Source: Candidatus Limnocylindrales bacterium (GTDB lineage Bacteria > Chloroflexota > Limnocylindria > Limnocylindrales > CSP1-4). From it: 64,000 bases of DNA. Below the pieces are notes generated by a model. That model was not told the DNA's origin and searched no databases. It saw only the letters and a program-made list of their open reading frames with translations. Positions 1 through 64,000 of the stretch are shown one piece after another (within the stretch, counting starts at the first letter, position 1; each line of letters starts with the position of its first letter). The stretch covers positions 15,012 through 79,011 of the forward strand of contig DASSMQ010000006.1 in assembly GCA_035688805.1 (NCBI GenBank). The letters are read 5' to 3'. Both the position numbers and the translations under genes were made by a program.

Positions 1-678
1 GCCAGCCATGCCATCGTCAAGGGCCGGATCACGGAGCGTGGCGCGCTGCTGCTCGCGGCGATCGCCTTTGCGTCAGCCGTGGCGATCGGCCTCTACCTCG
101 TCTGGCTCCGGGGGCCGGCCATCGTCGGCCTCGGCATCCTCGGGCTCATCGGTGGCTGGGGCTACACCGCGCCACCGCTCCAGTACAAGAATCGAGGCCT
201 GGGCGTGCCGCTCGTGTTCCTGCTCATGGGCCCGCTGATGGTCGGCGGGGCGTATTTCGCGGTCAGCGGCACCTGGTCGCTCACGGCGATCGTGCTGTCG
301 ATCCCGGTCGGGCTGTTGGTCGCCGCCATCCTGCATGGCAACGAGTGGCGCGATATCCGCGAGGACACTCGGGCCGGCATCACGACCCTGTCGTCCCGTA
401 TAGGGCGACGCTGGGCGCACGACGGGTATGTGGCCCTGGTGCTCGGCGCGTACGTCGTCCTCGCCCTGTCGGTCATCGCCCGGGTGCTCCCGGCCCCGAC
501 GATGCTGGCCATCCTGTCGCTGCCCTTCCTCGCCCAGGTGATCCGGTCCGCCGAGCTCGGTGCGACCGGACAGGCCCGGGCCATCGCCATGATCGATCTG
601 CAGACTGCCCGGCTCCACCTCGCCTTCGGGTCGCTGCTGGTCGTCGGGCTGGTGCTGTCCCGGGCCATCGGTGGCTGA
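1..678 (+). CDS. UbiA-family prenyltransferase, MenA-like (5' truncated by window edge)
   Basis: Frame 1 is open from base 1 and continuous with the 79..678 ORF. It is multi-TM, with an HGNEWRDIREDTRAGITTL motif typical of 1,4-dihydroxy-2-naphthoate polyprenyltransferases. Confidence 0.6.
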   Translation, partial: ASHAIVKGRITERGALLLAAIAFASAVAIGLYLVWLRGPAIVGLGILGLIGGWGYTAPPLQYKNRGLGVPLVFLLMGPLMVGGAYFAVSGTWSLTAIVLSIPVGLLVAAILHGNEWRDIREDTRAGITTLSSRIGRRWAHDGYVALVLGAYVVLALSVIARVLPAPTMLAILSLPFLAQVIRSAELGATGQARAIAMIDLQTARLHLAFGSLLVVGLVLSRAIGG

Positions 679-1348
679 TCGATCCGAAGCGGGCCGGGAC
701 GCCTCGCCCGGGACGGTCGCGCTCGGGCTGCTGGCGGCCCAGGTCGCGTTCGCGGCCACATTCCGCGGACCGCGCCATCGATTCTGGCAGCGGATGACCA
801 TGACCGGGCTGGGGCTGGGTGCCCTGGCGTTGGCGACCAGCGGCACTGCCCGCGCGACCCGTATCGGCGCTCGCGACATCGCGCTCGGCCTCGCCTCGGC
901 GGGGACCCTGTACGCGACGTTCAAGGCCGGCGATGTGTTCGCGCGTCGGTTCGTCCCGGGTGGGGACGCCCAGATCCGCGACATCTACACGCTGCGGACG
1001 CTCCGCCCGAAGGGCGAGATCGCGACGCGGCTGGCGACCGTCATCGGGCCCGCTGAGGAGCTGTTCTGGCGCGGTCTCGTCGCCGATGTGCTCATGACCC
1101 GTTACGGCCGATGGCGCGGGGCAGCGCTGGCGGCCGCAGCGTACGGCGGCGTCCACATCATCACCGGCAACTTCACGCTGTTCGGCGCGGCGGGTATCGC
1201 CGGCGCGCACTGGTGCGCCCTGTACGCGGCCGGGGTCCCGCTCGGGGCGCTGATCGTCAGCCACGTCGCCTGGGATGTCTGGATCTTCCTGCTCCAGCCG
1301 ACCGGCGAGATCGAGCCCATCCGACCCCTGGCGGCCGCGACGGCGTAG
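671..1348 (+). CDS. CPBP family intramembrane metalloprotease (CAAX protease / Abi family)
   Basis: Motifs PAEELFWRGL (EExxxR), GGVHI (FxxxH) and SHVAWDVWIF (HxxxD/N) in a multi-TM protein. Confidence 0.6.
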   Translation: MADRSEAGRDASPGTVALGLLAAQVAFAATFRGPRHRFWQRMTMTGLGLGALALATSGTARATRIGARDIALGLASAGTLYATFKAGDVFARRFVPGGDAQIRDIYTLRTLRPKGEIATRLATVIGPAEELFWRGLVADVLMTRYGRWRGAALAAAAYGGVHIITGNFTLFGAAGIAGAHWCALYAAGVPLGALIVSHVAWDVWIFLLQPTGEIEPIRPLAAATA

Positions 1349-1391
1349 TCGCCCGCGTTGGTGGGCGGCGCGGTCGGGCGCGGCGACTGCG

Positions 1392-2162
1392 TCAGTCGAG
1401 CCGGACGACCCGGCCGCGGACCGCCCAGGCTCGAGCCGGGATCACGAACGCACCACTCGGAAGCCGTTCGCGAAGGCGTTCGCGCAGCGCGACGCGTCGT
1501 TCGGGATCCAGGCGCACCGTGTAGGCACCCGCCGGACCGACGCCGCGCGTGAAGGGCTCCCACCATTCCGCGAAGCTCGGGTGCTCGAGGTCGGCGACGA
1601 ACGTCACCTCGATGACGTTCTCCAGCCCGGCCTCCATGAAGAGTGCGGCCAGCTGGCCGGCACGGGCGCCCGGCAGCTCGGATTCGTCGGCGACACCGGG
1701 ATCGAGCTCGCGTGCCACGGTCCAGAAGAGGCCGAGCGGACCCAGTCCGCCGGCATGGTCCCAGACGCTCGCGGCAAGGACCCCGTCTGGACGCGTGACA
1801 CGGGCCATCTCCGCGAGGCCCGCGATCGGGTCCGGCATGAAATGGACGACGAGCTGGGCGAGGGCCGCGTCGAAGGCCGCGTCCGGGAACGGCAACGCGT
1901 CGGCCGATGCCTGCCGGACGTCCACGCCCGGGTTCCGCGCTCGCGCAGCCTCGACGAACGGCGCAGACGGGTCGACTGCGGCGACCGACGCCTCGCCGAG
2001 CCGCGTCACCAGCTCGCCCGTGAGCGCCCCCGGGCCACAGCCCACGTCGATGACGCGCTGACCCGGCGCGACGCCGGCGAGATCGGCCAGTTGCGGCGAC
2101 AGCAGCCGCGAATAGCGGCCCATGAACGCGTCATAGGCATCGGCGGCGACGTCGAAACTCAT
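1392..2162 (-). CDS. class I SAM-dependent methyltransferase
   Basis: VIDVGCGPGALT glycine-rich SAM motif; Rossmann-like MTase layout; 256 aa. Confidence 0.7.
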   Translation of the reverse strand: MSFDVAADAYDAFMGRYSRLLSPQLADLAGVAPGQRVIDVGCGPGALTGELVTRLGEASVAAVDPSAPFVEAARARNPGVDVRQASADALPFPDAAFDAALAQLVVHFMPDPIAGLAEMARVTRPDGVLAASVWDHAGGLGPLGLFWTVARELDPGVADESELPGARAGQLAALFMEAGLENVIEVTFVADLEHPSFAEWWEPFTRGVGPAGAYTVRLDPERRVALRERLRERLPSGAFVIPARAWAVRGRVVRLD

Positions 2163-2381
2163 CGGGTGAGGGTACGGCGTTGCAGGAAGAGAGATAGCGA
2201 ATACGCGGGTACGTGGACTGAGAGTGCGCCCGACACAGTCCCCGACGATGCATCCATCCGATTCGGGTCGAGCATGCGGGCGCTCCGTCGCCGGAAGCGT
2301 TGGACCCAGCAGCGCCTCGCCGACGCGGTTCGGGTGTCCCGCTCGGTGATCGCGGGAACAGCGCCGGATCGCGCCGCGCGA

Positions 2382-2450
2382 AGCTCGGGCCGCTCGACCG
2401 CTCGGGCCGCGCGAACGCCGGGGCCGCGTGAACGCCCGGCGCCGCGTGAG
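2382..2450. repeat. four tandem copies of a degenerate 17-bp unit (CGCYSGGGCCGCGYGAA) between dnaK stop and the methyltransferase
   Basis: Read directly: aagctcgggccgctcgac / cgctcgggccgcgcgaa / cgccggggccgcgtgaa / cgcccggcgccgcgtga. Confidence 0.5.
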
Positions 2451-2471
2451 CCCCCGAGCCGATGCCCGGGG

Positions 2472-4421
2472 TCAGACCTCCTTGAACTCGCCCTCGACGG
2501 CCTCGTCGCCTTCGGCCGCGCCGGGCTCGCCAGCGCCTTCCGCGCCACCCGCTCCGCCCTCGCCGCCGGCACCATCGCCGGAGCCGTTCGACGGCCCGGC
2601 TTCGGACGCGGACGCCTGGTAGGCGGCCGTCGACACCCGCTGGAGGGTCTCGGCGAGCGCCGTCGCTCCGGTCCGGACCGCGCCGACGTCGGAGCCCTTC
2701 AGGGCCTCGCGGAGCGAGGACACCTGGTTCTCGACCTCGAGCTTGTCCTCGGACGAGACCTTCTCGCCCAGGTCTTTCAGGGTCCGTTCGGCCTGGAACG
2801 TGAGCGCCTCGGCCTGGTTGCGGACCTCGACCTCCTCGCGCCGCTGCTTGTCCTCGTCGGCGTGCTCGGCCGCGTCGCGCACCATCTGGTCGACGGCGTC
2901 CTTCGACAGCATCGACGAGGCGGTGATCCGGACCTGCTGCTCTTTGCTGGTCGCCCGGTCCTTGGCCTTCACATCGAGGATGCCATTCGCGTCGATGTCG
3001 AACGTGACCTCGATCTGGGGCACGCCCCGTGGAGCCGGCGGGATCCCGTCGAGGATGAACCGGCCGAGGGTCTTGTTGTCCGCCGCGAAGTCGCGCTCGC
3101 CCTGGAGGACGTGGATCTCGACCTGCGACTGCGAGTCGCTGGCGGTCGAGAAGACCTGGGACTTCGAGGTCGGGATGGTCGTGTTCCGCTCGATGAGCTT
3201 GGTCATGACGCCACCGAGCGTTTCGATGCCGAGCGACAGCGGCGTGACGTCGAGCAAGAGGACGTCCTTGACGTCACCCGCCAGGACCCCGGCCTGGATG
3301 GCGGCACCGATGGCCACGACCTCGTCCGGGTTCACGCCCTTGTGCGGCTCCTTGCCGCCGAACATCTTCTTGACCGCCTCGACGACGGCGGGCATCCGGG
3401 TCATGCCACCGACCAGGATCACCTCGTCGATGTCGCCGGGCTTGAGGCCGGCGTCCTTGAGGGCTGCCGACACCGGACCCTCGGTCTTCGACACGAGGTC
3501 GGCGACCAGATCCTCGAGCTTGGCTCGCGAGAGCGAGAGCACGAGGTGTTTCGGGCCGGACGCGTCGGCGGTGACGTAGGGCAGGTTGATCTCGGTCGTC
3601 GCGGTCGAGCTCAGCTCGATCTTGGCCTTCTCGGCGGCCTCCTTGAGCCGCTGGAGCGCCTGCTGGTCCTTGGACAGGTCGATGCCCTGGTCCTTCTTGA
3701 ATTCGGCCAGCAGCCAGTCGATGACGCGCTGGTCGAAGTCGTCGCCACCGAGGTGGGTGTCGCCGTTGGTCGCCTTGACCTCGAAGACGCCCTCACCGAG
3801 TTCGAGGATCGAGATGTCGAACGTGCCGCCACCGAGGTCGTATACGGCGATCTTCTCGTCGTGCTTCTTGTCCAGCCCGTAGGCCAGGGCCGAGGCGGTC
3901 GGCTCGTTGATGATCCGCTTGACGTCGAGGCCGGCGATCCGGCCGGCGTCCTTGGTCGCCTGCCGCTGGGTGTCGTCGAAATAGGCCGGGACCGTGATGA
4001 CGGCCTCCGTGATCTTCTCGCCGAGATACGCCTCCGCGTCGGTCTTGAGCTTCTGGAGGATCATCGCGCTGATCTCGGGCGGCGTGTACGTCTTGCCGTC
4101 GGCCAGCTTGACCGCGACCCCATCGGAGTTGGGGTCCTTCTCCATCTTGTAGGGGACGAGCTCGCGCGAACGCTTCACTTCGGGGTCGTCCCAGCGGCGA
4201 CCCATGAAGCGCTTGATCGAATAGACCGTATTGGTCGGATTGGTGACGGCCTGGCGCTTGGCCAGCTGGCCGACCAATCGCTCGCCCGTCTTGGTGAACG
4301 CGACGACCGACGGAACGGTCCGGCCGCCCTCTGCCGACGCGATGACGGTCGGCTCGCCGCCCTCCATGACGGCGACGACGGAGTTCGTCGTGCCAAGGTC
4401 GATGCCGATGATCTTGCCCAT
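2472..4421 (-). CDS. dnaK: molecular chaperone DnaK (Hsp70)
   Basis: [19 protein letters not shown]-terminus and full-length Hsp70 homology with an acidic C-terminal EEVD-like tail; 649 aa. Confidence 0.97.
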
Positions 4422-4466
4422 GGTGTGTGTTCGCTCCTCGCTCGGGATGGCTCGTTCGGTCGGTGG

Positions 4467-5045
4467 TCAGTCGGGTCGATCGGTGGTGGTCGGTTCAGAC
4501 GCGGCGGCGACGGCCACGAGGGCCGGCCGCAGGACGCGGTCGCGCAGTCGGTAACCACGCCGGACCTGCTCGACGATCTCGCCCTCGGCCCGGCCGCTGC
4601 CGGGGACGTTGGCGATCGCGTCGTGCTCGCGCGGATCGAAGGCGGTGCCGGGTTGCGCGTCGATGGCGCTCACGCCCTCGCTTTCGAGCAGGGTCCGGAG
4701 CTTGCGGTCGATGGCGGCGACGCCGTCGAACCACGGGTCCGTGGCGATGGCGTCGGGTCGCGCGTCGATCGCTCGATCGAAGTCGTCGGCCACGGCGAGC
4801 ACCTTGCGGATCAGGTCCTCGCCGGCCAGGCCGAGGTCGCGCTCGCGCTCCTCGGCGGTGCGTCGCTTGAAGTTGAGGAACTCGGCACGTTCTCGCTGCA
4901 GGGCGCCGAGGTACTCCTCGGCCTCCGTCCGGGCCGCGGCAAGCTCGCCGCGCACCGCCTCGAGATCCGCCAACAGCTTGGTCGGCCGGATGTCGATGTC
5001 CTCGGCGCGCTCCTGGGCGCGGGTCCGGTGTCGCGGTTCAGGCAT
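4467..5045 (-). CDS. grpE: nucleotide exchange factor GrpE
   Basis: GrpE-like coiled-coil plus C-terminal domain (AEFLNFKRRTAEER ...), located between hrcA and dnaK. Confidence 0.85.
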   Translation of the reverse strand: MPEPRHRTRAQERAEDIDIRPTKLLADLEAVRGELAAARTEAEEYLGALQRERAEFLNFKRRTAEERERDLGLAGEDLIRKVLAVADDFDRAIDARPDAIATDPWFDGVAAIDRKLRTLLESEGVSAIDAQPGTAFDPREHDAIANVPGSGRAEGEIVEQVRRGYRLRDRVLRPALVAVAAASEPTTTDRPD

Positions 5046-6108
5046 ACAGGTGGTCCACCAGCTCGTTCAGGAGACCGGACACGAACGTCACCGTGCCGAT
5101 CGCGTGGGGATAGCTCATGCGCGTCGGCCCGAGCACACCGACGACGCCCAGCGCGCGGCCCGGTCGCCCGTACGGGGCGAGCACGAGCGACACGTCGTGC
5201 ATCTCGGCCCGAGCGTTCTCGGCGCCGATCACGACCCGGATCCGACCCGACCCGGCGACGCTGCCGACCAGCTCGCCGAGGTACGCCCGGTTCTCCAGGG
5301 CCGTGAAGACCTGGCGCAGCTTGTCGCTCTGGGCGAACTCGGGCGCCTCCATGACGTTGAGCAGCCCGTCGGAGAAGACCTCCTCGACCGCGGCCGCGTC
5401 GTAATCGCGCAGGATCCGGACGATCCGGTCCCCGACGCGCTGGGCGACGCGCTGCACGGGGTCGGCACGGTCGAAGCGGGCCAGCGTGGCCTCGGCGGCG
5501 GTAGCCGTCGCCTCGAGCAGGTGCTCGTTGAGCATCGCCGCGACCCGGTTGAGGGTGGCTTGATCGACCGCGTCCGTCTCGTCGAGGGTGACCGCCGCCT
5601 GCTTGATGGCACCCTCCCGGAGGACCAGGATGAGGCTGGCCATCCGTTCGTTGACCGCGACGAGGTCGACCCGGCGGATGTGGGCGACCGCGGGCTTGGC
5701 CGGCGTCGCCAGACCCGCCGACCGGGTGAGGCCGGCCAGGGTCGTCGCCGCGAGGCGGAACCAGTGCTCGCTCGCGAATTCGACCTGACCGAACTGGTGG
5801 CGGATCATCAGCTGCTCGACCGGCGGCAGGGGAGAGGCATCGACGATCGATTCGACGTAGAACCGATACCCGGCGTCGGTCGGCATGCGCCCGGCGCTGG
5901 TATGCGGATGGCTCAGCAACCCAGCCATCTCCAGCTCAGCCAGGATGTTGCGGACGGTCGCGCTGGACACGCCGAGGGCGTAGCGCTCGACGAGTGCCAG
6001 ACTGCCGACCGGCTGGGCGGTGGTGACGTATTCCTCGATGACGGCCCGAAGGATCGCCTGAGAGCGGAGGTCCAACGGGCCGAGCGGGCGGCGGATCCGT
6101 CGCGCCAA
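5038..6108 (-). CDS. hrcA: heat-inducible transcription repressor HrcA
   Basis: N-terminal wHTH (RSQAILRAVIEEYVTTAQPVGS) and HrcA C-terminal domain; a CIRCE operator lies immediately upstream. Confidence 0.9.
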   Translation of the reverse strand: MARRIRRPLGPLDLRSQAILRAVIEEYVTTAQPVGSLALVERYALGVSSATVRNILAELEMAGLLSHPHTSAGRMPTDAGYRFYVESIVDASPLPPVEQLMIRHQFGQVEFASEHWFRLAATTLAGLTRSAGLATPAKPAVAHIRRVDLVAVNERMASLILVLREGAIKQAAVTLDETDAVDQATLNRVAAMLNEHLLEATATAAEATLARFDRADPVQRVAQRVGDRIVRILRDYDAAAVEEVFSDGLLNVMEAPEFAQSDKLRQVFTALENRAYLGELVGSVAGSGRIRVVIGAENARAEMHDVSLVLAPYGRPGRALGVVGVLGPTRMSYPHAIGTVTFVSGLLNELVDHLYA

Positions 6109-6127
6109 ACTCGTTCTCCGGTGGTAG

Positions 6128-6154
6128 TTAGCACTCGATGGGTGAGAGTGCTAA
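6128..6154. promoter_or_regulatory. CIRCE operator (TTAGCACTC-N9-GAGTGCTAA), perfect consensus
   Basis: Read directly: ttagcactc gatgggtga gagtgctaa. It lies 20 bp upstream of the hrcA start codon. Confidence 0.9.
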
Positions 6155-6167
6155 CGGGTCGGGAGGC

Positions 6168-6197
6168 ATCGTAGCAGTCGCCGGTCGGGAGTGTCAA
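6168..6197 (-). promoter_or_regulatory. putative sigma-A promoter of hrcA operon (-35 TTGACA, 18-bp spacer, -10 TACGAT, minus strand)
   Basis: The reverse complement of 6168..6197 reads TTGACActcccgaccggcgactgcTACGAT, immediately upstream of CIRCE. Confidence 0.55.
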
Positions 6198-6221
6198 CGC
6201 GTGGTCGGCGTCGCGGAGCTC

Positions 6222-7454
6222 CTAGACGAGGCGCTGGAACAACTCGTTGGAGAGCAGCCGTCCACGAGTGGTCAGCACGACGCGCTCCTGTGGCGTCACC
6301 GAGAGCAGCCCAGCGGCGAGCGCCCAGCCGAACGCGTCGGCCAGGGGCGCTTCGTGGGCCGTCGCCAAGGCCACCCCGGTGTCGAGACGCAGCCCGAGGA
6401 TGACGGCCTCAGCCGCGGCGGTCACCGGATCCAGCCGATCGACGCCGCCCGGCGGGAGCGACGGGGTCGAGCCGGCGAGGGCGGCCACGTATCGGTCCAG
6501 CCGCGCCGCGGTCCATCGCCGTGTCTCGCCATCGAATGCATGGGCGCCCGGACCGACCGCCTCGTGCGGCTGCCGCTGCCAGTACACCAGGTTGTGGCGG
6601 CTCTCGTGGCCGGCCTTCGCCCAGTTCGAGATCTCGTACCCGCGGTAGCCGGCCTCGCCGAGCGCGATGGATGCGGCGTGGTATTGGGCCGCAGCCCGGT
6701 CCTCGTCCTGTCCCGGCCTGACCGCGTCGCGCCAGCGGCGCGCACCCTTGGTCGTCGGCAGGTGGTCGCCATCGAGGCCCGTGAGGCCCTCGGCGTCGGG
6801 GTCGTCGAGGGTCAGGGCGTAGAGCGACAGGTGATCCGGTTCGAGCGCCAGCGCCCGGTCGAGCGTCGCCAGCCACGTGGCGAGGTCACTGTCCGGGATG
6901 TCGTATAGCAGATCGACGTTGATCGAGCCGATGCCCGCCGCGCGCGCCGCCGCGACCGCGTCGGCCACGTGGCGCGATCGATGGCGTCGGCCGAGCTTGC
7001 GCAGCTCCGTGTCGTCGAACGACTGGGCCCCGAACGAGAGCCGCGTGACGCCCGCCCGGCGGAGGGCCGCGGGATCGCCACGCTCATCCGGCCCGGGGTT
7101 CGCCTCGGCCGTGATCTCGGCACCGTCGGCGATTCCGAACCGGTCACGGATCCGGCTCAGCAGTCGTTCGATCGAGGCGGCCGGCAGCAGCGTCGGCGTG
7201 CCGCCACCGAGGTACACGCTCGCGAGTGCCGGCCGACCGTCATCTCCCGGGGCCCCGAACGCCTGGTCCAGGGCGTCGGCTCGCAACTCGATCTCGACGA
7301 GGAGCGCATCCAGGAACTGCCCGATCCGGTTGCGCGGGCCACGGGCCGCCGATCCGGCGATCACCACGAAATCGCAGTACGGACACAGCGAGACGCAGAA
7401 CGGGATGTGGACGTAGAGGGCGACCGGGGGGTCGGCGGCCATCGGCCGAGCCAT
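6222..7454 (-). CDS. hemW: radical SAM heme chaperone HemW (HemN-like, oxygen-independent coproporphyrinogen oxidase family)
   Basis: LYVHIPFCVSLCPYCDF CxxxCxxC radical-SAM motif and HemN C-terminal domain. The start is placed at the internal Met MARPMAADPP..., because the long ORF upstream of that is antisense run-on. The synteny lepA-hemW-hrcA matches Bacillus. Confidence 0.8.
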   Translation of the reverse strand: MARPMAADPPVALYVHIPFCVSLCPYCDFVVIAGSAARGPRNRIGQFLDALLVEIELRADALDQAFGAPGDDGRPALASVYLGGGTPTLLPAASIERLLSRIRDRFGIADGAEITAEANPGPDERGDPAALRRAGVTRLSFGAQSFDDTELRKLGRRHRSRHVADAVAAARAAGIGSINVDLLYDIPDSDLATWLATLDRALALEPDHLSLYALTLDDPDAEGLTGLDGDHLPTTKGARRWRDAVRPGQDEDRAAAQYHAASIALGEAGYRGYEISNWAKAGHESRHNLVYWQRQPHEAVGPGAHAFDGETRRWTAARLDRYVAALAGSTPSLPPGGVDRLDPVTAAAEAVILGLRLDTGVALATAHEAPLADAFGWALAAGLLSVTPQERVVLTTRGRLLSNELFQRLV

Positions 7455-7456
7455 CG

Positions 7457-8227
7457 TCAGCGGTCCCGCTGAGCGGACTCCCGACTCCCGATGACCCGCC
7501 AGCCATCCGGCGGCCGACGCCGTCGGTCGATCTCTTCGACCTCGCGTCCCTTCGGCAGGGTCTGGCCGGTGTGGCCCGTACAGAGGAAGACGGCGAACCG
7601 GGTGGCCGCGTGCCCCAGGAAGGCCGCCGCGATGCCGCCGGTGATCGCCGTCAGCCAACCGGCGATGAGCCCGATCGCCAGCGTCAGGACCAGCAGATAT
7701 CGATCACGACCGGGCGCCCCGAGCCGGGTGGACAGGGCGTAGAGCAGGGCCTGGACCACGTTCGCGAGGTTCGGGTCGAGGCCCACGGTCAGCATCATCC
7801 CGAACAGCGCGCCGCGGAACGTGGCCTCGTCGACGAACGCGGTCGCCGTCGAGTTGAGCAATGCGCCCGGGTACGAGGCCATGTCCGGGAACCGGATCCG
7901 CTGGTAGCGCAGGGTCGCGAACGCGATGGCCTGGGCGATGCCCAGCCCGGCGAAGATCAGGCCGCCGAATACCGCCCCCAGCCGATCGCCGGTCCCGAGG
8001 TACAGCTGGGTCGTCGAGTGGGGGTGGATGTAGGCGATCGCGATCACGAGCGCCGCCCCGAGCGCGTACCAGGCGATCCGCCGGCGGACCCGCGGCCGCT
8101 CGCCGTCTCGGGTGCTCTCGTAGTACTCGGCGGTCCCGAACCGCTCGGCATCGAGGCGCAGCAGGATCAGGAGCATCACGAGACCGACGACGATCCAGCC
8201 GCGGGACAGGTCGAACAGGCCCTGCAC
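7457..8227 (-). CDS. CPBP-like intramembrane protease family membrane protein (start uncertain; GTG 8 bp after lepA stop)
   Basis: Multi-TM protein with VDEATFRGALFG (EExxxR-like) and FLGHAATRF motifs. The ORF overlaps lepA upstream of the proposed start. Confidence 0.45.
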   Translation of the reverse strand: MQGLFDLSRGWIVVGLVMLLILLRLDAERFGTAEYYESTRDGERPRVRRRIAWYALGAALVIAIAYIHPHSTTQLYLGTGDRLGAVFGGLIFAGLGIAQAIAFATLRYQRIRFPDMASYPGALLNSTATAFVDEATFRGALFGMMLTVGLDPNLANVVQALLYALSTRLGAPGRDRYLLVLTLAIGLIAGWLTAITGGIAAAFLGHAATRFAVFLCTGHTGQTLPKGREVEEIDRRRRPPDGWRVIGSRESAQRDR

Positions 8228-8232
8228 GCCCG

Positions 8233-10044
8233 TCAACCCTCGTCCATGCGCAACATCGCCAGGAAGGCCTCCTGCGGGATCTCGACCGACCCCACCCGCT
8301 TCATCCGCTGCTTCCCCTCTTTCTGCTTCTCGAGGAGCTTGCGCTTGCGGGTGATGTCGCCACCGTAACACTTGGCCAGCACGTTCTTGCGCATCGCGCG
8401 GACCGTTTCGCGGGCGATCACGTTGCTGCCGATCGCAGCCTGGATCGGGATCTCGAACATCTGGCGCGGGATCAGCTGCTTGAGTCGCTCGGCGAGCGCC
8501 CGGCCGGTCGACGGGGCGCGGTCACGGTGCACGATGATGCTGAGCGCGTCGACGGGTTCGCCGTTCACCAGGATGTCGACCTTGGCGAGCTCGGCCGGTC
8601 GATAGCCGAGCTCCTCGTAGTCCATCGACGCGTAGCCCTGGCTGCGACTCTTGAGCTGGTCGAAGTAGTCGACGATCAGCTCGGCCAGAGGCATCTCGAA
8701 ATGGAGCACGACGCGGGTAGGGTCGAGGTACTCCATGTCGATGAACTCCCCGCGCCGGTTGGTCGAGAGCTCCATCAGCGCGCCGATGTACTGGCTGGGA
8801 CTGACGACGCTGAGGCTGACCCACGGCTCATCGATGGACTCGATCTCGGACGGACCGGGTAGACGGGCCGGGTTATCGACTACCACCAGGCCCCGGCCGT
8901 GCTGGAGGTGGACGTGGTATTCGACCGACGGGGCCGAGGCGATGAGGTCGAGACCGAACTCGCGCTCGAGGCGTTCCTGGACGATCTCCATGTGGAGCAG
9001 CCCGAGGAACCCGCACCGGAACCCGAACCCGAGGGCCACCGAACTCTCCGGCTCGAACGTGAAGCTCGCATCGTTGAGGTGGAGCTTGTCGAGTGCCTCC
9101 CGCAATTCGGGGTAGTCCTCGCCGCTGACCGGGTAGATGCCGGCGAAGACGAGGCTCTTGGCGGCCTGGTAGCCGGGCAGTGGCTGGGCCGCCGGCCGTG
9201 CCTGGGTCGTGACCGTATCGCCGACCTGGGCCTCGCGCACGTTCTTGAGCCCCGTCGCGACGTAGCCGACCTCCCCGGCGGTCAGCTGGCGGACCGGGAC
9301 GAGCTGGGGTCGGAAGACGCCGAGCTCGAGGGGCTCGGCGACCGCGCCACTGGCCATCAACCGGATCGGATCGTTGGCACGCAGGGTGCCCTGGGCGAGC
9401 CGGACGTAGACGATCACGCCCTTGTAGGCGTCGTAGTGGCTGTCGAAGATCAGGCCCTGGACCGGTGCCGCCGGGTCACCCTTCGGGGCGGGGATGCGCT
9501 CGACGACCGCCTCGAGGATGTCGATGACGCCGGTGCCGTCCTTGGCGCTCGCCAGGATGACCTCCTCGCGCGGGATGGCCAGGACGGTCTCCAGCTCCTC
9601 GATGATGGTGTCGGGATCGGCCGACGGCAGGTCGATCTTGTTGAGCACCGGGATCAGCGTGAGGTTCTCGCGCAGGGCCAGGTGGACGTTGGCCAGGGTC
9701 TGGGCCTCGATGCCCTGGGTCGCGTCGACGACGAGGATAGCGCCCTCACACGCCTGCAGGCTGTGGCTGACCTCGTAGGCGAAGTCGACGTGTCCCGGGG
9801 TGTCGATCAGGTTGAGGCCGTAAGTAAGACCGTCGCGGGCGGTGTACTCGAGGCGCACGGCGCGGGCCTTGATCGTGATGCCCTTCTCGCGCTCGAGATC
9901 CATCGAGTCGAGCACTTGGCTGGTCATCTGCCGGGCGTCGATCGTGTGGGTCAGCTCGAGCAACCGGTCCGCCAGCGTCGACTTGCCGTGATCGATGTGG
10001 GCGATGATCGAGAAGTTGCGCAGGCGCTCCTGGGGGATGGTCAC
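8233..10044 (-). CDS. lepA: translation elongation factor 4 (LepA)
   Basis: [20 protein letters not shown] GTPase G1 motif and full-length LepA homology; 603 aa; GTG start. Confidence 0.95.
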
Positions 10045-10324
10045 GAGGCGGGAGTGTAGCGGGCGCGGAGCCGCCGACTACTCGTGTGCCTACGGCAGGA
10101 CCGCCATCGTCGCTTCGCGTGGAGTCGTGAGAGGACTGCCATCCGGCATTGGTCGGCAGGTATCTTCAGGCCTGGTTTCCGTAGGACGTACCCAAGAGCG
10201 ATCTGACGTGGAGCGACCATTCCGAGTCACGCGGCGAATACACCCAAAGAAGCTCGTTCCTGGCTCCACGCCACCGGCGACCTGACTCTCGCGGCGCCGC
10301 TTCGCAGGGGCAACCCCCCGAGGA

Positions 10325-11077
10325 TCAGGCCGGTTCGGCCGCGGGCTCCGATCCGGGTCCGATCGATGCCCCGAGCCAGATGGTCCAGAGCGGCACGAGC
10401 ACGCCCGACACGATCACGAGAAGGTACAGGCCGAGGTCGCCACCGACCTGCAGCACGCCCACGAGGACCGTCGCGACCAGCCCGATCGCCGTCACCCACG
10501 AGACGATGCTCCATGCCGCCGGCAGCCGTGCCCGGAAGGCGGCGTCGACGGCGAGGATGCCGATCGCGGCCAGGATGGCGGCTGCGTTGACCAGCCAGTT
10601 CTTCGCGCCCTCCAGCAGCATCTGTCCCCAGATCTGGCTGACGATCTCCGTCTCCTTGAAGCCGCAGTCGCAGTACGCGAGGTCGATCGTCACCTGCGTC
10701 GCGCCGATCAGGATGAGCTGGCCGACGGCGCCGAGGATGCCCCCGACCGCCAGACCCACGGCGATCGCGGTGCGCCTCGTATCCGTGGGTGCAAGCAGAG
10801 CGGCGAGCGCAACGCCAAGACCGGCGAGGGCGACGAAGCCGATGCCGAAGCTCATGTTGTTCAGGAAGAAGATCGGCCAGATCGCGACACGGTAGCCCTG
10901 CACCGCGAGGCGCTGCTCCACCATGTTCGACGCGCCCGTGTCAGGCGGCGTCGCGTAGAGGTTCAGGATGTCCACGAGTTGGAACGCCGTCCCGATCAGG
11001 AACAGGACACCTACGGCCCAGGCCAGCCACCGAACTGCCCTCATCTGCACGTCGCCCTCCTCGAAGTGTCCGGACAC
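10325..11077 (-). CDS. hypothetical multi-pass membrane protein
   Basis: 6-7 predicted TM helices; no recognised motif. Confidence 0.4.
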   Translation of the reverse strand: MSGHFEEGDVQMRAVRWLAWAVGVLFLIGTAFQLVDILNLYATPPDTGASNMVEQRLAVQGYRVAIWPIFFLNNMSFGIGFVALAGLGVALAALLAPTDTRRTAIAVGLAVGGILGAVGQLILIGATQVTIDLAYCDCGFKETEIVSQIWGQMLLEGAKNWLVNAAAILAAIGILAVDAAFRARLPAAWSIVSWVTAIGLVATVLVGVLQVGGDLGLYLLVIVSGVLVPLWTIWLGASIGPGSEPAAEPA

Positions 11078-11196
11078 CGGCGATTGTAGGGGCGCGTCGG
11101 CTGCATCTCGCCACCATCTGCTACCATCCGTCGTCGCGCCGCCGCCCTCGCGCCGCGCGAACCCGATCAGATCCCACGCACGTGAGGTTCTCCCCC

Positions 11197-11847
11197 TTGG
11201 CCAAGACGCCCCGCACCTGGACCGGCGCGCGGACCCCGTCGGGACTCAAGCGCGTCCGGCAGGCGAATAGCCGCCACGAGGTGCTTGGTCCGCGTCGGAG
11301 TGCCGCCAAGACCTTCGTCGCCAAGGCCGTCAGCGCCGCCGCCTCCACCGATGCCGAGGCAGCCACCGCCGCACTGACCGAGGCGCTGTCGGCGCTCGAT
11401 CGAGCCGCCAAGGCGGGCGCGATCCACCCGAACGCGGCCGCCCGACGCAAGTCGCGGCTGACCCGCAAGGTCAACGCCGCGGTCGGTGGGACGGGCGTCC
11501 AGGCCGGCGGCCGGGTCGCCAAGCAGACCGGCAAGGCCGCCGCGGCCAAGGCCGCCAAGGCGCGCATCGCCGCCGGCAAGTCGACCAAGGCCAAGGGCGC
11601 TCAGACGGCCGCCGGCAAGGCGCGCGCCGCGCTGTCGAAGACGGCTCGGGCAGAAGCCGCCGCGGCGAAGGCCGCCCAGGCGTCCTCAGCAGAGACCCCC
11701 GCGCCCGCGGCCGTGAAGCCGGCGCGGCCGGCCGCGAAGGCCACGGCCACCAAGAAGCCGACCACCGCCAAGGCAGGCGCCACGAAGGCGGCGTCGAGGT
11801 CGACGGCGACGAAGTCCGCGACCGCTCGGAAGACCACCAAGAGCTAA
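11197..11847 (+). CDS. rpsT: 30S ribosomal protein S20 with ~120-aa Ala/Lys/Pro-rich C-terminal extension
   Basis: S20 core RVRQANSRHEVLGPRRSAAKTFVAKA...LDRAAKAGAIHPNAAARRKSRLTRKVNA. TTG start with GAGG 10 nt upstream. Then AKAAKARIAAGKSTKAKG...TKKPTTAKAG..., a histone H1-like tail. Confidence 0.8.
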   Translation: MAKTPRTWTGARTPSGLKRVRQANSRHEVLGPRRSAAKTFVAKAVSAAASTDAEAATAALTEALSALDRAAKAGAIHPNAAARRKSRLTRKVNAAVGGTGVQAGGRVAKQTGKAAAAKAAKARIAAGKSTKAKGAQTAAGKARAALSKTARAEAAAAKAAQASSAETPAPAAVKPARPAAKATATKKPTTAKAGATKAASRSTATKSATARKTTKS

Positions 11848-11890
11848 GTGGACGGGGTCCGGCGACGGGCCCCTCTCGGTACCGTCGACC

Positions 11891-11910
11891 GCCCCGGCAC
11901 CAGCCGGGGC
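11891..11910. terminator. GC hairpin (GCCCCGGC-acca-GCCGGGGC) between convergent rpsT and lipoprotein genes
   Basis: 7-8 bp perfect stem read directly, 44 bp after the rpsT stop. Confidence 0.5.
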
Positions 11911-11926
11911 GTCGTCATGCCGCCCC

Positions 11927-12729
11927 CTACTGGAAGCACCACCCCCGCGCTTCGAGGGCTTTTCGCTCGAGATCGGACAGGGCGATCACGAACGCCGTCT
12001 GGTCGAATGCCTTGTACAGCTCGAAGCGCCGTCCCGGGCTGGCGATGAGGGCGTCGATCGGGGCGAGGATGCCGGGATCGATCCAATCCTCGAGGTAGGC
12101 CGGGTGGAGCTCGTGGACGCCGTCCGCGAGGCTGAACCTGACCGTGACCGGACCCTTCGACCCAGCCCATGTCTCGGTGATGTCACCCGGATCGAACGCC
12201 CCGCCCGAGATCTCGCTCCAGGCGGCCAGGGTCTGGACGTACACCTCGTTCTCCGGGGCGACGTCCGCCTCGAGGTCCTGCCACCAGACGCGGGCGTGGT
12301 CCTGCTGAGCGACGGCGAGGTCGAGCATGGCGGGCGGGAGCTCGACGGACCCGCTCGGGTCGCTCGCGGCAGTCTGGCCGGACCCATCTCCGGCGCTGCC
12401 CCAGGTCTCGGCGATACCGTCCTTGACGTAGGCCGTCAGGTCGGCCTCCGAGAGCTCGGCCTGATCCGCGAAAAGGCCGATCGCCCGCAGGTCGGCTACG
12501 CGTTGGGCGATCGTGGCGTCGGTCGCCGGCGGCAGCGGGTCGGCGTCGCAGGCCGCGCTGGCGACATTCGTCGGTCGGGGCACGTCGACACGGGTCGAGC
12601 CGAGCCCGGGCACGTCGACGAACTCACCCGAGCCGACGCCGCCCGTCGGCGGAGCCGCACACGCGGCGGCGAGGACGCCGGCGACGAGGCTGGCCGCGAT
12701 CGCCGCGACCGCCGCGCGGAGACGCCCGC

Positions 12730-12733
<4 letters not shown>
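11927..12733 (-). CDS. hypothetical lipoprotein
   Basis: Internal Met followed by the signal peptide RLRAAVAAIAASLVAGVLAAAC (lipobox LAAAC). The ATG overlaps the stop of the upstream gene. Confidence 0.45.
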
Positions 12734-17032
<4,299 letters not shown>

Positions 17033-17043
17033 GGGACATGGGA

Positions 17044-17066
17044 AGGCCCCGCCATCGGCGGGGCCT
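17044..17066 (-). terminator. hairpin GGCCCCGCC-gatg-GGCGGGGCC downstream of the small zinc-ribbon gene
   Basis: 9-bp perfect stem, 25-45 nt after the small ORF stop. Confidence 0.5.
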
Positions 17067-17089
17067 TCGGTCGCGTCAGAGGACGGGCT

Positions 17090-17230
17090 TCAGCCGCCGA
17101 TCTTGAAGACCTTGTTGCCGCAGATCGGACAGGTGCCCTGCAGGGCGGGCTTGCCGTTCTTCATCGTGATCCGCTGGGCGTTCTGGACTTCCACTTTTCG
17201 CTTGTCCTTGACGCAGTAGGCCTCAGCCAT
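17090..17230 (-). CDS. small zinc-ribbon-like protein, 46 aa (resembles DUF5679 family); not in ORF track
   Basis: The reverse complement translates MAEAYCVKDKRKVEVQNAQRITMKNGKPALQGTCPICGNKVFKIGG*. A GAGGAGGAG RBS sits 6 nt upstream and a hairpin terminator downstream. Confidence 0.6.
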   Translation of the reverse strand: MAEAYCVKDKRKVEVQNAQRITMKNGKPALQGTCPICGNKVFKIGG

Positions 17231-17299
17231 CTGGGCTCCTCCTCGTTCGATCGAGCGTCACGGGAACCTTTGTCCCGCATCCGCTCCTTGGGTGTCGCG

Positions 17300-18166
17300 C
17301 TAGGTGGTCCACAGCGACGGCCGCCAGCGGTCCGTCGCGGCAGTCCGCTTCTGGGCATCGATCGTCGCCAATACGAGCAGGCTCTCGAGACCAGTCGCCA
17401 CGCACGCTGCCTCGGCAGCGTCCTTGGCCGATCCCTCGACGAACTCGCCGGTCGTCCGGTTCGCGTAGACCGCGCAGACGACCCCGGCCCGTGCGCCGGC
17501 GAGCGATGCGAACACCAGCAGTGCCGATGCCTCCATCTCGAAGTTCATGACGCGCTGGCGCGCCATGGTCTCCGCGAGGTCAGGGTAGCGGATGGGCAAC
17601 TGGGGGATCGGGCGTCCCTGCGCACCGAAGAACCCCGGCGCCGTCGCCGTCACCCCGACGTGATACCGGTAGCCGAGCCGCTCCGCCGCCTCGATGAGGG
17701 CCATCGTCGCCTCGAGATCGGCGACCGCGGGATACCCATCGTGGACGTACCAGCTCGTCGTCGTCTCGAGCCGCACCGCTCCGGTCGTGATGACCAGGTC
17801 ACCCAGGGCCATCTCCGGCTGGAGCGCGCCGCACGAGCCGACCCGGATGAAGGTCGGACGATGCGTGATCGCCAGGATCTCGGCCACGGCGATCTCGACG
17901 TTGTCCGTGCCGATGCCGGTCGACACGACCGACACCCGCTGTCCTCGATACGTGCCGGTCGCCGATGCGAACTCCCGGTGTCGGTGCTCGAGCTCGACGG
18001 AATCGAAGCGCGAGGCGATCCGTGTCGTTCGGTCCTGGTCCCCGGGGAGGAGGATGTACTCGGCCAGGTCTCCCGGTCCGAGTCCGATGTGGTACTGCCG
18101 TTCCCCGTCGGGGATCGCTATGCGGCGATCTCGCGGGCTTTCGACGCGGGTATCCGCGTTCGGCAA
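17300..18166 (-). CDS. nucleoside phosphorylase (PNP/UDP family 1; uridine/purine nucleoside phosphorylase-like)
   Basis: The MNFEMEASALLVFASLAGARAGVVCAVYANR C-terminal motif matches the Udp/DeoD family; 288 aa. Confidence 0.7.
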   Translation of the reverse strand: MPNADTRVESPRDRRIAIPDGERQYHIGLGPGDLAEYILLPGDQDRTTRIASRFDSVELEHRHREFASATGTYRGQRVSVVSTGIGTDNVEIAVAEILAITHRPTFIRVGSCGALQPEMALGDLVITTGAVRLETTTSWYVHDGYPAVADLEATMALIEAAERLGYRYHVGVTATAPGFFGAQGRPIPQLPIRYPDLAETMARQRVMNFEMEASALLVFASLAGARAGVVCAVYANRTTGEFVEGSAKDAAEAACVATGLESLLVLATIDAQKRTAATDRWRPSLWTT

Positions 18167-18238
18167 GACCTCTCCTCGTGCACGTAGCGTGCTTCGCGGG
18201 CGCGAAACTCGGGCGAGGATAGTCCGCTGATTCTGCGA

Positions 18239-18268
18239 GCGTCAAGCACGCTCGCGCACGCTTGACGC
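18239..18268 (-). terminator. hairpin GCGTCAAGC-(12 nt)-GCTTGACGC downstream of LTD surface protein gene
   Basis: 9-bp perfect inverted repeat read directly, 26 bp after the stop. Confidence 0.45.
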
Positions 18269-18293
18269 CCGCACGACGCCTGTTCAGCCGCGC

Positions 18294-21200
18294 TCAGCCC
18301 CCGTTCACCGTCCGGCCAACGCCCTCCGGCGGTCGTGCCCGCCCGCCGATCGACGCCAGGCGGGTCGCGACGCGGGCCGCCACCAGCCGTCGCGCATGGC
18401 GCCGCCGCAGGGTGGCGGCGACCACCGACAAGGCACCGACCCCGGTCAACCCGAGCAGGCTCGCGCCGGCACCCGGCAGGAGTCCCGGGTCCGCCCCGAA
18501 CCCCGCCACCTGCATCTCGGGCGCGGAGCGCTCGCCCGTCGTGCCGATGGCGGCGGTGCCAGCCTCCGGTGAGCTGGCGGGCGTCGGGTTTCCCAGCCCG
18601 TCCAGGCCGCTGCCGAGGACGATCGTCGAGGGGTCGTCGACCACGACGACCGTCTGGCCGTCCTCGTCGCGACGCACTCGGCCGACGACGTTGATGGCGT
18701 CGCGTGGCTCGATCAGCCCGAGCCAGCCGGCGGCCTCCCCGGTCAGGACGATCGACCCGACGGACGTGCCGTCGTCCAGTCGGAAGCCGGTGGGCCGCAG
18801 CTCCACCACCAACCCGCCGACCCGCACGGTCGCGCCGAGAAGCGCCTCCAGGTCGGCCAGGTCGGCATCGGCCACGGTCCGACCGACACCCGGGGCTCCC
18901 GATGACAGGACCGGACCCTCGGTCGAGGTCACGGCGACGCCGCTGTCACCCCCGGAGCGACGATCGCTCGCCCGCGGCACGCTCGTCACGTGCACGTCCG
19001 CCGAGCCCCTCGGCAGCACCGCTGGCCGTCGGTCCGTCGCACTCGGATAGGCCGGGCGGACGATCCCGACGATCTCGGCGGTCCCGCCGGCGCCGAGCAC
19101 CGTGCTGGGAATCGCGGCACCGGGCTGGCCGATCACGACGAGGGACTGCGCGCCGCTGATCACCTCCGCGCGCCAGCGGTCGCCGAGCTTGTGGACCGCA
19201 TCGACCCGGCCCGCGATCGATACGAGGCGCCACGTATGCGCGGCCCCGAGGGCGCCGGCCACGCGGAGTGGCGCCGGGATCGATGCCGAGCCGAGGCGGT
19301 CGAGGCTGGTCGCCCGCAGGCGCGGAGCGCCGTAGGCCGATCCGATCCGGCCGACCGCCCGGATCCTCGACCCGACCCCCGGGGCCGACGCGGTCTTGGG
19401 CACGAGCACTTCGATCGCGCCACTCGGGTCCTGGACGACGATCCGTCGGCCCGTCGAATCGAGCAAGGTGGCCGGCGCGGTCACGACCGCCTCGATCGCG
19501 ACATCGCGATCGGTGACCCGCCGGGCGGCCGCGATGGATAGCACGGTCGGAGTGCCGCCGGTCGTGGTCGATCCATTCGGCTTGGGCTTCGGGGTCGGCG
19601 TCGGGGCGTGACTCGGTGACGGGGTCGGCGTCGGCGCAGGAACCGTGAGCACGACGTCTGCAGGATCCCGGGCCCAGATCCGATAGCCGTCCGGCTGGTC
19701 CTTCTTCGACGCGCGCTGGCCCGCGATGCCGGTGACCCGGTACCGGGCCCATAGGTCGAAGGCCGAGGTCCCCAGCCCGCTCGAAGCGTCGGTCATCACC
19801 CGGACTCGCGTGCCGTCCGAGGTCTCGATCGTGACCGTGATGTCGTTGCTCGTCGACTTCACCGGCCGGACGACCACGAGACCGTCGAAGCGGACGAGCT
19901 TCGCCTCGGACGACTCGTCCGGACCACTCGGGGGAACGACCGCCGGCTCCGGCAGGACGCCAACGCCCTCGACGTGCAGGTCGCTGGCGAGGGGTCGGAT
20001 CTCGGTCTGCCCGTACGGATCGGCGAGCGGACCACGGACCCACACGACCTGGCCACGACTGGGTGCCGGCAGCTCGGCGGGGAGTCGCACGATCAGCGCG
20101 CCGGTCGCATCCTGGACCGGGAACAAGGCAGGCGTCCCCACCCGGCCGGGCTCGGCCGTGACGACGCCACGGATCGCGACGCTCGTGCCGACCGGCATCG
20201 TCCGGGCCGTCCCGATGGCCATCGCTTCGGCGGGCGGCGCCGACGTGGCGGTCGGGGTCGGGATCGGGGTCGGGGTTACGGTCGGGGTCGCGGTCATGTC
20301 GGCAGTCGGCGTGGGCTCGGGCGTCGCGGTAGGGTCCTCGGTCGGCGTGGTAGATGGGGCCGAGGTCGGGGAAGGCGCAGGCGTCGACGTCGGCACGGGG
20401 GTCGAGGTCGGCAGGGCGAGCTGCAGGTCGCCCGGCGCCGTGACATAGAGCCGATAGCCGCCGGTGCCGGTCCCGGAGCTGTCGCGCTGCCCGAGCGGGC
20501 CGACCGCGGTGACCATGGTCCCTTGCGAAACAGGCCTGCCCGCAACGGCCGTCGGCGTGACGACCACCCGGACGGGTCCGGAACCGTCGTCGATCGAGAA
20601 GGCCGTCCCGTCGGCGAGGGCCTCGTCGGCGCCCGTGACCGAACCCTGCGCCTCGAGCCGAGTACCTTCGAGCAGCTCGGTTGCGCCGCCGGTCGTCGTG
20701 CCGAGGGCTGGCGGGACACCAGGGTTGCCATCAACCATCACCGCACCCTGGGTGATGCGCAGCGTTCGCTGGGCATAGCGAGAATCGACCTCGCCGTGCA
20801 CGTGGATGGCAGTACCCGCAGCGATCGGGTCGACCACCACCGCGTCAAGGTAGAGGGCGATCCCACCGGTCGCGTCCTGGACGAAGGCAGTCCGACCGGC
20901 CTCGAGCGCGCCGAGGTCCGTGGTCAGGACGCCTGAGATCGTGACGACGGATCCATCGGGCAAGGCGCGGGCGGCAACGATGGACGTCGTGGGCGGAGGC
21001 GTCGGCGTCGGTGCCGGGGAGACGGTCGGGACTGGCGTGGGCTCCGGCGTGGGCGGCATGGTCGGCTCCGGCGTGGGCGGCACGGTCGGCTCCGGCGTTG
21101 GCGCCGGGGTGGGCGGCACGGTCGGCTCCGGCGTGGGCGGCACGGTCGGCTCCGGCGTCGGCGCCGGGCTGGGCGGCGCGGTCGGCTCGGGCATCGGCGC

Positions 21201-21965
21201 CGGGGTGGGCTCGATCGTCGGCACCGGCGACGCAGTCGGACCGGGGGTGGCCGTCGCCGTCGGACTGGGCGACAGCGTCGGCACGGCGGTCGGCGTGGCC
21301 GTCGGCGTCGGGCTCGGGCTCGCGACGGGGGCAGGGATCGGCGGTGACGCTACATCCTGCGGTCCCGGCGTCGCCGACACGAACCAATCAGCGCCATTGG
21401 CGTTCGTGTCGATGGCGTTGCCGAGGACTCCACCAGGGCGCCGTTCGAGGCTGGATCCCGCGGGTGGCGCGGCAGCCGCCGTCCCCTCGACGAAGGCGTT
21501 GGTCGCATCACCCCAGCCGATCGCGTCGATCACCGAACCACCGACCACGCGCAGCGCGACCGACCCTCCGGTCGCGGCGAAACCGCCCGAGTACGTCGCA
21601 TCGCCGAACCCGACGTAGGAGCCAGCGCCATTGACGATGAGCGTCCGCTGTCCGGGACCAAGGATCGTCGACGTCGACCAGGTCGCCTTGCGCGTGACCG
21701 TCGAGCCGGTCGACGTCGCGTACACGACCTCGAGCCCGACCAGATCGGCAGGACCCGTACCCTGATTGGCGATCTCGACGAACTCGTCCGATGCGCTCGA
21801 GCCGCCGGTCTGGATCTCCGACACGACGAGCGTGGATACCGGCCACGCGGCCGACGCCGCGAGTGCGACGTCCCCCAGCCGTGCGCTGTGTGTGGGTCCG
21901 CTCGACAGGCAGACGGCGACGACGAGGGCGAGCGCGGTGGTCCCCGCGCGCCGGGCGCGTTGCAT
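18294..21965 (-). CDS. secreted lamin-tail-domain (LTD) cell-surface protein with three OB-like repeat domains, Pro/Thr-rich linkers and C-terminal membrane anchor/sorting-like signal
   Basis: Signal peptide, then the LTD motif VSEIQTGGSSASDEFVEIANQGTGPADLVGLEV. Three ~100-aa repeats start A..LP.G..V.I.GV.T. There are (PTVPPTPE)n linkers. The C-terminus is LLPGAGASLLGLTGVGALSVVAATLRRRHARR. This is the domain layout of ExeM/NucH-type proteins, but no nuclease domain is seen. Confidence 0.7.
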   Translation of the reverse strand: MQRARRAGTTALALVVAVCLSSGPTHSARLGDVALAASAAWPVSTLVVSEIQTGGSSASDEFVEIANQGTGPADLVGLEVVYATSTGSTVTRKATWSTSTILGPGQRTLIVNGAGSYVGFGDATYSGGFAATGGSVALRVVGGSVIDAIGWGDATNAFVEGTAAAAPPAGSSLERRPGGVLGNAIDTNANGADWFVSATPGPQDVASPPIPAPVASPSPTPTATPTAVPTLSPSPTATATPGPTASPVPTIEPTPAPMPEPTAPPSPAPTPEPTVPPTPEPTVPPTPAPTPEPTVPPTPEPTMPPTPEPTPVPTVSPAPTPTPPPTTSIVAARALPDGSVVTISGVLTTDLGALEAGRTAFVQDATGGIALYLDAVVVDPIAAGTAIHVHGEVDSRYAQRTLRITQGAVMVDGNPGVPPALGTTTGGATELLEGTRLEAQGSVTGADEALADGTAFSIDDGSGPVRVVVTPTAVAGRPVSQGTMVTAVGPLGQRDSSGTGTGGYRLYVTAPGDLQLALPTSTPVPTSTPAPSPTSAPSTTPTEDPTATPEPTPTADMTATPTVTPTPIPTPTATSAPPAEAMAIGTARTMPVGTSVAIRGVVTAEPGRVGTPALFPVQDATGALIVRLPAELPAPSRGQVVWVRGPLADPYGQTEIRPLASDLHVEGVGVLPEPAVVPPSGPDESSEAKLVRFDGLVVVRPVKSTSNDITVTIETSDGTRVRVMTDASSGLGTSAFDLWARYRVTGIAGQRASKKDQPDGYRIWARDPADVVLTVPAPTPTPSPSHAPTPTPKPKPNGSTTTGGTPTVLSIAAARRVTDRDVAIEAVVTAPATLLDSTGRRIVVQDPSGAIEVLVPKTASAPGVGSRIRAVGRIGSAYGAPRLRATSLDRLGSASIPAPLRVAGALGAAHTWRLVSIAGRVDAVHKLGDRWRAEVISGAQSLVVIGQPGAAIPSTVLGAGGTAEIVGIVRPAYPSATDRRPAVLPRGSADVHVTSVPRASDRRSGGDSGVAVTSTEGPVLSSGAPGVGRTVADADLADLEALLGATVRVGGLVVELRPTGFRLDDGTSVGSIVLTGEAAGWLGLIEPRDAINVVGRVRRDEDGQTVVVVDDPSTIVLGSGLDGLGNPTPASSPEAGTAAIGTTGERSAPEMQVAGFGADPGLLPGAGASLLGLTGVGALSVVAATLRRRHARRLVAARVATRLASIGGRARPPEGVGRTVNGG
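21019..21230. repeat. about 8 tandem degenerate 24-bp repeats (ggtcggctccggcgtgggcggcac) encoding the PTVPPTPE linker
   Basis: Read directly inside the LTD gene. Confidence 0.7.
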
Positions 21966-22116
21966 GGGTGTCCTCCCGGCGGGGACGAGCGGACGGCGGC
22001 GCGACGGGATTGATAGCAGGGGCCGCCCATCTCGGCCTCGCCGCCAGGTTCACTCGCGCTGCACGCAGGCTGCACGCACGCTTCGCTCCGGATCTCCTCG
22101 TATCGCATGGAGCCGG

Positions 22117-22926
22117 ATGGCGCCTGTGCGCCGTTCGACTACGATGACCGGCAACCCGCACGTCCATGCAGGACCGTCACCAGGAGACGCCGTGGCCCGC
22201 GCCAAGAGGACCGCCAGGGCAGAAGCCCGTCGCCGCTACCGAGCGGACCAGCCAGCATCGGTCGAGACGCCGCTCGCCGACGACCCGCCCGACCCTCGCC
22301 CGCGGGACCGGACCGTCGCCCGAGCGACGCCTGCGCCGACCGGTCGGCGCAGCTTCGCCGGGGCCTTCCGTGATGCGTTCCGACCGCTTGACCTGCGCGG
22401 CGACCTGCAGGCGCTGCCGCGGATCGCGCTACGAACGAACGCCCTCTGGATCCCGGTGGCGTTGACCCTGCTCAGCCTTGTGCTGTTCCTTGTCATCCGG
22501 CCGGAGGGCCGCACGGACATCCTGGCTGTCGTGACGATCTTCCTGTTCCAGTACTTCATCGTGACGCCGGCCATCGGGGGCGTGTTCATCGCCGGGTTCC
22601 TGGCTCCCCGAGCGAGCTGGCTGCTGGGCGGGATCGTCGGCCTGGTGTCGGCCGCCTGCTACTCGTTCCTGGTGATCGGCGGGTTCATGAAGGTCGCGCC
22701 GACAGCGACCAGTCAGAACCTGGTCCAGGAGGTGACGCTGGCGGCCTTCGTGATGTCGCCGCTCGTCGGGGCGGTCTTCGCCTCGGCGGCAGCGTGGTAT
22801 CGCCGGTTCCTCCAGCTGTCCAACCCGAACCGGGGACGCTCGCGACCGTCGGCGTCGGAGGCGGGACGCCGACCGGACGGTCGAACCCGGGCTGGGGGGA
22901 ACCAGAAGGCGAGCGCGCGCCGCTAG
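22117..22926 (+). CDS. hypothetical membrane protein (4-5 TM, basic cytoplasmic N-terminus)
   Basis: Internal ATG with GGAG 7 nt upstream. The upstream part of the track ORF overlaps the LTD gene. Confidence 0.4.
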   Translation: MAPVRRSTTMTGNPHVHAGPSPGDAVARAKRTARAEARRRYRADQPASVETPLADDPPDPRPRDRTVARATPAPTGRRSFAGAFRDAFRPLDLRGDLQALPRIALRTNALWIPVALTLLSLVLFLVIRPEGRTDILAVVTIFLFQYFIVTPAIGGVFIAGFLAPRASWLLGGIVGLVSAACYSFLVIGGFMKVAPTATSQNLVQEVTLAAFVMSPLVGAVFASAAAWYRRFLQLSNPNRGRSRPSASEAGRRPDGRTRAGGNQKASARR

Positions 22927-22935
22927 CCAGCGTTG

Positions 22936-22965
22936 CGCTCCGTCGAAGACGGCCCACGACGGAGC
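22936..22965. terminator. bidirectional hairpin GCTCCGTCG-(12 nt)-CGACGGAGC between convergent genes
   Basis: 9-bp perfect inverted repeat between the membrane-protein stop (22926) and the dnaE2 stop (22969). Confidence 0.5.
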
Positions 22966-22968
22966 CGG

Positions 22969-25900
22969 CTAGCCGAGCCGACGCATGCCGGCATGCCCGA
23001 GCTGTCGGACCCCACCAGGTTGCTCCGGCCCGCCGACCGTGGCGACCACCTCGGGGAGTGGCTTGATGTCGCGAGCGACGAGGTTGACGACCTTGCCTTC
23101 GCGCTGGAGCTCACCATCGACCAGCAGCAGGGCGTGCCGGCGGACCACGCCGCGTAACCGTTCCCAGACGTTCGGCCAGAGGGTCACATTCACCATCCCG
23201 GTCTCGTCCTCGAGCGCCAGGAAGACCGTGCCCTTGGCGGTCATCGGATGCTGCCGGGTGACGACTAGTCCTCCCACCCGGACCCGGCCCGGCCGCCGAT
23301 CGGCCAGTGACGCATTCGGCACCGCCCCGAGTCGATCGAGCGCGGTCCGGAAGAGCCCGACCACCTGCCGGCGGGCATCGACCCCCAGTACCGCATAGGC
23401 GTCACCGACCCGCTCGGACTCGGTGATCGCCGGCAGGTCGGGCGCATCGGTCGCCGGGAGTCGGAGATCCAGCGGCCGGCCCGCTGCCGCGTGCCGCTTG
23501 CCGGCGGCCCGCCCGAGGGCACGGACCGTCCGGCCATCCATCCGACCGCGTGACGCCCCGGCCACCTCGCGCAACTGCCAGAGCAGCTCCCGCCGTGGCC
23601 GGTCCAACGAGTCCATCGCGCCGCTGCGGATGAGTCGCTCGAGCACCTCCTCGGGCAGGCCCGTCCGTTCGACCACGTCGACCAGGTTCCGATACGGGCC
23701 GCGGGCCCGCTCGGCATCGAGCGCTGCCTGGTGCTGCTCCCCGATGCCCTTCACCAGGCCGAGCCCGAGCCGGACCGCCCAGCCGGCGGTCACCGCCGGC
23801 GTCCAGCGCTCCCGCGACGACGCGGAGGGAACGATGCACGCGGAGGAGACGACCGGGTCGGGCTGTGCGTCTGGGCCGATCCACTCGGTCGTCGTCGCGT
23901 AGCACGACGCGTTGACGTCCACGGGCAGCACCGCTACCCCGTGGCGCTTCGTGTCGTTGACCAGGACCTCGACCGGATAGAAGCCCATCGGCTGGGCATT
24001 GATCAGCCCGACCAGGAACTGGGCGGGGTAGAACAGCTTGAGGAAGGCCGACTCGTAGGCGGTCCGGGCGAAGGCCGCCGCGTGCGACTTGGCGAACCCG
24101 AAACTGGCGAACGCGGCGACCTGGCGAAACAGCTCCTCGGCGGTCTCGAGCTCGAGCCCGGGCTGGCGCAGCGCCCCGTCGACGAACCGGTGATGGAGCT
24201 TCTCCATCTCGCGCGATGAACGCCAGGTCCCCATCGCTCGCCGGAAGCCATCCGATTCGGCCGGGCTGAACCCGGCCACCTCGATGGCGATGCGCATGAC
24301 CTGCTCCTGGTAGAGGATCACTCCGAGCGTGTCCTTCAGCACGGGCTCCAGGCTGGGGTGCAGGTAGACGACCGGCTCGAGGCCCTGCTTGCGGCGCAGG
24401 TACGGGTGGACGGCGTTGCCCTGGATCGGCCCGGGTCGGATGATCGCCACCTCGACCACCAGGTCATCGAGCCTGCCCGGCCGCGACTTGGGGAGCGTCT
24501 GCATCTGTGCCCGGCTCTCGACCTGGAAGACGCCCACCGTGTCGGCCGCCTGGAGCATCGCGAAGACCTCGGGCACGTCCTCGGGCAGGCGGTCGAGATC
24601 GAGGCAGACCGCACAGTCATGCTCGATGAGCTGCAGGGTCTCGTCCATCGCGGCGAGCATCCCGAGACCGAGCAGGTCGAGCTTGATGAGCTTGAGCGTC
24701 TCGACGTCGCGCTTGTCGAACTGGACGACCACCCGGTCGGGCATCGTGGCCCGCTCGAGCGGGGCGAGGTCGATGAGGGGGGCGGCCGTGACGAGCATGC
24801 CGCCGCTATGGATGCTGAGGTGACGCGGGAACCCGTCGATCCGGGCGCAGAACTCGAGCCAGCGCTCCCAGTGGGAGAGGCCGACCGTCGAGCCGCCACG
24901 GGCCTGCGGCGGTGGCTCGGGCACGATGCGGGCGACCGAGCTCGCATTCGCTGGGGTCGGCGGGGGATCCCACATGATCGGCCTGCCGAGACGATCGGTC
25001 TTCCGTGGTGGCGGCAGGGTCATGCCGCTCTCCGGATCGACCGGGACGGGTCCCTGGCCCAGCGGGGGTGTGCCATAGCCCGTCCCCCGCCCGGCTCGCA
25101 GCCAGGCCACGCTCGCCGGCGTGTCGCCCGGTCCGCCCTCGTCGTCGGACGGCCCGCGGCGGATCGTCGTGACCGGTGCGAGCGGGTCCTCGCGGAACGC
25201 GGCATCACCACGCTCCGTGGCATTGCCCTCCTCGGTGGTCGATTCCCGGAGCCAGGCGAACGGACGCGGCGCGTCCGGGTCCACCGGGGTCCGCGGCTGC
25301 TTCCACGGTGGCACCTTCCCGATCAGGGGCAGCCGCTTGTTCAACTGGCCCATGCCATCGACCAGCCCGTGCGCCTCCGCCTGTTCGGCCGCGCCGGCCT
25401 CCGGTGGCAGGCCCTCCCCGGATCGTCGGAAGAACTCGGCGAACCCGCCGTCGGCCTCGAGGTCGCGCCGGACCATGACCGAGTCGTACGTCTCGAGCGC
25501 CTTCGCGACCCGATCTACCAGGGGCCGCGGGAAGCCGAGCGCATAGCCCACCTCGCGCACCGCCGAACGCGCCCGGTAGGTGACAAGGTTGCAGACCATC
25601 CCCGTGTGCTCCGGCCCGTAGCGTCGGTAGATGTACTGGATGACCTCCTCGCGCCGAGCCGAGCTGAAGTCGATGTCGACGTCCGGGTACGTCGTCCGAC
25701 CCGGATTGATGAACCGCTCGAACAGGAGGTCGTGGGCGATCGGCTCGACGCGGCTGATCCCGAGGGTGTACGACACGATCGAACTGGTCGCGCTCCCCCG
25801 ACCCTGGGCCGGGATGCCCTGCTCCCTCGCGAAGCGCATCAGGTCCCAGCAGATGAGGAAGAACTCGGCAAGGCCGGCTCGCTCGATGACGTCGAGTTCA

Positions 25901-27072
25901 TGGGCGAGCCGCTTGACCACCGCCGAGGTCAACGGGTGATAGCGCCGCCGTGCGCCGGTCCAGCACAGCTCGGAGAGATGAGAGAACGGTGTCTCACCCT
26001 CAGGGACCGGGAAGCCCGGGAACCGGTACTGCTCGAACCCGAGATCGACCGAGCACGATGCCGCGATCTCGACCGAGTTGGCGATCCCCTCGCGCCAGGC
26101 ACGGGCAGCACTCGACTCGAGCGAGTCGCCGAGCGTTGCCAGCGCCTCGCCCGATTTCAGGAAGGACTCGCCGTCCGGCCGACGCAGATCGGCCAGCGTG
26201 TCGAGCGTCCGGCCGTGTCGGATGGCGGTCAGCACGTCGTGGAACTCGCGGTCGTCGGCCGTCGCGTAATGGACGTCGTTGGTGACCACGACGGGCAGGC
26301 CGAGCTCGATCGCCAGCGCGGCCGATTCGGCGACCAGCCAGTCGTCGTCGGGCAGGAGATGGTGCGACAGCTCGATGAAGAACCCGCTCGTCGACGGGCC
26401 ATCGCCGCGGCCGAAGAGCGTCGCATAGCGCTCGGCGACAGCGCGCGCGCCGGCCCGATCGCCGACCCGCAGGCGTCGCGCGATCTCCCCCTCGCGACAA
26501 GCCGACAGCGCGACCAGGCCATCGTGATCAGCCTCGAGCAGGTCGTGCGTGATGCGCGGCATCGCCTTGGTCCCGGCCAGGTTGGCGTGCGACACCAGGC
26601 GACTCAGGCTGCGCCAGCCGGCAGGGGTCCGGGCGAGGAGCACGAGGTGTGGGCCGCGGGCCCGGTCCCCGACCCCGCGCACATCTTCCTTGACCAGGTC
26701 GCGGTGACCGGGCAGACGGGCGCGATCGGGTCGCGGCCGCACGGGCCGGCCGTCGGTGATCGTCGGCTCGACGGCCGGAGACTCGCCCTGCCGGCGGCGT
26801 GGCCGGCGGCGAGACGGGACCACCACCCGGCCGGGATCGGGCACGGCCGTATCGATCAGGTCGATCTCGGTCCCGACGACGCCAGGGAGGCCAGCCTCCT
26901 CGGCGGCACTCATGAACCGGACGGCGCCGTACAGCCCGTTCCGATCCGTCGCAGCGAGGGCGGTCAGCCCCAGGGCGACGGCCCGCTCGACCAGGTCGTC
27001 CGGCGGCGAGGCGCCATCGAGGAACGAGAAGTTGGTGTGGGCGTGGAGTTCGGCGTATGGGATGGTCGCCAC
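22969..27072 (-). CDS. dnaE2: error-prone DNA polymerase DnaE2 (ImuC) with two low-complexity insertions
   Basis: DnaE2-type N-terminus YAELHAHTNFSFLDGASPPDDL; PHP, palm (RHLSIHSGGML) and OB domains. An SOS box lies 43 bp upstream, and imuA-imuB are nearby. 1367 aa, against ~1090 typical. Confidence 0.85.
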   Translation of the reverse strand: MATIPYAELHAHTNFSFLDGASPPDDLVERAVALGLTALAATDRNGLYGAVRFMSAAEEAGLPGVVGTEIDLIDTAVPDPGRVVVPSRRRPRRRQGESPAVEPTITDGRPVRPRPDRARLPGHRDLVKEDVRGVGDRARGPHLVLLARTPAGWRSLSRLVSHANLAGTKAMPRITHDLLEADHDGLVALSACREGEIARRLRVGDRAGARAVAERYATLFGRGDGPSTSGFFIELSHHLLPDDDWLVAESAALAIELGLPVVVTNDVHYATADDREFHDVLTAIRHGRTLDTLADLRRPDGESFLKSGEALATLGDSLESSAARAWREGIANSVEIAASCSVDLGFEQYRFPGFPVPEGETPFSHLSELCWTGARRRYHPLTSAVVKRLAHELDVIERAGLAEFFLICWDLMRFAREQGIPAQGRGSATSSIVSYTLGISRVEPIAHDLLFERFINPGRTTYPDVDIDFSSARREEVIQYIYRRYGPEHTGMVCNLVTYRARSAVREVGYALGFPRPLVDRVAKALETYDSVMVRRDLEADGGFAEFFRRSGEGLPPEAGAAEQAEAHGLVDGMGQLNKRLPLIGKVPPWKQPRTPVDPDAPRPFAWLRESTTEEGNATERGDAAFREDPLAPVTTIRRGPSDDEGGPGDTPASVAWLRAGRGTGYGTPPLGQGPVPVDPESGMTLPPPRKTDRLGRPIMWDPPPTPANASSVARIVPEPPPQARGGSTVGLSHWERWLEFCARIDGFPRHLSIHSGGMLVTAAPLIDLAPLERATMPDRVVVQFDKRDVETLKLIKLDLLGLGMLAAMDETLQLIEHDCAVCLDLDRLPEDVPEVFAMLQAADTVGVFQVESRAQMQTLPKSRPGRLDDLVVEVAIIRPGPIQGNAVHPYLRRKQGLEPVVYLHPSLEPVLKDTLGVILYQEQVMRIAIEVAGFSPAESDGFRRAMGTWRSSREMEKLHHRFVDGALRQPGLELETAEELFRQVAAFASFGFAKSHAAAFARTAYESAFLKLFYPAQFLVGLINAQPMGFYPVEVLVNDTKRHGVAVLPVDVNASCYATTTEWIGPDAQPDPVVSSACIVPSASSRERWTPAVTAGWAVRLGLGLVKGIGEQHQAALDAERARGPYRNLVDVVERTGLPEEVLERLIRSGAMDSLDRPRRELLWQLREVAGASRGRMDGRTVRALGRAAGKRHAAAGRPLDLRLPATDAPDLPAITESERVGDAYAVLGVDARRQVVGLFRTALDRLGAVPNASLADRRPGRVRVGGLVVTRQHPMTAKGTVFLALEDETGMVNVTLWPNVWERLRGVVRRHALLLVDGELQREGKVVNLVARDIKPLPEVVATVGGPEQPGGVRQLGHAGMRRLG

Positions 27073-27114
27073 GGCTGCTCCGGTCGGTGGCCGGTCGGAT
27101 CGGGGCGGACAGTA

Positions 27115-27130
27115 TAGAACGCATGTTCTA
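27115..27130. promoter_or_regulatory. LexA-type SOS box TAGAACgcatGTTCTA (perfect palindrome, GAAC-N4-GTTC core)
   Basis: Read directly. It sits in the divergent region 43 bp from the dnaE2 start and 57 bp from the GH18 gene start. Confidence 0.75.
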
Positions 27131-27186
27131 TCAGGGGAAGCCCACCCATCCGCAGGACCAATGAGGGGCTGGACGACCGCAACTCG

Positions 27187-28725
27187 ATGGGCTTACCTGA
27201 CCGGGTGCGATCGACCCGTCACCGTCGCCATGCCGCCTGGTCTCGCCTCGTCCTCACCCTGACCGCCGCGGTCACGCTCTTGGCCGGGATCGCGGGCCCG
27301 ATCCCCGCTGTCCGGGCCGCGGACATCCGACCGCGGATCACCGGGATCGCGCCCCTGACCCACGAGGTCTACGGGTATCTCCCCTACTGGCGCCTGGATG
27401 CCGGCACGGTCGACCGGCTGCACTACGACCTCGTGTCGACCATCGCGTTCTTCGGCCTCGGGATCCTCGGGACGGGGGCGATCGACACGTCCTGGATCGG
27501 CTATCGGGCGTACATCGGCGACGACGCGGCGGCGGTCACCAATGCCGCCCACGACCACGGGGTTCGGGTCGTTCCCACGTTCCAGCTGTTCGATTCGGCG
27601 ACCGGCGCGCCCAAGATGACGGCGTTCCTCGGCAGTCGGTCGGCGCAGGACCGGTTCATCGGCGAGGCGCTCGACCTCATGGCCGCACGGAGCGCCGACG
27701 GTGCCGGGCTCGACTTCGAACCGGTCGGCGCCCTGGCCGCGCGCGCCTCGGAGTACGTCGCCTTCGTGGCCCGGTTCCGGGGCGCGATGAAGGCCCGCTT
27801 CCCGGGAGCCACGCTGGTGACCGCGACCTCGGCTGGGGCGACCCAGGAGCTCGTCCAGGGTGTCGCCCCATACGTCGATCATCAGATGGTGATGACCTAC
27901 AACTACCGCTCCTCCGGCTCGACGATCGCCGGCGCGGTTGCCCCGCTCGATCACGCGACGAGGAACGTCAAGAAGCACATCACCCGGATGCTGGGCTGGG
28001 TGCCGGCACGCTCCTTGCTGCTCGGCGAGCCCTATTACGGATACGACTGGCCGGTCACCAGCGCCATCCCGAACGCGACGGTCCAGTCGGACAAGTCGAC
28101 CTATGGCCCCGTCCGGAGCGTCACCTACGCCAGTGCCCGCGATTTCCTGGCCGCGCACCCGAGTGTCGTCCGGCGCTACGACTCTCTCGAGGGGAGCGCC
28201 TTCTACTGGTACTACGACAGCACGAAGCGGACCTACCGCGAAGCCTATTTCGACGATGAGCGGAGCCTCGCCGCGAAGGACGACTACGCGATCGCCACCG
28301 GCCTTGGCGGGATCGGCATCTGGACGCTCGACAACGACCGCGGCTACCGGCAGCTGTGGGACGTCCTCCGTTCGAAGTTCTACGCCCCGGTCCTGAGCAT
28401 GTCGGTCCGGGCGTCGGTCAGCGACCTGACCCGGGTATCCGGGGTCGTGTCCGTGGTCGTCCATGCCGGAGCCACGAATACGGGGACCGTGCCGCTGACC
28501 GGATCGCTGCGCTGGGCGATCCGCGACCCAGGTGGCCGAGTCGTGGCCAGCGGTCATTGGCCGACCACCGTCGTCTACCCTGGCCGGAGCACGAGTCACG
28601 CCGTCCGTGCCGCCCTCGGGCTGGCCACCTCCCTGCCAGCCGGCACCTACCACCTTCGGGTGCGGTTCGTGACGTCGACGAAGGCCTACGGGCCGCCGGA
28701 CGTGGCCTTCCGCCAGCCGTACTGA
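27187..28725 (+). CDS. secreted glycoside hydrolase family 18 (chitinase-like) protein
   Basis: Signal peptide ending AVRA-AD. GH18 catalytic-region motif DGAGLDFEP (DxxDxDxE with the middle Asp replaced by Gly). 512 aa. Confidence 0.65.
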   Translation: MGLPDRVRSTRHRRHAAWSRLVLTLTAAVTLLAGIAGPIPAVRAADIRPRITGIAPLTHEVYGYLPYWRLDAGTVDRLHYDLVSTIAFFGLGILGTGAIDTSWIGYRAYIGDDAAAVTNAAHDHGVRVVPTFQLFDSATGAPKMTAFLGSRSAQDRFIGEALDLMAARSADGAGLDFEPVGALAARASEYVAFVARFRGAMKARFPGATLVTATSAGATQELVQGVAPYVDHQMVMTYNYRSSGSTIAGAVAPLDHATRNVKKHITRMLGWVPARSLLLGEPYYGYDWPVTSAIPNATVQSDKSTYGPVRSVTYASARDFLAAHPSVVRRYDSLEGSAFYWYYDSTKRTYREAYFDDERSLAAKDDYAIATGLGGIGIWTLDNDRGYRQLWDVLRSKFYAPVLSMSVRASVSDLTRVSGVVSVVVHAGATNTGTVPLTGSLRWAIRDPGGRVVASGHWPTTVVYPGRSTSHAVRAALGLATSLPAGTYHLRVRFVTSTKAYGPPDVAFRQPY

Positions 28726-28800
28726 CGGGCCCTCCCACGACGGGACCATCGATCCCGCCCACCCGTGCAACAACTCGCCGCGCTCCGGCGTCTCTTGGCC

Positions 28801-28944
28801 ATGCACGCTCCCAGCCACCTCGATCGCCCGCTTCGACCGGCCGCTGCGGCCGCGTTCCGGACGGCCCTCGCGGTGGTGGTGGCGTCGCTGCTGATCCTCG
28901 TCGTCCTCCCCGCGATGCTCGCGGTCCAGGCGACGACGATCTAG
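28801..28944 (+). CDS. small hydrophobic peptide, 47 aa, single TM (not in ORF track)
   Basis: ATG...TAG translates MHAPSHLDRPLRPAAAAAFRTALAVVVASLLILVVLPAMLAVQATTI. Confidence 0.3.
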   Translation: MHAPSHLDRPLRPAAAAAFRTALAVVVASLLILVVLPAMLAVQATTI

Positions 28945-29050
28945 CACCAACCGACGTCTCGGCGCCTGGGGGCTCGGGACGATCGTCGGCGATCGACTGC
29001 GATAGCCGATCCGCCGACCTGCCGGATCGCTGGTGAGCGAGGATCCGGCC

Positions 29051-29085
29051 ACAGGACCCCGTCGCTGGGGGCGACGGGGTCCTGT
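29051..29085 (+). terminator. 15-bp perfect-stem hairpin (ACAGGACCCCGTCGC-tgggg-GCGACGGGGTCCTGT), followed by 14-bp palindrome GGGCCGATCGGCCC at 29093..29106
   Basis: Read directly. It lies between the first small peptide and the lipoprotein gene. Confidence 0.55.
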
Positions 29086-29130
29086 CACGTCCGGGGGCCG
29101 ATCGGCCCGCAGCCCGTAGACTCATCCGAC

Positions 29131-29670
29131 ATGACATCGCGAACCCGCCGCCTCCTGATGACGATCGTGACGATGGCACTTCTGGGCGGGTGTGGCGGCA
29201 CGTCGCCCGGCAGCCCCGGACCGTCGACTGCCGCGACGGCGACCGCGGCCGCTTCGACGCCGGCCGGGGGACCGAGCACCAGCGCATCGGCCGAACCGAC
29301 CGCCACGACCCCGCGTGCCGGTCCCGCGGTGGGTCAGACCGACACCGACTGGGGCCGGATCTGGGACGCCGTCCCGACCGATTTCCCGCGGTTCCCAGGA
29401 TCGAAGGTCGCCGATGACACGGGCGAGGCGCCGGTCAGCGCCCGGTTCGCGGTCGACGGCGGCGATCCCAAGGCGATGGCCGCCTGGATGCAGTCGGCGA
29501 TGGAGACGGCCGCGTACAGTACGGAGGGCCTCAACGGGCCCCTCGAGGATGGCAGCATGGTCCTCGAATCGGTCGGGGATGGCGGCTGTCGCATCCAGAC
29601 GACGATCGCCCCGCTCGGCGGGACGGTCTTCGTGACGATCCGGTACGGCGCCGCCTGCCCGCTGCACTGA
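29131..29670 (+). CDS. hypothetical lipoprotein
   Basis: Signal with lipobox MALLGGC; 179 aa; no recognised domain. Confidence 0.55.
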   Translation: MTSRTRRLLMTIVTMALLGGCGGTSPGSPGPSTAATATAAASTPAGGPSTSASAEPTATTPRAGPAVGQTDTDWGRIWDAVPTDFPRFPGSKVADDTGEAPVSARFAVDGGDPKAMAAWMQSAMETAAYSTEGLNGPLEDGSMVLESVGDGGCRIQTTIAPLGGTVFVTIRYGAACPLH

Positions 29671-29691
29671 CCACAGGAGCATCGATCGCGC

Positions 29692-29799
29692 ATGCAGCCC
29701 CGCTCCACCGACTTCCTTGGTGCCGCGCTCCTGGCCATCGTCCTGATCGGGCTGGTGGTGATCCTGTTCGTCGGCAATATCCCGGCGGCCACCGCCTGA
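29692..29799 (+). CDS. small hydrophobic peptide, 35 aa, single TM (not in ORF track)
   Basis: MQPRSTDFLGAALLAIVLIGLVVILFVGNIPAATA. AGGAG sits 12 nt upstream, and the ATG is 21 bp after the lipoprotein stop. Confidence 0.4.
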   Translation: MQPRSTDFLGAALLAIVLIGLVVILFVGNIPAATA

Positions 29800-29904
29800 A
29801 TCCGGTAGCTGCGCGCGGTTCTCGTCGCGCGTTGTGCTCGCCCCGCCGCTATGCTGTGGCTGGATCGACCGGGACTTCGGTCCGGACAGGGGGAACGCCG
29901 CTCC

Positions 29905-30009
29905 ATGCAATCGGCACGACCGCGTGATCTGGGTGTCCTCGTCCTCGCGATGGGGGTCCTGCTCGTTCTGTTCGTGGTGAGCCTGACGCTCGGGTCGCCG
30001 TTGCGCTGA
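29905..30009 (+). CDS. small hydrophobic peptide, 34 aa, single TM, paralog-like of the preceding one (not in ORF track)
   Basis: MQSARPRDLGVLVLAMGVLLVLFVVSLTLGSPLR shares the MQ..R.D(F/L)LG..LLA..L.GL.V.LFV pattern with the peptide at 29692..29799. Confidence 0.4.
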   Translation: MQSARPRDLGVLVLAMGVLLVLFVVSLTLGSPLR

Positions 30010-30028
30010 GTCCGGTCCGGCACGGACG

Positions 30029-30286
30029 TCAGTCGTACAGACGTTCGATATGCCAGGTGCCGGCGATCCGGTCGAGATAGACGAGCGCGAGCCAGCGTTC
30101 GCCCACGACCTTCGCGTACTCGCGGGCGATCGGATCGCGCCACCACGACTCATCGACCCGCCAGCGGTTGCACACCTCGACCGCCTCGCGACGCCCGTTC
30201 CAGCGGATGGCGATGAGCCGTCCATCGCCATCGAGCTCGACGTCGATGCGCGGATGCTCGCGCAGGAGGCGGGTCATGCCGGCCAT
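30029..30286 (-). CDS. hypothetical small protein (about 82-85 aa) translationally coupled to imuB stop
   Basis: M(AGM)TRLLREHPRIDVELDGDGRLIAIRWNGRREAVEVCNRWRVDESWWRDPIAREYAKVVGERWLALVYLDRIAGTWHIERLYD. An alternative ATG at 30275..30277 overlaps the imuB TGA (ATGA). The part of the track ORF upstream of this overlaps imuB. Confidence 0.5.
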   Translation of the reverse strand: MAGMTRLLREHPRIDVELDGDGRLIAIRWNGRREAVEVCNRWRVDESWWRDPIAREYAKVVGERWLALVYLDRIAGTWHIERLYD

Positions 30287-31548
30287 CCGTCGCGCCCGTC
30301 GTCGGCGAGCCCGACTGAGCGCCACGCCCAGCGTGCTTCCGCCAGCGGCGCCTCCGGGTCGGTGATGGCGACCCGGCGGATGCGATCCTCCCCGTAGGTC
30401 AGCGCCAGCCTCGCCAGCTGCCACCCGAGTCGGGCCGTCCGGGCGGCCTGGGGCACGAACAACGGCAGTTGTTGGCCCGCCGCCGGGGTCGTGCCGCGCA
30501 GTTCCAGGTCGATCCGCTGGACCGCTGCCGGCGGCGGCTGGCGCTCGAGGCGCGCGAACAGCAGACGCTCGACGGCTTCGGGGTCCGCGGTGGGTTCCGG
30601 GAAGCGCTGCTCGACCTCCATCCGCGGCGACGTACCGACCGGCGCGAACGCAAGGTCCAGTTCCAGCGTCAGCACTGCCCGATCCGCGGCGAGCCCTCGA
30701 CCGGTGAGCTGGGCGGCCAGCGCCGCCACTAGGCGATGGAGGACGAACCGGAGCGGCTCGAGCTCCTCGACCGGGGGTTCGATGGGCAGGGCGAGGGCCA
30801 GGCGCTCGGTCGCGTGGCGAGCCCCGAACGGCTCGGTCTCCTCGCCTCGAGCACGAGCATGGAGCCGCGCGCCCTCCTCGCCGAACCGGGCGATCAGCGC
30901 GGATCGCGGGAGGACCGCCACCGCGCCGATCCGACGCAGTCCGAAGCGGGTCAGGCGTGCCCGGACATCGGGGTCGGTGGTGAGCAGCCCGGACGGACGG
31001 TCGGCCAGGAACGCCGCCTCACCCCCGGGTGGGACGATGATCGGACCGTCCGGGGTGGCGGCCAGCGCCGCGACCGAGGCGGCGAACCGGGTGCCGGCGA
31101 TCCCGGCGCGCGGTGACGGCTCCCCGGGGAGGGCGCCTCGCAGCGCCGCACCGGCCCGCTCGATCAGTCGGGGCTCGGCCCCCCACAGCGGCTCGAGCCC
31201 ATCGATCCCGACCTCGAAGAACCCGAATGAGGCCGCCGATGGGTCGCTGGTCCCGGCCAGGCTCGGGCTGGATCGCCCGAGCGCCTCGAACACGGCCTCG
31301 GCAGCTCCCCGATCCGCATCGGGATCGGGGTCGATGAAGGTCGCCTCAGGGACGAGTCGGTGGGCGCTCCCGAGCGGCATCCCGCGTCGGACGCCGAGCG
31401 CCCGAGCTGTCGGATCGGCGTCGAGGACCGGACCCGGATCCCAGGGTCGCCCGCCCAGCACGAGCGGGCCGGTCGGGAAGGGCTCGGAGCGTCGAGCCCG
31501 GGCCAGGTGGAGCGGCAGGTGCGGCACGAACAGGTGCAGACGTCGCAT
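30274..31548 (-). CDS. imuB: ImuB (Y-family polymerase-like, catalytically inactive DinB homolog)
   Basis: Internal Met MRRLHLFVPHLPLHLARAR...GVRRGMPLGSAHRLVP matches the ImuB/DinB N-terminus. The upstream 193 codons of the track ORF overlap imuA. Confidence 0.85.
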   Translation of the reverse strand: MRRLHLFVPHLPLHLARARRSEPFPTGPLVLGGRPWDPGPVLDADPTARALGVRRGMPLGSAHRLVPEATFIDPDPDADRGAAEAVFEALGRSSPSLAGTSDPSAASFGFFEVGIDGLEPLWGAEPRLIERAGAALRGALPGEPSPRAGIAGTRFAASVAALAATPDGPIIVPPGGEAAFLADRPSGLLTTDPDVRARLTRFGLRRIGAVAVLPRSALIARFGEEGARLHARARGEETEPFGARHATERLALALPIEPPVEELEPLRFVLHRLVAALAAQLTGRGLAADRAVLTLELDLAFAPVGTSPRMEVEQRFPEPTADPEAVERLLFARLERQPPPAAVQRIDLELRGTTPAAGQQLPLFVPQAARTARLGWQLARLALTYGEDRIRRVAITDPEAPLAEARWAWRSVGLADDGRDGWPA

Positions 31549-32719
31549 GGTCGGTCTCGCGATCGGGGGCCTCATGAACGGGGGCGTGGACGGGAGGCGG
31601 CGGAGCGGCCGACAGCCGGAGGTCGACCGGATCGGCCCAGCGGGTGGGTTCCTTGCTTCCCGCGTACGAGCTTGCAGGCACGGCAAGTACCACGGGCGAG
31701 GACCGCGTACGGGCCTCATCTCCGAGCGATCCCTTGCCTTCGGGGCAAGGAACGGCGGCGATGGCCCGGCTATCGGTCGACGGCACCTCATCACTTGCGA
31801 GGACCGCAAGTTCCACGACCATCTCGCCTGGCCGTGCAGCGGTACTTGCCGTGGAGGCAAGCCCTTGCGCCGCGGGCACGTCGAGCGCGTCGAACAGGAG
31901 GGCGTCGTCGGCGAGGCACGCATCGCGCTCACCGCCCTCCGCGTAGAGGATCCGCAGGATGGCTCGGCGTCCCGGCGGACCGTGGCGGTTGTGGGCGACG
32001 AGCGCCTCGGTCCGCTGCCCGACGACGTCCCGGCCGAGACGGACCCAGGACCGCCGAGCGAGCTCCAGCCGGATGCCGGTCGATTGGTCGACCGCGGTCG
32101 TGAGGCCACCGCCCGACCCGGGCGCATCGAGGATCAGGAGCAGCGTCTCCGCCCGCCGGGCGAGAGCGGCGAGTCGATGGAGGCGATCGGCGATCTTCGC
32201 CGGCGTGTCGGTCCTGGCCAGACGGCCACCGGGCAGGTCGATGACGAGCAGGTCGACCGAGCGGCCGGCCAGCAGGCTGCCGGCGATGCCCAGGCCCTCG
32301 TCCAGGCTGGCCGGGGTGATGACCACGAGCCATTCGAGCCGGATGCCGCGGCTGACGGCTTCGACCGGGTCGAAGCTGCGCGACAGGTCCAGCCACGCCA
32401 CGACCGAGCCCTGGGCCTGGGCCTCCGCGGCGACCCGCAGGCTGAGGGTCGTCCGCCCGCTCGAGCCTTCCCCCCGGATCGCGACGCTGGCCGAGGTCGG
32501 CAACCCGCCCGGTCCGAGGATCGCGTCGAGGGCGGCGAAGCCGGTGTGGATGATCCGGTCGGCGGGCCGTGGGTCGGCGGAGGGTGACGGTCCCGGCATC
32601 TCTGTGGGGACCGGTGCCGGAGCCAGGGCCAGGGCGCCGACCACGCTCGGAGCTGCAGCACCCCAGCGGGCCCGGAGGCCCGCGACGGCGGCATCCACAT
32701 CACCCCGACCGGTCGACAT
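31346..32719 (-). CDS. imuA: ImuA (RecA/SulA-like cell-division-inhibitor fold protein of the mutasome), unusually long
   Basis: IHTGFAALDAILGPGGLPTSASVAIRGEGSSGRTTLSLRVAAEAQAQG...LLVIDLPGG RecA-like core. An SOS box lies 14 bp upstream. The ORF runs 203 nt into imuB. Confidence 0.75.
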   Translation of the reverse strand: MSTGRGDVDAAVAGLRARWGAAAPSVVGALALAPAPVPTEMPGPSPSADPRPADRIIHTGFAALDAILGPGGLPTSASVAIRGEGSSGRTTLSLRVAAEAQAQGSVVAWLDLSRSFDPVEAVSRGIRLEWLVVITPASLDEGLGIAGSLLAGRSVDLLVIDLPGGRLARTDTPAKIADRLHRLAALARRAETLLLILDAPGSGGGLTTAVDQSTGIRLELARRSWVRLGRDVVGQRTEALVAHNRHGPPGRRAILRILYAEGGERDACLADDALLFDALDVPAAQGLASTASTAARPGEMVVELAVLASDEVPSTDSRAIAAVPCPEGKGSLGDEARTRSSPVVLAVPASSYAGSKEPTRWADPVDLRLSAAPPPPVHAPVHEAPDRETDHATSAPVRAAPAAPPGPGSTLRALPDRPARAGRATLGSGSGPRRRSDSSGARRPTRDAARERPPTRP

Positions 32720-32732
32720 CGGACGTCGATAG

Positions 32733-32748
32733 TAGAACAGATGTTCTA
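32733..32748. promoter_or_regulatory. LexA-type SOS box TAGAACagatGTTCTA (perfect palindrome)
   Basis: Read directly. It is 14 bp upstream of the imuA start and 60 bp upstream of the divergent response-regulator gene. Confidence 0.75.
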
Positions 32749-32807
32749 GTCAGGCAAGCCGTTTCCGTCACCCGATCGACACGAGCGATGGCTAGCCTCG
32801 GCCTACC

Positions 32808-33566
32808 ATGCTGCCGATGCCGACCTCGACCTCCGACCCCGCGGTCCCGACCGCGCCGATCCTCGTCGTCGACGACGACGCGAAGATCGTCCGGCTCGTG
32901 CGGACCTACCTCGAACGGGACGGGTTCTCGGTCGTGACCGCCGCCGACGGCCCGGCCGCGCTCGCCGCGATCGAGGCCCATGCGCCCGCCCTCGTCGTGC
33001 TGGACCTGATGCTCCCCGAACTGGACGGGCGGGCCGTCATCCGGGCCGTCCGCCGCGACGACGAGGCCGGCCGCACGCCGATCCTCGTCCTGTCCGCGCG
33101 TAGCTCGACCATCGACCGGATCGCCGGACTCGAGGATGGGGCCGACGACTACCTGCCCAAGCCGTTCTCACCCGCCGAGCTCGTGCTCCGGGTGAAGTCG
33201 ATCCTGCGCCGTGCGGCGCCGGCCGGGGCAGGCCTGGCGGATGCCCGACGACCATCGACTCCGCTGCTCCGCCACGCCGATCTCACCGTCGACCCGTCCC
33301 GCCACGAGGTCCGCCGCGGCGACGCGGCCATCGACCTCACCCGGGTCGAGTTCAAGCTGCTGTCGACGATCCTGGCGGCGGATGGCCGCGTCCTGTCGCG
33401 CGACCAGCTGCTCGACGCCGTGTACGGCCACGAGGCGGCCGACGTCCTCGACCGGACCATCGACGTGCATGTCCGCCGATTGCGCGACAAGCTCGACGAT
33501 GACCCGGAAGCGCCGCGCTATGTCCAGACCGTGCGCGGCATCGGGTATCGCGCCGCCCGGACGTGA
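32808..33566 (+). CDS. OmpR-family two-component response regulator
   Basis: ILVVDDDAKIVRL receiver domain with D...LDLMLPELDG, plus a winged-helix trans_reg_C (VQTVRGIGYR). Confidence 0.9.
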   Translation: MLPMPTSTSDPAVPTAPILVVDDDAKIVRLVRTYLERDGFSVVTAADGPAALAAIEAHAPALVVLDLMLPELDGRAVIRAVRRDDEAGRTPILVLSARSSTIDRIAGLEDGADDYLPKPFSPAELVLRVKSILRRAAPAGAGLADARRPSTPLLRHADLTVDPSRHEVRRGDAAIDLTRVEFKLLSTILAADGRVLSRDQLLDAVYGHEAADVLDRTIDVHVRRLRDKLDDDPEAPRYVQTVRGIGYRAART

Positions 33567-34627
33567 TCGGTCGAGGTATCGCCGCACGCATCGCCCTGGC
33601 GGCCATCGCGAGCGCCGCGGTCGGCCTGGTCATCCTCGCCATCGGTGTGGCCGTGGTCGGTGGCGGGGTCTTCACCGAGTTGATGATGAAGGCCGGCGAC
33701 TCGGCCGAGCACGCTCGACGGATGTACGACGACTCGGTGGTCACGGTCGTGGTCGCGGCCTCCGCCCTGGCCGTGCTGGCGAGCCTCGGTCTAGCCGTCG
33801 CCCTCGCCCGGATGCTGGCCCGGCCGCTCGACGAGATCAGTGGCGCCGCTCGACGGATCGCCGACGGTGACTACGCGGCCCGCGTCCCGCGCGAGGGGCC
33901 CGAGGAGCTGGCCAGCCTGGCCGACTCATTCAACCAGATGGCCGCTTCGCTCGAGCGTCAGGAGCAGATGCGGCGCGACTTCATCGCCAACGCAGCCCAT
34001 GAGCTACGGACGCCGTTGACCAATCTGCAGGGCTACCTCGAAGCGCTGCGCGACGGCGTCATCGTGGCCGATGCCGCGACCTACGAGTCGCTCCACGAGG
34101 AGGCCGATCGCCTCGTCCGCCTGTCGCGCTCGCTCGACGCGCTCGCGGAGGGCGACGCCGACACGAGCCCGGCGACACGCATCGAGCTCGATCTCGCGGC
34201 TGCGATCCGCTCAGCGATCGACCTCGCCGCGCCGGCGATCGAACGCGCCGGGCTGCGCCTGGAGACCGGCCTTCCCCCCTCGCTGCCGGCCCGGGCGGAT
34301 CCAGACCGGGTCGCCCAGGTCCTCGCCAACCTCCTCTCGAACGCCATCCGGTACACGGCACGCGGCGGCCTGGTCACGGTCCGCGCCGAACGGCGTCCAG
34401 CCGATGTCCTGGTCTCGGTGACGAATACCGGCGACTCGATCCCGGCCGACGACCTCGATCGGGTATTCGAGCGGTTCTACCGGGTCGAGAAGTCACGCGA
34501 TCGCGCTCGGGGAGGCGCCGGCATCGGGCTGGCCATCGTGAAGCAGCTGGTCGAATCGGGCGGCGGTCGAGTCGGCGCCGAATCGGCTGAAGGTCAGACG
34601 CGCTTCTGGTTCAGCATCCCGGCCTGA
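33563..34627 (+). CDS. sensor histidine kinase (HAMP-HisKA-HATPase)
   Basis: H-box AAHELRTPLTNLQGYLEAL; N/G boxes (LLSNAIRYT, GGAGIGLAIVKQLV); a GTGA overlap with the RR stop. Confidence 0.9.
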   Translation: MIGRGIAARIALAAIASAAVGLVILAIGVAVVGGGVFTELMMKAGDSAEHARRMYDDSVVTVVVAASALAVLASLGLAVALARMLARPLDEISGAARRIADGDYAARVPREGPEELASLADSFNQMAASLERQEQMRRDFIANAAHELRTPLTNLQGYLEALRDGVIVADAATYESLHEEADRLVRLSRSLDALAEGDADTSPATRIELDLAAAIRSAIDLAAPAIERAGLRLETGLPPSLPARADPDRVAQVLANLLSNAIRYTARGGLVTVRAERRPADVLVSVTNTGDSIPADDLDRVFERFYRVEKSRDRARGGAGIGLAIVKQLVESGGGRVGAESAEGQTRFWFSIPA

Positions 34628-34637
34628 TCCAGTCTGT

Positions 34638-35528
34638 CTACGGGAGCGCGATCGCGACCAACCCGACGAACACGCCGGCGAGGCCGACCCACTGGATCGG
34701 CCGCAGGCGTTCGCCGAGCAGGGCCACGGCGACGATGATCGTGACCGTCGGCCCGAACGATGAGGCCAGGCCGACGAGCCACGTCTCGGCGTGTTCGAGC
34801 CCGTAGGCGAACGAGGCGAGGCCCACGACATCGAGCAGCCCCGCGAGCGCGATCGCGCCGAACGTACGAGCGTGCGCGCCACCCGTTCCTTCAAGGGCCG
34901 GACCGGCGTGGCCGCGCAGGACCGTCGACGCCACCACCAGCACGACGGTCGACAGCAGCGCGTTGGCGGTGCGCGACACGAGCACGACCTCCAGCCATGG
35001 CGCGCGGTCGATGACGATGTCGCTGCCGATACTCATCGACGCGAACAGGACGAGGGCGACGACCGCGAAGACCACCCCCGGACTCGCAAACCGTGTCCCA
35101 CGCAACCCTTGGTCGAATGCCACACCCGTCATCACGACGCCGATCGTCGCCACGGCAGCGCCCACCCCCTGCAGCGGGGTCAGCGTCTCGCCCCGGACCA
35201 CGACCGCCAGCACGACCGTCAGGCCCCCATAAGCCGCGACCATCCCGCTGACGACGGCGATCGGCCCGATCCGAAGGCCGGTGAAATAGGACAGGTAGGC
35301 GCCGGCGCCGGCCAGGCCGACCAGGGCACCGCCGACGAGGACGAAGGGGTCCCCTGAGATCGTGGTCCCGGTCGCGATCGCCGCGATCCACACGAAGACC
35401 GCCCCGACGACCTGCATCCCAGCGGTCACCACCAGGCTGCCGACCCGTCGGCTGGCCAGCGCGGAGAAGAGATCGAGCGTGCCCCACGACAGGGCCGCAC
35501 CGAGCCCGGTGAGCAGGCCAAGCGGCAT
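34638..35528 (-). CDS. DMT-superfamily (EamA) transporter
   Basis: 10-TM protein with duplicated EamA-like halves. Confidence 0.65.
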   Translation of the reverse strand: MPLGLLTGLGAALSWGTLDLFSALASRRVGSLVVTAGMQVVGAVFVWIAAIATGTTISGDPFVLVGGALVGLAGAGAYLSYFTGLRIGPIAVVSGMVAAYGGLTVVLAVVVRGETLTPLQGVGAAVATIGVVMTGVAFDQGLRGTRFASPGVVFAVVALVLFASMSIGSDIVIDRAPWLEVVLVSRTANALLSTVVLVVASTVLRGHAGPALEGTGGAHARTFGAIALAGLLDVVGLASFAYGLEHAETWLVGLASSFGPTVTIIVAVALLGERLRPIQWVGLAGVFVGLVAIALP

Positions 35529-35646
35529 CGGCGGAGCCTACGGTCCAACGGTCGAGCGGCCACCGTGGTCCCGTCGGCCGGGACGCGCCGTCGCCGGCCG
35601 CGGCGGCCGGTCGGGCGGGAAGCCCGTGCTACACTCGCTCGCCCGT

Positions 35647-35722
35647 GGGGATGTAGCTCAGCTGGGAGAGCACCGCGTTCGCATCGCGGGGGTCAGGGGT
35701 TCGAGTCCCCTCATCTCCACCA
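35647..35722 (+). tRNA. tRNA-Ala (anticodon CGC), CCA encoded
   Basis: Cloverleaf GGGGATG/CATCTCC acceptor with a G3:U70 pair; anticodon loop TTCGCAT; T-loop GGTTCGAGTCC; 3' ACCA. Confidence 0.85.
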
Positions 35723-35742
35723 TCCCGATCGGAGGGGTCCCC

Positions 35743-36105
35743 ACGTCCGTCGTCGCGGCGATCCTGGTCGCGCTCGTCGCGCTGATCCACGCCTACATCC
35801 TCGTGCTCGAGATGTTCCTGTGGCGCACGCCTCGCGGTCGGCAGGCATTCGGGACGACCGCCGAGCAGGCCGAGACGATGGCGACGCTCGCGGCCAACCA
35901 GGGGCTGTACAACGGGTTCCTCGCCGCCGGTCTGGCCCTGAGCCTCGTCCTGCCCGAGCCGAGCGCCCTGGTCCTGAAGGTCTTCCTGCTGGCGTGCGTG
36001 GTGATCGCGGGTCTCTATGGCGCCGCGACCGTGTCGCGCCGGATCGTCCTCGTGCAGGCCTTGCCGGCCGCGCTGGCGTTGGGGGCCGTGCTGCTAGCAC
36101 GCTGA
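35743..36105 (+). CDS. DUF1304-like small membrane protein (start codon unresolved)
   Basis: AILVALVALIHAYILVLEMFLWRTPRG...; 4 TM helices. No ATG/GTG/TTG in frame between the tRNA end and the first TM segment, although a GGAGGGG RBS is present. Confidence 0.4.
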   Translation, partial: TSVVAAILVALVALIHAYILVLEMFLWRTPRGRQAFGTTAEQAETMATLAANQGLYNGFLAAGLALSLVLPEPSALVLKVFLLACVVIAGLYGAATVSRRIVLVQALPAALALGAVLLAR

Positions 36106-36240
36106 CGCGCGATCGACCTTGGAGGATCCGCCTCCGGCGGTGCCGGGCCTCGTGGCGCTGACGAGTGGTCGCTGGTTCGTGCAGCGGTCGTGCAGTCGTC
36201 GATACGCCTCGGGTGAGCGCTCGCCGTCAGCATCGACGCC

Positions 36241-36957
36241 ATGAAGTCGACCAAGATCGCCAGGCAGGAACGGCGCGCCCGTCGCGTCTCGAAACGCCAC
36301 CACCGAGATCCGGGCCTCCGGCTGACGCCGCTCGGCGCGGGCACGTTCGAACCGGGCCTCAAGAAGGCCATCCTGGCTGCCTTCCGGGGATTCGACCCGA
36401 CCGGTCCCTGGTCCGAGATGGCGCCACGCATCGTGCCCGTCCTCAAGCGTCGCCGCCATCCGTTCCCGGCGGAGGCGACACCGCTGCACATCAACGTCCC
36501 GCCCGGGGTCTGGACCGGTTTCGGGATCGACCTCGGGCCGGCCTTCTCGCACGTGACTCGCGCGCTCGTCGATGGCTGGGGGATCGACGACGCCACGCTT
36601 CTGGCGACCGCGTTGGACAACCTGGCCGCCCTGGCCAGGTCGGAGACGCCGGTGATCGAACGTCTCGATCTCGATGGCGTCGGCGTCACGGCCATCCAGG
36701 GTCAGGGTTGGGGCTCGTCGCTCATCCTCGCCCCGGACCTGCTGCGGCGCATCCTCGGGCCTGGACCGCGCGTGTTATTGGCGCCGGTCCGCAACACGTT
36801 GCTCGCGCTGCCTGACGACGTTGACCCCGACCTGACGGTCGATCTCTGGGCTGCGATCGCCGCCGGCGCGCACGATGAGCTCGACGTCGACCCGCTGCGC
36901 TGGACCGGGTCGACCGTGACGATGCTTGGCGGGCGAGCGCTCGGCCTGCCAAATTGA
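36241..36957 (+). CDS. hypothetical protein (basic N-terminus, no recognised domain)
   Basis: 238-aa ORF with an ATG start and good coding GC3 pattern. Confidence 0.45.
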   Translation: MKSTKIARQERRARRVSKRHHRDPGLRLTPLGAGTFEPGLKKAILAAFRGFDPTGPWSEMAPRIVPVLKRRRHPFPAEATPLHINVPPGVWTGFGIDLGPAFSHVTRALVDGWGIDDATLLATALDNLAALARSETPVIERLDLDGVGVTAIQGQGWGSSLILAPDLLRRILGPGPRVLLAPVRNTLLALPDDVDPDLTVDLWAAIAAGAHDELDVDPLRWTGSTVTMLGGRALGLPN

Positions 36958-36963
36958 GACGTC

Positions 36964-37743
36964 CTAGCGGCGCGTCGCGGCGATCAGCCTGACCTGCCAA
37001 TCCGTGACGACCGGTCCGGAACCCCACGTCGCCTCGACCCGGCTCCGGAACGCGTCGCGATACCGCTCGACCACCTCCGTGGACCAGACGGTCGGCGCCC
37101 CGAAGCTCGATCGGTAGGCCAGGTACGCCTCCACGTCGTCGTGGCTGACCTCGAAGCTGCGTGTCTGGGTCTCGATCTCGTGGAACCCGGCCCGGCGGAG
37201 ACGCTGGAGCAACGTCGCGACGGGCACGGCCGGGTACGGACCGATGCCGGCGTCACGGCGGGCGGCGTTCAGCAGCGTCAGCTCCCCGTACTCCAGGCCC
37301 CAGATCGCCGCCACGAGCCGGCCGCCCGGGCGCAGCACCCGAGCCGCCTCACGGATCGTTGCGGGGGCGTCGAGCAGCGGCGTGAATTGCGACAGGAGCA
37401 TGTCGAAGCGGCCATCGTGAAACGGCAGTCGCGCCAGGTCGGCCTCCTGGAACGCCACGCCAGCCCGCCGCCGGGCCGGAGCGGCGGCCGGCACGACCCG
37501 TCGGGCGACCGCCAACATGCCGGCGGACACGTCCGTCGCGGTGAGGCGGCCTCGGGCTCCGAGATGCGCGACGACGTGCCGCGAGAGCCCGCCCGTCCCT
37601 GCTCCCACCTCCAGGATGTCGGCGTCCTCCCGCGGGTCGGCGAACGCCGCGAGCGCCTCCGCGACGACGCGGAATTTGGGGACGATCCAGCGCTCGTACG
37701 ACTCGGCGACCGGGTCGTACTGGCTGACGGTCGGGGCGCTCAT
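36964..37743 (-). CDS. class I SAM-dependent methyltransferase
   Basis: Internal Met MSAPTVSQYDP...ILEVGAGTGGLSRHV SAM motif. The ATG overlaps the stop of the upstream M48 peptidase gene (ATGA). Confidence 0.65.
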   Translation of the reverse strand: MSAPTVSQYDPVAESYERWIVPKFRVVAEALAAFADPREDADILEVGAGTGGLSRHVVAHLGARGRLTATDVSAGMLAVARRVVPAAAPARRRAGVAFQEADLARLPFHDGRFDMLLSQFTPLLDAPATIREAARVLRPGGRLVAAIWGLEYGELTLLNAARRDAGIGPYPAVPVATLLQRLRRAGFHEIETQTRSFEVSHDDVEAYLAYRSSFGAPTVWSTEVVERYRDAFRSRVEATWGSGPVVTDWQVRLIAATRR

Positions 37744-38558
37744 GCGCTGAGCGTCGTGCTGGGCGGGTCGAGCGCGCCGTGCAATTCCGTGGCGTGATCG
37801 TGGAGCCAGCGCCGCCAGGCACGATGGTCCGACCGGTGGTGCGCGACGAGTGACCAGAACCGCGGTCCGTGCCCGAAGACTCGCAGATGCGCCAGTTCGT
37901 GGACGACGACCGTCTCCAGCGCCTCGGGGGGCGCGAGGATCAGCCGCCACGAGAAGGACAGGCGTCCGCTGCGGGCTGCGCTCCCCCAGCGCGTCCGGGG
38001 ATCGCGCAGGGCGATGCCGGCGGGAATGACGCCCATCCTCGGAGCGTGCTCGGCCACCGCGGTGTGGACGGCATCGCTCGCCCGGTCGCGCAGCCACCGC
38101 TCGAGGATGACGCCCTCGGGCCGCCGGTCGGCAGGCACTCGATGGATGACGAGCTCATCGTCGATGGCCACGACATCGGAGCGCCGGATGCCCGACACGG
38201 CCGGCACGACCCGGATCGACTGCCATCGACCCTGGAACAGGATCGAGCCGCCGTCGACCGGTCCGCCCCGCCGTGCGAGCGCCGCCAGTACCTCGGTCTG
38301 GCGTCGCAGATGGCGACGCAGCCACGCTTCCCGTTCGCCAAGGAACGCGGTCGCCCGTCGCTCCCCATCGAGTCGCCCGGTGCGCGTGGCCGGCAGGGTC
38401 ACGACGACGCCCCGCTCCGGATGGATCACGACTCGCAGGCTTCGGGCGCGCGGCGAGTGGCGGAGTGTGAAGGGCAGCGGGCCACCCGGGAGGTGCGCGA
38501 CCGCCGCGATCTCGGTCACGCCCGCCCGGCGCGCGCGGGTCGGCGATGGTGCGCTCAC
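37740..38558 (-). CDS. M48-family metallopeptidase (YgjP/DUF45-like, HExxH)
   Basis: VVHELAHLRVFGHGPRFW zinc-binding motif; the GTG start overlaps the deacylase stop (GTGA). Confidence 0.65.
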   Translation of the reverse strand: MSAPSPTRARRAGVTEIAAVAHLPGGPLPFTLRHSPRARSLRVVIHPERGVVVTLPATRTGRLDGERRATAFLGEREAWLRRHLRRQTEVLAALARRGGPVDGGSILFQGRWQSIRVVPAVSGIRRSDVVAIDDELVIHRVPADRRPEGVILERWLRDRASDAVHTAVAEHAPRMGVIPAGIALRDPRTRWGSAARSGRLSFSWRLILAPPEALETVVVHELAHLRVFGHGPRFWSLVAHHRSDHRAWRRWLHDHATELHGALDPPSTTLSA

Positions 38559-40240
38559 GAGCGGTGACGCAGGAGCCGACCCGTTCGAACCCCCGTCTCG
38601 CGCCCAGCCCGGACCGCCAGGCGGCCGTTGACGACGACGTGCGGGATCCCCACCGGATAGCGAGCCGGATCGTCGTACGTGGCAGCGTCGACCACCGTCG
38701 CCGGGTCGAACGCGACGAGGTCAGCGAACGCACCCTCGCGGACGACCCCCCGATCCCGGAGCCCGAGCCGTGCGGCCGGCACACTCGTCAGCTTCGCGAT
38801 CGCCGTCTCCAGCGCGAGCGTCTCCCGGTCGCGTACGTAGGTCCCGAGGACCCGCGCGGTCGAACCGTAGGTGCGCGGATGCGGTCGTCCGGAATCCAGG
38901 ATCGGATGGCCGGGTCGCCGGCCGGCCGCGTCGGTGCACACCGCGATCCATGGGACGGCCATGATCGCCTCGACGTCCGGATCGGCCATGCAGTCGATGA
39001 CGACGTCCACGTCCAGCCGATCGTCGATCAGCGCGTCGACCGCGAGGTCCCCCGGGTCCGCCCCCATCTCGGCACCGAGATCGGCGAGTGATCGTCCCTC
39101 CCAGTCTGGATGGCCCGCCGCCGCCGAGATGCGGATGCCCGACCAACCGGGGTCACGCACGACGTTCGGCCAGCTCGAGATGCCCCGCGCCATCTCGGCC
39201 ATCGCCAGATCACGGACCTCATGATCAGCCAGTGCGGCGACGCACCCTTCGATCCCAAGACCCAGCAGCGCCGGCGGCAGGATGACCGCGAGCGTCGTCG
39301 ATGCCGCGGTGTAGGGGTACTGGTCCGCGGCGACGTCCAGTCCCTCGGACCGGGCCGTCTCGAGCACGGCGATGGCGTCCCCCGCCCGGCCCCAGACTGC
39401 CCGCGAGGCGCACTTCAGGTGGGACACCTGCAGCCGCGGGTCCGCCACCCCGCCATCGCGGGCGGCGCGAACGGTTCCGATCGCCTCGGCCAGCGCGCCG
39501 AACAGCCCGTCGGCTTCATCGCGGAGGTGGGTCGCGTAGAGGCCATCACGTCGCGTAGCGGACGTCACGAGCGCCTCGACCTCCGATGCGTCGGCGTGGA
39601 GGCCAGGTGCGTAGATGAGCCCACTCGACAGACCGAGGGCGCCAGCATCCATCGCCGAGTCGACCTCGCGGACCATGGCATGTCGCTCCAGATCGGTCGC
39701 CCGGCGCGCCTCGGAGCCCATCACAGACGCGCGGACCGTGCCATGCCCGATGAGGCTCGCGACATTGATGCCGAGGGGCGTCGACTCGACCGCATCAAGG
39801 TACTCGGCGAAGGTGCGCCAGCGCGCGACGAGGCCGTTCGGACGCAGAGCCAGCTCGACGATCTCTCGGCCGAGGTCACTGATCGGTGCCAGCGAATCGC
39901 CACAATTCCCGGACAGCTGCGTCGTGAACCCCTGGTGCAGATGACTGGCCAGGCCGCCGTCGACGAAGAGCGTGCCGTCGGAGTGGCCGTGCGGGTCGAT
40001 GAACCCGGGTGTCACGGCCAGGCCCGCTGCGTCGATGGTTTCGGCGACGGCCGCATCCTCCACGGCCCGCAGGTCGCCGACCGCCAGGATCCGATCGCCC
40101 AGGACGCCGACATCGGCGCGCCGCCCGATGCTGCCGGTGCCATCGATGACGGTCCCGCCACGGATCAACAGGTCGAACTCGGTCACCCGGGGATGATGCC
40201 ATCCGCGACTCCGGACGCGGCCGTGACTCGGGAGCGTCAC
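38555..40240 (-). CDS. N-acyl-D-amino-acid deacylase (D-aminoacylase, amidohydrolase superfamily)
   Basis: DLLIRGGTVIDGTG...TPGFIDPHGHSD metal-binding motif and a long D-aminoacylase-like body; GTG start. Confidence 0.7.
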   Translation of the reverse strand: MTLPSHGRVRSRGWHHPRVTEFDLLIRGGTVIDGTGSIGRRADVGVLGDRILAVGDLRAVEDAAVAETIDAAGLAVTPGFIDPHGHSDGTLFVDGGLASHLHQGFTTQLSGNCGDSLAPISDLGREIVELALRPNGLVARWRTFAEYLDAVESTPLGINVASLIGHGTVRASVMGSEARRATDLERHAMVREVDSAMDAGALGLSSGLIYAPGLHADASEVEALVTSATRRDGLYATHLRDEADGLFGALAEAIGTVRAARDGGVADPRLQVSHLKCASRAVWGRAGDAIAVLETARSEGLDVAADQYPYTAASTTLAVILPPALLGLGIEGCVAALADHEVRDLAMAEMARGISSWPNVVRDPGWSGIRISAAAGHPDWEGRSLADLGAEMGADPGDLAVDALIDDRLDVDVVIDCMADPDVEAIMAVPWIAVCTDAAGRRPGHPILDSGRPHPRTYGSTARVLGTYVRDRETLALETAIAKLTSVPAARLGLRDRGVVREGAFADLVAFDPATVVDAATYDDPARYPVGIPHVVVNGRLAVRAGRETGVRTGRLLRHRS

Positions 40241-40268
40241 AGGTCATTTGGTACACTGCCCGTCCCGT

Positions 40269-40341
40269 GGGGCTATAGCTCAGCTGGAAGAGCACCTGCA
40301 TGGCATGCAGGGGGTCCGGGGTTCGAATCCCCGTAGCTCCA
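40269..40341 (+). tRNA. tRNA-Ala (anticodon GGC), CCA not encoded
   Basis: GGGGCTA/TAGCTCC acceptor with G3:U70; anticodon loop ATGGCAT; T-loop GGTTCGAATCC; discriminator A followed by cta. Confidence 0.85.
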
Positions 40342-40426
40342 CTAGACCGACGAGACCGCCGATCCTCACCCCTCGCCGACGGCGGGGGGTGATGCGTATG
40401 GGCGGCCCGATCAGAGGCCCGCCGTC

Positions 40427-43006
40427 GTGACCGACACCGCCGACACCACCGAGACCGCAGACAGGACCCCGGGTCGAACGAGGGTCGAACGCTACGACCC
40501 GACTGCCATCGAGCCGCGCTGGCAGGCTCGCTGGGCGGAGCTCGGCCTGCATGACACTGACCTGCAGGAGACGTCCCGGCCGAAGTACTACCTGCTGACG
40601 ATGTACCCGTATCCATCCGGGGACCTGCACATCGGGCACTGGTACATCGTGACGCCGAGTGACGCGCTGGCTCGCTTCCGGCGGATGCACGGCTACAACG
40701 TGTTCTTCCCCATCGGCTTCGATGCATTCGGGTTGCCCGCGGAGAACGCCGCGATCAAGAACGGCGGCCACCCGTTCACCTGGACGATGAAGAACATCGA
40801 GAACATGCGCCGCCAGTTCCGAACGATGGGTGCGACGTTCAGCTGGAAACACGAGGTCGTCACCGCCGACCCGGCCTACTACCGCTGGAACCAGTGGCTG
40901 TTCCTGCGCTTCCTGGAGCGCGGCCTGGCCTACCGCCAGCGCTCGGCGGTCGACTGGTGCCCGAACGACGGCACGCTGGCTCGCGAGCAGGTCGAGGGGC
41001 CGGAGCGCCGATGCTGGCGCTGCGGCGAGCTGGTCGAGAAGCGCGACCTGGATCAGTGGTACCTGAAGACGACGGCCTACGCGGACGAGCTGCTGTCGTT
41101 CGACGGCATCGATTGGCCTGAGCCGATCAAGATCCAGCAGACCAACTGGATCGGTCGATCCGAGGGCGCGCAGATCGATTTCGAGACGGCCCCGACCGAT
41201 CACCACGAGGGCGGCGCGTCCATCCGCGTCTTCACGACCCGACCCGACACCCTGTTCGGCGCCACGTTCATGGTCCTGGCGCCCGAGCACCCGCTCGTGA
41301 CGGAGCTGACCGCGCCCGGGCGCCGCGCCGAGGTCGATGCGTACGTGGCCCAGGCCCGGCGCCGCACCGAGATCGATCGCTTGTCGACCGATCGCGAGAA
41401 GACCGGGGTAGCGATCGGGGCCGACGCGATCAACCCGGTCAACGGCGAGCGGATCCCGATCTTCATCGCGGACTACGTGCTGGCCGGCTACGGCACGGGC
41501 GCGATCATGGCCGTGCCCGCACATGACGAGCGCGATTTCGCGTTGGCCACGGCCTTCGGGCTGCCGATCCGGCGGGTCGTCGCGGCACCCGGTACCGAGG
41601 CCGGCGATCCGATGTCCGATGCCTATGTCGCCCATGCGGCCGACGAGCGGCTGGTCAACAGCGGTCGCTACGACGGCATGGGCGCGGACGATGGTGGGCG
41701 CGCCATCGTGGCGGCCCTGGCCGAGCGTGGCGCCGCCGAACCGACGGTCACCTACCGTCTTCGCGACTGGCTGATCAGCCGCCAGCGCTACTGGGGGACG
41801 CCGATCCCGGTCATCTACTGCGAGCGCGACGGCATCGTCCCGGTCCCGGACGAGGACCTGCCGGTCCTGTTACCCGAGACGGTCGACTACCGCGGCCGTG
41901 GCGACAATCCGCTGAACCACGATGCGGCGTTCCTGCGGGTCACGTGTCCACGCTGTGGTGAGGCGGCGCGGCGCGAGACCGACACGATGGACACCTTCGT
42001 CGACTCATCGTGGTACTGGTTCCGCTACCTGTCGCCGGACCGGACCGACGGGCCGGTGGATCGAGCCATGACCGACGCGTGGACCCCGGTCGACCAGTAC
42101 ACGGGCGGCGCCGAGCACGCCGTCATGCACCTGCTGTATGCCCGCTTCTGGACGAAGGCGATGCGGGACTGCGGCCTGATCGGCGAGGACGAGCCGTTCC
42201 GCCGGCTGTTCAACCAGGGCCAGATCCTGGGCGCCGACGGCGAGCGCATGTCGAAGTCGCGTGGCAATGTGGAGGACCCCGATGAGCTGGTCGGCCGGTT
42301 CGGGGCGGACACGGTCCGGCTGTTCCTGATGTTCATGGGTCCGTGGGACCAGGGCGGCCCGTGGAGCCCAACGGGCATCGGCGGGGTCCACCGTTTCCTG
42401 AATCGGGTCTGGACGCTGGCGCTCGATCCGCACGGACGTGAGCACGGCGACCCCGACGCTGGGCACCTGCCGGTCGGCGAATCGGCAGCGGACGCCGCGG
42501 CCGCCATCCGGGCTGCCGCGCATCGCACGCTGCGCGACGTGACCGAGGACTACGACGGGTTCCGGTTCAACACGATGGTCGCCAAGCTGATGGAGCTCGC
42601 GAACACCCTCTATCGCTATCGCGGGACCGAGGCGGCCGGCGACACCGAGTGGGACGAGGCCATCCGCTTGCTGCTGCTGATGCTGGCCCCGGCCGCACCG
42701 CACATCACCGAGGAGATCTGGTCGAGGCAGGCGACCGGCGCGGGCCGTCCCTGGACCTCGATCCACGAGGAGTCGTGGCCGATCGTCGATGAACGGGCCA
42801 TCGCCGTCTCGGTCCATGAGATCCCGGTGCAGATCAACGGCAAGCTCCGCGACCGCGTGGTCGTGGCGACCGGCGCCGACCAGGCGACGATCGAGGCCGC
42901 GGTCCTGGCCAGCCCGAAGGTCCAGGCGGCATTGGCCGGCCGGACGCCGGACCGGATCATCCACGCCGGCGGCAAGCTCGTGAACCTGGTCGTTCGCGGC
43001 GCCTGA
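40427..43006 (+). CDS. leuS: leucine--tRNA ligase
   Basis: HIGH motif in PYPSGDLHIGHWYIVTP; a KMSKS motif (RMSKSRGN); CP1 editing domain; 859 aa; GTG start. Confidence 0.95.
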   Translation: MTDTADTTETADRTPGRTRVERYDPTAIEPRWQARWAELGLHDTDLQETSRPKYYLLTMYPYPSGDLHIGHWYIVTPSDALARFRRMHGYNVFFPIGFDAFGLPAENAAIKNGGHPFTWTMKNIENMRRQFRTMGATFSWKHEVVTADPAYYRWNQWLFLRFLERGLAYRQRSAVDWCPNDGTLAREQVEGPERRCWRCGELVEKRDLDQWYLKTTAYADELLSFDGIDWPEPIKIQQTNWIGRSEGAQIDFETAPTDHHEGGASIRVFTTRPDTLFGATFMVLAPEHPLVTELTAPGRRAEVDAYVAQARRRTEIDRLSTDREKTGVAIGADAINPVNGERIPIFIADYVLAGYGTGAIMAVPAHDERDFALATAFGLPIRRVVAAPGTEAGDPMSDAYVAHAADERLVNSGRYDGMGADDGGRAIVAALAERGAAEPTVTYRLRDWLISRQRYWGTPIPVIYCERDGIVPVPDEDLPVLLPETVDYRGRGDNPLNHDAAFLRVTCPRCGEAARRETDTMDTFVDSSWYWFRYLSPDRTDGPVDRAMTDAWTPVDQYTGGAEHAVMHLLYARFWTKAMRDCGLIGEDEPFRRLFNQGQILGADGERMSKSRGNVEDPDELVGRFGADTVRLFLMFMGPWDQGGPWSPTGIGGVHRFLNRVWTLALDPHGREHGDPDAGHLPVGESAADAAAAIRAAAHRTLRDVTEDYDGFRFNTMVAKLMELANTLYRYRGTEAAGDTEWDEAIRLLLLMLAPAAPHITEEIWSRQATGAGRPWTSIHEESWPIVDERAIAVSVHEIPVQINGKLRDRVVVATGADQATIEAAVLASPKVQAALAGRTPDRIIHAGGKLVNLVVRGA

Positions 43007-43021
43007 TCTTCGGGCGTCGGG

Positions 43022-43702
43022 TCAGTCGAGCAGCGGCTCGCCGACAGCGGCGGCCGGGGCGACCGTCTTCGATCTGGCCCGATGGCGCGCCGCTTTGGCC
43101 CGATTGCCGCAGGTCGCCATGTCGCACCAGCGCCGACGCACCGTCCGCGAGGTGTCGTAGAAGACCCATCGGCAGCGGTCGTTGTCGCACACCTTGATGC
43201 GCTCTGGCTGACCGGCCGTCAGCTCCGTCACGAGGGGGTCGCACAGCCGGGCAAGGGCGTCATCGACCGGGTCCCCGACATGGCGGTGATCGACCGCGAC
43301 GCAGCCGTCGGACGAGGGCACGAGCTCGATGACCTGGCGGGCGTGCAGGGCCCGATTGACCGTATCGAGCGCCCCTTCACGCGGGGGTCGATGGTCGACG
43401 ATGGCGTCGGCCACTTCGCGGAGGGCGCCCCGGACCGAATGGATCCGGGCGAGATCACGGGTCGCCCCGCCCGGGTCGACGTCGGCCTGCACGCGCAGGC
43501 GATCAGCGCCCTCGCCGTGGATCACGCCGCGCTCCACGAACCAGGTCAAGGCCGCGTCGAGGGTCGGTAATCCCTCGACCGGGAGACCGTTCTCGAGGTC
43601 GTCGGTGTTCAGGAAATCGAAGGTGTCCTCGATCCGCACCTCATGGGCGTGGTGACCGCGGTCGGGATACAGGATGGTCGGCGTCGTCATGTCGATAACC
43701 AC
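43022..43702 (-). CDS. ABATE-domain / CGNR zinc-finger protein (putative stress-responsive regulator)
   Basis: C-terminal CDNDRCRWVFYDTSRTVRRRWCDMATCGNRAKAARHR matches the CGNR zinc finger; GTG start. Confidence 0.75.
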   Translation of the reverse strand: MVIDMTTPTILYPDRGHHAHEVRIEDTFDFLNTDDLENGLPVEGLPTLDAALTWFVERGVIHGEGADRLRVQADVDPGGATRDLARIHSVRGALREVADAIVDHRPPREGALDTVNRALHARQVIELVPSSDGCVAVDHRHVGDPVDDALARLCDPLVTELTAGQPERIKVCDNDRCRWVFYDTSRTVRRRWCDMATCGNRAKAARHRARSKTVAPAAAVGEPLLD

Positions 43703-43712
43703 TTTAGACCTG

Positions 43713-43741
43713 TTGACAGGTTACGCGCAAGAGGGTACAGT
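43713..43741 (+). promoter_or_regulatory. near-consensus sigma-70-type promoter (TTGACA-17 bp-TACAGT) flanked by three GGTTAC/GTAACC hexamers
   Basis: Read directly in the AT-richer intergenic region between the divergent CGNR gene and the small peptide gene. The hexamers are at 43719, 43748 (rc) and 43772. Confidence 0.5.
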
Positions 43742-43798
43742 TCACGAGTAACCGATAAGACACCAAAGACAGGTTACAAGACTCACAGGAGGCCGACC

Positions 43799-43915
43799 AT
43801 GGAAACCATCATCTTGCTCCTGGTCATGGTCATCGGTTTCGCCACCCTCGGCCTGGCCTCCATCCGATTCGGAACGGACTCCCGGGACCGATTGCCCGAC
43901 AGCCACGTCCGTTGA
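43799..43915 (+). CDS. small membrane peptide, 38 aa (single TM)
   Basis: METIILLLVMVIGFATLGLASIRFGTDSRDRLPDSHVR, with an AGGAGG RBS 7 nt upstream and the promoter above. Confidence 0.55.
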   Translation: METIILLLVMVIGFATLGLASIRFGTDSRDRLPDSHVR

Positions 43916-43941
43916 GTCGATCACCAACCCCGGAGGTTCCT

Positions 43942-44178
43942 GTGCATTCCTATTACGCCCTTCTCGCCCTTGATCTCGCGAACGATCGCGTGCAGGCGGC
44001 CGAGCACGAGCGGCTGGCCTCGCTGGCCCGCTCCGGTCGTCCGGCTCGACCCTCGATCGTGCGACGCGGCCTGGCGCATGGCACGGCTGCGATCAGCCGC
44101 ACCGCCGCGGCTGCGACCCGTCGACTCGACGATTGCGTCGCGGACGATCTCGGTCGGAGCCTGGCCCTAGCGGACTAG
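43942..44178 (+). CDS. hypothetical small protein, about 78 aa
   Basis: GTG start with a GGAGG 7 nt upstream: MHSYYALLALDLANDRVQAAEHERLASLARSGRP... A TTG alternative at 43912 overlaps the peptide stop. Confidence 0.45.
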   Translation: MHSYYALLALDLANDRVQAAEHERLASLARSGRPARPSIVRRGLAHGTAAISRTAAAATRRLDDCVADDLGRSLALAD

Positions 44179-44270
44179 CCTCTCCGCCGAACCGACGAAC
44201 GACCGAGCGCCTGCCCTTCCGGCAGGCGCTCTTCGATTCCCGGTGCCGCGACACGCTAGGCTGGTCGACC

Positions 44271-44684
44271 ATGACCACTGACCTCCGCTCCCCGTCGACG
44301 TGCGCGGTGTCGTGGGGCCCGCACCGGATCGACCTCTTCACCGTCAGCGACGACCGCCACCTCGTCCATCGAGCCTTCCGGGACGGTCAGTGGTCAGAGG
44401 AGACGGACCTCGGCGGGCGGTTGGCGTCGGCGCCCGCCGCGACGGCCTGGGCCGTCGACCAGCTCGAAGTCTTCGCGATCCTCGACGACGGCCAGCTCTG
44501 GAACCGGTTCTGGGACGGGACGTCATGGCACGACTGGGAATCGATGGGCGGGGAGTTGACCGGGACGCCGACGGCGTCGTCCTGGGGTGCGGACCGGATC
44601 GACGTGTTTGCCCCGGGCCGGGACGGACGGGTGTGGCATCGCTGGTGGGACGGCGTTCGCTGGGTCGATTGGGAGCAGCTCTGA
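44271..44684 (+). CDS. PLL/tachylectin-like (DUF346-type) beta-propeller blade repeat protein, 3 repeats
   Basis: Three ~45-aa repeats share the pattern SWG..RIDVF....DG.LWHR.WDG..W.DWE..GG. Confidence 0.5.
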   Translation: MTTDLRSPSTCAVSWGPHRIDLFTVSDDRHLVHRAFRDGQWSEETDLGGRLASAPAATAWAVDQLEVFAILDDGQLWNRFWDGTSWHDWESMGGELTGTPTASSWGADRIDVFAPGRDGRVWHRWWDGVRWVDWEQL

Positions 44685-44765
44685 TCTCCCGCGCCGATGG
44701 CGCCAGATAAGTCGCAGCTAAGCGCTCGTCCGTAAGGTCCGCCCAGACGTCTCGCCGCGTCGGAA

Positions 44766-45569
44766 GTGCCCCCGACCTTGGCGAGACGTCAGACTCCCTG
44801 GCGCTCCCGGGTCGGTCCGCCCGCCGCGGAGGCGTCCTTGGAACCGACCGCGAGCCCACCTTGGCGCGTGCTCGACACGACGCCTGTCGACACCACGCCA
44901 GGGAGCACGCCCACCGCCACGTCCGGTGATCCGGCACGTCCCTCCGGTGCGATCGCCGTCAGGGTCGGCATCATCGCCGCGGCCACGATCGCGATCGCGG
45001 CCATCGCGATCGTGCTGGCCGGCACGACCGATGGGGGGACGGTCCGGGTCGATGGCGACTCGGTCGGTGGCACCGAAGCCACGGCGGATCTCGGGCAGCC
45101 GGGCTCGAGCGGCGCGAACCTGTCCAACGCCCTGGTCGTCGAGATCGTGGGGGCGGTGGCCAAGCCCGGTGTCTATCGCCTGGAGCGTGGGGCCCGCGTC
45201 GGCGACCTGCTCCGCGCCGCCGGCGGATACGGCCCGCGGGTCGATACCGCGCGGTTGGCGTCGGAACTCAACCTCGCGGCCGAACTGACCGACGGCGGCC
45301 ACATCCGCATCCCGTCCCGAGACGATCCCGCAGGAACGGCTGGGCCCCATGACGCGTCCGGCGGCGCATCGGCCGGCGCACTCGTCGACCTGAACCGGGC
45401 GACCCAGGCCGGATTGGAGGCACTCCCTGGGGTCGGGCCGGCGACGGCGACCAAGATCATCACCGCCCGCGAGGAAGCACCGTTCACGTCCGTCGACGAA
45501 CTGCGGTCGCGCGGCATCCTGGGCGAGAAGACGTTCGCCAAGCTGCGCGACCTGGTCACCGCGGGTTGA
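44766..45569 (+). CDS. comEA: competence protein ComEA (membrane-anchored SLBB + helix-hairpin-helix DNA-binding)
   Basis: A TM anchor followed by an SLBB domain; C-terminal HhH LNRATQAGLEALPGVGPATATKIITAREEAPFTSVDEL. Confidence 0.85.
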   Translation: MPPTLARRQTPWRSRVGPPAAEASLEPTASPPWRVLDTTPVDTTPGSTPTATSGDPARPSGAIAVRVGIIAAATIAIAAIAIVLAGTTDGGTVRVDGDSVGGTEATADLGQPGSSGANLSNALVVEIVGAVAKPGVYRLERGARVGDLLRAAGGYGPRVDTARLASELNLAAELTDGGHIRIPSRDDPAGTAGPHDASGGASAGALVDLNRATQAGLEALPGVGPATATKIITAREEAPFTSVDELRSRGILGEKTFAKLRDLVTAG

Positions 45570-48331
45570 TGCCACGCAGCGGCTGGCTGGCGATCGGGGC
45601 GGTCGCAGCGGCGCTCGCGGTCCTGCAGCACGATGCGCGACTCATCTGGGCGGCGGTCGCCGGCGCGGTCGTCGCTGGCGCCATCGCGGTCGGCTGGTTC
45701 CGGTCGGGTCGAGCGCCGCTCGCGGCCATCGCGGTCGGCAGCTCGCTGATCGTCCTCCGGGCGACCGTCGTCGCCCCGCCGCCGGCGCCAGATGGTGCGC
45801 CCGAGGGCGCGGGGCCGTGGACGATGGTCGTGGAGTCCGTATCGTCACCGCGCGACGGCGACCAGGTCGCCACGTTGCGGACGGTCGAGGGCAGGACCGA
45901 CGGGTTTCGTCTCGCGGCCACGCTGCCCAGGTACCCGCCAGTCGAACCGGGCGACATCGTCGACGTCGAGGGCCATGCTCGAGCGAGGCCCGACAGTGCG
46001 TTCGGGCGGTACCTGGAGCGGCTCGGAGCCTGGGGAACCCTCGATGCGCGTGGACTCAGGGTCCACGATCGGCCGGTCGATGCGGGGCGGGTCCTCGAGG
46101 CGGCGCGGCGTGATGCTGGCGATGCCCTGACCCGCGTCCTTCCCGAGCCCGAGGCCGGTCTGGCGGCCGGCATCCTCATCGGCCTGCGCGACCGGGTCGA
46201 CCGCGCGGTCGCCTCCGCCTTCACGACGGCGGGCGTGAGTCACGTCGTCGCCATCTCAGGCTGGAACATCGCCATCGTGGCGGCAGCCATCGCGGCCGTG
46301 TCCGGGCGCATCGGGCGACGACGACGAGCCATCGTGACCAGCCTGGCCATCGTCGCCTACATCGTGTTCGCCGGCGCCTCGCCCTCGGTGTTGCGTGCGG
46401 GTGCGATGGCCGGGGTCGTCCTCGTTGCGCGGGAGAGCGGGCGGGCGAGTCGGGCCGCGGCCGCCCTCGGCTGGGCCGTCGTCCTGCTCCTGTTGGCCGA
46501 TCCGTCGCTGGTCGGCGACGCTGGCTTCCAGCTGTCGAGTCTGGCTACAGCTGGGCTGATCGCGTGGGCGACACCGCTGTCCGAGCGGCTGGGATCGCTC
46601 GGCGGCGGCCGGATGCCGCGCTGGCTGGCCGAGAGCCTCGGGGTCTCACTCGCGGCCCAGGTCGCGACGCTGCCGCTGGTGCTGGCGGCGTTCGGCCGGC
46701 TCGCGATCATCGCGCCCGCGGTCAACCTCGCGGTCGTGCCCTTGGTCGCGCCCGCCATGGCGGCTGGGGTCGTGGCGCTGGCCGGCGGGATCCTCGTTGG
46801 CCTCGGTGCGCCGGGTGCGGTGGGGTCGATGCTTGCGGCGCCAGCGTGGGTCGCGCTGCGGCTGATCATCGCCGTGGTCGACGCGGCAGCGGCGGTCCCA
46901 TTCGCGAGCATCGCCGTGGGCCCGTCTCTCGGCACCACCTCCGGCCTCGCCTGCGCTGGCGTCGTCGGCCTGGCGATGGCCTGGCGGCGTCACCGGAGTG
47001 CGCAGCCATCTCGCCCAGCCCAGCCGACGACGAAAGCCGCCGCCTCGACCGCCGCCCGACCGGCGCGGAGGGCCACCACGCCGATGCCGCTGCGGCTCGC
47101 GACGATCGGCCTGGTCACGACCCTGGTGGTCGCCGGAGCGGTCGTCGTCACCCGGCGCGAGGCCGTCGCGCGAGTCACGGTGCTCGATGTCGGGCAGGGC
47201 GACGCGATCCTTGTCGAGGGCTCGCGTGGGGGACGCGTGCTGGTCGACGGTGGGCCGGATCCCGACCGGCTGCTCATCGAGCTCGATCGGCGCCTGCCGC
47301 CATGGGACCGTAGGATCGACCTGGTAGTCCTGTCCCATCCCCACGAGGATCACGTCGCCGGCCTGGCCATGCTGCTGGGTCGATATCGCATCGGCCGCGT
47401 CCTCGAGCCCGGGATGCGCGGCCCGGGACCGGGGTACACGGCCTGGTCCCGGGCGCTCGCCAGGGTCGGTGCGCCCCATCGGGGCTCGGTCTTCGCCGGC
47501 GATCGACTGCGCGTCGATGAGGTCGATCTCCGTGTCCTGTGGCCGATCCGTGGCCAGGTCCCGGCCGAACCACCCGATACGGGCACGGGCATCAACAACG
47601 TCTCGATCGTGCTCCTCGGTACGGTAGCCGGCCGGCGATTCCTGCTGGCCGGTGACGTCGAACAGGACATCGACCCGCGGCTGCTGGCCGAGGGCCTCCC
47701 CCACGTCGACCTGCTGAAGGTCGCCCACCACGGCAGTCGGACCGCCACGACCGAGCCGTTCGTCGAAGCGGTCCGGCCTCGGGTCGCGATCGCCTCCGCG
47801 GGCACGGGCAACCCGTACGGTCACCCGGCGCGGTCGACGCTCGATCGGCTGGCGGCGGCCGGCGCGCGTGTCTACCGGACCGACCGCGACGGATCGGTGG
47901 CGGTCACTTTCGATGCGGGCGGGATGCGTGTTCGAACCGAGTCGGATCGCCCCGCCCAGCGACCCCCAGCGCCGACGCCGGGGCCGCGCGTGCTCCTCGC
48001 GACGTCGATCGGTCCGCGGCGGTCGTTCGCGTGCGCGATCCCCGTGGTCCCCGATGCGGCCCAGGCGTCCGAGCCGGCGCCGATCCCACCGCGCCCGACC
48101 ACGGCAGGGCCCCCGCCGGTCGGCCCCGGGCCCTCCGTCAGCCTCTTGTACCATCGGCCCGATGACCGGCCGCCCCGACCGCCCGCTCAGCCCGTTGCTG
48201 TATGTCTGGGGCGACGACGAGCTGACCGCCGAGCGAACGGTCGGCCGGTTCGCGGTCGCCATGGCCGATGCCGCCGGCGGCCCGCTCGAGCGGTGGGATC
48301 TCCGGTCGCAGCTGGCGACCGCGACGGCTGA
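45566..48331 (+). CDS. comEC: DNA internalization competence protein ComEC/Rec2 (with metallo-beta-lactamase domain)
   Basis: DUF4131 / competence TM domain; MBL motif VLDVGQGDAILVE...LSHPHEDHVAGL. The 3' about 170 nt overlaps holA. Confidence 0.85.
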   Translation: MMPRSGWLAIGAVAAALAVLQHDARLIWAAVAGAVVAGAIAVGWFRSGRAPLAAIAVGSSLIVLRATVVAPPPAPDGAPEGAGPWTMVVESVSSPRDGDQVATLRTVEGRTDGFRLAATLPRYPPVEPGDIVDVEGHARARPDSAFGRYLERLGAWGTLDARGLRVHDRPVDAGRVLEAARRDAGDALTRVLPEPEAGLAAGILIGLRDRVDRAVASAFTTAGVSHVVAISGWNIAIVAAAIAAVSGRIGRRRRAIVTSLAIVAYIVFAGASPSVLRAGAMAGVVLVARESGRASRAAAALGWAVVLLLLADPSLVGDAGFQLSSLATAGLIAWATPLSERLGSLGGGRMPRWLAESLGVSLAAQVATLPLVLAAFGRLAIIAPAVNLAVVPLVAPAMAAGVVALAGGILVGLGAPGAVGSMLAAPAWVALRLIIAVVDAAAAVPFASIAVGPSLGTTSGLACAGVVGLAMAWRRHRSAQPSRPAQPTTKAAASTAARPARRATTPMPLRLATIGLVTTLVVAGAVVVTRREAVARVTVLDVGQGDAILVEGSRGGRVLVDGGPDPDRLLIELDRRLPPWDRRIDLVVLSHPHEDHVAGLAMLLGRYRIGRVLEPGMRGPGPGYTAWSRALARVGAPHRGSVFAGDRLRVDEVDLRVLWPIRGQVPAEPPDTGTGINNVSIVLLGTVAGRRFLLAGDVEQDIDPRLLAEGLPHVDLLKVAHHGSRTATTEPFVEAVRPRVAIASAGTGNPYGHPARSTLDRLAAAGARVYRTDRDGSVAVTFDAGGMRVRTESDRPAQRPPAPTPGPRVLLATSIGPRRSFACAIPVVPDAAQASEPAPIPPRPTTAGPPPVGPGPSVSLLYHRPDDRPPRPPAQPVAVCLGRRRADRRANGRPVRGRHGRCRRRPARAVGSPVAAGDRDG

Positions 48332-49277
48332 CGCGGCCCAGCTCTACGAGCGGCTCGCCACGCCGGCGATGTTCGGCGGCGGGACCCTCGCGGTCGTGAC
48401 CGAGCCGTGGGCCCTGGTGCGGCGCAACGACACCCGCGATCGGGTCGTCGACGCCATCGCTCTCATCGCCATGGGCAACGCGCTTGCCGTCGTGGAGTCG
48501 GCGAAACCCGGCGCCAAGGGTCCGGCCGTCAAGCGGCTGGCGGAGGCGATCGCGGCGGCTGGCGGCCAGGTCCGCGGAGCCGCCGGGCCGCGCCCGACCG
48601 CGCTGGCGGCCTGGATCGCCGACGAGGCTCGCGATCGCGGCCTGCGGCTCGCCACGGGCGCCGCTCGCGAGCTCGCGGATCGGCTGGGCGCACGGGTGAC
48701 CGAAGGCGACGTGGACCGTCGCTTCCTGAGTCGCGTCGCGGCGGGGGAGCTCGACAAGCTCGCCCTTCGCCATGGCGTGGATGGTGAGGCGATCACGGCC
48801 GACGATGTGCGGGCCCTGGTGGCCGAGACCGCGCCGTCATCCATGTGGGCGATCACCGACGCGATCGCGGAGCGTCGGGTCGACGCGGCATCGACTGCTC
48901 TCGATCATGCCCTGGATACGACGCCCGAGCCCGTCATCCTGGCGGTCATCCATCGACGCCTGGTCGAGCTCATCGGGCTCGCCGATCGGCTGGCAGCCGG
49001 CGCGACGCTGCCGGATGCGGCTCGCGCGATCGGCGTGACCAACGAGTTCCGGGCGAAGACCCTGGCCGGACAGGCGCGACGGTGGACGGTCGACGAGTTG
49101 GCCGGCGCCCTGACCGGCTTGCTCGAACTCGATGCGATGGTCAAAGGCGTCGCAGGCTCGGAACTCGACCCGGCGCAGCGGCGCCTGGCGTTCCTGCTGT
49201 GGGTCGGCGACCACGCCACGTCGTCGGGGCGTCCACCGGTCGCCATGGGACCGGGACGGCGGGTCGGCCCCGGCTGA
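48162..49277 (+). CDS. holA: DNA polymerase III delta subunit (HolA)
   Basis: Internal Met giving a LYVWGDDELTAER N-terminus; delta-like clamp-loader fold length; conserved comEC-holA synteny. Confidence 0.65.
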   Translation: MTGRPDRPLSPLLYVWGDDELTAERTVGRFAVAMADAAGGPLERWDLRSQLATATADAAQLYERLATPAMFGGGTLAVVTEPWALVRRNDTRDRVVDAIALIAMGNALAVVESAKPGAKGPAVKRLAEAIAAAGGQVRGAAGPRPTALAAWIADEARDRGLRLATGAARELADRLGARVTEGDVDRRFLSRVAAGELDKLALRHGVDGEAITADDVRALVAETAPSSMWAITDAIAERRVDAASTALDHALDTTPEPVILAVIHRRLVELIGLADRLAAGATLPDAARAIGVTNEFRAKTLAGQARRWTVDELAGALTGLLELDAMVKGVAGSELDPAQRRLAFLLWVGDHATSSGRPPVAMGPGRRVGPG

Positions 49278-49306
49278 CCCCGGGACCGACGACCGCGCTC
49301 AGACCG

Positions 49307-49561
49307 TCAGTCGGCGGACGACCAGGCCTGTTCCTGGACGACGAGATCGCTCTCGATGGCGAAGACGCAGCGGCCCTCGCCGAGATCGAGCAACTCGATC
49401 AGATCAGGGTCGATGTACAACTGCGAGCAGTCCTCGCACAGGCCGCCCGGGATGCCGAAGCACAGCCGCTCGCTCCGGTCGGGCAACCGGAACGTCGTGT
49501 CGAACCGGGTCGTGATGAGCCGGTGACCGCAGGCGGGGCAGCGATCGTGCGAGGTGGACAT
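49307..49561 (-). CDS. zinc-ribbon domain protein (CPAC...CEDC), hypothetical
   Basis: 84 aa with two CxxC pairs. Confidence 0.4.
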   Translation of the reverse strand: MSTSHDRCPACGHRLITTRFDTTFRLPDRSERLCFGIPGGLCEDCSQLYIDPDLIELLDLGEGRCVFAIESDLVVQEQAWSSAD

Positions 49562-49628
49562 GCCGCGATGCTGTCATCAGCATCCCGAGGCACCCATGAC
49601 CCGTCCGTACCCCGCGCTCTGGTACGCC

Positions 49629-50063
49629 TTACTGCACCCGAAGGATCGTCTTGGCGTCCGACCAGTGCTTCTCGAGGCCGTAATAGTCGCGTTCGGGCGG
49701 GGTGAAGATGTGGACGATCACCGAACCGAAGTCGATCAGGACCCAGTGCGATGCGGCCGTCCCTTCGCGACCGATCGGTCGCACCCGGTCGTCGCGCAGG
49801 GAGGAGACGATGCCATCGGCGATGGCCTCGAGCTGCCGCTCGGAACCGCCGGAGCAGATCACGAAGTAGTCGGCGAGGGTCGTCAGCGGGCCGAGCTCGA
49901 GGAGGACGATATCGGCCGCCTTCTTGTCTTCCGCCAGCTCGACGACCCGACGGGCCAGGTCGAGCGCTGCACGTTCGTCCATGGGTGCGGGCGCCCGGAC
50001 GTCGCGACGGGGTAGCCCGTCGGCACTCGGGGCGATGGCGTTCGGCAGCGCGGGTTCGGTCAC
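49629..50063 (-). CDS. rsfS: ribosome silencing factor RsfS (Iojap)
   Basis: KKAADIVLLEL...SHWVLIDFGSVIVHIFTPPERDYYGLEKHW; an ATGA overlap with the nadD stop. Confidence 0.85.
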   Translation of the reverse strand: MTEPALPNAIAPSADGLPRRDVRAPAPMDERAALDLARRVVELAEDKKAADIVLLELGPLTTLADYFVICSGGSERQLEAIADGIVSSLRDDRVRPIGREGTAASHWVLIDFGSVIVHIFTPPERDYYGLEKHWSDAKTILRVQ

Positions 50064-50707
50064 GATCGATGGTCCCTCCGTGGATCCTGATACAGGCCAT
50101 GGTCGCCGATATACGTCGCGACCGCATCCGGAACGAGATAGCGAACGGAACGTCCTGCGGCGGCGCGATCGCGGATCTCCGATGCCGACAGCCGCATCCG
50201 CGGCCCGTCCAGGAACCCGATCGCGGCCGGCGCCCTGGGAAAGCGGGCGGCGATGAGGCCCTCATCCGCGTCGGGATAGCCGTCGCGCGGCACGACGATC
50301 ACGTCGGCGAGCTCGAGGATCCGCGCCGGGTCGCGCCACGTCGGCAGTTCCGCGTAGGACTCGGCCGAAAGGATCAAGGCCAGCGGCTCATCCGGTTCGC
50401 GCGCCCGCAGCGCTGCGAGCGTGTCGACGGTGTATGAGGGTCCGTCGCGATCGATCTCGATCCGACTCATCTCGAATGCCGCGTTGCCGGCGATCGCGGC
50501 CTGGACCATGGCGAGCCGATCCTCGGCCGCGGTGATGGAGACGCCGGGCTTGTGGGGAGGTCGCGCGGCGACCACGAACAGCACCCGCCGCAACGCGAAG
50601 GCGTCGCGGGCCGCCTCGGCGATGGCCAGGTGAGCGAGATGGATCGGGTCGAACGTCCCGCCGAAGACCCCGGTCGCGCCCCGGAGACGTCGTGGGTCCC
50701 GCTTCAC
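50060..50707 (-). CDS. nadD: nicotinate-nucleotide adenylyltransferase NadD
   Basis: GVFGGTFDPIHLAHL (H/T)xGH motif; the GTG start overlaps the obg stop (GTGA). Confidence 0.85.
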   Translation of the reverse strand: MKRDPRRLRGATGVFGGTFDPIHLAHLAIAEAARDAFALRRVLFVVAARPPHKPGVSITAAEDRLAMVQAAIAGNAAFEMSRIEIDRDGPSYTVDTLAALRAREPDEPLALILSAESYAELPTWRDPARILELADVIVVPRDGYPDADEGLIAARFPRAPAAIGFLDGPRMRLSASEIRDRAAAGRSVRYLVPDAVATYIGDHGLYQDPRRDHRS

Positions 50708-51999
50708 CGCTGCTCCCAGGGCTGCGCCTCCCACTCCAGCTCGGTGGCACCGATGCGGACGAGGTCGCCGGCCGCGACGCCGGCCCGACGCAGTTCCACG
50801 TCGATGCCGAGGCGAGCCAGGTCGCGCTGGAAGCGCTCGGCCGATTCCTCGATCTCGAAGTCGGTCTGGGCGGCGATGCGCTCGATGCGCTTGCCGCGGA
50901 CCCGGAACGCGCCGTCCTCGTCGCGCTCCACGAGGAAGCCATCGCCCATGGCGTCGATGCGGTGGACGACGACGCCGGACGGCTCGGGTGGTTCAGCGAG
51001 CTCCTCCGCCGTGGGGAGCAGGCCGGCGACGTGGGCCCGGAACGTGGCGAGGCCCTCCCCGGTCGAGGCGGCGATGGCGACCGCATCGCGACCCTCTGCT
51101 CGCCGCGCGCGGGCGAATGCCGGCCAGGCGGCCTGGGCCGCCGGGAGGTCGACCTTGTTGAAGGCGATGAGGGTCGGCTTTTCGAGGAGCGCCGGATCGT
51201 GGGCGTGCAGCTCGTCTCGGATGACGTCGTAGTCCCATTGCGGATCGCGCGCTGCGCCGTCGACGACGTGGACCAGGACCCGGGTCCGCTCGACGTGGCG
51301 CAGGAAGGCATGGCCGAGGCCAGCCCCGGTCGACGCTCCCTCGATCAGACCGGGTACGTCGGCGATGGTCGGGCGGCGTTCGTCATCCTCGCCCAGCTCC
51401 ATCACCCCCAGGTTCGGCTCGAGGGTCGTGAACGGATAGTCGGCGATCTTGGGCTGGGCCGCCGTGACCGCGGCGAGGAGCGTCGATTTGCCCGCGTTCG
51501 GCAGCCCGACCAGACCGATATCGGCGATCAGCCGAAGCTCGAGGCGGAGCCAGCGCTCCTCGCCGGGCTCGCCCTTCTGAGCATGGCGCGGCGCCTGGTG
51601 GGTGGCGGTCTTGAAATGGGTATTGCCGAGGCCACCCCGGCCGCCCCGAGCCACCATCGCGTGCTGGCCCACGGCCACAAGATCGGCCAGCAGCTCGCCA
51701 CTCCCGTCGTCGATGACGGCGGTCCCCGGCGGCACCTCGAGGATCAGGTCATCGCCGGACGCCCCGTGCCGCCGGGACCGCGTGCCACGACCGCCGGGGG
51801 TGGCTTTGAAATGGTGCCGGTACTGGAAGTCACGGAGCGTGGTCTGACCTGGATCGACGCGCAGATGGACCGACCCACCGCGGCCACCGTCACCCCCGTC
51901 GGGGCCGCCGCGAGGGACGTGCGCCTCGCGACGGAACGTCGCCGCGCCGTTGCCGCCATCGCCGGCGCGGACCCAGATCTTCACGCGGTCGAGGAACAT
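50704..51999 (-). CDS. obg: GTPase Obg (ObgE/CgtA)
   Basis: Obg fold N-terminus MFLDRVKIWVRAGDGGNGAATFRRE; G domain (GLPNAGKSTLL); C-terminal TGS/OCT domain. Confidence 0.95.
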   Translation of the reverse strand: MFLDRVKIWVRAGDGGNGAATFRREAHVPRGGPDGGDGGRGGSVHLRVDPGQTTLRDFQYRHHFKATPGGRGTRSRRHGASGDDLILEVPPGTAVIDDGSGELLADLVAVGQHAMVARGGRGGLGNTHFKTATHQAPRHAQKGEPGEERWLRLELRLIADIGLVGLPNAGKSTLLAAVTAAQPKIADYPFTTLEPNLGVMELGEDDERRPTIADVPGLIEGASTGAGLGHAFLRHVERTRVLVHVVDGAARDPQWDYDVIRDELHAHDPALLEKPTLIAFNKVDLPAAQAAWPAFARARRAEGRDAVAIAASTGEGLATFRAHVAGLLPTAEELAEPPEPSGVVVHRIDAMGDGFLVERDEDGAFRVRGKRIERIAAQTDFEIEESAERFQRDLARLGIDVELRRAGVAAGDLVRIGATELEWEAQPWEQR

Positions 52000-52056
52000 C
52001 GCGGCATTCTCGCACGGCGTCCGGGCGGGCCCGGACCGGCATCTCGCGCGGTTCGC

Positions 52057-53289
52057 CTAGAGATAGGCGAGCGGATTGACCCTCGTGCCGCCGTCCCATA
52101 CCCGCCCGCGCCAGACCTCGAAGTGGAGGTGCGAGCCGGTCGCGTTGCCGGTCGCGCCCATCCGGCCGACGCGCTGGCCGCGACTCACCGTCTGTCCCCG
52201 CCCGACCGAGACGCTCGACATGTGGTTGTACGTCGTGTACAGGTTCGATCCGTGGGAGATCCAGACCTGGTACCCACCGCCGTTGTCTTTCCAGCCGGCG
52301 AAGATCACCGTGCCGGAGGCGGCTGCCCAGATCGGATCGCCGGTGTTGCCGTCGATGTCGATGGCGTAATGGCCGTAATGGAAGTACTGGCTGATATGCC
52401 GGCTGGTGGTCGGCCACATGAGCCGGCCGCCGGTGTAGGTCCGCGGTTGCTGGACCGAGCTGCCACCGGAGACCCGAGTCGACCGGCTCACCACTCGTGG
52501 TGCGGACGTCGCTCGTGGGCGCGCCTTGGGCTCCGCGATCCGGGCGCCACGAGCGCCGGGGAGCATCAGGACCTGGCCGACGACGAGGTTCCGGTCGGTG
52601 AGCCCGTTCGTGGCCAGGATGTCGTCAGCGGTGACCTCATAGCGGGCCGCGATCGCATCGAGGGTGTCGGCGGCCGTGACCTCGATGACCAGGCCGTTGA
52701 CCGGCGGGATGCGCAACTGCTGGCCGACGACGAGCCGATCCTTGGACTTGAGCTTGTTCGCCCACCACAGGGTCATCATCGAAACCTTGAACTTGCGCGC
52801 GATCGTGGCAAGCGTGTCGCCCGACCGGACCTTGTACTGGCGCATGAGGTCGCTGCCGTCCGGCACCGCGGTATCGACCGCGACGGGCTTCAGGAGCGTG
52901 CCATCAGCAAGGAAGGGGCCGAAGACCACCGGCGCGCGCTGGGCGGCGAGGACGGCTTCTGCCGGCATGCCGACCGGTTCGGCGACGTCGATGCCGTAGG
53001 CCTTGCGGACCGCGATCTCGCTCGGGTCCGGGCCCACATAGGCCGACGTGTCGATGTAGTCCTCTTGCACGGAGCCGACGTCGCTCCCGTCGCCGGAAGC
53101 GCCGATCGTCAGGCGCGGAGACAGGCCGTCGCCGGATGTGCCGCCGGTCGCTCCCGAGGATCGGACTGGGGTGACGCTCAGGAACGACGCACCGAGGACG
53201 ATCCCCGCGACGGCGACGGCGACCAGGCGCTCATGGCCGAGCTCTCGCGCGATCCGTCGGATGGGGATCGTTCGCAACGCGTGGCGCAT
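52057..53289 (-). CDS. LysM-domain M23 family peptidoglycan metalloendopeptidase (start uncertain)
   Basis: N-terminal TM anchor, two LysM repeats, and a C-terminal M23 domain with HYAIDI...GNATGSHLHFEV. Confidence 0.7.
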   Translation of the reverse strand: MRHALRTIPIRRIARELGHERLVAVAVAGIVLGASFLSVTPVRSSGATGGTSGDGLSPRLTIGASGDGSDVGSVQEDYIDTSAYVGPDPSEIAVRKAYGIDVAEPVGMPAEAVLAAQRAPVVFGPFLADGTLLKPVAVDTAVPDGSDLMRQYKVRSGDTLATIARKFKVSMMTLWWANKLKSKDRLVVGQQLRIPPVNGLVIEVTAADTLDAIAARYEVTADDILATNGLTDRNLVVGQVLMLPGARGARIAEPKARPRATSAPRVVSRSTRVSGGSSVQQPRTYTGGRLMWPTTSRHISQYFHYGHYAIDIDGNTGDPIWAAASGTVIFAGWKDNGGGYQVWISHGSNLYTTYNHMSSVSVGRGQTVSRGQRVGRMGATGNATGSHLHFEVWRGRVWDGGTRVNPLAYL

Positions 53290-53734
53290 GCCTGCGATCG
53301 TCGGCAGGGTCAGGCGCCGGGAACGGCGGATCGGATGCGCGAAGCGGCGTGCGCCCGGAGTCTGTCGAGGACCTGACGACACGATGCCTCGAACGGTCAC
53401 CCGTCGGGGGACGGGGAGCGAGGCCATGGTCGGGTCCATATGAGGTCGGCGCAGTCGTCCGAGGACGCGCTGGACGCCGACCGACGCGTTCAGCAATACG
53501 GTCTCCTGGCGTGAGGACGAGCCCGGGCGCGTGGGGGGAAAGCGCGGGGATGGGGGTGGTGGGCCCGTCCGGGGTCGCGGTATCGAGGCTGGGGGTTCTC
53601 GCTTCGCGGCCGCGTCCGACATCTCGTCGGGCTTACGACATCGGGCGAAACCTACCACGCACCTTGCACCTGTGGCAAACACGGGGTCCGTGAACGCACG
53701 ATATCCGGTGCGTGAACGAGACGGCCGTGTGGGA

Positions 53735-55135
53735 TCAGGCCTCCAGGTTCTTGGTCAGCGACGCCAGGAACTCGGCATTCGACTGGGACTTCGAAAGGCG
53801 ATTGAGCAGGATCTCGATGCCTTCGTTCGGGCCGACCGCCGAGAGCATCCGGCGCATGGTCCAGACCATCTTGAGCGTGCCTTCTTCGAGCAGCAGCTCT
53901 TCGCGGCGTGTGCCGGAGCGCTGCACGTCGATCGACGGGAAGATCCGCTTCTCGGCCAGCTTCCGGTCGAGGATGAGTTCGGAGTTGCCGGTCCCCTTGA
54001 ATTCCTCGTAGATCACGTCATCCATGCGCGAGCCGGTGTCGACCAGACACGTGCCGATGATCGTCAGGGAGCCGCCCTCCTCGATGTTGCGCGCAGCACC
54101 GAAGAAGCGCTTCGGTGGGTAGAGCGCGATCGGGTCGAGGCCGCCCGAGAGCGTGCGCCCGCTCGGCGGCAGCGCGAGGTTGTACGCGCGCGCCAGGCGC
54201 GTGATCGAGTCGAGCAGGATCACCACGTCGCGCCCTGTCTCGACCTGGCGCTTGGCGATCTCGAGCGCCATCTCGGCCACATGCGTGTGGTTCTCGGTCG
54301 GCTCGTCGAAGGTCGAGCTGATGACCTCGCCCTTGACGCTCCGGCGCATGTCCGTGACTTCCTCGGGCCGCTCGCCGATGAGCGCGACCATGAGCAGGAT
54401 CTCGGGATAGTTCGCGCTGACCCCGTTGGCGATCTGCTTGAGCAGCATCGTCTTGCCGGCCTTCGGCGGGCTCACGATCAGTGCGCGCTGCCCCTTGCCA
54501 AGCGGGTTGACCAGATTGATCAACCGCTGACTGAGGTTCTTGGGGTCCGTCTCGAGGTTGATGAGTTCGTCGGGGTGGACCGGGGTCAGGTCGTTGAAGA
54601 CGGGCCGCCGCCGGGCCGTATCGGTGTCGACGCCGTTGACGCTGTCGACCCGGAGCATGCCCCAGTACTTTTCCGCCTCGCGCGGCGCGCGGACGGCGCC
54701 CGAGATCCGGTCGCCGATGCGCAGTCCGAACCGACGCACCTGGCTCGAGCTGACGTAGACGTCCTCGGGGCTCGGCAGCAGGCCATGGCGGCGCATGAAG
54801 CCGAAGCCCTCATCGACGATGTCGAGGATGCCACTCGCGTACGCGTGGCCGGCGTTCTCGGTCTGACGCTGCAGGATGCGGTCGACCAGATCGTCCTTGC
54901 GCTCGCCGGATCCGGTGTCGAGCTCGAGGTCGCGGCCGATCTGGCGAAGTTCGGTGACGCTCATCTCGCGCAGGTCGCTGATGTCGAGATCGTTCCGCTC
55001 GCGTGCGGCTTCGAGCTCCTGCTGCTCCTCGTACTCGGTGACGGGGGCACGGAACGTTGACTGGCCGCGCCGACGCGGACGTCGGTTGCGGGAACGCTGG
55101 TCTTGGCCGGGGCCGGGCATCTGGATTGGGGTCAC
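53735..55135 (-). CDS. rho: transcription termination factor Rho (Arg-rich N-terminal extension)
   Basis: Rho N-terminal RNA-binding domain and RecA-like ATPase with Walker A PPKAGKT; 466 aa. Confidence 0.95.
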
Positions 55136-55474
55136 CTACGCGTGCGTGGCGGGTCGGACTCGCATAGCCTGGGCTGCGGTCCGGGTCGCTGGGGCCCGAA
55201 GCGGGTGTGCGCGCGGAATCGCTGCCGCTGCGCGGGACCGGTCGGGATGTGCGGAGCATAGCCCCGGCCGGAATCGGCGTCAATGCGGGTGGCCAGTACC
55301 TCCGTCCCTCTCGGCCCACGTTCGCCGATGTCGGAGCCGGTCGCCTGCGGCACGGCTCGTCGGCACTGGCCCGCTCGATGCGCCACGGACCGGTCCTCGC
55401 CATCGACGCTCGTCTCGGCCACGATAGGCGGGCGCGATCTCGACCCATCCCGCGAACCGCAGGAGCCACCACGC

Positions 55475-55900
55475 ATGCGAACCAACCTGACGATCGACGA
55501 TCTCGGTGGACTCCTCGATCAACCACTCATCGCGGTCCTGGCCACCCGGCGACAGGACGACACGGTCATGCTCTCGCCGGTCTGGTTCGAGTGGTTCGAG
55601 GGTGGGATCAACATCTGGGTCCCGACGATCGAGGGTGGCAAGGTCGCCCACGTCCGACGCGACCCGCGGGTGACCGTCGTCGTGGCCAACCAGGCCTGGC
55701 CATACAAGGGCTTCGAGCTGCGCGGCGAGGCCACGGTCTCGACGGACCCCGATGCCTTCTACGGGACGCTGGGCCGCACGGGCTTGCGCTACAGCGGTCC
55801 CGAGGCCGCCGAGCGGATGGTCCGCGAGTACGCACCCGGCGCCGTCATCCGACTCGAGCCGGGGACGATCCGGGCGTGGGACTACGAAGACGAGGCCTGA
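55475..55900 (+). CDS. PPOX-class (pyridoxamine 5'-phosphate oxidase-like) probable F420-dependent enzyme
   Basis: Split-barrel motif IAVLATRRQDDTVMLSPVWFEW...RVTVVV; AGGAG RBS; 141 aa. Confidence 0.6.
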   Translation: MRTNLTIDDLGGLLDQPLIAVLATRRQDDTVMLSPVWFEWFEGGINIWVPTIEGGKVAHVRRDPRVTVVVANQAWPYKGFELRGEATVSTDPDAFYGTLGRTGLRYSGPEAAERMVREYAPGAVIRLEPGTIRAWDYEDEA

Positions 55901-55980
55901 ACAACGGCGCGCTCCACGACATGTCGTGACCGCTCGAATGAGCGCTTGCCACCCACATGCGCAACGACTAGGGTCATCGG

Positions 55981-56964
55981 GTGGCTCCCGTCCAGCGTCC
56001 GGTCCTCGCACTCCAGGTCGCGCGGCTCTTCTTCGACCGGCGGATGACGCGCATCGAGATCGCCGCCCAGCTCGGGATCTCGCGCTTCCGCGTCGCTCGA
56101 CTGCTCGACGGCGCCCTCGCTGACGGTCTCGTCCGCGTCGAGTACCGCGATCTGCCGATCGAGGACCGCGACGTCGCCAGACGGCTCGAGGACCGGTTCG
56201 GACTCGGCCTGTGCGCGGTAGCGGCCGACGGTCCGAGCCCGACCGCCGGCGCGGTCGCGGAACTCGCGGGCTCGCTGCTCGATGGGCTCATCGGCCAGGA
56301 CGAGACCGTCGGTATCGCGTGGGGCTCGACGCTGGCGGCCGTGGTCGCCGCGGTGCCACCGCGCCACGATCCGTCGATCCGGGTGGTCCAGCTCGCCGGG
56401 TCCTCCAGCCGGCTGGTCGGAGGGCGCGATGCCGGGGAACTGACTCGGGCCCTGGCCGCGCGACTCGGTGCTGCTCACCATGCGATCTACGCCCCGGCCG
56501 TGGTCGACTCCGCCATCGTCCGCGAGGCACTCGTCCGGGCGCCCGAGGTCGCCGACGCGGTGGGTCGGTTCGACGACATCAGCCTGGCGGTCGTCGGCAT
56601 CGGGGTGATCCCCGCGGACGGGGTCACACCCGCGTCATCGCTGATTCGATCCGGAGCGCTCGATGCGGCGGACATCCGACGGATGGTCGACCTCGGCGCG
56701 GTCGGCGAGCTCGTGGTCCATCCGTTCGATCTCGACGGCCGATTCGTCGACGCGGCGCTGGCGGCTCGCGCGATCGCCATCGACATCGATCGGCTGCGAG
56801 CGATCGGCCGCGTCGTCGCGGTCGCATGGGGAGTCGACAAGGCGACGGCCATCCGGGGTGCCCTGCGGTCGGGCGTCGTGGACATGCTGGTGACGGACGC
56901 TCGGACCGCCGCGGCCGTCCTCGAGGTCGATGATCAGCTCCGCTCGGCGACCCTCGATGGCTGA
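55981..56964 (+). CDS. SorC/DeoR-family sugar-binding transcriptional regulator
   Basis: N-terminal HTH (MTRIEIAAQLGISRFRVARLL) and a putative sugar-binding SorC domain. Confidence 0.7.
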   Translation: MAPVQRPVLALQVARLFFDRRMTRIEIAAQLGISRFRVARLLDGALADGLVRVEYRDLPIEDRDVARRLEDRFGLGLCAVAADGPSPTAGAVAELAGSLLDGLIGQDETVGIAWGSTLAAVVAAVPPRHDPSIRVVQLAGSSSRLVGGRDAGELTRALAARLGAAHHAIYAPAVVDSAIVREALVRAPEVADAVGRFDDISLAVVGIGVIPADGVTPASSLIRSGALDAADIRRMVDLGAVGELVVHPFDLDGRFVDAALAARAIAIDIDRLRAIGRVVAVAWGVDKATAIRGALRSGVVDMLVTDARTAAAVLEVDDQLRSATLDG

Positions 56965-57757
56965 CCGACTCCGGGGACGGACGCTGCTCGTGACCGGCTC
57001 CACGGGCATCGCGGCCGCGACCGCCGTGCGCGCGGCGACCGAGGGCGCCCGAGTGTTCGTGATCTCGCGCGCAGCAGATCACGCAGCAGCGCTCGCCGAC
57101 CGTGTCGCAGGTGGGTGGGCCGCGGCCGATCTGACCGATGAGTCGGCCGTCGATGCCGCGGTTCGCGCTGCCATGGATCATCTCGGCCGGATCGACGCCG
57201 CCTTTTCGGCGGCCGGCGGGAGCGGCCGTCGATTCGGCGACGGTCCGATCCACGAGCTCACAGCTGCGGCGTGGGAGGCAACGGCCGGCTTGAACCTCCG
57301 AACCCAGGTCCTCGTCTGCGGCCGGGTCATCCGCGCGATGCGCGAGCAAGCGCTCGACGCGGACGGCGGTCGCGGATCCCTCCTGCTCCTCGGTAGCGTG
57401 ACGGCGACCGCACCCGTGCCCGAGTGGTTCGGGACCCACGCCTATGCGACCGCCAAGGGGGCACTGACCGCCCTGATGACCTCGCTCGCAGCGACCTACA
57501 TCGCGGACCGGATCCGGGTGAACCTCCTCGTGCCCTCGCTGACCGCGACGCCGATGGCGGCGCGAGCCGCTGCCGACGCGCGGATCCTCGCCTATGCCGC
57601 CCGCAAGCAGCCGCTGGCGGGGCCGATGCTCGACCCCGACGAGGTGGCCAAGGCGGCGCTCTTCTTCCTGTCCGACGAGTCGCGGGCCGTCACCGGCCAG
57701 TCGCTGGCCGTCGATGGTGGCTGGTCCATCGTGTCGACCGGCGCGGAGCTGACGTGA
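56957..57757 (+). CDS. SDR family oxidoreductase
   Basis: LLVTGSTGIAAA Rossmann motif and the YATAKGAL catalytic YxxxK. Confidence 0.8.
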   Translation: MADRLRGRTLLVTGSTGIAAATAVRAATEGARVFVISRAADHAAALADRVAGGWAAADLTDESAVDAAVRAAMDHLGRIDAAFSAAGGSGRRFGDGPIHELTAAAWEATAGLNLRTQVLVCGRVIRAMREQALDADGGRGSLLLLGSVTATAPVPEWFGTHAYATAKGALTALMTSLAATYIADRIRVNLLVPSLTATPMAARAAADARILAYAARKQPLAGPMLDPDEVAKAALFFLSDESRAVTGQSLAVDGGWSIVSTGAELT

Positions 57758-59103
57758 CCAGCGATCGATGGCCGCTCATCGCCGATGTCGACGTGGGCAT
57801 CGTGGGCGGTGGCTCGGCGGGGTCCACTGCCGCGATCGCTGCGGCCCGGCAGGGCGCGTCGGTCCTGCTTATCGATCGACTGCCCTTCCTGGGCGGCACG
57901 AGCACGGCGGTCCTCGACACGTTCTACGGCTTCGTCACCCCCGGTGAGCGGCCGCGCAAGGTGGTCGGCGGCGTGGCCGACGAGATCGTCGCCGGCCTGC
58001 GCCGACTCGGGCCGGTCGTCGAGCGACCCAACACGTACGGCGCGGGGACCGGGATCACCTATCTACCGGATCACCTGAAGGTGGTGTGGGAGGACGCGGT
58101 GGCCGGTTCCGGATCCCGGGTCCTGCTGCATGCGATGCTCCAGGAGGCGGACGTCGCCGACGGCCGGGTCCGGTCGGTCCTGGTCGCGACCCGCGGCGGC
58201 CTCGTGCGGATCCGCGCGCGGGTGTTCATCGATGCGTCCGGCGACGCCGACCTATGCGCCGCCGCCAACCTTGGCTACGAGATCGCCGGCGCCGTCGAGC
58301 CCGCCCAGACGCTGACGACCACGTTCCGGATGACCAACGTGGACCTCGAACGGCGACGAACAGTGTCGAAGGCCGATCTCCATGCGCGCATGGCCGACGC
58401 TGCGGCAAGCGGCGACTACGACCTGCCGCGGCGGGATGGCAGCGACCACGTCACGCCGATCGACGGCGTCATGGCGACGGTCATGACTCGCCTCGCGTCG
58501 ACGCGCGCGGGGCTCGACGGGCACTTGGTCGACGTCACCGATCCATGGTTCCTGACCGAGGTGGAGATGGCGGGACGCCGCCAGGTGCTCGACTATGTCC
58601 GCTTCCTGCGCGATCGCGTCCCGGGCTATGAGGACGCCTCGCTGGTCGGGGTCGGAACCCAGATCGGGGTGCGCGAGACACGGCGGGTCTTCGGGGATGC
58701 GCGCCTCACGGGCGACGACGTCCTCGCTGCCCGCCAGTTCGACGATCAGATCGGCCTGTGCGGCGCCCCGATCGAGGACCACCATCCCGGCAGTGACACG
58801 GCCTGGCGCTACCTGCCCGAGGGCCGGGCCGTGGGGATCCCGTATCGAGCGTTGGTCGTGCGCGACGCGGCGAACGTCCTCGTCGCGGGCCGCTGCTTCA
58901 GCGCGACCCACGAGGCGCATGCCGCGGTCCGCTCGATGGCCCAGTGCATGGCGATGGGCCAGGCGGCCGGGACGGCCGCCGCGATCGCGGTCGGCGATGG
59001 CGTCGACCCGCGCGAGATCGACGCGACCGCGCTGCGCGACGCGCTTCGGCGCGATGGCGCCGTCGTCGACCTCGATCGGGCGCCGGCATGGGTGGCGGCA
59101 TGA
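57754..59103 (+). CDS. FAD-dependent oxidoreductase
   Basis: GIVGGGSAGSTAAIAAARQGASVLLIDR dinucleotide-binding motif; the GTG start overlaps the SDR stop. Confidence 0.7.
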   Translation: MTSDRWPLIADVDVGIVGGGSAGSTAAIAAARQGASVLLIDRLPFLGGTSTAVLDTFYGFVTPGERPRKVVGGVADEIVAGLRRLGPVVERPNTYGAGTGITYLPDHLKVVWEDAVAGSGSRVLLHAMLQEADVADGRVRSVLVATRGGLVRIRARVFIDASGDADLCAAANLGYEIAGAVEPAQTLTTTFRMTNVDLERRRTVSKADLHARMADAAASGDYDLPRRDGSDHVTPIDGVMATVMTRLASTRAGLDGHLVDVTDPWFLTEVEMAGRRQVLDYVRFLRDRVPGYEDASLVGVGTQIGVRETRRVFGDARLTGDDVLAARQFDDQIGLCGAPIEDHHPGSDTAWRYLPEGRAVGIPYRALVVRDAANVLVAGRCFSATHEAHAAVRSMAQCMAMGQAAGTAAAIAVGDGVDPREIDATALRDALRRDGAVVDLDRAPAWVAA

Positions 59104-60083
59104 CGGCCGCGCGGTTCGTTCGAACCGTGCTCGGCGATATCGACCCGGTCGAGCTCGGGGTGACGTACGCCCACGAGCACCTGGTCATCGACGGCGGCCG
59201 CCCCGTTCTGATGGAACCCGACTTCGATCTCGCCGACGTCGACGCGATGGTCGCCGAGGTCGGCGCGGCCGTCGATCTCGGGCTGGGCGCGGTCGTCGAC
59301 GCGATGCCCTGCGATGCCGGTCGCAATGCCGCCAAGCTCGCGGAGATCTCGCGGCGCACCGGCGTGCAGGTCATCGCATCGACGGGATTGCACCACGAGC
59401 GCTACTACGGACCCGCCCATTGGTCGCATCGGATCGACGTCGAGGAGCTGGCCGACTTGTTCGTGGCCGACATCGAGATGGGCATCGACGCCAACGACTA
59501 CTCGGGTCCCGTCGTCCACCGGATGGCCCACCGCGCCGGCGTCATCAAGGTGGCCGGATCCGCGGGCGGCCTGTCCGACCGGGACCGACCGGTCTTCGAG
59601 GCGGCGGCGGCGGCACATCACCGCACGGGCGCCCCGATCCTGACCCACTGCGAGGGTGGGACCGGCGCCCTCGAGCAGGTGGCCTACCTGCTCGACCGGG
59701 GAGTCGAACCGGATGGCCTCGCCCTGAGCCACGTCGACAAGGTCCTTGACCGCGGCTATCACCGCGACCTGCTGGCCACCGGCGCGACGGCCGAGTACGA
59801 CGGCAGCTTCCGCTGGGGCGACGCACCGAACGGGACGCTCCAGTTGCTCGAGTGGATGACCGAGGACGGCCTCTCGGATCGGATCGTCCTCGGCATGGAC
59901 GCCGCGCGACGGGGCTACTACGCGGTGTACGGTGGGACACCGGGCCTGCGCTGGCTGCTCGACGGCTTCTCGTCGGCGATGGATGCGCGCGGCCTCGGAC
60001 CAGAGCTGCGGCACCGCTGGTTCGTCGAGGTCCCGGCCCGCGTCTTCTCGTTCGGCGCTGTCGATGGAGGGCCTACTGCATGA
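59100..60083 (+). CDS. phosphotriesterase-family (PTE/Php-like) metal-dependent hydrolase
   Basis: GVTYAHEHL metal-binding His pair and a TIM-barrel amidohydrolase layout; ATGA coupling on both sides. Confidence 0.7.
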   Translation: MTAARFVRTVLGDIDPVELGVTYAHEHLVIDGGRPVLMEPDFDLADVDAMVAEVGAAVDLGLGAVVDAMPCDAGRNAAKLAEISRRTGVQVIASTGLHHERYYGPAHWSHRIDVEELADLFVADIEMGIDANDYSGPVVHRMAHRAGVIKVAGSAGGLSDRDRPVFEAAAAAHHRTGAPILTHCEGGTGALEQVAYLLDRGVEPDGLALSHVDKVLDRGYHRDLLATGATAEYDGSFRWGDAPNGTLQLLEWMTEDGLSDRIVLGMDAARRGYYAVYGGTPGLRWLLDGFSSAMDARGLGPELRHRWFVEVPARVFSFGAVDGGPTA

Positions 60084-61135
60084 CCGATGGGCTGCGCACC
60101 AGCGTCGTCGGATCGCACGCCCGACCGTCCTGGTTCGTCGCCGGGATCGCCGCCGCGGAACGCGGGGAATTCGGGCCGGCCGACCTCGCCGAGATGCTCG
60201 ACGACGGGGTGGACCTCGCGATCCGCGACCAGGAGGATGCGGGTATCGACCTGGTCAGCGACGGGGAGATGCGCCGTGCCGGATTCTTCACCGCCGAGTT
60301 CTACCTGCGGATCAGCGGCGTCCGGGCCCTGCCAGCGGACCGCCGACTCGGCGCCGGTGGCCACGACCAGCAGCATCGGTTCGAGGTCCTCGAGCCGATC
60401 GCCGCGCCCGACGGCCTCGGCGTGGTCGCCGAGTACCGCTACGCCGCGACTCGCGCGCATCGGCCGCTGAAGGTGACCATCCCCGGTCCGTACACGCTTT
60501 CTGGTCGGTTGCGCACCGGTCCCGGCGAGGTCTACCGCGACCGGGAGGCCGCCGCCGAGGCATTCGTGCCGATCCTGCGGGACGAGCTCCAGGCGCTGGT
60601 CGCTGCGGGCGCGCAGCACATCCAGATCGATGACCCGTCGCCGGCGATCCACCCGGATGCCCCGTCGGATGTGGCCGGGTTGTTCAACGCCGCCGTCGAG
60701 CCCGTGGTCGGTCGGGTCAGGCTGGGGGCGCACCTGTGCTTCGGCAACTACCTCGGACGGCCACTCGCACGGCGCACCTACCGGCCCGTGATGCGGGCCA
60801 TGCTCGAATTCCGCGTCGACGAGCTCGTCCTGGAGTTCGCCAATCGGGAGATGGCCGAGGTCGAGCTGCTCGGGGAGATCGCCTCGGCCGGGCGCGACGT
60901 CGCCGCGGGGATCGTCGATGTCAAGAACTACCACCTCGAGACGCCCGACGAGGTCGCCGAGCGTGCGGACGCGGTCCTCGCCGCGGGCGTTCCGGCTGAG
61001 CGGCTCAGCCTCGTCCCAGACTGTGGGTTCAGCCAGACGGCTCGCTGGGCGACCGTCGCCAAGCTTCGCGCACTCGTCGCCGGCCGCGACCTGGTCGCCG
61101 GTCGCGTCGGTCGACAGGAGGGATCGCATGGATAG
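60080..61135 (+). CDS. cobalamin-independent methionine synthase (MetE) C-terminal-domain-like / UROD-like protein
   Basis: VVGSHARP...IQIDDPS...HLCFGNY...VPDCGF, the MetE catalytic-domain zinc-ligand pattern. Confidence 0.6.
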
Positions 61136-62327
61136 CCACCGCATCTCGCTACTCGGCACCGGGCTGATCGGTGACTTCTACACCTCGACGCTGCACGGCC
61201 AGCGCGGTCGCGACCGGGTCGAGGTCGTGTATTCGCGCAGCGACGCCCGAACGGCGGCGTTCAAGAAGCGCTGGGATATCCCGGTCGCCACGACCGACAT
61301 CGACGCGGCCATCGAGCATCCCGACACCGACGTCGTGGTGGTCGCCTTGCCCAACTTCCTGCACGTCGACGCGGTCGAGCGGGTCGCCCGCGCGGGGAAG
61401 GCCGTCCTGTGCACCAAGCCACTCGGTCGGACCGCCGACGAGGCGCGCCGGATGCTCGAGGCGGTCGAGTCGGCCGGCGTGTTCGGCGGCTACCTCGAGG
61501 ACCTGGTCTACACGCCAAAGACGCTCAAGGCGGCCGCCGCTGTGGCCGGGGGTGCCGTCGGCGAGGTGACGTGGGTCCGCTCGCGCGAGGCCCATCCGGG
61601 CCCGCACTCGGCCTGGTTCTGGGATGGCCGTCTGACCGGTGGCGGCGCGATCATCGACCTGGGCTGTCATTGCATCGAGATCATCCGGACCTTCGTCGGC
61701 AAGGGCGATCGGCCGGTCGACGTGATGTGCCACACCGACACCCTGGTCCACCCGATCAGCGACGAGGACAACGCCGTCGCGCTCATCCGATTCGAATCGG
61801 GCGCTGTCGGCCAGTTCGAGGTCAGCTGGACGTTCCGGGGCGGCATGGACCTACGCGACGAGGTCGCCGGCACCCACGGCACGATCTGGTTGAACCATTT
61901 CCTGCGGACCGGCTTCGAGATGTTCACGGCCGGCGGCGCCGGGGGCTACGTGGCCGAGAAGGCGGAGACCGAAGCGGGCTGGCTGTTCCCCGTCGGCGAC
62001 GAGACCGCCGAGCTCGGCTACGTCGACATGTTCAGCGACATGTTCCGCGCGATGGAGACGGGCAACGACCCCCGTGAGACCTTCTACGACGGCTACGTCG
62101 TGAACGCGGTCATGGATGCCTGCTACCGGTCGGCGGCGAGCGGCAACTGGGCCCCGGTCGACCTCGAGTGGCGCGGCGGCACGACCGCGCGCATCGCGTC
62201 GACACCGGAACGGTACGAGGGCCAGGTCGTCATCAAGCGCGAGATGCTGCCCGACGGCCGGCACAAGCTGATCCTCAAGGACGAGGCGACCGGCGACTTC
62301 AGCGATCGCGTGGTGGCGGCAGGCTGA
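61128..62327 (+). CDS. Gfo/Idh/MocA family oxidoreductase
   Basis: [16 protein letters not shown](P) Rossmann motif and C-terminal alpha/beta domain; 399 aa. Confidence 0.8.
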
Positions 62328-62343
62328 CGGCCCGCCGCCCGCG

Positions 62344-63690
62344 TCAGCCGGTCGGGGCGAGCCGCAGCGCCGGTGCCGCGGCCGGGTGACCGGCCTCGAG
62401 CCAGCGGCCGATCGACTCGCGCGCGAACAGCTGGTCAACGACCATCGCCGACGCGCCGATGACGCCGGCGAGGCCGCCGAGCGACGAGTGGGCGATGCGC
62501 AGGTCCCGCGTCGCCAGAGGCAACGATCGGCGCTCGACCGTCTGGCGGATCGCGGCGATGAACGACTCCGGGCTATTCGCGACGCCGCCGCCGATCACGA
62601 TCAGCGACGGGTTGAAGAAGTTCACGACGCTCGCCAGCATCGACCCGACCCGGCGGCCGGCCGTGTCGAGCATGGCCGCCGCCACGGGGTCGCCGAAGGA
62701 TGCGGCTCGCGCGACGTCCTCGGCCGTGACCTGGCCGGTCCGGTCGAGGGCCCCGGCCAGACGCACGCTGCGACCCTCCCGGGCGGCGAGTTCGCCCGCT
62801 CGCCCCAGAGCGCCACCACCGGCATATGCCTCGAGGCACCCGACGTTCCCACACCGGCAGACGACCGAGGGGTCGTCCGAGACGCCGATATGGCCGACGT
62901 CCCCGGCACTGCCCTGGGCGCCGCGATGGAGGCGACCGTCGGAGATGATCCCGGCCCCGATCCCGGTCCCGACCTTGATGACGACCACGTTGTCGTGGCC
63001 CGACGCGACCCCGGATCGCCATTCCCCGAGGGCCAGCAGGTTGACGTCGTTGTCGACCCAGACCGGCGCCGCGTAGCGCTCTTCGAAGCGCTCCCGGATC
63101 GGGTAGCCGTCCCAGCCGGGCATGATCGGCGGGGAGATCGGTCGACCGGACCCGAACTCGACGGGACCTGGGACACCCACACCGACCCCCCACAGCCGAC
63201 CCGGCACGTCCTTGGCGGTCGCCAGGAGCAGCGCGAACAGGGCGTCGACGCGATCAAGGCACGCCTCGGGGCCGTCCTCGATGCGGGCCGGCTCGTCATG
63301 ATGGCCGAGGATCCGGCCGTCGAGCGTGGTCAGGGCGACGTCGATGCTGGTCGCACCGAGATCGGCGACGAGCACGTGCCCGGCCGTCGCCTTGAACGCC
63401 AGCTGGCGGGGCGGGCGTCCGCCGGTGCTGGGCCCGACGGGGCCTTCGCTGATCAGGCCCCGGTCGAGCAACTCGCCGACCCGACGCGCGACGATCGCGC
63501 GACCGAGCCCCGTCCGCTCGACGAGCTCCGAGCGCGACCGAGACCGCCCCAGGCGGATCTCATCCAGGACCGTGACCAAGTCGTCGAGCACTTCGTCCGG
63601 TAGCGCCGGCGCGGTAGGCGTCGGCAGGTCCTCGTCCACGCCGCGATGATACCCACCGACCCTTGTCACGACCACTTTTGCACTTGACAC
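62344..63690 (-). CDS. ROK family transcriptional regulator
   Basis: N-terminal wHTH (SELVERTGLGRAIVARRVGELL); ROK sugar-kinase-like fold with zinc motif CRCGNVGCLE; GTG start. Confidence 0.8.
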   Translation of the reverse strand: MSSAKVVVTRVGGYHRGVDEDLPTPTAPALPDEVLDDLVTVLDEIRLGRSRSRSELVERTGLGRAIVARRVGELLDRGLISEGPVGPSTGGRPPRQLAFKATAGHVLVADLGATSIDVALTTLDGRILGHHDEPARIEDGPEACLDRVDALFALLLATAKDVPGRLWGVGVGVPGPVEFGSGRPISPPIMPGWDGYPIRERFEERYAAPVWVDNDVNLLALGEWRSGVASGHDNVVVIKVGTGIGAGIISDGRLHRGAQGSAGDVGHIGVSDDPSVVCRCGNVGCLEAYAGGGALGRAGELAAREGRSVRLAGALDRTGQVTAEDVARAASFGDPVAAAMLDTAGRRVGSMLASVVNFFNPSLIVIGGGVANSPESFIAAIRQTVERRSLPLATRDLRIAHSSLGGLAGVIGASAMVVDQLFARESIGRWLEAGHPAAAPALRLAPTG

Positions 63691-63695
63691 GTCAA
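63684..63695. promoter_or_regulatory. 12-bp inverted repeat TTGACacGTCAA overlapping the ROK regulator start codon (candidate operator)
   Basis: Read directly in an AT-richer patch (acttttgcacttgacacgtcaaagtacgat). Confidence 0.3.
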
Positions 63696-63824
63696 AGTAC
63701 GATCGCTCTAGCAGCGAGGATCGTGCGGCGCGCGCAACACGAGGCGCCGCATCGGGTCGCGCAGACCATCTAGACTGTCTAGACCATCACGGCTCGGCGC
63801 CAGGCAGGAGGAGGCCAGACGCCA

Positions 63825-64000
63825 TTGGCGAATCTCGCGTCCGTCGGCGCCGCCGTCATCGGGACCGGCTTCATCGGCACGGTCCACGTCGAGGCGTTGC
63901 GTCGCATCGGGGTCCAGGTCCGCGGTGTGCTCGGCAGTACCCCGGAGCGTGGCGCGGCACGAGCCGACGATCTCGGGGTGGCCACGGCCTACCGAGACCT
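63825..64000 (+). CDS. Gfo/Idh/MocA family oxidoreductase (3' truncated by window edge; start coordinate approximate to 1-2 nt)
   Basis: TTG start after an AGGAGGAGG RBS; LANLASVGAAVIGTGFIGTVHVEALRRIGVQVRGV Rossmann N-terminus. Confidence 0.55.
   Translation, partial: MANLASVGAAVIGTGFIGTVHVEALRRIGVQVRGVLGSTPERGAARADDLGVATAYRD

Follow-up and report, generated by a model that had tools for sequence, protein, structure and literature searches.

The inverted repeat that separates dnaE2 from a divergent gene for a secreted GH18 glycosidase, in the 64-kb stretch of DNA that we analyzed (the window), is very probably a LexA (SOS) operator of the dnaE2 promoter, judging by its sequence, position and conservation. 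A LexA operator at a dnaE2 promoter is an ordinary arrangement, and this reading, which agrees with the known core of SOS regulons and a known class of LexA motif (PMC4951493) and closely parallels the situation in Mycobacterium tuberculosis (PMC3381160), is in our analysis the best-supported one. The sequence also makes likely the fuller explanation, in which a split mutagenesis cassette has two operators, the box being the one at dnaE2, and the block of envelope genes beside it stands outside direct LexA control. The features considered are collected in Table 1.

Table 1. Positions of the genes, boxes and promoter elements in the window
Feature	Position	Strand	Basis or remark
dnaE2, error-prone Pol III alpha, 1367 aa, GTG start	22969..27072	minus	Pfam and NCBIfam NF004225
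Predicted dnaE2 core promoter: -35 TTCCCC (27139..27134), N17 filled by the box, -10 TATACT (27116..27111)	27104..27139	minus	sequence and conservation
SOS (LexA-type) box TAGAAC-GCAT-GTTCTA	27115..27130		predicted operator of the dnaE2 promoter
Putative own GH18 promoter: TGGACG (27170-27175), N17, TTACCT (27193-27198), 6 nt to GTG 27205	27170..27198	plus	predicted from conservation
Secreted GH18 glycosidase, YdhD/YaaH (peptidoglycan-type) group	27187..28725	plus	PF00704; probable true start GTG 27205
ECF-sigma-type promoter GCAACA-N15-GCGTCT, 7 nt to ATG 28801	28767..28793	plus	conservation
47-aa TM peptide	28801-28944	plus	envelope block (28801..30009)
170-aa lipoprotein	29158-29670	plus	envelope block
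35-aa TM peptide	29692-29799	plus	envelope block
34-aa TM peptide	29905-30009	plus	envelope block
Standalone ImuB C-terminal domain, 85 aa ('p85')	30029..30286	minus	follows imuB
imuB, Y-family polymerase homologue	30274..31380	minus	IMS and IMS_C domains
imuA', RecA-fold accessory protein	31346..32719	minus	PF00154 RecA, 85.6 bits
Predicted imuA' promoter: TTGCCT (32757..32752), 17-nt spacer, TACTAT (32734..32729)	32729..32757	minus	conservation
Second SOS box TAGAAC-AGAT-GTTCTA	32733..32748		predicted operator of the imuA'-imuB-imuB-C operon
OmpR-type response regulator	32808-33566	plus	Pfam; divergent from imuA'
Histidine kinase	33563-34627	plus	Pfam; divergent from imuA'

The box, TAGAACGCATGTTCTA, lies in an intergenic gap of 114 bp (27073-27186, the entire span of the initial annotation), with dnaE2 on the minus strand to one side and GH18 on the plus strand to the other; the gap is bounded by the GTG of dnaE2 at 27072 and the first ATG of the plus-strand open reading frame at 27187. 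The element had been described as a perfect 16-bp palindrome. Its arms, TAGAAC and GTTCTA, are perfectly complementary (7 bp each if A27114 and T27131 are counted), but the center does not continue this symmetry, as GCAT has ATGC for its reverse complement, and the element should thus be called an interrupted inverted repeat. The GAAC-N4-GTTC core that had been reported is matched exactly (27117-27128), and the reported distances, 43 bp to dnaE2 (27115-27072) and 57 bp to GH18 (27187-27130), are correct, with the reservation that the latter is measured to the annotated start, which orthologues shift to 27205.

Symmetry by itself is not unusual, as 63 perfect 6-4-6 inverted repeats are found across the window. 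GAAC-N4-GTTC occurs only twice in these 64 kb of DNA with a G+C content of 71%, where both sites form AT-rich islands, carry the TAGAAC/GTTCTA arms and adjoin the two mutasome units, directly upstream. When up to two mismatches are allowed, TAGAAC-N4-GTTCTA is observed twice in the window, with 0.09 occurrences expected. A scan of the window with a lineage matrix, built from 49 orthologous sites of related loci, gave 28.1 bits for the box at dnaE2 and 33.7 bits for the box at imuA', followed by 16.2 bits for the third-best match (at 30033) and less than 7 bits for all those remaining. The match at 30033 was rejected as a coding artefact, since it falls within the coding sequence of IERLYD, the conserved end of ImuB-C.

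The identification of the minus-strand gene as dnaE2, made initially from the sequence, holds, as its product contains the complete set of Pol III alpha domains (PHP, Pol III alpha, finger, HHH and OB) and reaches 1047 bits against NCBIfam NF004225 ('error-prone DNA polymerase', cut-off 939), which places it in the DnaE2/ImuC family. The protein also carries a Pro/Gly-rich insert of ~190 aa. The second box, TAGAACAGATGTTCTA, is found 13 nt upstream of imuA', the product of which shares 30% identity with E. coli RecA across 228 aa and weakly matches the NCBIfam ImuA model. The 3' boundary of imuA' is uncertain, as the open reading frame overlaps imuB, and the start of imuB is uncertain as well, possibly lying as far as ~31590. 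For the imuB product, matches to Pol IV models are sub-threshold, and the NCBIfam models for ImuA and ImuB gave only scores below their cut-offs. The 85-aa gene follows imuB in all relatives. Its product has no match in Pfam or NCBIfam, and a BLASTP comparison of p85 with a faintly similar DUF6504 protein was insignificant. Nonetheless, as the homologous segment forms the C-terminus of the ImuB open reading frame in an Eremiobacterota-like locus (L046) and the end of a long open reading frame, itself cut off at the locus end, in another (L059), we regard the 85-aa protein as a standalone ImuB-C domain. Standalone ImuB-C proteins have been described (PMC6511836).

A RecA-fold gene, an IMS/IMS_C gene and an ImuB-C homologue are thus all present near dnaE2, as in an ImuA-ImuB-DnaE2 cassette. 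All four genes are on the minus strand, and ~3 kb of plus-strand genes lie between imuA'-imuB-imuB-C and dnaE2. Because a box with the same arms also precedes imuA'-imuB, we interpret these genes as an SOS mutagenesis cassette that is split and has an operator at each of its two parts.

To place the locus, one genome per species was scanned for relatives of its DnaE2. The closest (60-86% identity) are found only in Chloroflexota MAGs, mostly of Ca. Limnocylindria/Limnocylindrales, and actinobacterial DnaE2 proteins are 40-45% identical to that of the window. A Gram-positive or actinobacterial host was rejected on the basis of these nearest relatives, which belong to Chloroflexota, class Ca. 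Limnocylindria. In 27 related loci, covering 525 kb, we counted the 49 orthologous boxes of the matrix, 25 of them before dnaE2 and 24 before imuA', together with only four other, weaker GAAC-N4-GTTC sites. Both boxes are therefore kept in ~25 related species, upstream of canonical SOS core genes, where each occupies a constant place within the promoter of its transcription unit. The twin site at imuA'-imuB and the conservation of both sites in related genomes bear out the initial reading of a Gram-positive-type SOS box serving dnaE2. Two of the relatives (L023 and L026) carry a contiguous imuA'-imuB-imuB-C-dnaE2 cassette with a single box, at imuA', and every genome with an interrupted cassette has its own box at dnaE2. 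Since contiguous cassettes lack the additional box and interrupted ones have it, dnaE2 alone is enough to account for its presence. A separate metagenome scan for TAGAACANNTGTTCTA returned 120 loci, mostly from low-GC organisms, and supplied further Limnocylindria dnaE2 loci (L121 and L171) as well as several lexA genes preceded by boxes of this kind.

Once the sites of both gene sets were aligned with their flanks, a common arrangement, cTTGnnnnnn-TAGAACAnATGTTCTA-tnaT, was found (26 dnaE2 sites were checked). The consensus of the boxes in their promoter context is cTTGnnnnnnTAGAACAnATGTTCTAtnaT, which is composed of a -35 element, a 17-nt spacer and a -10 element, with the box inside. In the relatives, the promoter pattern at both boxes is TTG...-N17-TAnnnT, pointing at dnaE2 or imuA', such that the last two bases of the box are the first two of the -10 element, and one relative (L007) comes near to the consensus with TTGACC-17-TATCAT. 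In the window, the dnaE2 transcript would start near 27104 (minus strand), with a ribosome-binding site, GGAG, at 27081..27078, 5 nt before the GTG. At imuA', only 9 nt separate the -10 element from the ATG (32719), and the transcript would for this reason be nearly leaderless. Simple scans for sigma-70 promoters and terminators returned nothing at threshold in both intergenic regions or in the envelope block; as the generic sigma-70 scan gave no match, the core promoters over which the boxes lie are deduced from conservation. The sequence features of the boxes, their conservation and their geometry are direct observations.

The location of the box within the spacer and over the -10 element is the classical layout of LexA operators and fits a block of RNA polymerase by LexA. 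In the mechanism that we propose, a LexA dimer would bind TAGAAC-N4-GTTCTA and, with the box filling the spacer and ending in the -10 element, would exclude RNA polymerase from TTCCCC-N17-TATACT. Upon DNA damage, RecA-stimulated self-cleavage of LexA would free both promoters, and the polymerase would be induced along with the three accessory genes of the mutasome. That two boxes are present would reflect the divergent envelope block, by which dnaE2 was presumably severed from the imuA' promoter. LexA binding, the transcription start sites and the induction by damage are thus predictions drawn from the DNA.

The initial annotation had further proposed that one LexA site controls both dnaE2 and the divergent envelope genes, and this proposal calls for a closer look at GH18. 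That the plus-strand gene encodes a secreted GH18 protein, as had been annotated, agrees with its score against PF00704 (80.4 bits, cut-off 29.6) and with a signal-like segment at the N-terminus of the product. The nearest relatives of solved structure are 3cz8 (YdhD of B. subtilis), 4wiw, and 4s3k and 4s3j (YaaH/SleL, enzymes that lyse the spore cortex). The segment DGAGLDFE aligns with the YdhD motif; in this segment the D-F-E catalytic triplet is kept and the middle Asp of DxxDxDxE is replaced by Gly. From these similarities, we infer a peptidoglycan-type enzyme rather than a typical chitinase. Many of the GH18 homologues have been named 'YaaH' by JGI annotators. The N-termini of the orthologues (MRSTRHRRH in the window and MRSVRHTRH in L033, with others starting ATG-CGA) shift the start to GTG 27205, 74 nt beyond the box.

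The region upstream of GH18 was aligned in two ways. When anchored at the box, nothing beyond the box itself was conserved in all orthologues, whereas anchoring at the start codon did reveal conserved elements. A T-rich hexamer ends 5-9 nt before the GH18 start in all 12 loci, and TGGAC[AG]-N17-TT[TA]CCT-N6-start, anchored at the corrected start, is found with the same geometry in six genomes. The match in the window (Table 1) is the only one there, with a conserved GGACCAA located further upstream (27155-27161). The -35-like hexamer stands 39 nt past the edge of the box, and the box center falls near -82 relative to the GH18 start. Between the box and the GH18 start of the window no TAnnnT is found, and no degenerate box is present in 27131-27210. 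Judging by these elements, transcription of GH18 seems to begin at a proximal promoter that belongs to this gene. A LexA box over that promoter, as would be expected of an SOS regulon member, was not found, as the predicted promoter lies those 39 nt away and no conserved -10 element faces GH18.

The remaining genes of the block are less easily characterized. In 16 related loci, some of them lacking GH18, a gene for the lipoprotein stands between imuB-C and dnaE2; the small peptides were detected in fewer. Neither the lipoprotein nor the three peptides match any Pfam or NCBIfam model. In the structure model of the lipoprotein, pLDDT is above 90 for residues 60-170, which correspond to a conserved C-terminal domain, and the fold matches (Flpp3, PsbP, DcrB and LpqN-type lipoproteins) are weak and uninformative. 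Promoters of ECF sigma factors are characterized by 'AAC' at -35 and 'CGT' at -10. Both triplets are found, with ECF-like spacing, in G[AC]AACA-N15-GCGTCT-N7-start, which in 10 genomes stands at a constant distance directly before the first peptide gene, at the head of the membrane-peptide and lipoprotein genes, be it GH18 or the dnaE2 box that lies upstream. As this element is kept regardless of the upstream gene, the envelope block has, in our interpretation, a promoter of its own and of a different class. It differs from known ECF promoters in that the window contains neither a cognate ECF sigma gene nor one for an anti-sigma factor and in that the -10 element is just 7 nt from the start codon, for which reason the block transcript would be leaderless. 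A looser ECF-like pattern has two matches in the window with 1.6 expected, which is not above chance, and it is thus the conservation that carries the argument. The other match, at 22563-22586, is antisense inside a gene and was dismissed as a chance occurrence. No further SOS gene or ECF sigma gene was found in the remainder of the 64-kb window.

With these data, control of both directions by a single LexA site, by which GH18 and, through read-through, the envelope block would belong to the SOS regulon, can be weighed, and we consider it unlikely. A plausible route for such control would be the plus-strand TATAGA at 27113-27118, which mirrors the dnaE2 -10 element and would produce a long 5' leader into GH18. 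Several observations speak for it. The gap between the two genes is short, and GH18 is divergent from dnaE2 in 12 of the 12 loci in which it is found at this position (the window, L007, L010, L013, L018, L019, L033, L121 and L210-L213), including all four for which the sampling set out from GH18. Box and GH18 start stand at a nearly constant distance from each other (73-80 nt in eight of the 12 loci), which could reflect regulatory coupling as opposed to inherited synteny. In L007, the lipoprotein gene follows GH18 after only 4 nt, and at least in that locus the two are for this reason probably co-transcribed. There are also precedents, in which wall-active or membrane proteins under SOS control are encoded divergently from SOS genes.

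The overlap of box and promoter is, however, directional: nAnnnT faces the mutasome gene at 25 of 26 dnaE2 sites and at 25 of 25 imuA' sites, and faces the divergent gene at only eight of 26 and three of 25, respectively, so that the mirrored -10 element lacks the conserved final T in most genomes. The GH18 start-proximal elements, with the box center so far upstream of them, the lack of TAnnnT between box and GH18, and the ECF-type promoter, which the peptide and lipoprotein genes keep even downstream of GH18, likewise stand against a shared operator. Furthermore, the closest relative (L012) and most other relatives lack GH18 and yet keep the box, and no additional box is found where dnaE2 directly follows imuB-C. 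As for the constant pairing of GH18 with dnaE2, genes beyond dnaE2 are conserved in the same loci, and with the whole neighborhood syntenic, the adjacency can be explained by ordinary synteny and needs no regulatory reason. The envelope block is thus most likely not under direct LexA control, as far as can be judged from promoter anatomy.

It is decidedly doubtful, on the same sequence evidence, that GH18 is a true member of the SOS regulon in Limnocylindria, perhaps with the peptides and the lipoprotein, transcribed divergently from the LexA-occupied box and -10 element. If so, DNA damage would jointly induce an error-prone polymerase and a secreted module for wall remodeling or division arrest, and the GH18 module would correspond in function to YneA, ChiZ or SosA, with other proteins as its components and with dnaE2 rather than lexA as its partner. 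SOS-controlled envelope hydrolases had been called uncommon, a statement that needs to be qualified, as precedents exist in Rv2719c/ChiZ of M. tuberculosis (PMC3381160), YneA and SosA; since these are already known, shared control would be a variant of a known theme. In lexA-Rv2719c (where ChiZ hydrolyzes the cell wall and suppresses division), B. subtilis lexA-yneA and S. aureus lexA-sosA, a wall-related secreted or membrane gene is divergent from an SOS gene, and a short intergenic region with one or more SOS boxes is common to these pairs and to dnaE2/GH18. For those pairs, however, induction of the envelope gene was shown experimentally, and Rv2719c has additional boxes of its own, whereas here no box covers the putative GH18 promoter, the partner is dnaE2 and not lexA, and GH18 is not a LysM protein.

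Returning to the box as an operator of the mutasome genes, the identity of the regulator should also be considered, as a repressor other than LexA (for example, of the TetR family or another helix-turn-helix type) could in principle bind it. When the window and all dnaE2 loci were searched for lexA and recA with E. coli LexA and RecA and two metagenomic LexA proteins as queries, only the RecA-like imuA' was matched, and LexA homologue searches with context and cluster look-ups gave no match tied to a Limnocylindria assembly. Elsewhere in metagenomes, unrelated contigs of high G+C content (L126 and L160) carry two exact TAGAACA-N2-TGTTCTA sites, immediately before genes of the TetR family; hence the motif is not exclusive to LexA, and its sequence alone is no proof. 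In some relatives, moreover, a TetR gene is located inside the block, as recognized by the TetR_N Pfam domain in L211 and L212 and, from translations, by TetR-like open reading frames in L010 and L013. We nonetheless hold a regulator other than LexA to be very improbable. In Firmicutes and Actinobacteria, GAAC-N4-GTTC-type motifs are the established LexA boxes, and variants have been reported for Chloroflexi (PMC4951493); the genes concerned are the canonical LexA core. No alternative regulator is conserved beside the boxes, the TetR gene being absent from the window and from most relatives. Finally, lexA genes on other metagenomic contigs, which were not placed in any taxon (L116, L095 and L206), are themselves preceded by such boxes, of the TAGAA type and located between the TTGACA and TATAAT of the lexA promoter; the lexA promoter of L116 reads TTGACA-aa-TAGAACAAATGTTCTA-TAAT, and lexA of L206 has a double box.

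That the box is a functionless chance repeat has a negligible probability, for, common as such symmetry is in the window, two AT-rich copies with identical arms, placed alike in the promoters of genes with linked functions, are well beyond expectation, and their retention in ~25 species despite diverging flanks effectively refutes this reading.

The LexA operator at dnaE2 can be compared with several known systems. M. tuberculosis, in which LexA ChIP-seq peaks were found at Rv3395c (imuA') and Rv3370c (dnaE2) (PMC3381160), also has a split mutasome (Rv3395c-Rv3394c and Rv3370c), composed, as here, of separate units, each with a GAAC-N4-GTTC-type LexA site (PMC3381160). In contrast to M. tuberculosis, the units are here only 3 kb apart with a divergent envelope block between them, ImuB-C has an 85-aa gene to itself, TAGAAC takes the place of TCGAAC as the preferred flank, and the host belongs to Chloroflexota and not to Actinobacteria. 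A LexA-regulated imuA-imuB-dnaE2 cassette with the box in its promoter has been described (Erill et al. 2006, as cited in PMC4951493). The gene set is the same, and the contiguous form with a single box is that seen in L023 and L026, whereas the window and most relatives have an interrupted cassette, with a second copy of the operator at dnaE2. With the Gram-positive/actinobacterial Cheo box, our boxes share the core, the 4-nt spacer, A7/T10 and the core-promoter location, while differing in flank preference (T-A here, C/T-C there); LexA binding is here predicted from sequence.

Limnocylindria are an abundant, uncultured class of soil and freshwater Chloroflexota, and a full-text search of a recent comparative-genomics paper on the class revealed no mention of LexA, SOS or DnaE2. 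The operator model obtained here for this lineage, TAGAAC-AnnT-GTTCTA, located in the spacer and over the -10 element, can be used to predict the remaining regulon. The locus also provides an example of an interrupted cassette that has gained a second operator. A link to cell-wall remodeling finds no support in the promoter anatomy, although the strict pairing of GH18 with dnaE2 keeps such a link testable. With regard to the surroundings, the response regulator and histidine kinase pair adjoins imuA' in ~10 relatives, and the rest of the window contains housekeeping genes, namely dnaK, hrcA, lepA, eno, pgk, gap, leuS, obg, rho and comEC.

The window's RecA-like ImuA' is 30% identical to E. coli RecA across 228 aa, yet it co-occurs with a standalone ImuB-C. 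According to a 2019 survey of Y-family polymerases, standalone ImuB-C was reported only where ImuA is missing. In the related locus L213, a single called protein of 766 aa covers the ImuA' and ImuB parts. The coordinates of most features are collected in the table.

Features of the window and of the compared loci (L-numbers)
Feature	Position	Strand	Remarks
1223-aa protein, lamin-tail + OB-fold domains	18294-21965	-	downstream of dnaE2
DnaE2 insert, ~190 aa, Pro/Gly-rich	residues ~546-734 (gene 22969-27072)	-	
GGAC[CG]AA	27155-27161	+	conserved; also in L010, L013, L210-L212
Small membrane peptides + lipoprotein (envelope block)	28767-30009	+	between imuB-C and dnaE2
ImuB-C, separate 85-aa gene	30029-30286	-	
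RecA-like ImuA' gene	31346-32719	-	
OmpR-type response regulator + histidine kinase	32808-34627	+	divergent from imuA'
lexA region	L206 3001-5404		lexA, then FtsK/SpoIIIE-like ATPase gene + small ORFs
lexA region	L209 3001-6072		lexA, then FtsK/SpoIIIE-like ATPase gene + small ORFs
Exact TAGAACA-N2-TGTTCTA	L126 2193-2208		13 nt upstream of TetR-family regulator gene
Exact TAGAACA-N2-TGTTCTA	L160 1453-1468		56 nt upstream of TetR-family regulator gene

The lipoprotein was found between imuB-C and dnaE2 in 16 related loci, and besides the window the envelope block is carried by L010-L019, L021, L028, L031, L033 and L069. Its ECF-type promoter (G[AC]AACA-N15-GCGTCT-N7-ATG) is kept across relatives and, judged from its closeness to the ATG, the transcript looks leaderless; no ECF sigma gene was found within the 64-kb window. 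The putative GH18 promoter has the hexamer TGGAC[AG], and 8 nt before it stands the conserved GGAC[CG]AA, which may be a regulator site; GGAC is thus repeated at a spacing of 15-16 nt. L010, L013 and L037 carry a similar GGACGAAA upstream of the ECF-type promoter as well.

The DnaE2 insert, which is probably disordered, separates the Pol III alpha domain from the finger domain, and this region differs in length among relatives, with dnaE2 matches of 3.8 to 5.0 kb. At the position downstream of dnaE2, L210 and L211 encode a big protein with faint OB-fold matches, while the large genes at L212 and L213 are without Pfam matches.

The second SOS box sits between imuA' and the divergent regulator/kinase pair, 59 nt from the regulator ATG, and the pair is retained next to imuA' in about 10 related genomes. 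A further box-like sequence, TCGTACAGACGTTCGA (30033-30048; 16.2 bits), falls in the final imuB-C codons (IERLYD), where genes converge, and was therefore rejected as a further SOS box, being probably a coding coincidence. The exact palindromes before TetR-family genes, found in two unrelated high-GC contigs, indicate that this palindrome is not exclusive to LexA-regulated genes.

The two lexA contigs have a G+C of 61-64%. In L206, one small ORF after lexA shows a faint DUF6504 match, and the lexA promoter contains two overlapping TAGAA-type boxes, located between TTGACA and the start.

Follow-up and report, generated by a model that had tools for sequence, protein, structure and literature searches.

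Among described bacterial systems, those closest to the locus presented here are the mutasome of Actinobacteria as known from mycobacteria, the Bacillus glycosidases YaaH (SleL) and YdhD, the sigmaE-dependent small RNAs MicA, RybB and MicL of E. coli, and the SOS-induced type I toxins of the TisB/IstR and DinQ/AgrB systems. In the mycobacterial mutasome, a RecA-like ImuA', an inactive Y-family ImuB and DnaE2 are encoded in two separate LexA-boxed units. Such split imuA'-imuB/dnaE2 cassettes were already known (PMC10421592), and the non-contiguity of imuB and dnaE2 is therefore unremarkable by itself. The same components in two boxed units were found in a window of 64,000 nucleotides (64 kb) from a Candidatus Limnocylindrales bacterium, whose genome has a G+C content of about 71%. 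A block of 2.8 kb separates imuB from dnaE2 and carries a GH18 gene, a lipoprotein gene, three genes for tiny membrane peptides and hairpins. An earlier note had listed these parts together with a LexA box adjacent to dnaE2, and all of them were recovered.

The block is flanked by chromosomal housekeeping genes. On one side dnaE2 (imuC; 22969–27072, minus strand) is transcribed away from it and encodes a protein of 1367 residues with 62–84% identity to its positional counterparts in 61 loci; its homologs are annotated with PHP and DNA_pol3_alpha domains. On the other side lies an ORF of 82 codons, orf82 (30029–30277, minus strand), with 73–91% identity across loci and 565 protein clusters, for which no relative was found in Pfam, NCBIfam or the PDB. 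As orf82 is conserved and shares the overlap ATGA with the stop codon of imuB, which suggests translational coupling, the block adjoins orf82 and not imuB. Its position between imuB and dnaE2 as first noticed is real, with the corrections that its direct neighbour is orf82 and that split cassettes exist elsewhere. The genes imuB (about 30274–31548, minus strand) and imuA' (31346–32719, minus strand) were assigned by matches to the IMS/IMS_C and RecA domains, respectively. In contrast to the mycobacterial mutasome, the two units, 1–7 kb apart, enclose a conserved set of envelope genes and an RNA, and imuB is coupled to a conserved 82-residue ORF.

The motif GAAC-N4-GTTC is known as the LexA binding site of Firmicutes, Actinobacteria and Chloroflexi (PMC4951493). 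Only two such sites occur in the 64 kb, at 27117–27128 and, upstream of imuA', at 32735–32746. The former, GAACGCATGTTC, is the core of the palindrome ATAGAAC-GCAT-GTTCTAT (27114–27131) within the divergent spacer of 114 bp between dnaE2 and the GH18 gene, and overlaps the dnaE2 -10 element TATACT (27116–27111, minus strand). In all 61 syntenic loci, the part of the spacer nearer to dnaE2 contains exactly one perfect box, with the conserved flanks cAgTATA/gATGATA, and in every locus this box overlaps the dnaE2 -10 element. In the window, the boxes of both dnaE2 and imuA' coincide with -10 regions, the palindrome overlapping the promoter as in members of the LexA regulon, whereas no box overlaps the predicted promoter elements of the GH18 and peptide genes. 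The GH18 start follows the centre of this box at about 82 nt, and in the window peptide 1 lies more than 1.6 kb away from it. Its distance to the ECF-type promoter of peptide 1 is not fixed, ranging from 13–91 nt in loci devoid of the GH18 gene to more than 1.6 kb in the window. In a few GH18-less loci the box ends merely 13–23 nt before the ECF -35 element, and there LexA may interfere with this promoter. The earlier proposal of a block under a damage-responsive promoter is not supported, as the box sits on the dnaE2 -10 element and both the GH18 gene and the peptide 1/RNA unit have promoter motifs of their own.

The GH18 gene (27187–28725, plus strand; 512 aa, probable true start GTG at 27205) matches PF00704 with 80.4 bits against a gathering cut-off of 29.6 bits. 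The protein comprises an N-terminal signal or anchor, in which a charged stretch is followed by a hydrophobic one, a TIM barrel (residues ~58–400) and a C-terminal beta-sandwich (405–510). The structure model (pLDDT 82.9) matched GH18 structures in Foldseek with E values of 1e-17 to 1e-21, and the Pfam score together with the barrel places the protein in the GH18 family. Its catalytic motif reads D171-G-A-G174-L-D176-F-E178-P, with Asp176 and Glu178 invariant in 22 homologs. The replacement of the middle Asp of DxxDxDxE by Gly, which had been noticed before, is present; however, a degenerate motif is not supported, since Gly or Asn is the rule at this position throughout the clade and the Asp is also absent in YdhD (GGVTIDFE) and 4wiw (DGVVIDFE). 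The nearest solved relatives by both sequence and fold are YdhD (3cz8), 4wiw and YaaH/SleL (4s3j, 4s3k), which share the reduced motif ..G-x-x-[ILV]-D-F-E with the Asp-x-Glu pair kept. By sequence and fold comparison the protein is a member of the YdhD/SleL-like subgroup. A SleL/YaaH cortex-lytic enzyme as such, defined by two LysM domains, a GH18 domain and sporulation, was considered and rejected: only the catalytic domain is related, and instead of LysM domains and a sporulation context this protein has the N-terminal signal or anchor and the C-terminal beta-sandwich. YaaH/SleL acts on peptidoglycan fragments as an N-acetylglucosaminidase. The most likely substrate of the GH18 protein is peptidoglycan or another wall glycan containing GlcNAc, which it would trim. 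A promoter-like block (27155–27198, plus strand) precedes its gene, composed of GGACCAA..GG.TGGACG (27170–27175), a spacer of 17 nt, TTACCT (27193–27198) and 6 nt to the GTG at 27205; it contains invariant columns in an alignment of 20 loci (A2) and its -35-like element starts about 41 nt past the LexA box. The -10-like element (TTnnCT) is atypical. The equivalent in locus L051, where the LexA box is absent, is TTGACA-N15-TTGGGT-N5-ATG.

Peptide 1 (28801–28944, plus strand; 47 aa) was recognised by homologs, codon pattern and hydropathy as a single-pass membrane peptide with a basic N-terminus and a transmembrane segment at residues 24–42. Homologs occur in 41 of 54 loci, with a diversity of 0.37/0.29/0.51 at the three codon positions and a dN/dS of about 0.48. 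Each of the three peptides contains one hydrophobic stretch (19-residue Kyte-Doolittle mean 2.9–3.2). The rule for ECF sigma factor promoters is AAC at -35 and CGTC at -10, with about 16–17 nt between AAC and CGTC (PMC5758882). The sequence GCAACA-N15-GCGTCT upstream of peptide 1 (28767–28793, plus strand) conforms to this rule and is a putative ECF-type promoter; its consensus CG[A/C]AACA-N14-GGCGTCT was found in 40 of 41 peptide 1 loci, and in loci lacking peptide 1 the same promoter directly precedes the RNA. The strict motif is highly specific, as 48 of its 50 matches in 1.7 Mb are this promoter. With 7 nt between the -10 element and the ATG, the mRNA would be leaderless. An ECF sigma factor gene was found neither in the window nor in its flanks. 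The idea of an envelope-stress system gains plausibility from this promoter, while the damage induction that had been attached to it is unsupported.

The transcript of peptide 1 would continue into a structured RNA of about 160 nt (28940–29098) with four hairpins and the invariant loops GCCUGGGGGC and CUGGUGAGCG, which was assigned to the plus strand on the basis of its U-G pairs. In alignment A3, 89.8% of the cells are paired, compared to 34–43% with slid partners, and 29 of 41 pairs are doubly changed; in alignment A5 the values are 93% and 33 of 41. None of 500 shuffles reached the observed values. The single-sequence fold has an energy of -86.7 kcal/mol (z = -3.7). A covariance model scored 141.8 bits in the window, 49–162 bits in 57 GH18-anchored loci and 68–148 bits in 46 metagenome loci. 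These 46 metagenome hits all lie in the same slot between dnaE2 and imuB, and none of the 74 pattern matches outside this slot proved to be the RNA. Rfam 15 gave no match at E ≤ 1 over 26500–33000, and the best hit of the RNA alone (24 bits against a gathering score of 58) was on the wrong strand. The RNA shows strong covariation and represents a previously undescribed family. Its last helix is a perfect stem of 15 bp (29051–29065/29071–29085), and this terminal hairpin (29051–29085) is a probable terminator; it lacks a U-tract, which makes termination uncertain. The palindrome GGGCCGATCGGCCC (29095–29108), located between the RNA and the lipoprotein gene and mostly outside the RNA model, which ends at 29098, is not conserved in sequence, and the flanks past the terminal hairpin differ in relatives. 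The hairpin pair described before is present, but the stem belongs to the RNA and the palindrome is unconserved.

The lipoprotein gene (29131–29670, plus strand) encodes a predicted signal peptide, the lipobox MALLGG-C21 (family consensus L-A-A-C-G) with a Cys invariant in 28 homologs (alignment A6), a Ser/Pro/Ala-rich linker and an alpha/beta domain of about 110 residues with two invariant Cys; by its lipobox the product is classed as a lipoprotein. It has no match in Pfam and NCBIfam; the domain was modelled with a pLDDT above 90, and the best solved match, Flpp3 (E = 4e-3), is not significant. The gene is present in 42 of 54 loci, and a -10-like TAGACT (29117–29122) lies 8 nt upstream of its ATG. 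It is followed on the same strand by the paralogous single-pass membrane peptides 2 (29692–29799; 35 aa, AGGAG 12 nt upstream) and 3 (29905–30009; 34 aa, MQxxRPRDxG and a transmembrane segment, GGGGGA 11 nt upstream). Peptide 3, found in 45 of 54 loci, is conserved in length, starts with ATG, GTG or TTG and shows a diversity of 0.33/0.15/0.49 at codon positions and a dN/dS of about 0.31. The assumption that the tiny peptides are genuine genes is supported by this coding-type pattern and by dN/dS values of about 0.5 (peptide 1) and 0.3 (peptide 3).

Of 79 GH18-anchored genome loci, 61 have the order dnaE2/GH18 ... orf82-imuB-imuA', and 46 metagenome loci share the arrangement. The comparison of relatives' loci suggested in the earlier note established the block as real and conserved, and for the same reason an inserted module is not supported. 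On the evidence of gene order, the arrangement is an old, class-wide cell-envelope gene neighbourhood in Limnocylindria (Chloroflexota). The locus is single-copy and syntenic, neither mobile nor multi-copy. Within the block, GH18 and the peptides were lost independently of each other, with GH18 present without peptides in four loci (L034, L040, L042, L070) and the peptides present without GH18 in L080, L083–87 and 30 metagenome loci. The RNA is kept in those four loci, which lack peptide 1, the lipoprotein and peptide 3, and, without GH18, in L080, L083/84 and 30 metagenome loci. Peptide 1 was never found without the RNA, which outlives it in many lineages. L051 retains GH18, RNA and lipoprotein in a setting that lacks the LexA box and, within 10 kb, a mutasome. 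By this pattern of retention, the ECF-promoter unit, and within it the RNA, is the most constant component of the block.

Taken together, these observations favour, with a probability somewhat above even, a block of three separate, co-oriented envelope-related transcription units that would lie beside the split mutasome without being co-controlled with it; as part of the same reading, LexA would probably control solely the flanking polymerase genes, with dnaE2 and imuA'-imuB-orf82 as separately boxed SOS operons. Anatomy, conservation, covariation, promoter motifs and separability are taken from the sequences; the acting sigma factor, the inducing signal, the enzyme substrate and the RNA targets are deduced from them, and promoters, transcript ends and inducing signal were assigned by motif only. 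The first unit would provide an exported GH18 protein from its own promoter. In the second, an ECF-type promoter would yield a leaderless transcript encoding the 47-residue membrane peptide and running on into the RNA of about 160 nt, presumably to end at the 15-bp hairpin. The third would encode the lipoprotein and then the two paralogous membrane peptides of 34–35 residues. Because the ECF unit and especially its RNA are most constant, we read the latter as an ECF-controlled small RNA, thus controlled by envelope stress, that would double as mRNA in this lineage. MicA, RybB and MicL resemble it as short structured transcripts ending at a terminator, with an ECF-type promoter (AAC/CGTC) and a setting among envelope genes as far as its motifs suggest; they differ in belonging to another phylum, without any relation in sequence or structure, and the transcript described here often also encodes a membrane peptide.

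The idea of a LexA-controlled, damage-induced lysis or toxin module, in which the hydrolase and holin- or TisB-like peptides would be expressed from the divergent dnaE2 promoter region, is attractive: a perfect LexA box lies in the 114-bp spacer, more than 100 loci keep the adjacency to the mutasome, the peptides are short hydrophobic sequences that span the membrane once, and in some GH18-less loci the box comes within 13–23 nt of the peptide 1 promoter. We nevertheless consider it very unlikely and found it unsupported, as the box overlaps the dnaE2 -10 element, ~82 nt from the GH18 start and >1.6 kb from peptide 1 in the window, its distance to the ECF-type promoter varies (13–91 nt), and L051 has GH18, RNA and lipoprotein with neither box nor mutasome. 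The peptides are moreover under purifying selection together with the lipoprotein, and peptides 2 and 3 have Shine-Dalgarno sites inside the operon. A holin/endolysin-like arrangement, as proposed earlier, was likewise discarded: GH18 carries its own predicted export signal, GH18 and peptides are separable, and PHROG gave no holin match for any peptide and PADLOC no match to a defence family. A holin-endolysin cassette was rejected, there being no holin family member, no obligatory pairing and non-phage, chromosomal flanks. With TisB and DinQ the locus shares a small hydrophobic peptide encoded near a LexA box; here, however, the peptide promoter is of ECF type and the box is that of dnaE2, a lipoprotein accompanies the peptides and no antisense RNA is evident in the sequence. 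That peptide 1 and the RNA form a type I toxin-antitoxin-like pair, a membrane-toxic peptide whose mRNA is checked by its own structure or an antisense RNA, could be suspected because the short hydrophobic peptide is encoded by a separate, highly structured transcript whose terminal hairpin is a perfect palindrome. This appears extremely improbable given that the U-G pairs show the sense strand to be the structured one, the sequence has no recognisable antisense promoter, PADLOC gave no match, the RNA persists where the peptide is lost and never the reverse, and the locus is single-copy, syntenic and not mobile.

Two further explanations concern the RNA itself. It might act in cis as a leader of the riboswitch or attenuator kind, with read-through into the lipoprotein/peptide operon gated by its terminal hairpin; this would be suggested by the multi-helix, aptamer-like architecture with invariant loops, by the strong hairpin at its end, which lies 45 nt upstream of the lipoprotein ATG, and by the lipoprotein downstream of the RNA in most loci. 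Such a role seems unlikely, since the RNA is kept with no co-oriented gene after it in L034, L040, L042 and L070, where convergent orf82 is next, and also in L001, L008, L010 and L029, where the lipoprotein gene follows only after 1–5 kb of other DNA; in addition, -10-like hexamers lie 6–8 nt before the lipoprotein start and no Rfam riboswitch matched. The preferred reading of three separate units leaves one feature aside, namely the tight linkage of the RNA to dnaE2 and imuB in every RNA-anchored locus, which could reflect a functional tie. The ECF-driven RNA, with or without the 47-residue peptide, would then be a dedicated regulator tying envelope stress to the SOS mutasome, which would explain why it stays between dnaE2 and imuA'-imuB-orf82 class-wide; we give this little credence. 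The invariant GGGGGC loop may contact GCCCCC at the start of the dnaE2 leader. That the RNA regulates the mutasome itself, for instance by this pairing, and so couples envelope stress to error-prone repair, is a highly unlikely proposition, although, L051 aside, every true copy of the RNA that was found lies between dnaE2 and imuB. In 29 of 62 loci the dnaE2 leader carries GCCCCC at a fixed place, compared to 1.5% of random 41-nt windows, but six G:C pairs are weak evidence at about 71% G+C and with a loop that never varies. Near-leaderless dnaE2 lineages lack the motif and have an unchanged RNA loop, L084 has the motif and lacks the G5 loop, and the RNA of L051 has neither dnaE2 nor imuB nearby.

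Limnocylindria are abundant soil and freshwater Chloroflexota, and to our knowledge their regulation is almost wholly undescribed, as they are known here from metagenome-assembled genomes only. The locus gives a first regulatory map of the class, with consensus sequences for the LexA box and an ECF-type promoter and widespread leaderless starts. It adds a new family of structured RNAs, well supported and represented by more than 100 copies, and the candidate new genes comprise those of two families of small membrane proteins, of one lipoprotein family and of a possible extra mutasome protein. If the strict linkage between RNA and mutasome is functional, envelope stress and induced mutagenesis would be connected by cross-talk of a new kind.

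The mutasome genes dnaE2 (22969..27072), imuB (~30274..31548, with IMS and IMS_C domains) and the RecA-like imuA' (31346..32719), all on the minus strand, enclose a block of plus-strand genes between dnaE2 and imuB. It encodes a GH18 protein of 512 aa (27187..28725), peptide 1 (47 aa, 28801..28944), a lipoprotein of 179 aa (29131..29670) and peptides 2 (35 aa, 29692..29799) and 3 (34 aa, 29905..30009). The genes described in an earlier note were all found in place, as were its perfect 15-bp hairpin (29051-29085) and the palindrome GGGCCGATCGGCCC (29095-29108). The true neighbour of the block on the imuB side is not imuB itself; an 82-aa ORF (orf82, 30029-30277, minus strand) lies there, the ATG of which overlaps the imuB stop codon as ATGA. 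The orf82 protein is 73–91% identical throughout related loci and is represented by 565 protein clusters, with no relative in Pfam, NCBIfam or PDB. It is a candidate fourth, lineage-specific component of the mutasome. The dnaE2 product of the window is unusually long (1367 aa; relatives 1314–1504 aa) owing to a central low-complexity insert rich in Pro, Gly and Arg. On the far side, genes for an OmpR-type response regulator and for a histidine kinase (32808..34627) run divergently from the spacer shared with imuA' (32720-32807), a synteny kept in closer relatives.

Close homologs of the region bear names that assign it to the class Limnocylindria of the Chloroflexota. A scan of species-representative genomes anchored on GH18 yielded 79 Limnocylindria-type loci. 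The order dnaE2(-) / GH18(+) ... orf82-imuB-imuA'(-) is the same as in the window in 61 of them, at dnaE2 identities down to 62%; more distant GH18 paralogs (41–45% identity) are located elsewhere, outside this slot. The G+C content is ~71% across the region and flat (~0.67–0.73), without a compositional break. This class-wide synteny and flat composition rule out a recent insertion or mobile element and contradict the earlier description of the block as an inserted module. From GH18 to orf82, loci differ both in length (232 bp up to 7 kb) and in gene content: of 54 loci, 41 carry peptide 1, 45 a member of the peptide-3 family and 42 the lipoprotein, and four lack all three. The use of orf82 as a second anchor in place of GH18 revealed loci (L080-L087) in which GH18 is absent and the region between dnaE2 and orf82 still holds peptide 1 along with the lipoprotein and peptides 2 and 3. 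GH18 is thus separable from the peptide and lipoprotein set, which would not be the case for a holin-endolysin pair.

The motif GAAC-N4-GTTC, known for LexA of Firmicutes and Actinobacteria and reported in variant forms from Chloroflexi (PMC4951493), occurs at just two sites in 64 kb, namely between dnaE2 and GH18 (27117-27128) and directly upstream of imuA' (32735-32746). Both boxes have the extended form TAGAAC-N4-GTTCTA. All 61 syntenic loci carry exactly one perfect box per spacer, always on the dnaE2 side, where its flank (cAGTATA or gATGATA) provides the dnaE2-strand -10 hexamers TATACT or TATCAT. As two separate units carry LexA boxes, the mutasome is here a "split" cassette, an ordinary arrangement already known in mycobacteria (PMC10421592). 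The second box is only ~15 nt away from the imuA' ATG, so the imuA' mRNA is probably leaderless.

Comparative sequence analysis showed that the two LexA-boxed SOS operons enclose three co-oriented units, each with promoter-like elements of its own. The conserved block upstream of GH18, defined for the clade of the window in a 20-locus alignment, reads GGGACCAAcGG.cGGcTGGACA, 17 nt, TT..CT, 6 nt and the start [A/G]TGCGA. It is situated downstream of the LexA box, the centre of which lies ~82 nt upstream of the GH18 GTG (27205); the -35-like element of the window starts 41 nt past the box, a placement that would not be expected to block the GH18 promoter. The region upstream of peptide 1 is conserved as nucleotides and contains the motif CG[A/C]AACA-N14-GGCGTCT in 40 of 41 loci, usually with a gap of 7 nt to the ATG. 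It fits the rule for ECF sigma promoters, AAC at -35 and CGTC at -10 (PMC5758882), and is hence a putative ECF-type promoter; the mostly 7-nt spacing implies a leaderless peptide-1 mRNA. An N-terminal extension of peptide 1 from GTG 28765 was rejected, as four loci (L005, L015, L022, L023) have in-frame stops in this promoter region. In its strict form, the ECF motif matches 1.7 Mb of related DNA 50 times, and 48 of these matches are the peptide-1/RNA promoter. No ECF sigma gene was found by a regex search of the window and a motif search of the flanks. In GH18-less loci, the LexA box and the ECF-type promoter are 13–91 nt apart, a spread that speaks against a fixed joint architecture. At the lipoprotein start, the -10-like hexamers TAGACT, TAGGAT or TACGAT are found 6–8 nt ahead. 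None of the three units is therefore built on a LexA box, contrary to the damage-responsive promoter previously assumed for the block.

In the window, a -10-like element ends 6–8 nt before the start codon of three consecutive genes (27193-27207, 28788-28803, 29117-29133). The GH18, peptide 1 and lipoprotein starts have no Shine-Dalgarno sequence, and the operon-internal peptides 2 and 3 are preceded by Shine-Dalgarno-like sites. This pattern points to leaderless mRNAs as a common feature of the lineage of the window.

Conservation at the nucleotide level extends ~150 nt past the stop codon of peptide 1, where the sequence folds into four hairpins with the invariant loops GCCUGGGGGC and CUGGUGAGCG and the near-invariant loop GCGAUGG; the 15-bp hairpin is the fourth helix. 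For the 41-pair structure, 89.8% of cells are paired in a MAFFT alignment versus 34–43% with partners slid, and 29 pairs show changes on both sides, values matched by none of 500 shuffles. The alignment of 44 sequences to a covariance model gave 93% paired and 33 of 41 pairs changing on both sides, figures biased towards the structure because this alignment is fitted to the model. U-G pairs assign the RNA to the plus strand. It matches no Rfam family. The first helix proposed by RNAalifold was replaced by a CGUCUCG/CGGGACG helix, which covaries. A dispersed REP-like repeat was rejected, as the hairpin is present in a single copy in the window and its position is conserved in relatives. Pairing between hairpin 2 and the start region of dnaE2 occurs only in close relatives of the window and was judged to be chance.

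Of the 79 GH18-anchored loci, 57 contain this RNA according to the model, and so do the GH18-less loci L080 and L083/84. Where peptide 1 is missing, the ECF-type promoter directly precedes the RNA, ~50 nt past the GH18 stop codon. Scanning metagenomes with a DNA pattern returned 120 stretches. The 46 with mutasome genes are all strong model matches (68–148 bits), and the remaining 74 loose-pattern matches are due to chance, none being a model match; every true metagenomic copy was thus found in the dnaE2/imuB slot. There, dnaE2 lies directly beside peptide 1 and the RNA in 30 cases, and GH18 lies between in 10. No other part of the block is thus as constant as the unit of ECF-type promoter and covarying RNA, both recognised by sequence comparison, which is also present in loci without GH18 or peptide 1.

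The GH18 protein matches PF00704 and is predicted to form a TIM barrel with a C-terminal beta-sandwich (pLDDT 82.9). Its closest solved relatives by sequence and fold are Bacillus subtilis YdhD (3cz8) and a Desulfitobacterium GH18 (4wiw), followed by the spore cortex enzymes SleL/YaaH (4s3j, 4s3k) and the cell-surface chitinase ChiW. In the motif D-G-A-G-L-D-F-E, the last Asp and the Glu are invariant among 22 homologs. The middle position, at which the earlier note had recorded Gly in place of Asp, is G or N clade-wide and also non-Asp in YdhD and 4wiw, and hence a trait of the subgroup rather than a sign of decay; the enzyme is an ordinary GH18. SleL acts on peptidoglycan fragments as an N-acetylglucosaminidase (PMC10653849), and by analogy the most likely role here would be trimming of wall glycan. 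Besides its lipobox, the Cys of which is invariant, the lipoprotein comprises a linker of low complexity and a confidently predicted alpha/beta domain of 110 aa that contains two invariant Cys; it has no significant family or structural match. Peptide 3 consists of MQxxRPRDxG followed by one transmembrane segment, and an alignment of 39 orthologs shows its length and start codon to be kept. Nucleotide diversity at the three codon positions (0.33/0.15/0.49 for peptide 3, 0.37/0.29/0.51 for peptide 1) and dN/dS values of ~0.31 and ~0.48, respectively, indicate that the small peptides are real genes. Peptides 2 and 3 are paralogs, and peptides 1–3 match no family in Pfam, NCBIfam, PHROG or PADLOC. 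The new elements of the locus are the RNA family, the orf82 protein and two families of small membrane proteins.

The block is conserved and envelope-related, which supports the earlier interpretation in part. The promoter geometry, the separable parts, a GH18 with its own export signal and the missing PHROG and PADLOC matches contradict an SOS-driven, holin/endolysin-like lysis or toxin function. The SOS link looks positional, because a locus of a deeper-branching genome (L051, 8525-12241) keeps up386, GH18, RNA and lipoprotein contiguous, with dnaE2, imuB and a LexA box all absent within 10 kb; its GH18 is preceded by a perfect TTGACA -35, and the mutasome either was lost or is encoded elsewhere in this genome. 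A role of the RNA as a regulator of the mutasome would agree with the strict linkage of the RNA to the dnaE2/imuB slot and with a GCCCCC in the dnaE2 leader (27073-27112, minus strand, and the corresponding position in L001-L079) complementary to the invariant GGGGGC loop. This GCCCCC occurs at a fixed distance past the dnaE2 -10 in 29 of 62 loci versus 1.5% of random windows. We consider such a role very improbable, since the match fails in lineages with nearly leaderless dnaE2, where the GCCCCC is absent, and in L084, and L051 retains the RNA away from the mutasome. A riboswitch or attenuator of the lipoprotein operon is weakened by loci without any co-oriented gene after the RNA, and a type I toxin-antitoxin system of peptide 1 and RNA lacks the antisense partner. 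We rather propose that, in response to some envelope signal, an ECF sigma factor would fire a short leaderless transcript, which would be translated into the 47-aa membrane peptide in the lineage of the window and would end in the stable four-hairpin domain. This domain may act as a small RNA on targets via its exposed invariant loops, with GH18, the lipoprotein and peptides 2 and 3 being envelope proteins presumably each expressed on their own.

Extra DNA is often found at the terminal hairpin of the RNA, which is a hot spot in this respect. Insertions split the hairpin in three loci (L003, ~11860-12830; L048; L050), and a search of the DNA inserted in L003 for a group II intron or other known RNA gave no Rfam match. 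Five others (L001, L008, L010, L029, L075) carry 1–5 kb of cargo downstream of the RNA, including a ~510-aa ORF in L008; cargo loci sometimes contain partial second copies of the terminal hairpin, seen as weak model matches. Between peptide 3 and orf82, separated by 20 nt in the window, ~15 loci have ~1.1 kb of extra DNA. In the one inspected (L001, 13651-14754), this DNA contains a 201-aa ORF that by eye resembles a TetR-type regulator, and a hydrophobic ORF of 141 aa.

What the first reader, a model, noticed from the sequence alone, without database searches (positions are those of the whole stretch)
28801..30009. Three unannotated small single-TM peptides, two of them paralogous, all below the ORF-track size cutoff
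The three peptides are MHAPSHLDRPLRPAAAAAFRTALAVVVASLLILVVLPAMLAVQATTI (47 aa), MQPRSTDFLGAALLAIVLIGLVVILFVGNIPAATA (35 aa) and MQSARPRDLGVLVLAMGVLLVLFVVSLTLGSPLR (34 aa). Each has an ATG and a short polar N-terminus followed by one hydrophobic helix. The last two share an MQ..R.D(F/L)LG..LLA..L.GL.V.LFV pattern and sit in tandem after the lipoprotein, the first 21 bp from its stop with an AGGAG RBS. Small SOS-associated membrane peptides (TisB-like type I toxins) are a known functional class but their sequences are lineage-specific, so this family may be undescribed.
Basis: seen in the sequence. Interest (0 to 1): 0.6.

Follow-up and report, generated by a model that had tools for sequence, protein, structure and literature searches.

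The report
Three conserved small membrane-protein genes
The three tiny open reading frames are real, conserved genes for one-helix membrane proteins of the soil and freshwater bacterial class Limnocylindria, always sitting with a lipoprotein gene inside the DNA-damage mutagenesis locus, but nothing supports the idea that they are TisB-like toxins and their function remains unknown.

Summary
All three ORFs are present exactly as described: pep1 28801-28944 (47 aa), pep2 29692-29799 (35 aa), pep3 29905-30009 (34 aa).

They are not chance ORFs. I compared the window with 80 Limnocylindria (Chloroflexota) genome loci.
- **Presence:** pep3 is in 78 of 81, pep1 in 73 of 81, pep2 in 28 of 81. Each is single-copy and on the same strand.
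- **Order:** dnaE2(-) | pep1 | lipoprotein | [pep2] | pep3 | small ORF-imuB-imuA'(-).
- **Selection:** length and start position are conserved, and pN/pS is lowest in the annotated frame (0.41 pep3, 0.56 pep2, 0.60 pep1).

No Pfam, NCBIfam, PADLOC or PDB relative exists. Public gene calls name them 'hypothetical protein'. Paralogy of pep2 and pep3 is not statistically supported.

The two perfect LexA boxes in the window serve dnaE2 and imuA'. Likely expression signals:
- **pep1:** a conserved ECF-sigma-like promoter placed for a leaderless mRNA.
- **pep2:** a conserved Shine-Dalgarno just after the lipoprotein gene.
- **pep3:** its own -10-like element, a 5'UTR hairpin and a Shine-Dalgarno.

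Class-wide, single-copy, syntenic inheritance argues against type I toxins. A previously undescribed, covariation-supported RNA structure of about 95 nt follows pep1.

Verdict: new families of a known kind, moderately interesting.

The parts
27117..27128 (.). Perfect LexA (Cheo-type) box GAACGCATGTTC, extended palindrome TAGAAC-N4-GTTCTA. It lies 45 nt upstream of the dnaE2 start. The reverse strand reads GTTCTATACT, a -10-like hexamer for dnaE2.
   Evidence: One of only two perfect matches in 64 kb. The same box is upstream of dnaE2 in 72 of 73 loci that hold the dnaE2 start. In loci without the GH18 gene it lies 59-61 nt upstream of the pep1 ATG in most cases.
28767..28793 (+). ECF-sigma-like promoter of pep1: GCAAC, 17 nt, CGTCT. 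It ends 7 nt before the ATG, which implies a leaderless mRNA.
   Evidence: This is the only match to G[AC]AAC-N16-18-CGTCT in the window (0.43 expected). Of 73 matches in 587 kb of related loci, 36 lie within 15 nt upstream of a located pep1 start, 6 lie upstream of pep3, and nearly all the others lie between dnaE2 and the lipoprotein gene, where pep1 sits. The spacer is 17 nt in 55 of 56 cases and the distance to the start is 7 nt in 54 of 56. The motif stays with pep1 in loci where GH18 separates it from the LexA box. The AAC / CGT(C) consensus is taken from PMC5758882. Function is inferred, not shown.
28801..28944 (+). pep1, a 47-aa single-pass membrane protein (MHAPSHLDRPLRP...LLILVVLPAMLAVQATTI). 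The N-terminus is net positive, so the predicted topology is N-in.
   Evidence: An HMM hit is found in 73 of 81 loci. Forms of 47 and 41 aa differ by in-frame indels. pN/pS is 0.60 in frame, against 0.96 and 1.48 off frame. More than 1,100 public protein clusters exist, those with a name nearly all 'hypothetical protein', with no Pfam assignment.
28954..29046 (+). Conserved structured RNA element of about 95 nt, directly 3' of pep1. It has six short helices and invariant loops GCCUGGGGGCU and GGUGAGC. It is not in Rfam.
   Evidence: Alignment A8 holds 54 sequences. 96.5% of cells are paired, against 19-53% when the partners are slid. The covariation score is 0.251 against at most 0.082, and 0 of 500 shuffles reach it. 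Many G-U pairs point to the + strand. There is no Rfam match. The element stays with pep1 although the distance from pep1 to the lipoprotein gene ranges from 163 to over 3,300 nt. It occurs once in the window.
29054..29082 (+). Terminator-like hairpin GGACCCCGTCGC-TGGGG-GCGACGGGGTCC, the likely 3' end of the pep1 transcript.
   Evidence: The same hairpin lies about 110 nt after the pep1 stop in at least 55 loci. It is the only copy in the window. The transcript from ATG to hairpin folds with z = -4.1 against shuffles. It has no U-tract, so the consensus terminator scan did not list it.
29131..29670 (+). Lipoprotein gene (179 aa, lipobox LLGGC, Pro/Ala/Thr-rich linker, about 110-aa globular domain with conserved Cys153 and Cys176). 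It anchors the island.
   Evidence: 500 homologues have E <= 0.001 and none has a Pfam family. The AlphaFold2 domain has pLDDT above 90. Fold matches are only weak, to the envelope proteins Flpp3, PsbP, DcrB and LpqN (E >= 6.5e-3).
29675..29799 (+). pep2: Shine-Dalgarno AGGAG (29675-29679) and a 35-aa ORF (29692-29799). It is probably co-transcribed with the lipoprotein gene.
   Evidence: Present in 28 of 81 loci, always 10-60 nt after the lipoprotein stop. A GGAGC(C) motif sits roughly 8-13 nt upstream of the start in most loci. pN/pS is 0.56 in frame, against 0.76 and 2.67 off frame. A near-identical ENA contig calls it as a 35-aa gene.
29811..29831 (+). G+C-rich hairpin GCGCGCG-gttctcgt-CGCGCG between pep2 and pep3, a possible end of the lipoprotein-pep2 transcript.
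   Evidence: Read from the sequence. Relatives carry inverted repeats at the same place, such as GTTGC-N6-GCAAC. No function was tested.
29850..29893 (+). pep3 expression signals: -10-like TATGCT (29850-29855), 5'UTR hairpin GGAUCGA/UCGGUCC (29862-29883) and Shine-Dalgarno GGGGG (29889-29893).
   Evidence: TAT.CTG and GGGG are conserved in at least 80% of 71 upstream regions. The hairpin has 74% of cells paired, with C-G to U-A exchanges in 14 sequences, and 0 of 500 shuffles reach the covariation score. Promoter function is inferred.
29905..30009 (+). pep3, a 34-aa single-pass membrane protein (MQSARPRDLGVLVLAMGVLLVLFVVSLTLGSPLR). It is the best conserved of the three.
   Evidence: Present in 78 of 81 loci. 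68 of 71 copies have exactly 34 codons, and the start is ATG, GTG or TTG at the same position. Median dN/dS is 0.285. pN/pS is 0.41 in frame, against 1.15 and 2.73 off frame. Third positions vary even at the invariant P6 and the near-invariant D8 and G30. In a separate search anchored on pep3 itself, every contig that extends far enough on each side has the same neighbours, apart from one lacking the lipoprotein gene. 101 representative clusters match, nearly all 28-91 aa.
30029..32719 (-). Convergent SOS operon: imuA' (31346-32719, RecA-like), imuB (30274 to about 31380, Y-family-like) and a conserved 82-aa ORF (30029-30277). Its stop is 19 nt from the pep3 stop.
   Evidence: Pfam gives RecA and IMS/IMS_C. 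Gene calls in the near-identical contig are 457, 368 and 82 aa. Synteny holds in 77-78 of 80 loci. The small ORF has no Pfam, NCBIfam or PADLOC hit.
32735..32746 (.). Second perfect LexA box GAACAGATGTTC (TAGAAC-N4-GTTCTA), between imuA' and a divergent response-regulator gene.
   Evidence: A box is upstream of imuA' in 62 related loci.

Best explanation
pep1, pep2 and pep3 are three separate families of genuine, translated, bitopic small membrane proteins of 47, 35 and 34 aa. Each has a short, net-positive or neutral N-terminus predicted to face the cytoplasm, one apolar helix of about 21 residues with conserved Gly or Pro, and a tail of 4-7 residues outside. They are specific to the class Limnocylindria.

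Together with a lipoprotein gene they form a small envelope island. It is inherited vertically, wedged on the opposite strand between the LexA-controlled imuA'-imuB operon and dnaE2.

**Shown:** conservation, synteny, frame-specific purifying selection, and absence from curated families.

**Inferred expression:**
- pep1 is made from a leaderless mRNA driven by an ECF-sigma-type (envelope-stress-type) promoter. It carries a conserved structured 3'UTR that ends in a hairpin.
- pep2 is translated from its own Shine-Dalgarno on the lipoprotein transcript.
- pep3 has its own promoter, a 5'UTR stem-loop and a Shine-Dalgarno.

**Inferred mechanism:** like most characterised small bacterial membrane proteins, they probably act as non-toxic accessory or modulatory subunits that bind larger membrane or envelope partners through the helix and the conserved juxtamembrane motif. 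That motif is RPRD-x-G in pep3, PR-xx-D-xx-G in pep2 and RP-x-RP in pep1. They are not pore-forming SOS toxins.
For: **Real genes.** HMM presence is 78, 73 and 28 of 81 loci, single copy, one strand. ORF length, start and stop are conserved. pN/pS is lowest in the annotated frame for all three. pep3 shows textbook three-base periodicity of variation, with synonymous change at invariant residues. Gene callers elsewhere predict them.

**Vertical, syntenic inheritance.** The gene order is the same whether loci were found through the lipoprotein or through pep3.

**Expression signals.**
- G(A/C)AAC-N17-CGTCT-N7-start is nearly exclusive to pep1 and matches the ECF AAC/CGT(C) consensus (PMC5758882).
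- No Shine-Dalgarno precedes pep1.
- A Shine-Dalgarno is conserved before pep2 and before pep3.
- pep3 tolerates ATG, GTG and TTG starts, as expected for Shine-Dalgarno-led initiation.

**Envelope context.** The neighbour is a lipoprotein whose fold weakly resembles the envelope proteins Flpp3, DcrB and LpqN.

**Not SOS-driven.** LexA boxes lie at dnaE2 and imuA' only.
Against: - There is no expression, proteomic or transcription-start data, so translation and promoters are inferred from sequence alone.
- No partner protein is identified, and the 'accessory subunit' mechanism is an argument from analogy.
- No ECF sigma or anti-sigma gene was found among the 20 window genes scanned. The rest of the genome could not be searched.
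- pep1 shows weaker protein-level constraint (pN/pS 0.60). It also has runs of invariant third positions, so part of its conservation is at the RNA or DNA level.
- In most relatives a LexA box lies only about 10 nt upstream of the pep1 -35 element. Some SOS influence on pep1 cannot be excluded.
- The unbroken association with the mutasome locus is itself unexplained by an envelope role.
Confidence: 0.68

Rival explanations
1. SOS-induced type I toxins, like TisB or DinQ. DNA damage would derepress the peptides, which insert into the membrane, dissipate the proton motive force and promote dormancy. An antisense RNA would hold them in check.
For: - The peptides are small and hydrophobic and lie inside the imuA'-imuB-dnaE2 locus.
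- In most relatives a perfect LexA box lies 59-61 nt upstream of the pep1 start.
- pep1 is followed by a highly conserved non-coding RNA region and has nucleotide-level constraint inside the ORF. Type I toxin mRNAs often show this.
- The imuA'-imuB transcript converges on pep3 with a gap of only 19 nt. Its read-through would be antisense to the island.
Against: - Across the 80 relatives, box placement fits dnaE2, whose -10-like hexamer it overlaps.
- pep1 keeps its own ECF-like promoter and loses the box wherever GH18 intervenes, as in this window.
- No box occurs at the lipoprotein, pep2 or pep3.
- The genes are single-copy, class-wide and strictly syntenic, with the lowest pN/pS in the annotated frame.
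- The helices are uniformly apolar and lack the charged, amphipathic face of TisB (my own knowledge of TisB).
- G-U pairs place the conserved RNA structure on the sense strand.
- pep3 has no conserved overlapping element.
- There are no PADLOC hits.
Confidence: 0.08
2. pep1 is mainly part of a regulatory RNA. One version is a dual-function small transcript whose structured 3'UTR acts as an envelope-stress sRNA. The other is a leader or monitoring peptide, in the manner of MifM or SecM, whose translation remodels the downstream structure and terminator.
For: - The roughly 95-nt element and the following hairpin are more conserved than the coding sequence and are supported by covariation.
- The transcript folds unusually stably, with z = -4.1.
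- Third positions are invariant in codons 12-20, 31-34 and 43-48, and the C-terminus Q-A-x-x-I-TAG is invariant in the 47-aa forms.
- The putative ECF promoter recalls sigma-E-dependent sRNAs (my own knowledge).
Against: - The ORF keeps its frame through in-frame indels and has its lowest pN/pS in frame, so the peptide itself is under selection.
- Downstream genes differ between genomes, with unrelated inserts of 0.6-3.3 kb, so no specific gene is gated.
- No target complementarity was found in the window.
- This reading concerns pep1 only and is compatible with pep1 also being a functional protein.
Confidence: 0.15
3. The peptides, and perhaps the lipoprotein, are functional partners of the mutasome. 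For example, they might tether or regulate ImuA'-ImuB-DnaE2 at the membrane, which would explain the unbroken linkage.
For: Linkage to dnaE2, imuB and imuA' holds wherever the contig extends far enough on each side, under two independent anchors. One contig keeps pep1 and pep3 but lacks the lipoprotein gene (L153).
Against: - The peptides are on the opposite strand with separate, non-LexA signals.
- The island tolerates insertion of unrelated genes.
- Conserved gene order within one class can be inheritance alone.
- No precedent is known to me.
Confidence: 0.05
4. The ORFs are chance hydrophobic reading frames on a GC-rich strand.
For: The window is 70.8% G+C and is full of long spurious ORFs in all frames.
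Against: Presence, length, start, stop and frame are conserved across loci whose lipoprotein is only 43-69% identical. Selection is frame-specific.
Confidence: 0.01

Closest known systems
Small bacterial membrane proteins that modulate larger partners (for example AcrZ, MgtS, KdpF, CydX, MgtU)
   Same: They are 30-50 aa with a single apolar helix and a short conserved juxtamembrane motif. They are chromosomal, single-copy, vertically inherited and under purifying selection.
   Different: There is no sequence relationship. The best NCBIfam scores, to MgtU, CbtB and MtrG, are 11-15 bits, far below the cut-offs of 33-64 bits. The genes are not adjacent to a transporter or oxidase operon, and no partner is known.
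TisB/IstR-1 and DinQ/AgrB, the SOS-induced type I toxin-antitoxin systems of E. coli
   Same: The peptides are small and hydrophobic and lie in an SOS-related neighbourhood. pep1 lies next to a LexA box in most relatives and has conserved flanking RNA.
   Different: The promoter architecture shows no LexA control in this window. No antisense RNA is detected. Distribution is class-wide and syntenic rather than patchy. The helices are fully apolar. No homology is detectable.
ECF-sigma envelope-stress regulon members with leaderless or short transcripts (B. subtilis sigma-W/M/X/V targets; sigma-E-dependent small RNAs)
   Same: pep1 has a G(A/C)AAC -35 element and a CGTCT -10 element at fixed spacing, and a small transcript that ends in a hairpin.
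   Different: The sigma factor is unidentified. The spacing is 17 nt, against 16 nt for the sigma-W consensus. There is no experimental start site, and this phylum's promoters are uncharacterised.
The imuA-imuB-dnaE2 mutagenesis cassette under LexA control (Actinobacteria, Proteobacteria)
   Same: The locus has a RecA-like ImuA', a Y-family-like ImuB and DnaE2, with GAAC-N4-GTTC boxes of the Gram-positive type (motif as described in PMC3323433).
   Different: Here the cassette is split. An opposite-strand island (pep1, lipoprotein, pep2, pep3) lies between imuB and dnaE2. dnaE2 has its own box, and an extra conserved 82-aa ORF follows imuB.

Membership tests
Type I toxin (TisB/DinQ-like, SOS-induced) | Small hydrophobic membrane peptide under 60 aa | tested here: met
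   The peptides are 47, 35 and 34 aa, each with one apolar helix.
Type I toxin (TisB/DinQ-like, SOS-induced) | LexA box in the toxin's own promoter | tested here: not met
   In the window the nearest box (27117-27128) is about 1.7 kb from pep1, and pep2 and pep3 have none. In relatives the box is next to pep1 but overlaps the dnaE2 -10-like hexamer, and it is lost wherever GH18 intervenes.
Type I toxin (TisB/DinQ-like, SOS-induced) | Cognate antisense or divergent RNA antitoxin | tested here: inconclusive
   pep3 has no conserved element overlapping it. The conserved RNA beside pep1 has G-U pairs that favour the sense strand. Without RNA-seq, an antisense transcript cannot be excluded.
Type I toxin (TisB/DinQ-like, SOS-induced) | Patchy, often multi-copy or horizontally scattered distribution | tested here: not met
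   One copy per locus, the same position in 160 related loci, and none in viral contigs for the pep1 flank.
Type I toxin (TisB/DinQ-like, SOS-induced) | Toxicity or membrane depolarisation on expression | not testable with these tools
   This needs an experiment.
Any curated protein family (Pfam-A, NCBIfam, PADLOC) or solved structure | Score at or above the family's curated cut-off | tested here: not met
   The best Pfam hits are DUF2970 at 16 bits (cut-off 27) and DUF4492 at 12 bits. The best NCBIfam hits are 11-15 bits. PADLOC gives none. PDB profile searches give E >= 0.68.
Paralogy of pep2 and pep3 | Profile-profile similarity above that of unrelated single-helix peptides | tested here: not met
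   hhalign gives 8.0% probability over 11 columns. The control, pep3 against pep1, gives 8.7%. Cross-HMM scores reach at most 11.4 bits, against 8.3 for the control.
ECF-sigma-dependent promoter (pep1) | AAC in the -35 element and CGT(C) in the -10 element at a fixed spacing of about 16-17 nt | tested here: met
   GAAAC or GCAAC, N17, CGTCT in 56 of 71 loci, with spacer 17 in 55 of 56. The motif is specific to pep1. The consensus is from PMC5758882.
ECF-sigma-dependent promoter (pep1) | A cognate ECF sigma / anti-sigma pair, usually autoregulated from the same motif | tested here: inconclusive
   None was found among the 20 window genes scanned, and the motif occurs only once in the window. 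The rest of the genome is not available here.
Leaderless mRNA (pep1) | Start codon at the transcription start, with no Shine-Dalgarno | tested here: inconclusive
   The start codon is 7 nt after the -10 element in 54 of 56 loci, and no purine-rich Shine-Dalgarno is present. The transcription start is not mapped.
LexA regulon (dnaE2 and imuA' promoters) | GAAC-N4-GTTC palindrome in the promoter region | tested here: met
   Two perfect boxes are in the window, and 134 of 144 perfect boxes in the relatives lie at these two promoters. LexA binding itself was not tested.
Translation-arrest / monitoring leader peptide (MifM, SecM, VemP) | A downstream structure that sequesters the ribosome-binding site of one specific regulated gene | tested here: not met
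   The gene downstream of pep1 varies: the lipoprotein gene at 163-490 nt, or unrelated inserts of up to 3.3 kb.
Rfam RNA families (element 3' of pep1; pep3 leader) | Covariance-model match | tested here: not met
   The window gives no hit at gathering score apart from two tRNAs. Only chance-level hits with E > 3 were found elsewhere in 28700-30100.

The most novel reading that the evidence does not exclude
pep1 together with its conserved structured 3'UTR would be a dual-function, envelope-stress (ECF) driven small RNA and peptide. It sits back to back with the LexA-controlled dnaE2 promoter. The island as a whole (pep1, lipoprotein, pep2, pep3) would couple membrane or envelope state to the activity or expression of the ImuA'-ImuB-DnaE2 mutasome. 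Possible routes are LexA/ECF promoter interplay at the shared 70-nt control region and convergent transcription across pep3. That would be a previously unknown link between envelope stress and SOS mutagenesis, and would include a new class of structured RNA.
Probability: 0.1. Interest if true: 0.75.

Novelty: new member of a known kind. Interest (0 to 1): 0.4.

Why it matters
Small membrane proteins are routinely missed by annotation, and almost none are known from Chloroflexota, an abundant but largely uncultured soil and freshwater phylum.

This work gives three well-supported families with exact start sites, likely expression signals and a fixed genomic address. That makes them usable for annotation, for example as new family models, and for experiments.

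The fixed placement inside the SOS mutagenesis locus, together with the undescribed structured RNA after pep1, gives testable leads on how this class organises its stress responses. The finding does not overturn anything. Conserved small proteins of unknown function are common.

Tried and rejected
- **Chance ORFs.** Rejected by conservation and frame-specific selection.
- **Longer ORF forms** (59-aa pep1, 52-aa pep3). Rejected because the upstream extensions contain stops or shift frame in relatives. The in-frame ATG of the 52-aa form lies inside the conserved -10-like TATGCT.
- **Paralogy of pep2 and pep3.** Not supported.
- **Known families.** Pfam, NCBIfam, PADLOC and PDB sequence searches were all negative.
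- **Rfam.** Nothing for either conserved RNA.
- **Same ECF motif upstream of pep3.** Only 6 of 70 loci fit the strict pattern. pep3 has a different, TATGCT-centred signal.
- **ECF sigma gene nearby.** None was found among the 20 window genes scanned.
- **Lipoprotein function from structure.** Only weak fold matches.
- **The conserved element as leader or riboswitch for the lipoprotein gene.** Rejected because it stays with pep1 while the downstream gene varies.
- **Trans target of the GCCUGGGGGCU loop within the window.** No complementary site was found.
- **RNAalifold on a gappy alignment of the pep3 leader.** It predicted nothing, so the hairpin had to be given by hand.
- **Technical failures.** Two pattern searches failed on syntax.
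- **Viral-contig scan for the pep1 3' element.** No hits.
Full report
**1. Observation**

The window is 70.8% G+C. The three ORFs are present exactly as written:
- pep1, 28801-28944, 47 aa.
- pep2, 29692-29799, 35 aa.
- pep3, 29905-30009, 34 aa.

pep2 begins 21 nt after the lipoprotein stop, and AGGAG lies at 29675-29679. GC3 is 0.90, 0.89 and 0.77, with low GC2, the pattern of real genes in this genome. The genome also carries long spurious ORFs in every frame, so composition alone proves nothing.

**2. Organism and relatives**

The upstream lipoprotein (29131-29670, no Pfam family) has 500 homologues with E <= 0.001. The few that carry a name come from Candidatus Limnocylindria, Chloroflexota. 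An alignment of these (A1) retrieved 80 genome loci whose lipoprotein is 43-69% identical to the window's.

**3. Conservation**

- Pattern searches, and then profile HMMs over six-frame translations, find pep3 in 78 of 81 loci (window included), pep1 in 73 of 81 and pep2 in 28 of 81. Every hit is on the lipoprotein strand, one copy per locus.
- Several loci without pep1 have too little upstream sequence to contain it.
- 68 of 71 pep3 copies have exactly 34 codons, and the start codon is ATG, GTG or TTG at the same position.
- pep1 occurs as 47-aa and 41-aa forms that differ by in-frame indels.
- The longer forms listed by the ORF finder are not conserved. Stop codons precede the pep1 ATG in several relatives. 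The ATG that extends pep3 lies inside a conserved TATGCT and is in frame in only some loci.
- A second scan, anchored on pep3 and run on metagenome contigs, gave 80 more loci. Wherever a contig extends far enough on each side, pep3 lies between the lipoprotein gene and the imuB operon, apart from one contig that lacks the lipoprotein gene.

**4. Selection**

- Nei-Gojobori estimates for pep3 give pN/pS 0.41 and median dN/dS 0.285. For pep2, dN/dS is about 0.3-0.44.
- In a frame control, the annotated frame has the lowest pN/pS for all three:

| ORF | annotated frame | frame 2 | frame 3 |
|---|---|---|---|
| pep3 | 0.41 | 1.15 | 2.73 |
| pep2 | 0.56 | 0.76 | 2.67 |
| pep1 | 0.60 | 0.96 | 1.48 |

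- In pep3, third positions vary at almost every codon, including the invariant Pro6 and the near-invariant Asp8 and Gly30. The constraint is therefore on the protein, and no conserved overlapping element is hidden in the ORF.
- pep1 is different. Codons 12-20, 31-34 and 43-48 have invariant third positions, which indicates additional constraint at the nucleotide level.

**5. Relationship to known families**

- Pfam, NCBIfam and PADLOC give nothing near their cut-offs, and PDB profile searches are negative.
- Public gene calls do exist. More than 1,100 clusters at 90% identity match pep1, mostly 47 aa, and those with a name are nearly all 'hypothetical protein'.
- Fourteen word-sharing clusters match pep3. 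In a library of 1.84 billion proteins, 101 representatives at 50% identity match it, almost all 28-91 aa with the match at the C-terminus.
- A 99%-identical ENA contig calls pep2 (35 aa) and pep3 (34 aa) as genes, but not pep1.
- Paralogy of pep2 and pep3 is not demonstrable. hhalign gives 8% probability, the same as the pep3-versus-pep1 control, and cross-family HMM scores do not exceed the control.
- A PR-x(1-2)-D-x(1-2)-G motif before the helix is common to both families. Much of the rest of the window-level resemblance is not conserved in the pep2 family: its position 2 is variable and LFV is not conserved.

**6. Context**

The conserved order across the class is:

dnaE2(-) | [GH18 in the window and 8 loci] | pep1 | [variable inserts] | lipoprotein | [pep2] | pep3 | 82-aa ORF(-) imuB(-) imuA'(-) | response regulator(+)

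- imuB matches IMS/IMS_C and imuA' matches RecA.
- The window holds only two perfect GAAC-N4-GTTC sites, both extended palindromes TAGAAC-N4-GTTCTA. One is at 27117-27128, upstream of dnaE2. The other is at 32735-32746, upstream of imuA'. This is the LexA motif of Firmicutes and Actinobacteria (PMC3323433). Its use in Chloroflexota is my own recollection.
- In the 80 relatives, 134 of 144 perfect boxes lie at these two promoters, and none lies consistently at the lipoprotein gene, pep2 or pep3.
- The reverse strand of the dnaE2 box reads GTTCTATACT, a -10-like hexamer for dnaE2.
- In loci without GH18 the box lies 59-61 nt upstream of the pep1 ATG in most cases. In this window GH18 separates them by about 1.7 kb.

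**7. Expression signals (inferred)**

*pep1.*
- G(A/C)AAC-N17-CGTCT-N7-start is conserved, with spacer 17 in 55 of 56 cases and distance 7 in 54 of 56.
- The motif occurs 73 times in 587 kb of related loci. 36 copies lie within 15 nt upstream of a located pep1 start, 6 upstream of pep3, and nearly all the rest between dnaE2 and the lipoprotein gene. It occurs once in the window, against 0.43 expected.
- It moves with pep1 in loci that carry GH18.
- It matches the ECF-sigma hallmark of AAC at -35 and CGT(C) at -10 (PMC5758882).
- With no Shine-Dalgarno, it predicts a leaderless mRNA.

*pep2.* A conserved GGAGC(C) lies roughly 8-13 nt upstream in most loci, and the ORF begins 10-60 nt after the lipoprotein stop. 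It is probably co-transcribed with the lipoprotein gene.

*pep3.* It has a conserved TATGCT, a 5'UTR hairpin and a GGGGG Shine-Dalgarno. In the hairpin, 74% of cells are paired, C-G changes to U-A in 14 sequences, and 0 of 500 shuffles reach the covariation score. Only 6 of 70 loci fit the strict pep1-type motif upstream of pep3, so the two genes need not share a regulator.

No ECF sigma gene was found among the 20 window genes scanned.

**8. An unexpected RNA**

- The sequence just 3' of pep1 (window 28954-29046) is more conserved than the coding genes.
- A six-helix consensus on 54 sequences has 96.5% of cells paired, against 19-53% when the partners are slid. The covariation score is 0.251 against at most 0.082, and no shuffle out of 500 reaches it. 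The best-supported helix carries the invariant loop GGUGAGC. One caveat applies: the structure was derived from these same sequences.
- Frequent G-U pairs place the structure on the pep1 strand.
- A nearly invariant hairpin follows, GGACCCCGUCGC...GCGACGGGGUCC (29054-29082). It lies about 110 nt after the pep1 stop in at least 55 loci and occurs once in the window.
- The whole transcript, from ATG to hairpin, folds with z = -4.1.
- Rfam has no match.
- The distance from pep1 to the lipoprotein gene ranges from 163 to over 3,300 nt, with unrelated genes inserted. The element therefore belongs to the pep1 transcript and is not a leader of the lipoprotein gene.

**9. Interpretation**

The best-supported reading is that these are three genuine small bitopic membrane proteins. 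They are new families of a familiar kind, expressed from separate signals within an envelope island that has been inherited inside the SOS mutagenesis locus since the origin of the class. By analogy with characterised small membrane proteins, they most likely act by binding larger membrane or envelope partners. This step is inference.

The type I toxin idea fails on three of the defining features that could be tested:
- There is no LexA control of their own promoters.
- The distribution is not patchy or multi-copy.
- The helices show no sign of amphipathic, pore-forming character.

The antisense-RNA question stays open, because no transcript data are available.

For pep1, a dual-function RNA-plus-peptide reading is a live alternative. 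A functional tie between the island and the mutasome cannot be excluded.

**10. Lipoprotein**

AlphaFold2 gives a confident domain of about 110 residues, with pLDDT above 90. Fold matches are only weak, to the envelope proteins Flpp3, PsbP, DcrB and LpqN, with E >= 6.5e-3. This is consistent with an envelope role but says nothing about mechanism.

Noticed in passing
window 28954-29082 (+): An undescribed structured RNA element of about 95 nt, followed by a nearly invariant hairpin, lies directly after pep1. It is conserved in roughly 55-60 Limnocylindria loci, is supported by covariation and has no Rfam match. It stays with pep1 whatever gene lies downstream.
   Followed up: partly
window 27117-27128 and 32735-32746: These are the only two perfect GAAC-N4-GTTC sites in 64 kb, and both are extended palindromes TAGAAC-N4-GTTCTA. 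They sit upstream of dnaE2 and imuA'. The mutagenesis cassette is therefore split into two LexA-box-bearing units by the opposite-strand island. The imuA' box shares its intergenic region with a divergent OmpR-type response regulator and histidine kinase pair (32808-34627).
   Followed up: partly
window 30029-30277 (-): A conserved 82-aa ORF lies immediately downstream of imuB, and its start overlaps the imuB stop. It is present in 78 of 80 related loci and has no Pfam, NCBIfam or PADLOC hit. It may be an unrecognised fourth component of the mutasome operon.
   Followed up: partly
between pep1 and the lipoprotein gene (window 29083-29130); loci L004, L005, L013, L016, L021, L038, L039, L044, L050, L054: The gap after the pep1 hairpin is an insertion hot-spot. 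Different genomes carry unrelated + strand genes there, 0.6-3.3 kb in length. The GH18-like gene (window 27187-28725) is a similar variable insert between dnaE2 and pep1, present in the window and in 8 of the 80 genome loci.
   Followed up: partly
window 29850-29855 and 29851-30009: The ATG inside the conserved -10-like TATGCT of pep3 is in frame in this window and in some relatives. It creates a spurious N-terminal extension to 50-62 aa, which public gene callers often adopt (P0121-P0130).
   Followed up: yes
window 28801-28944, codons 12-20, 31-34 and 43-48: pep1 has runs of invariant third codon positions and an invariant C-terminus, Q-A-x-x-I-TAG, in the 47-aa forms. This constraint at the nucleotide level is not explained by the protein alone.
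   Followed up: partly
loci L003, L016, L048 (record titles): Three MAGs that carry this strictly Limnocylindria-type locus are labelled Patescibacteria, Acidobacteriota and Saccharimonadales. These are probably binning or labelling errors in the public records.
   Followed up: no
locus L153 (metagenome contig Ga0075435_100015035): This contig keeps dnaE2, pep1, pep3 and the imu operon, but no lipoprotein homologue is detected between pep1 and pep3. The peptides can apparently persist without the lipoprotein gene.
   Followed up: no
window 18294-21965 (-): A large 1,223-aa protein combines a Lamin Tail Domain with OB-fold domains (BOF and tRNA_anti-codon type), just beyond dnaE2. Its function is unclear.
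   Followed up: no
window 29131-29670: The lipoprotein family has invariant residues Cys21 (lipobox), Cys153 and Cys176, and a WGRIWD..P..FPRFPG motif. It has no Pfam family despite hundreds of homologues, so it is a candidate for a new family definition.
   Followed up: partly
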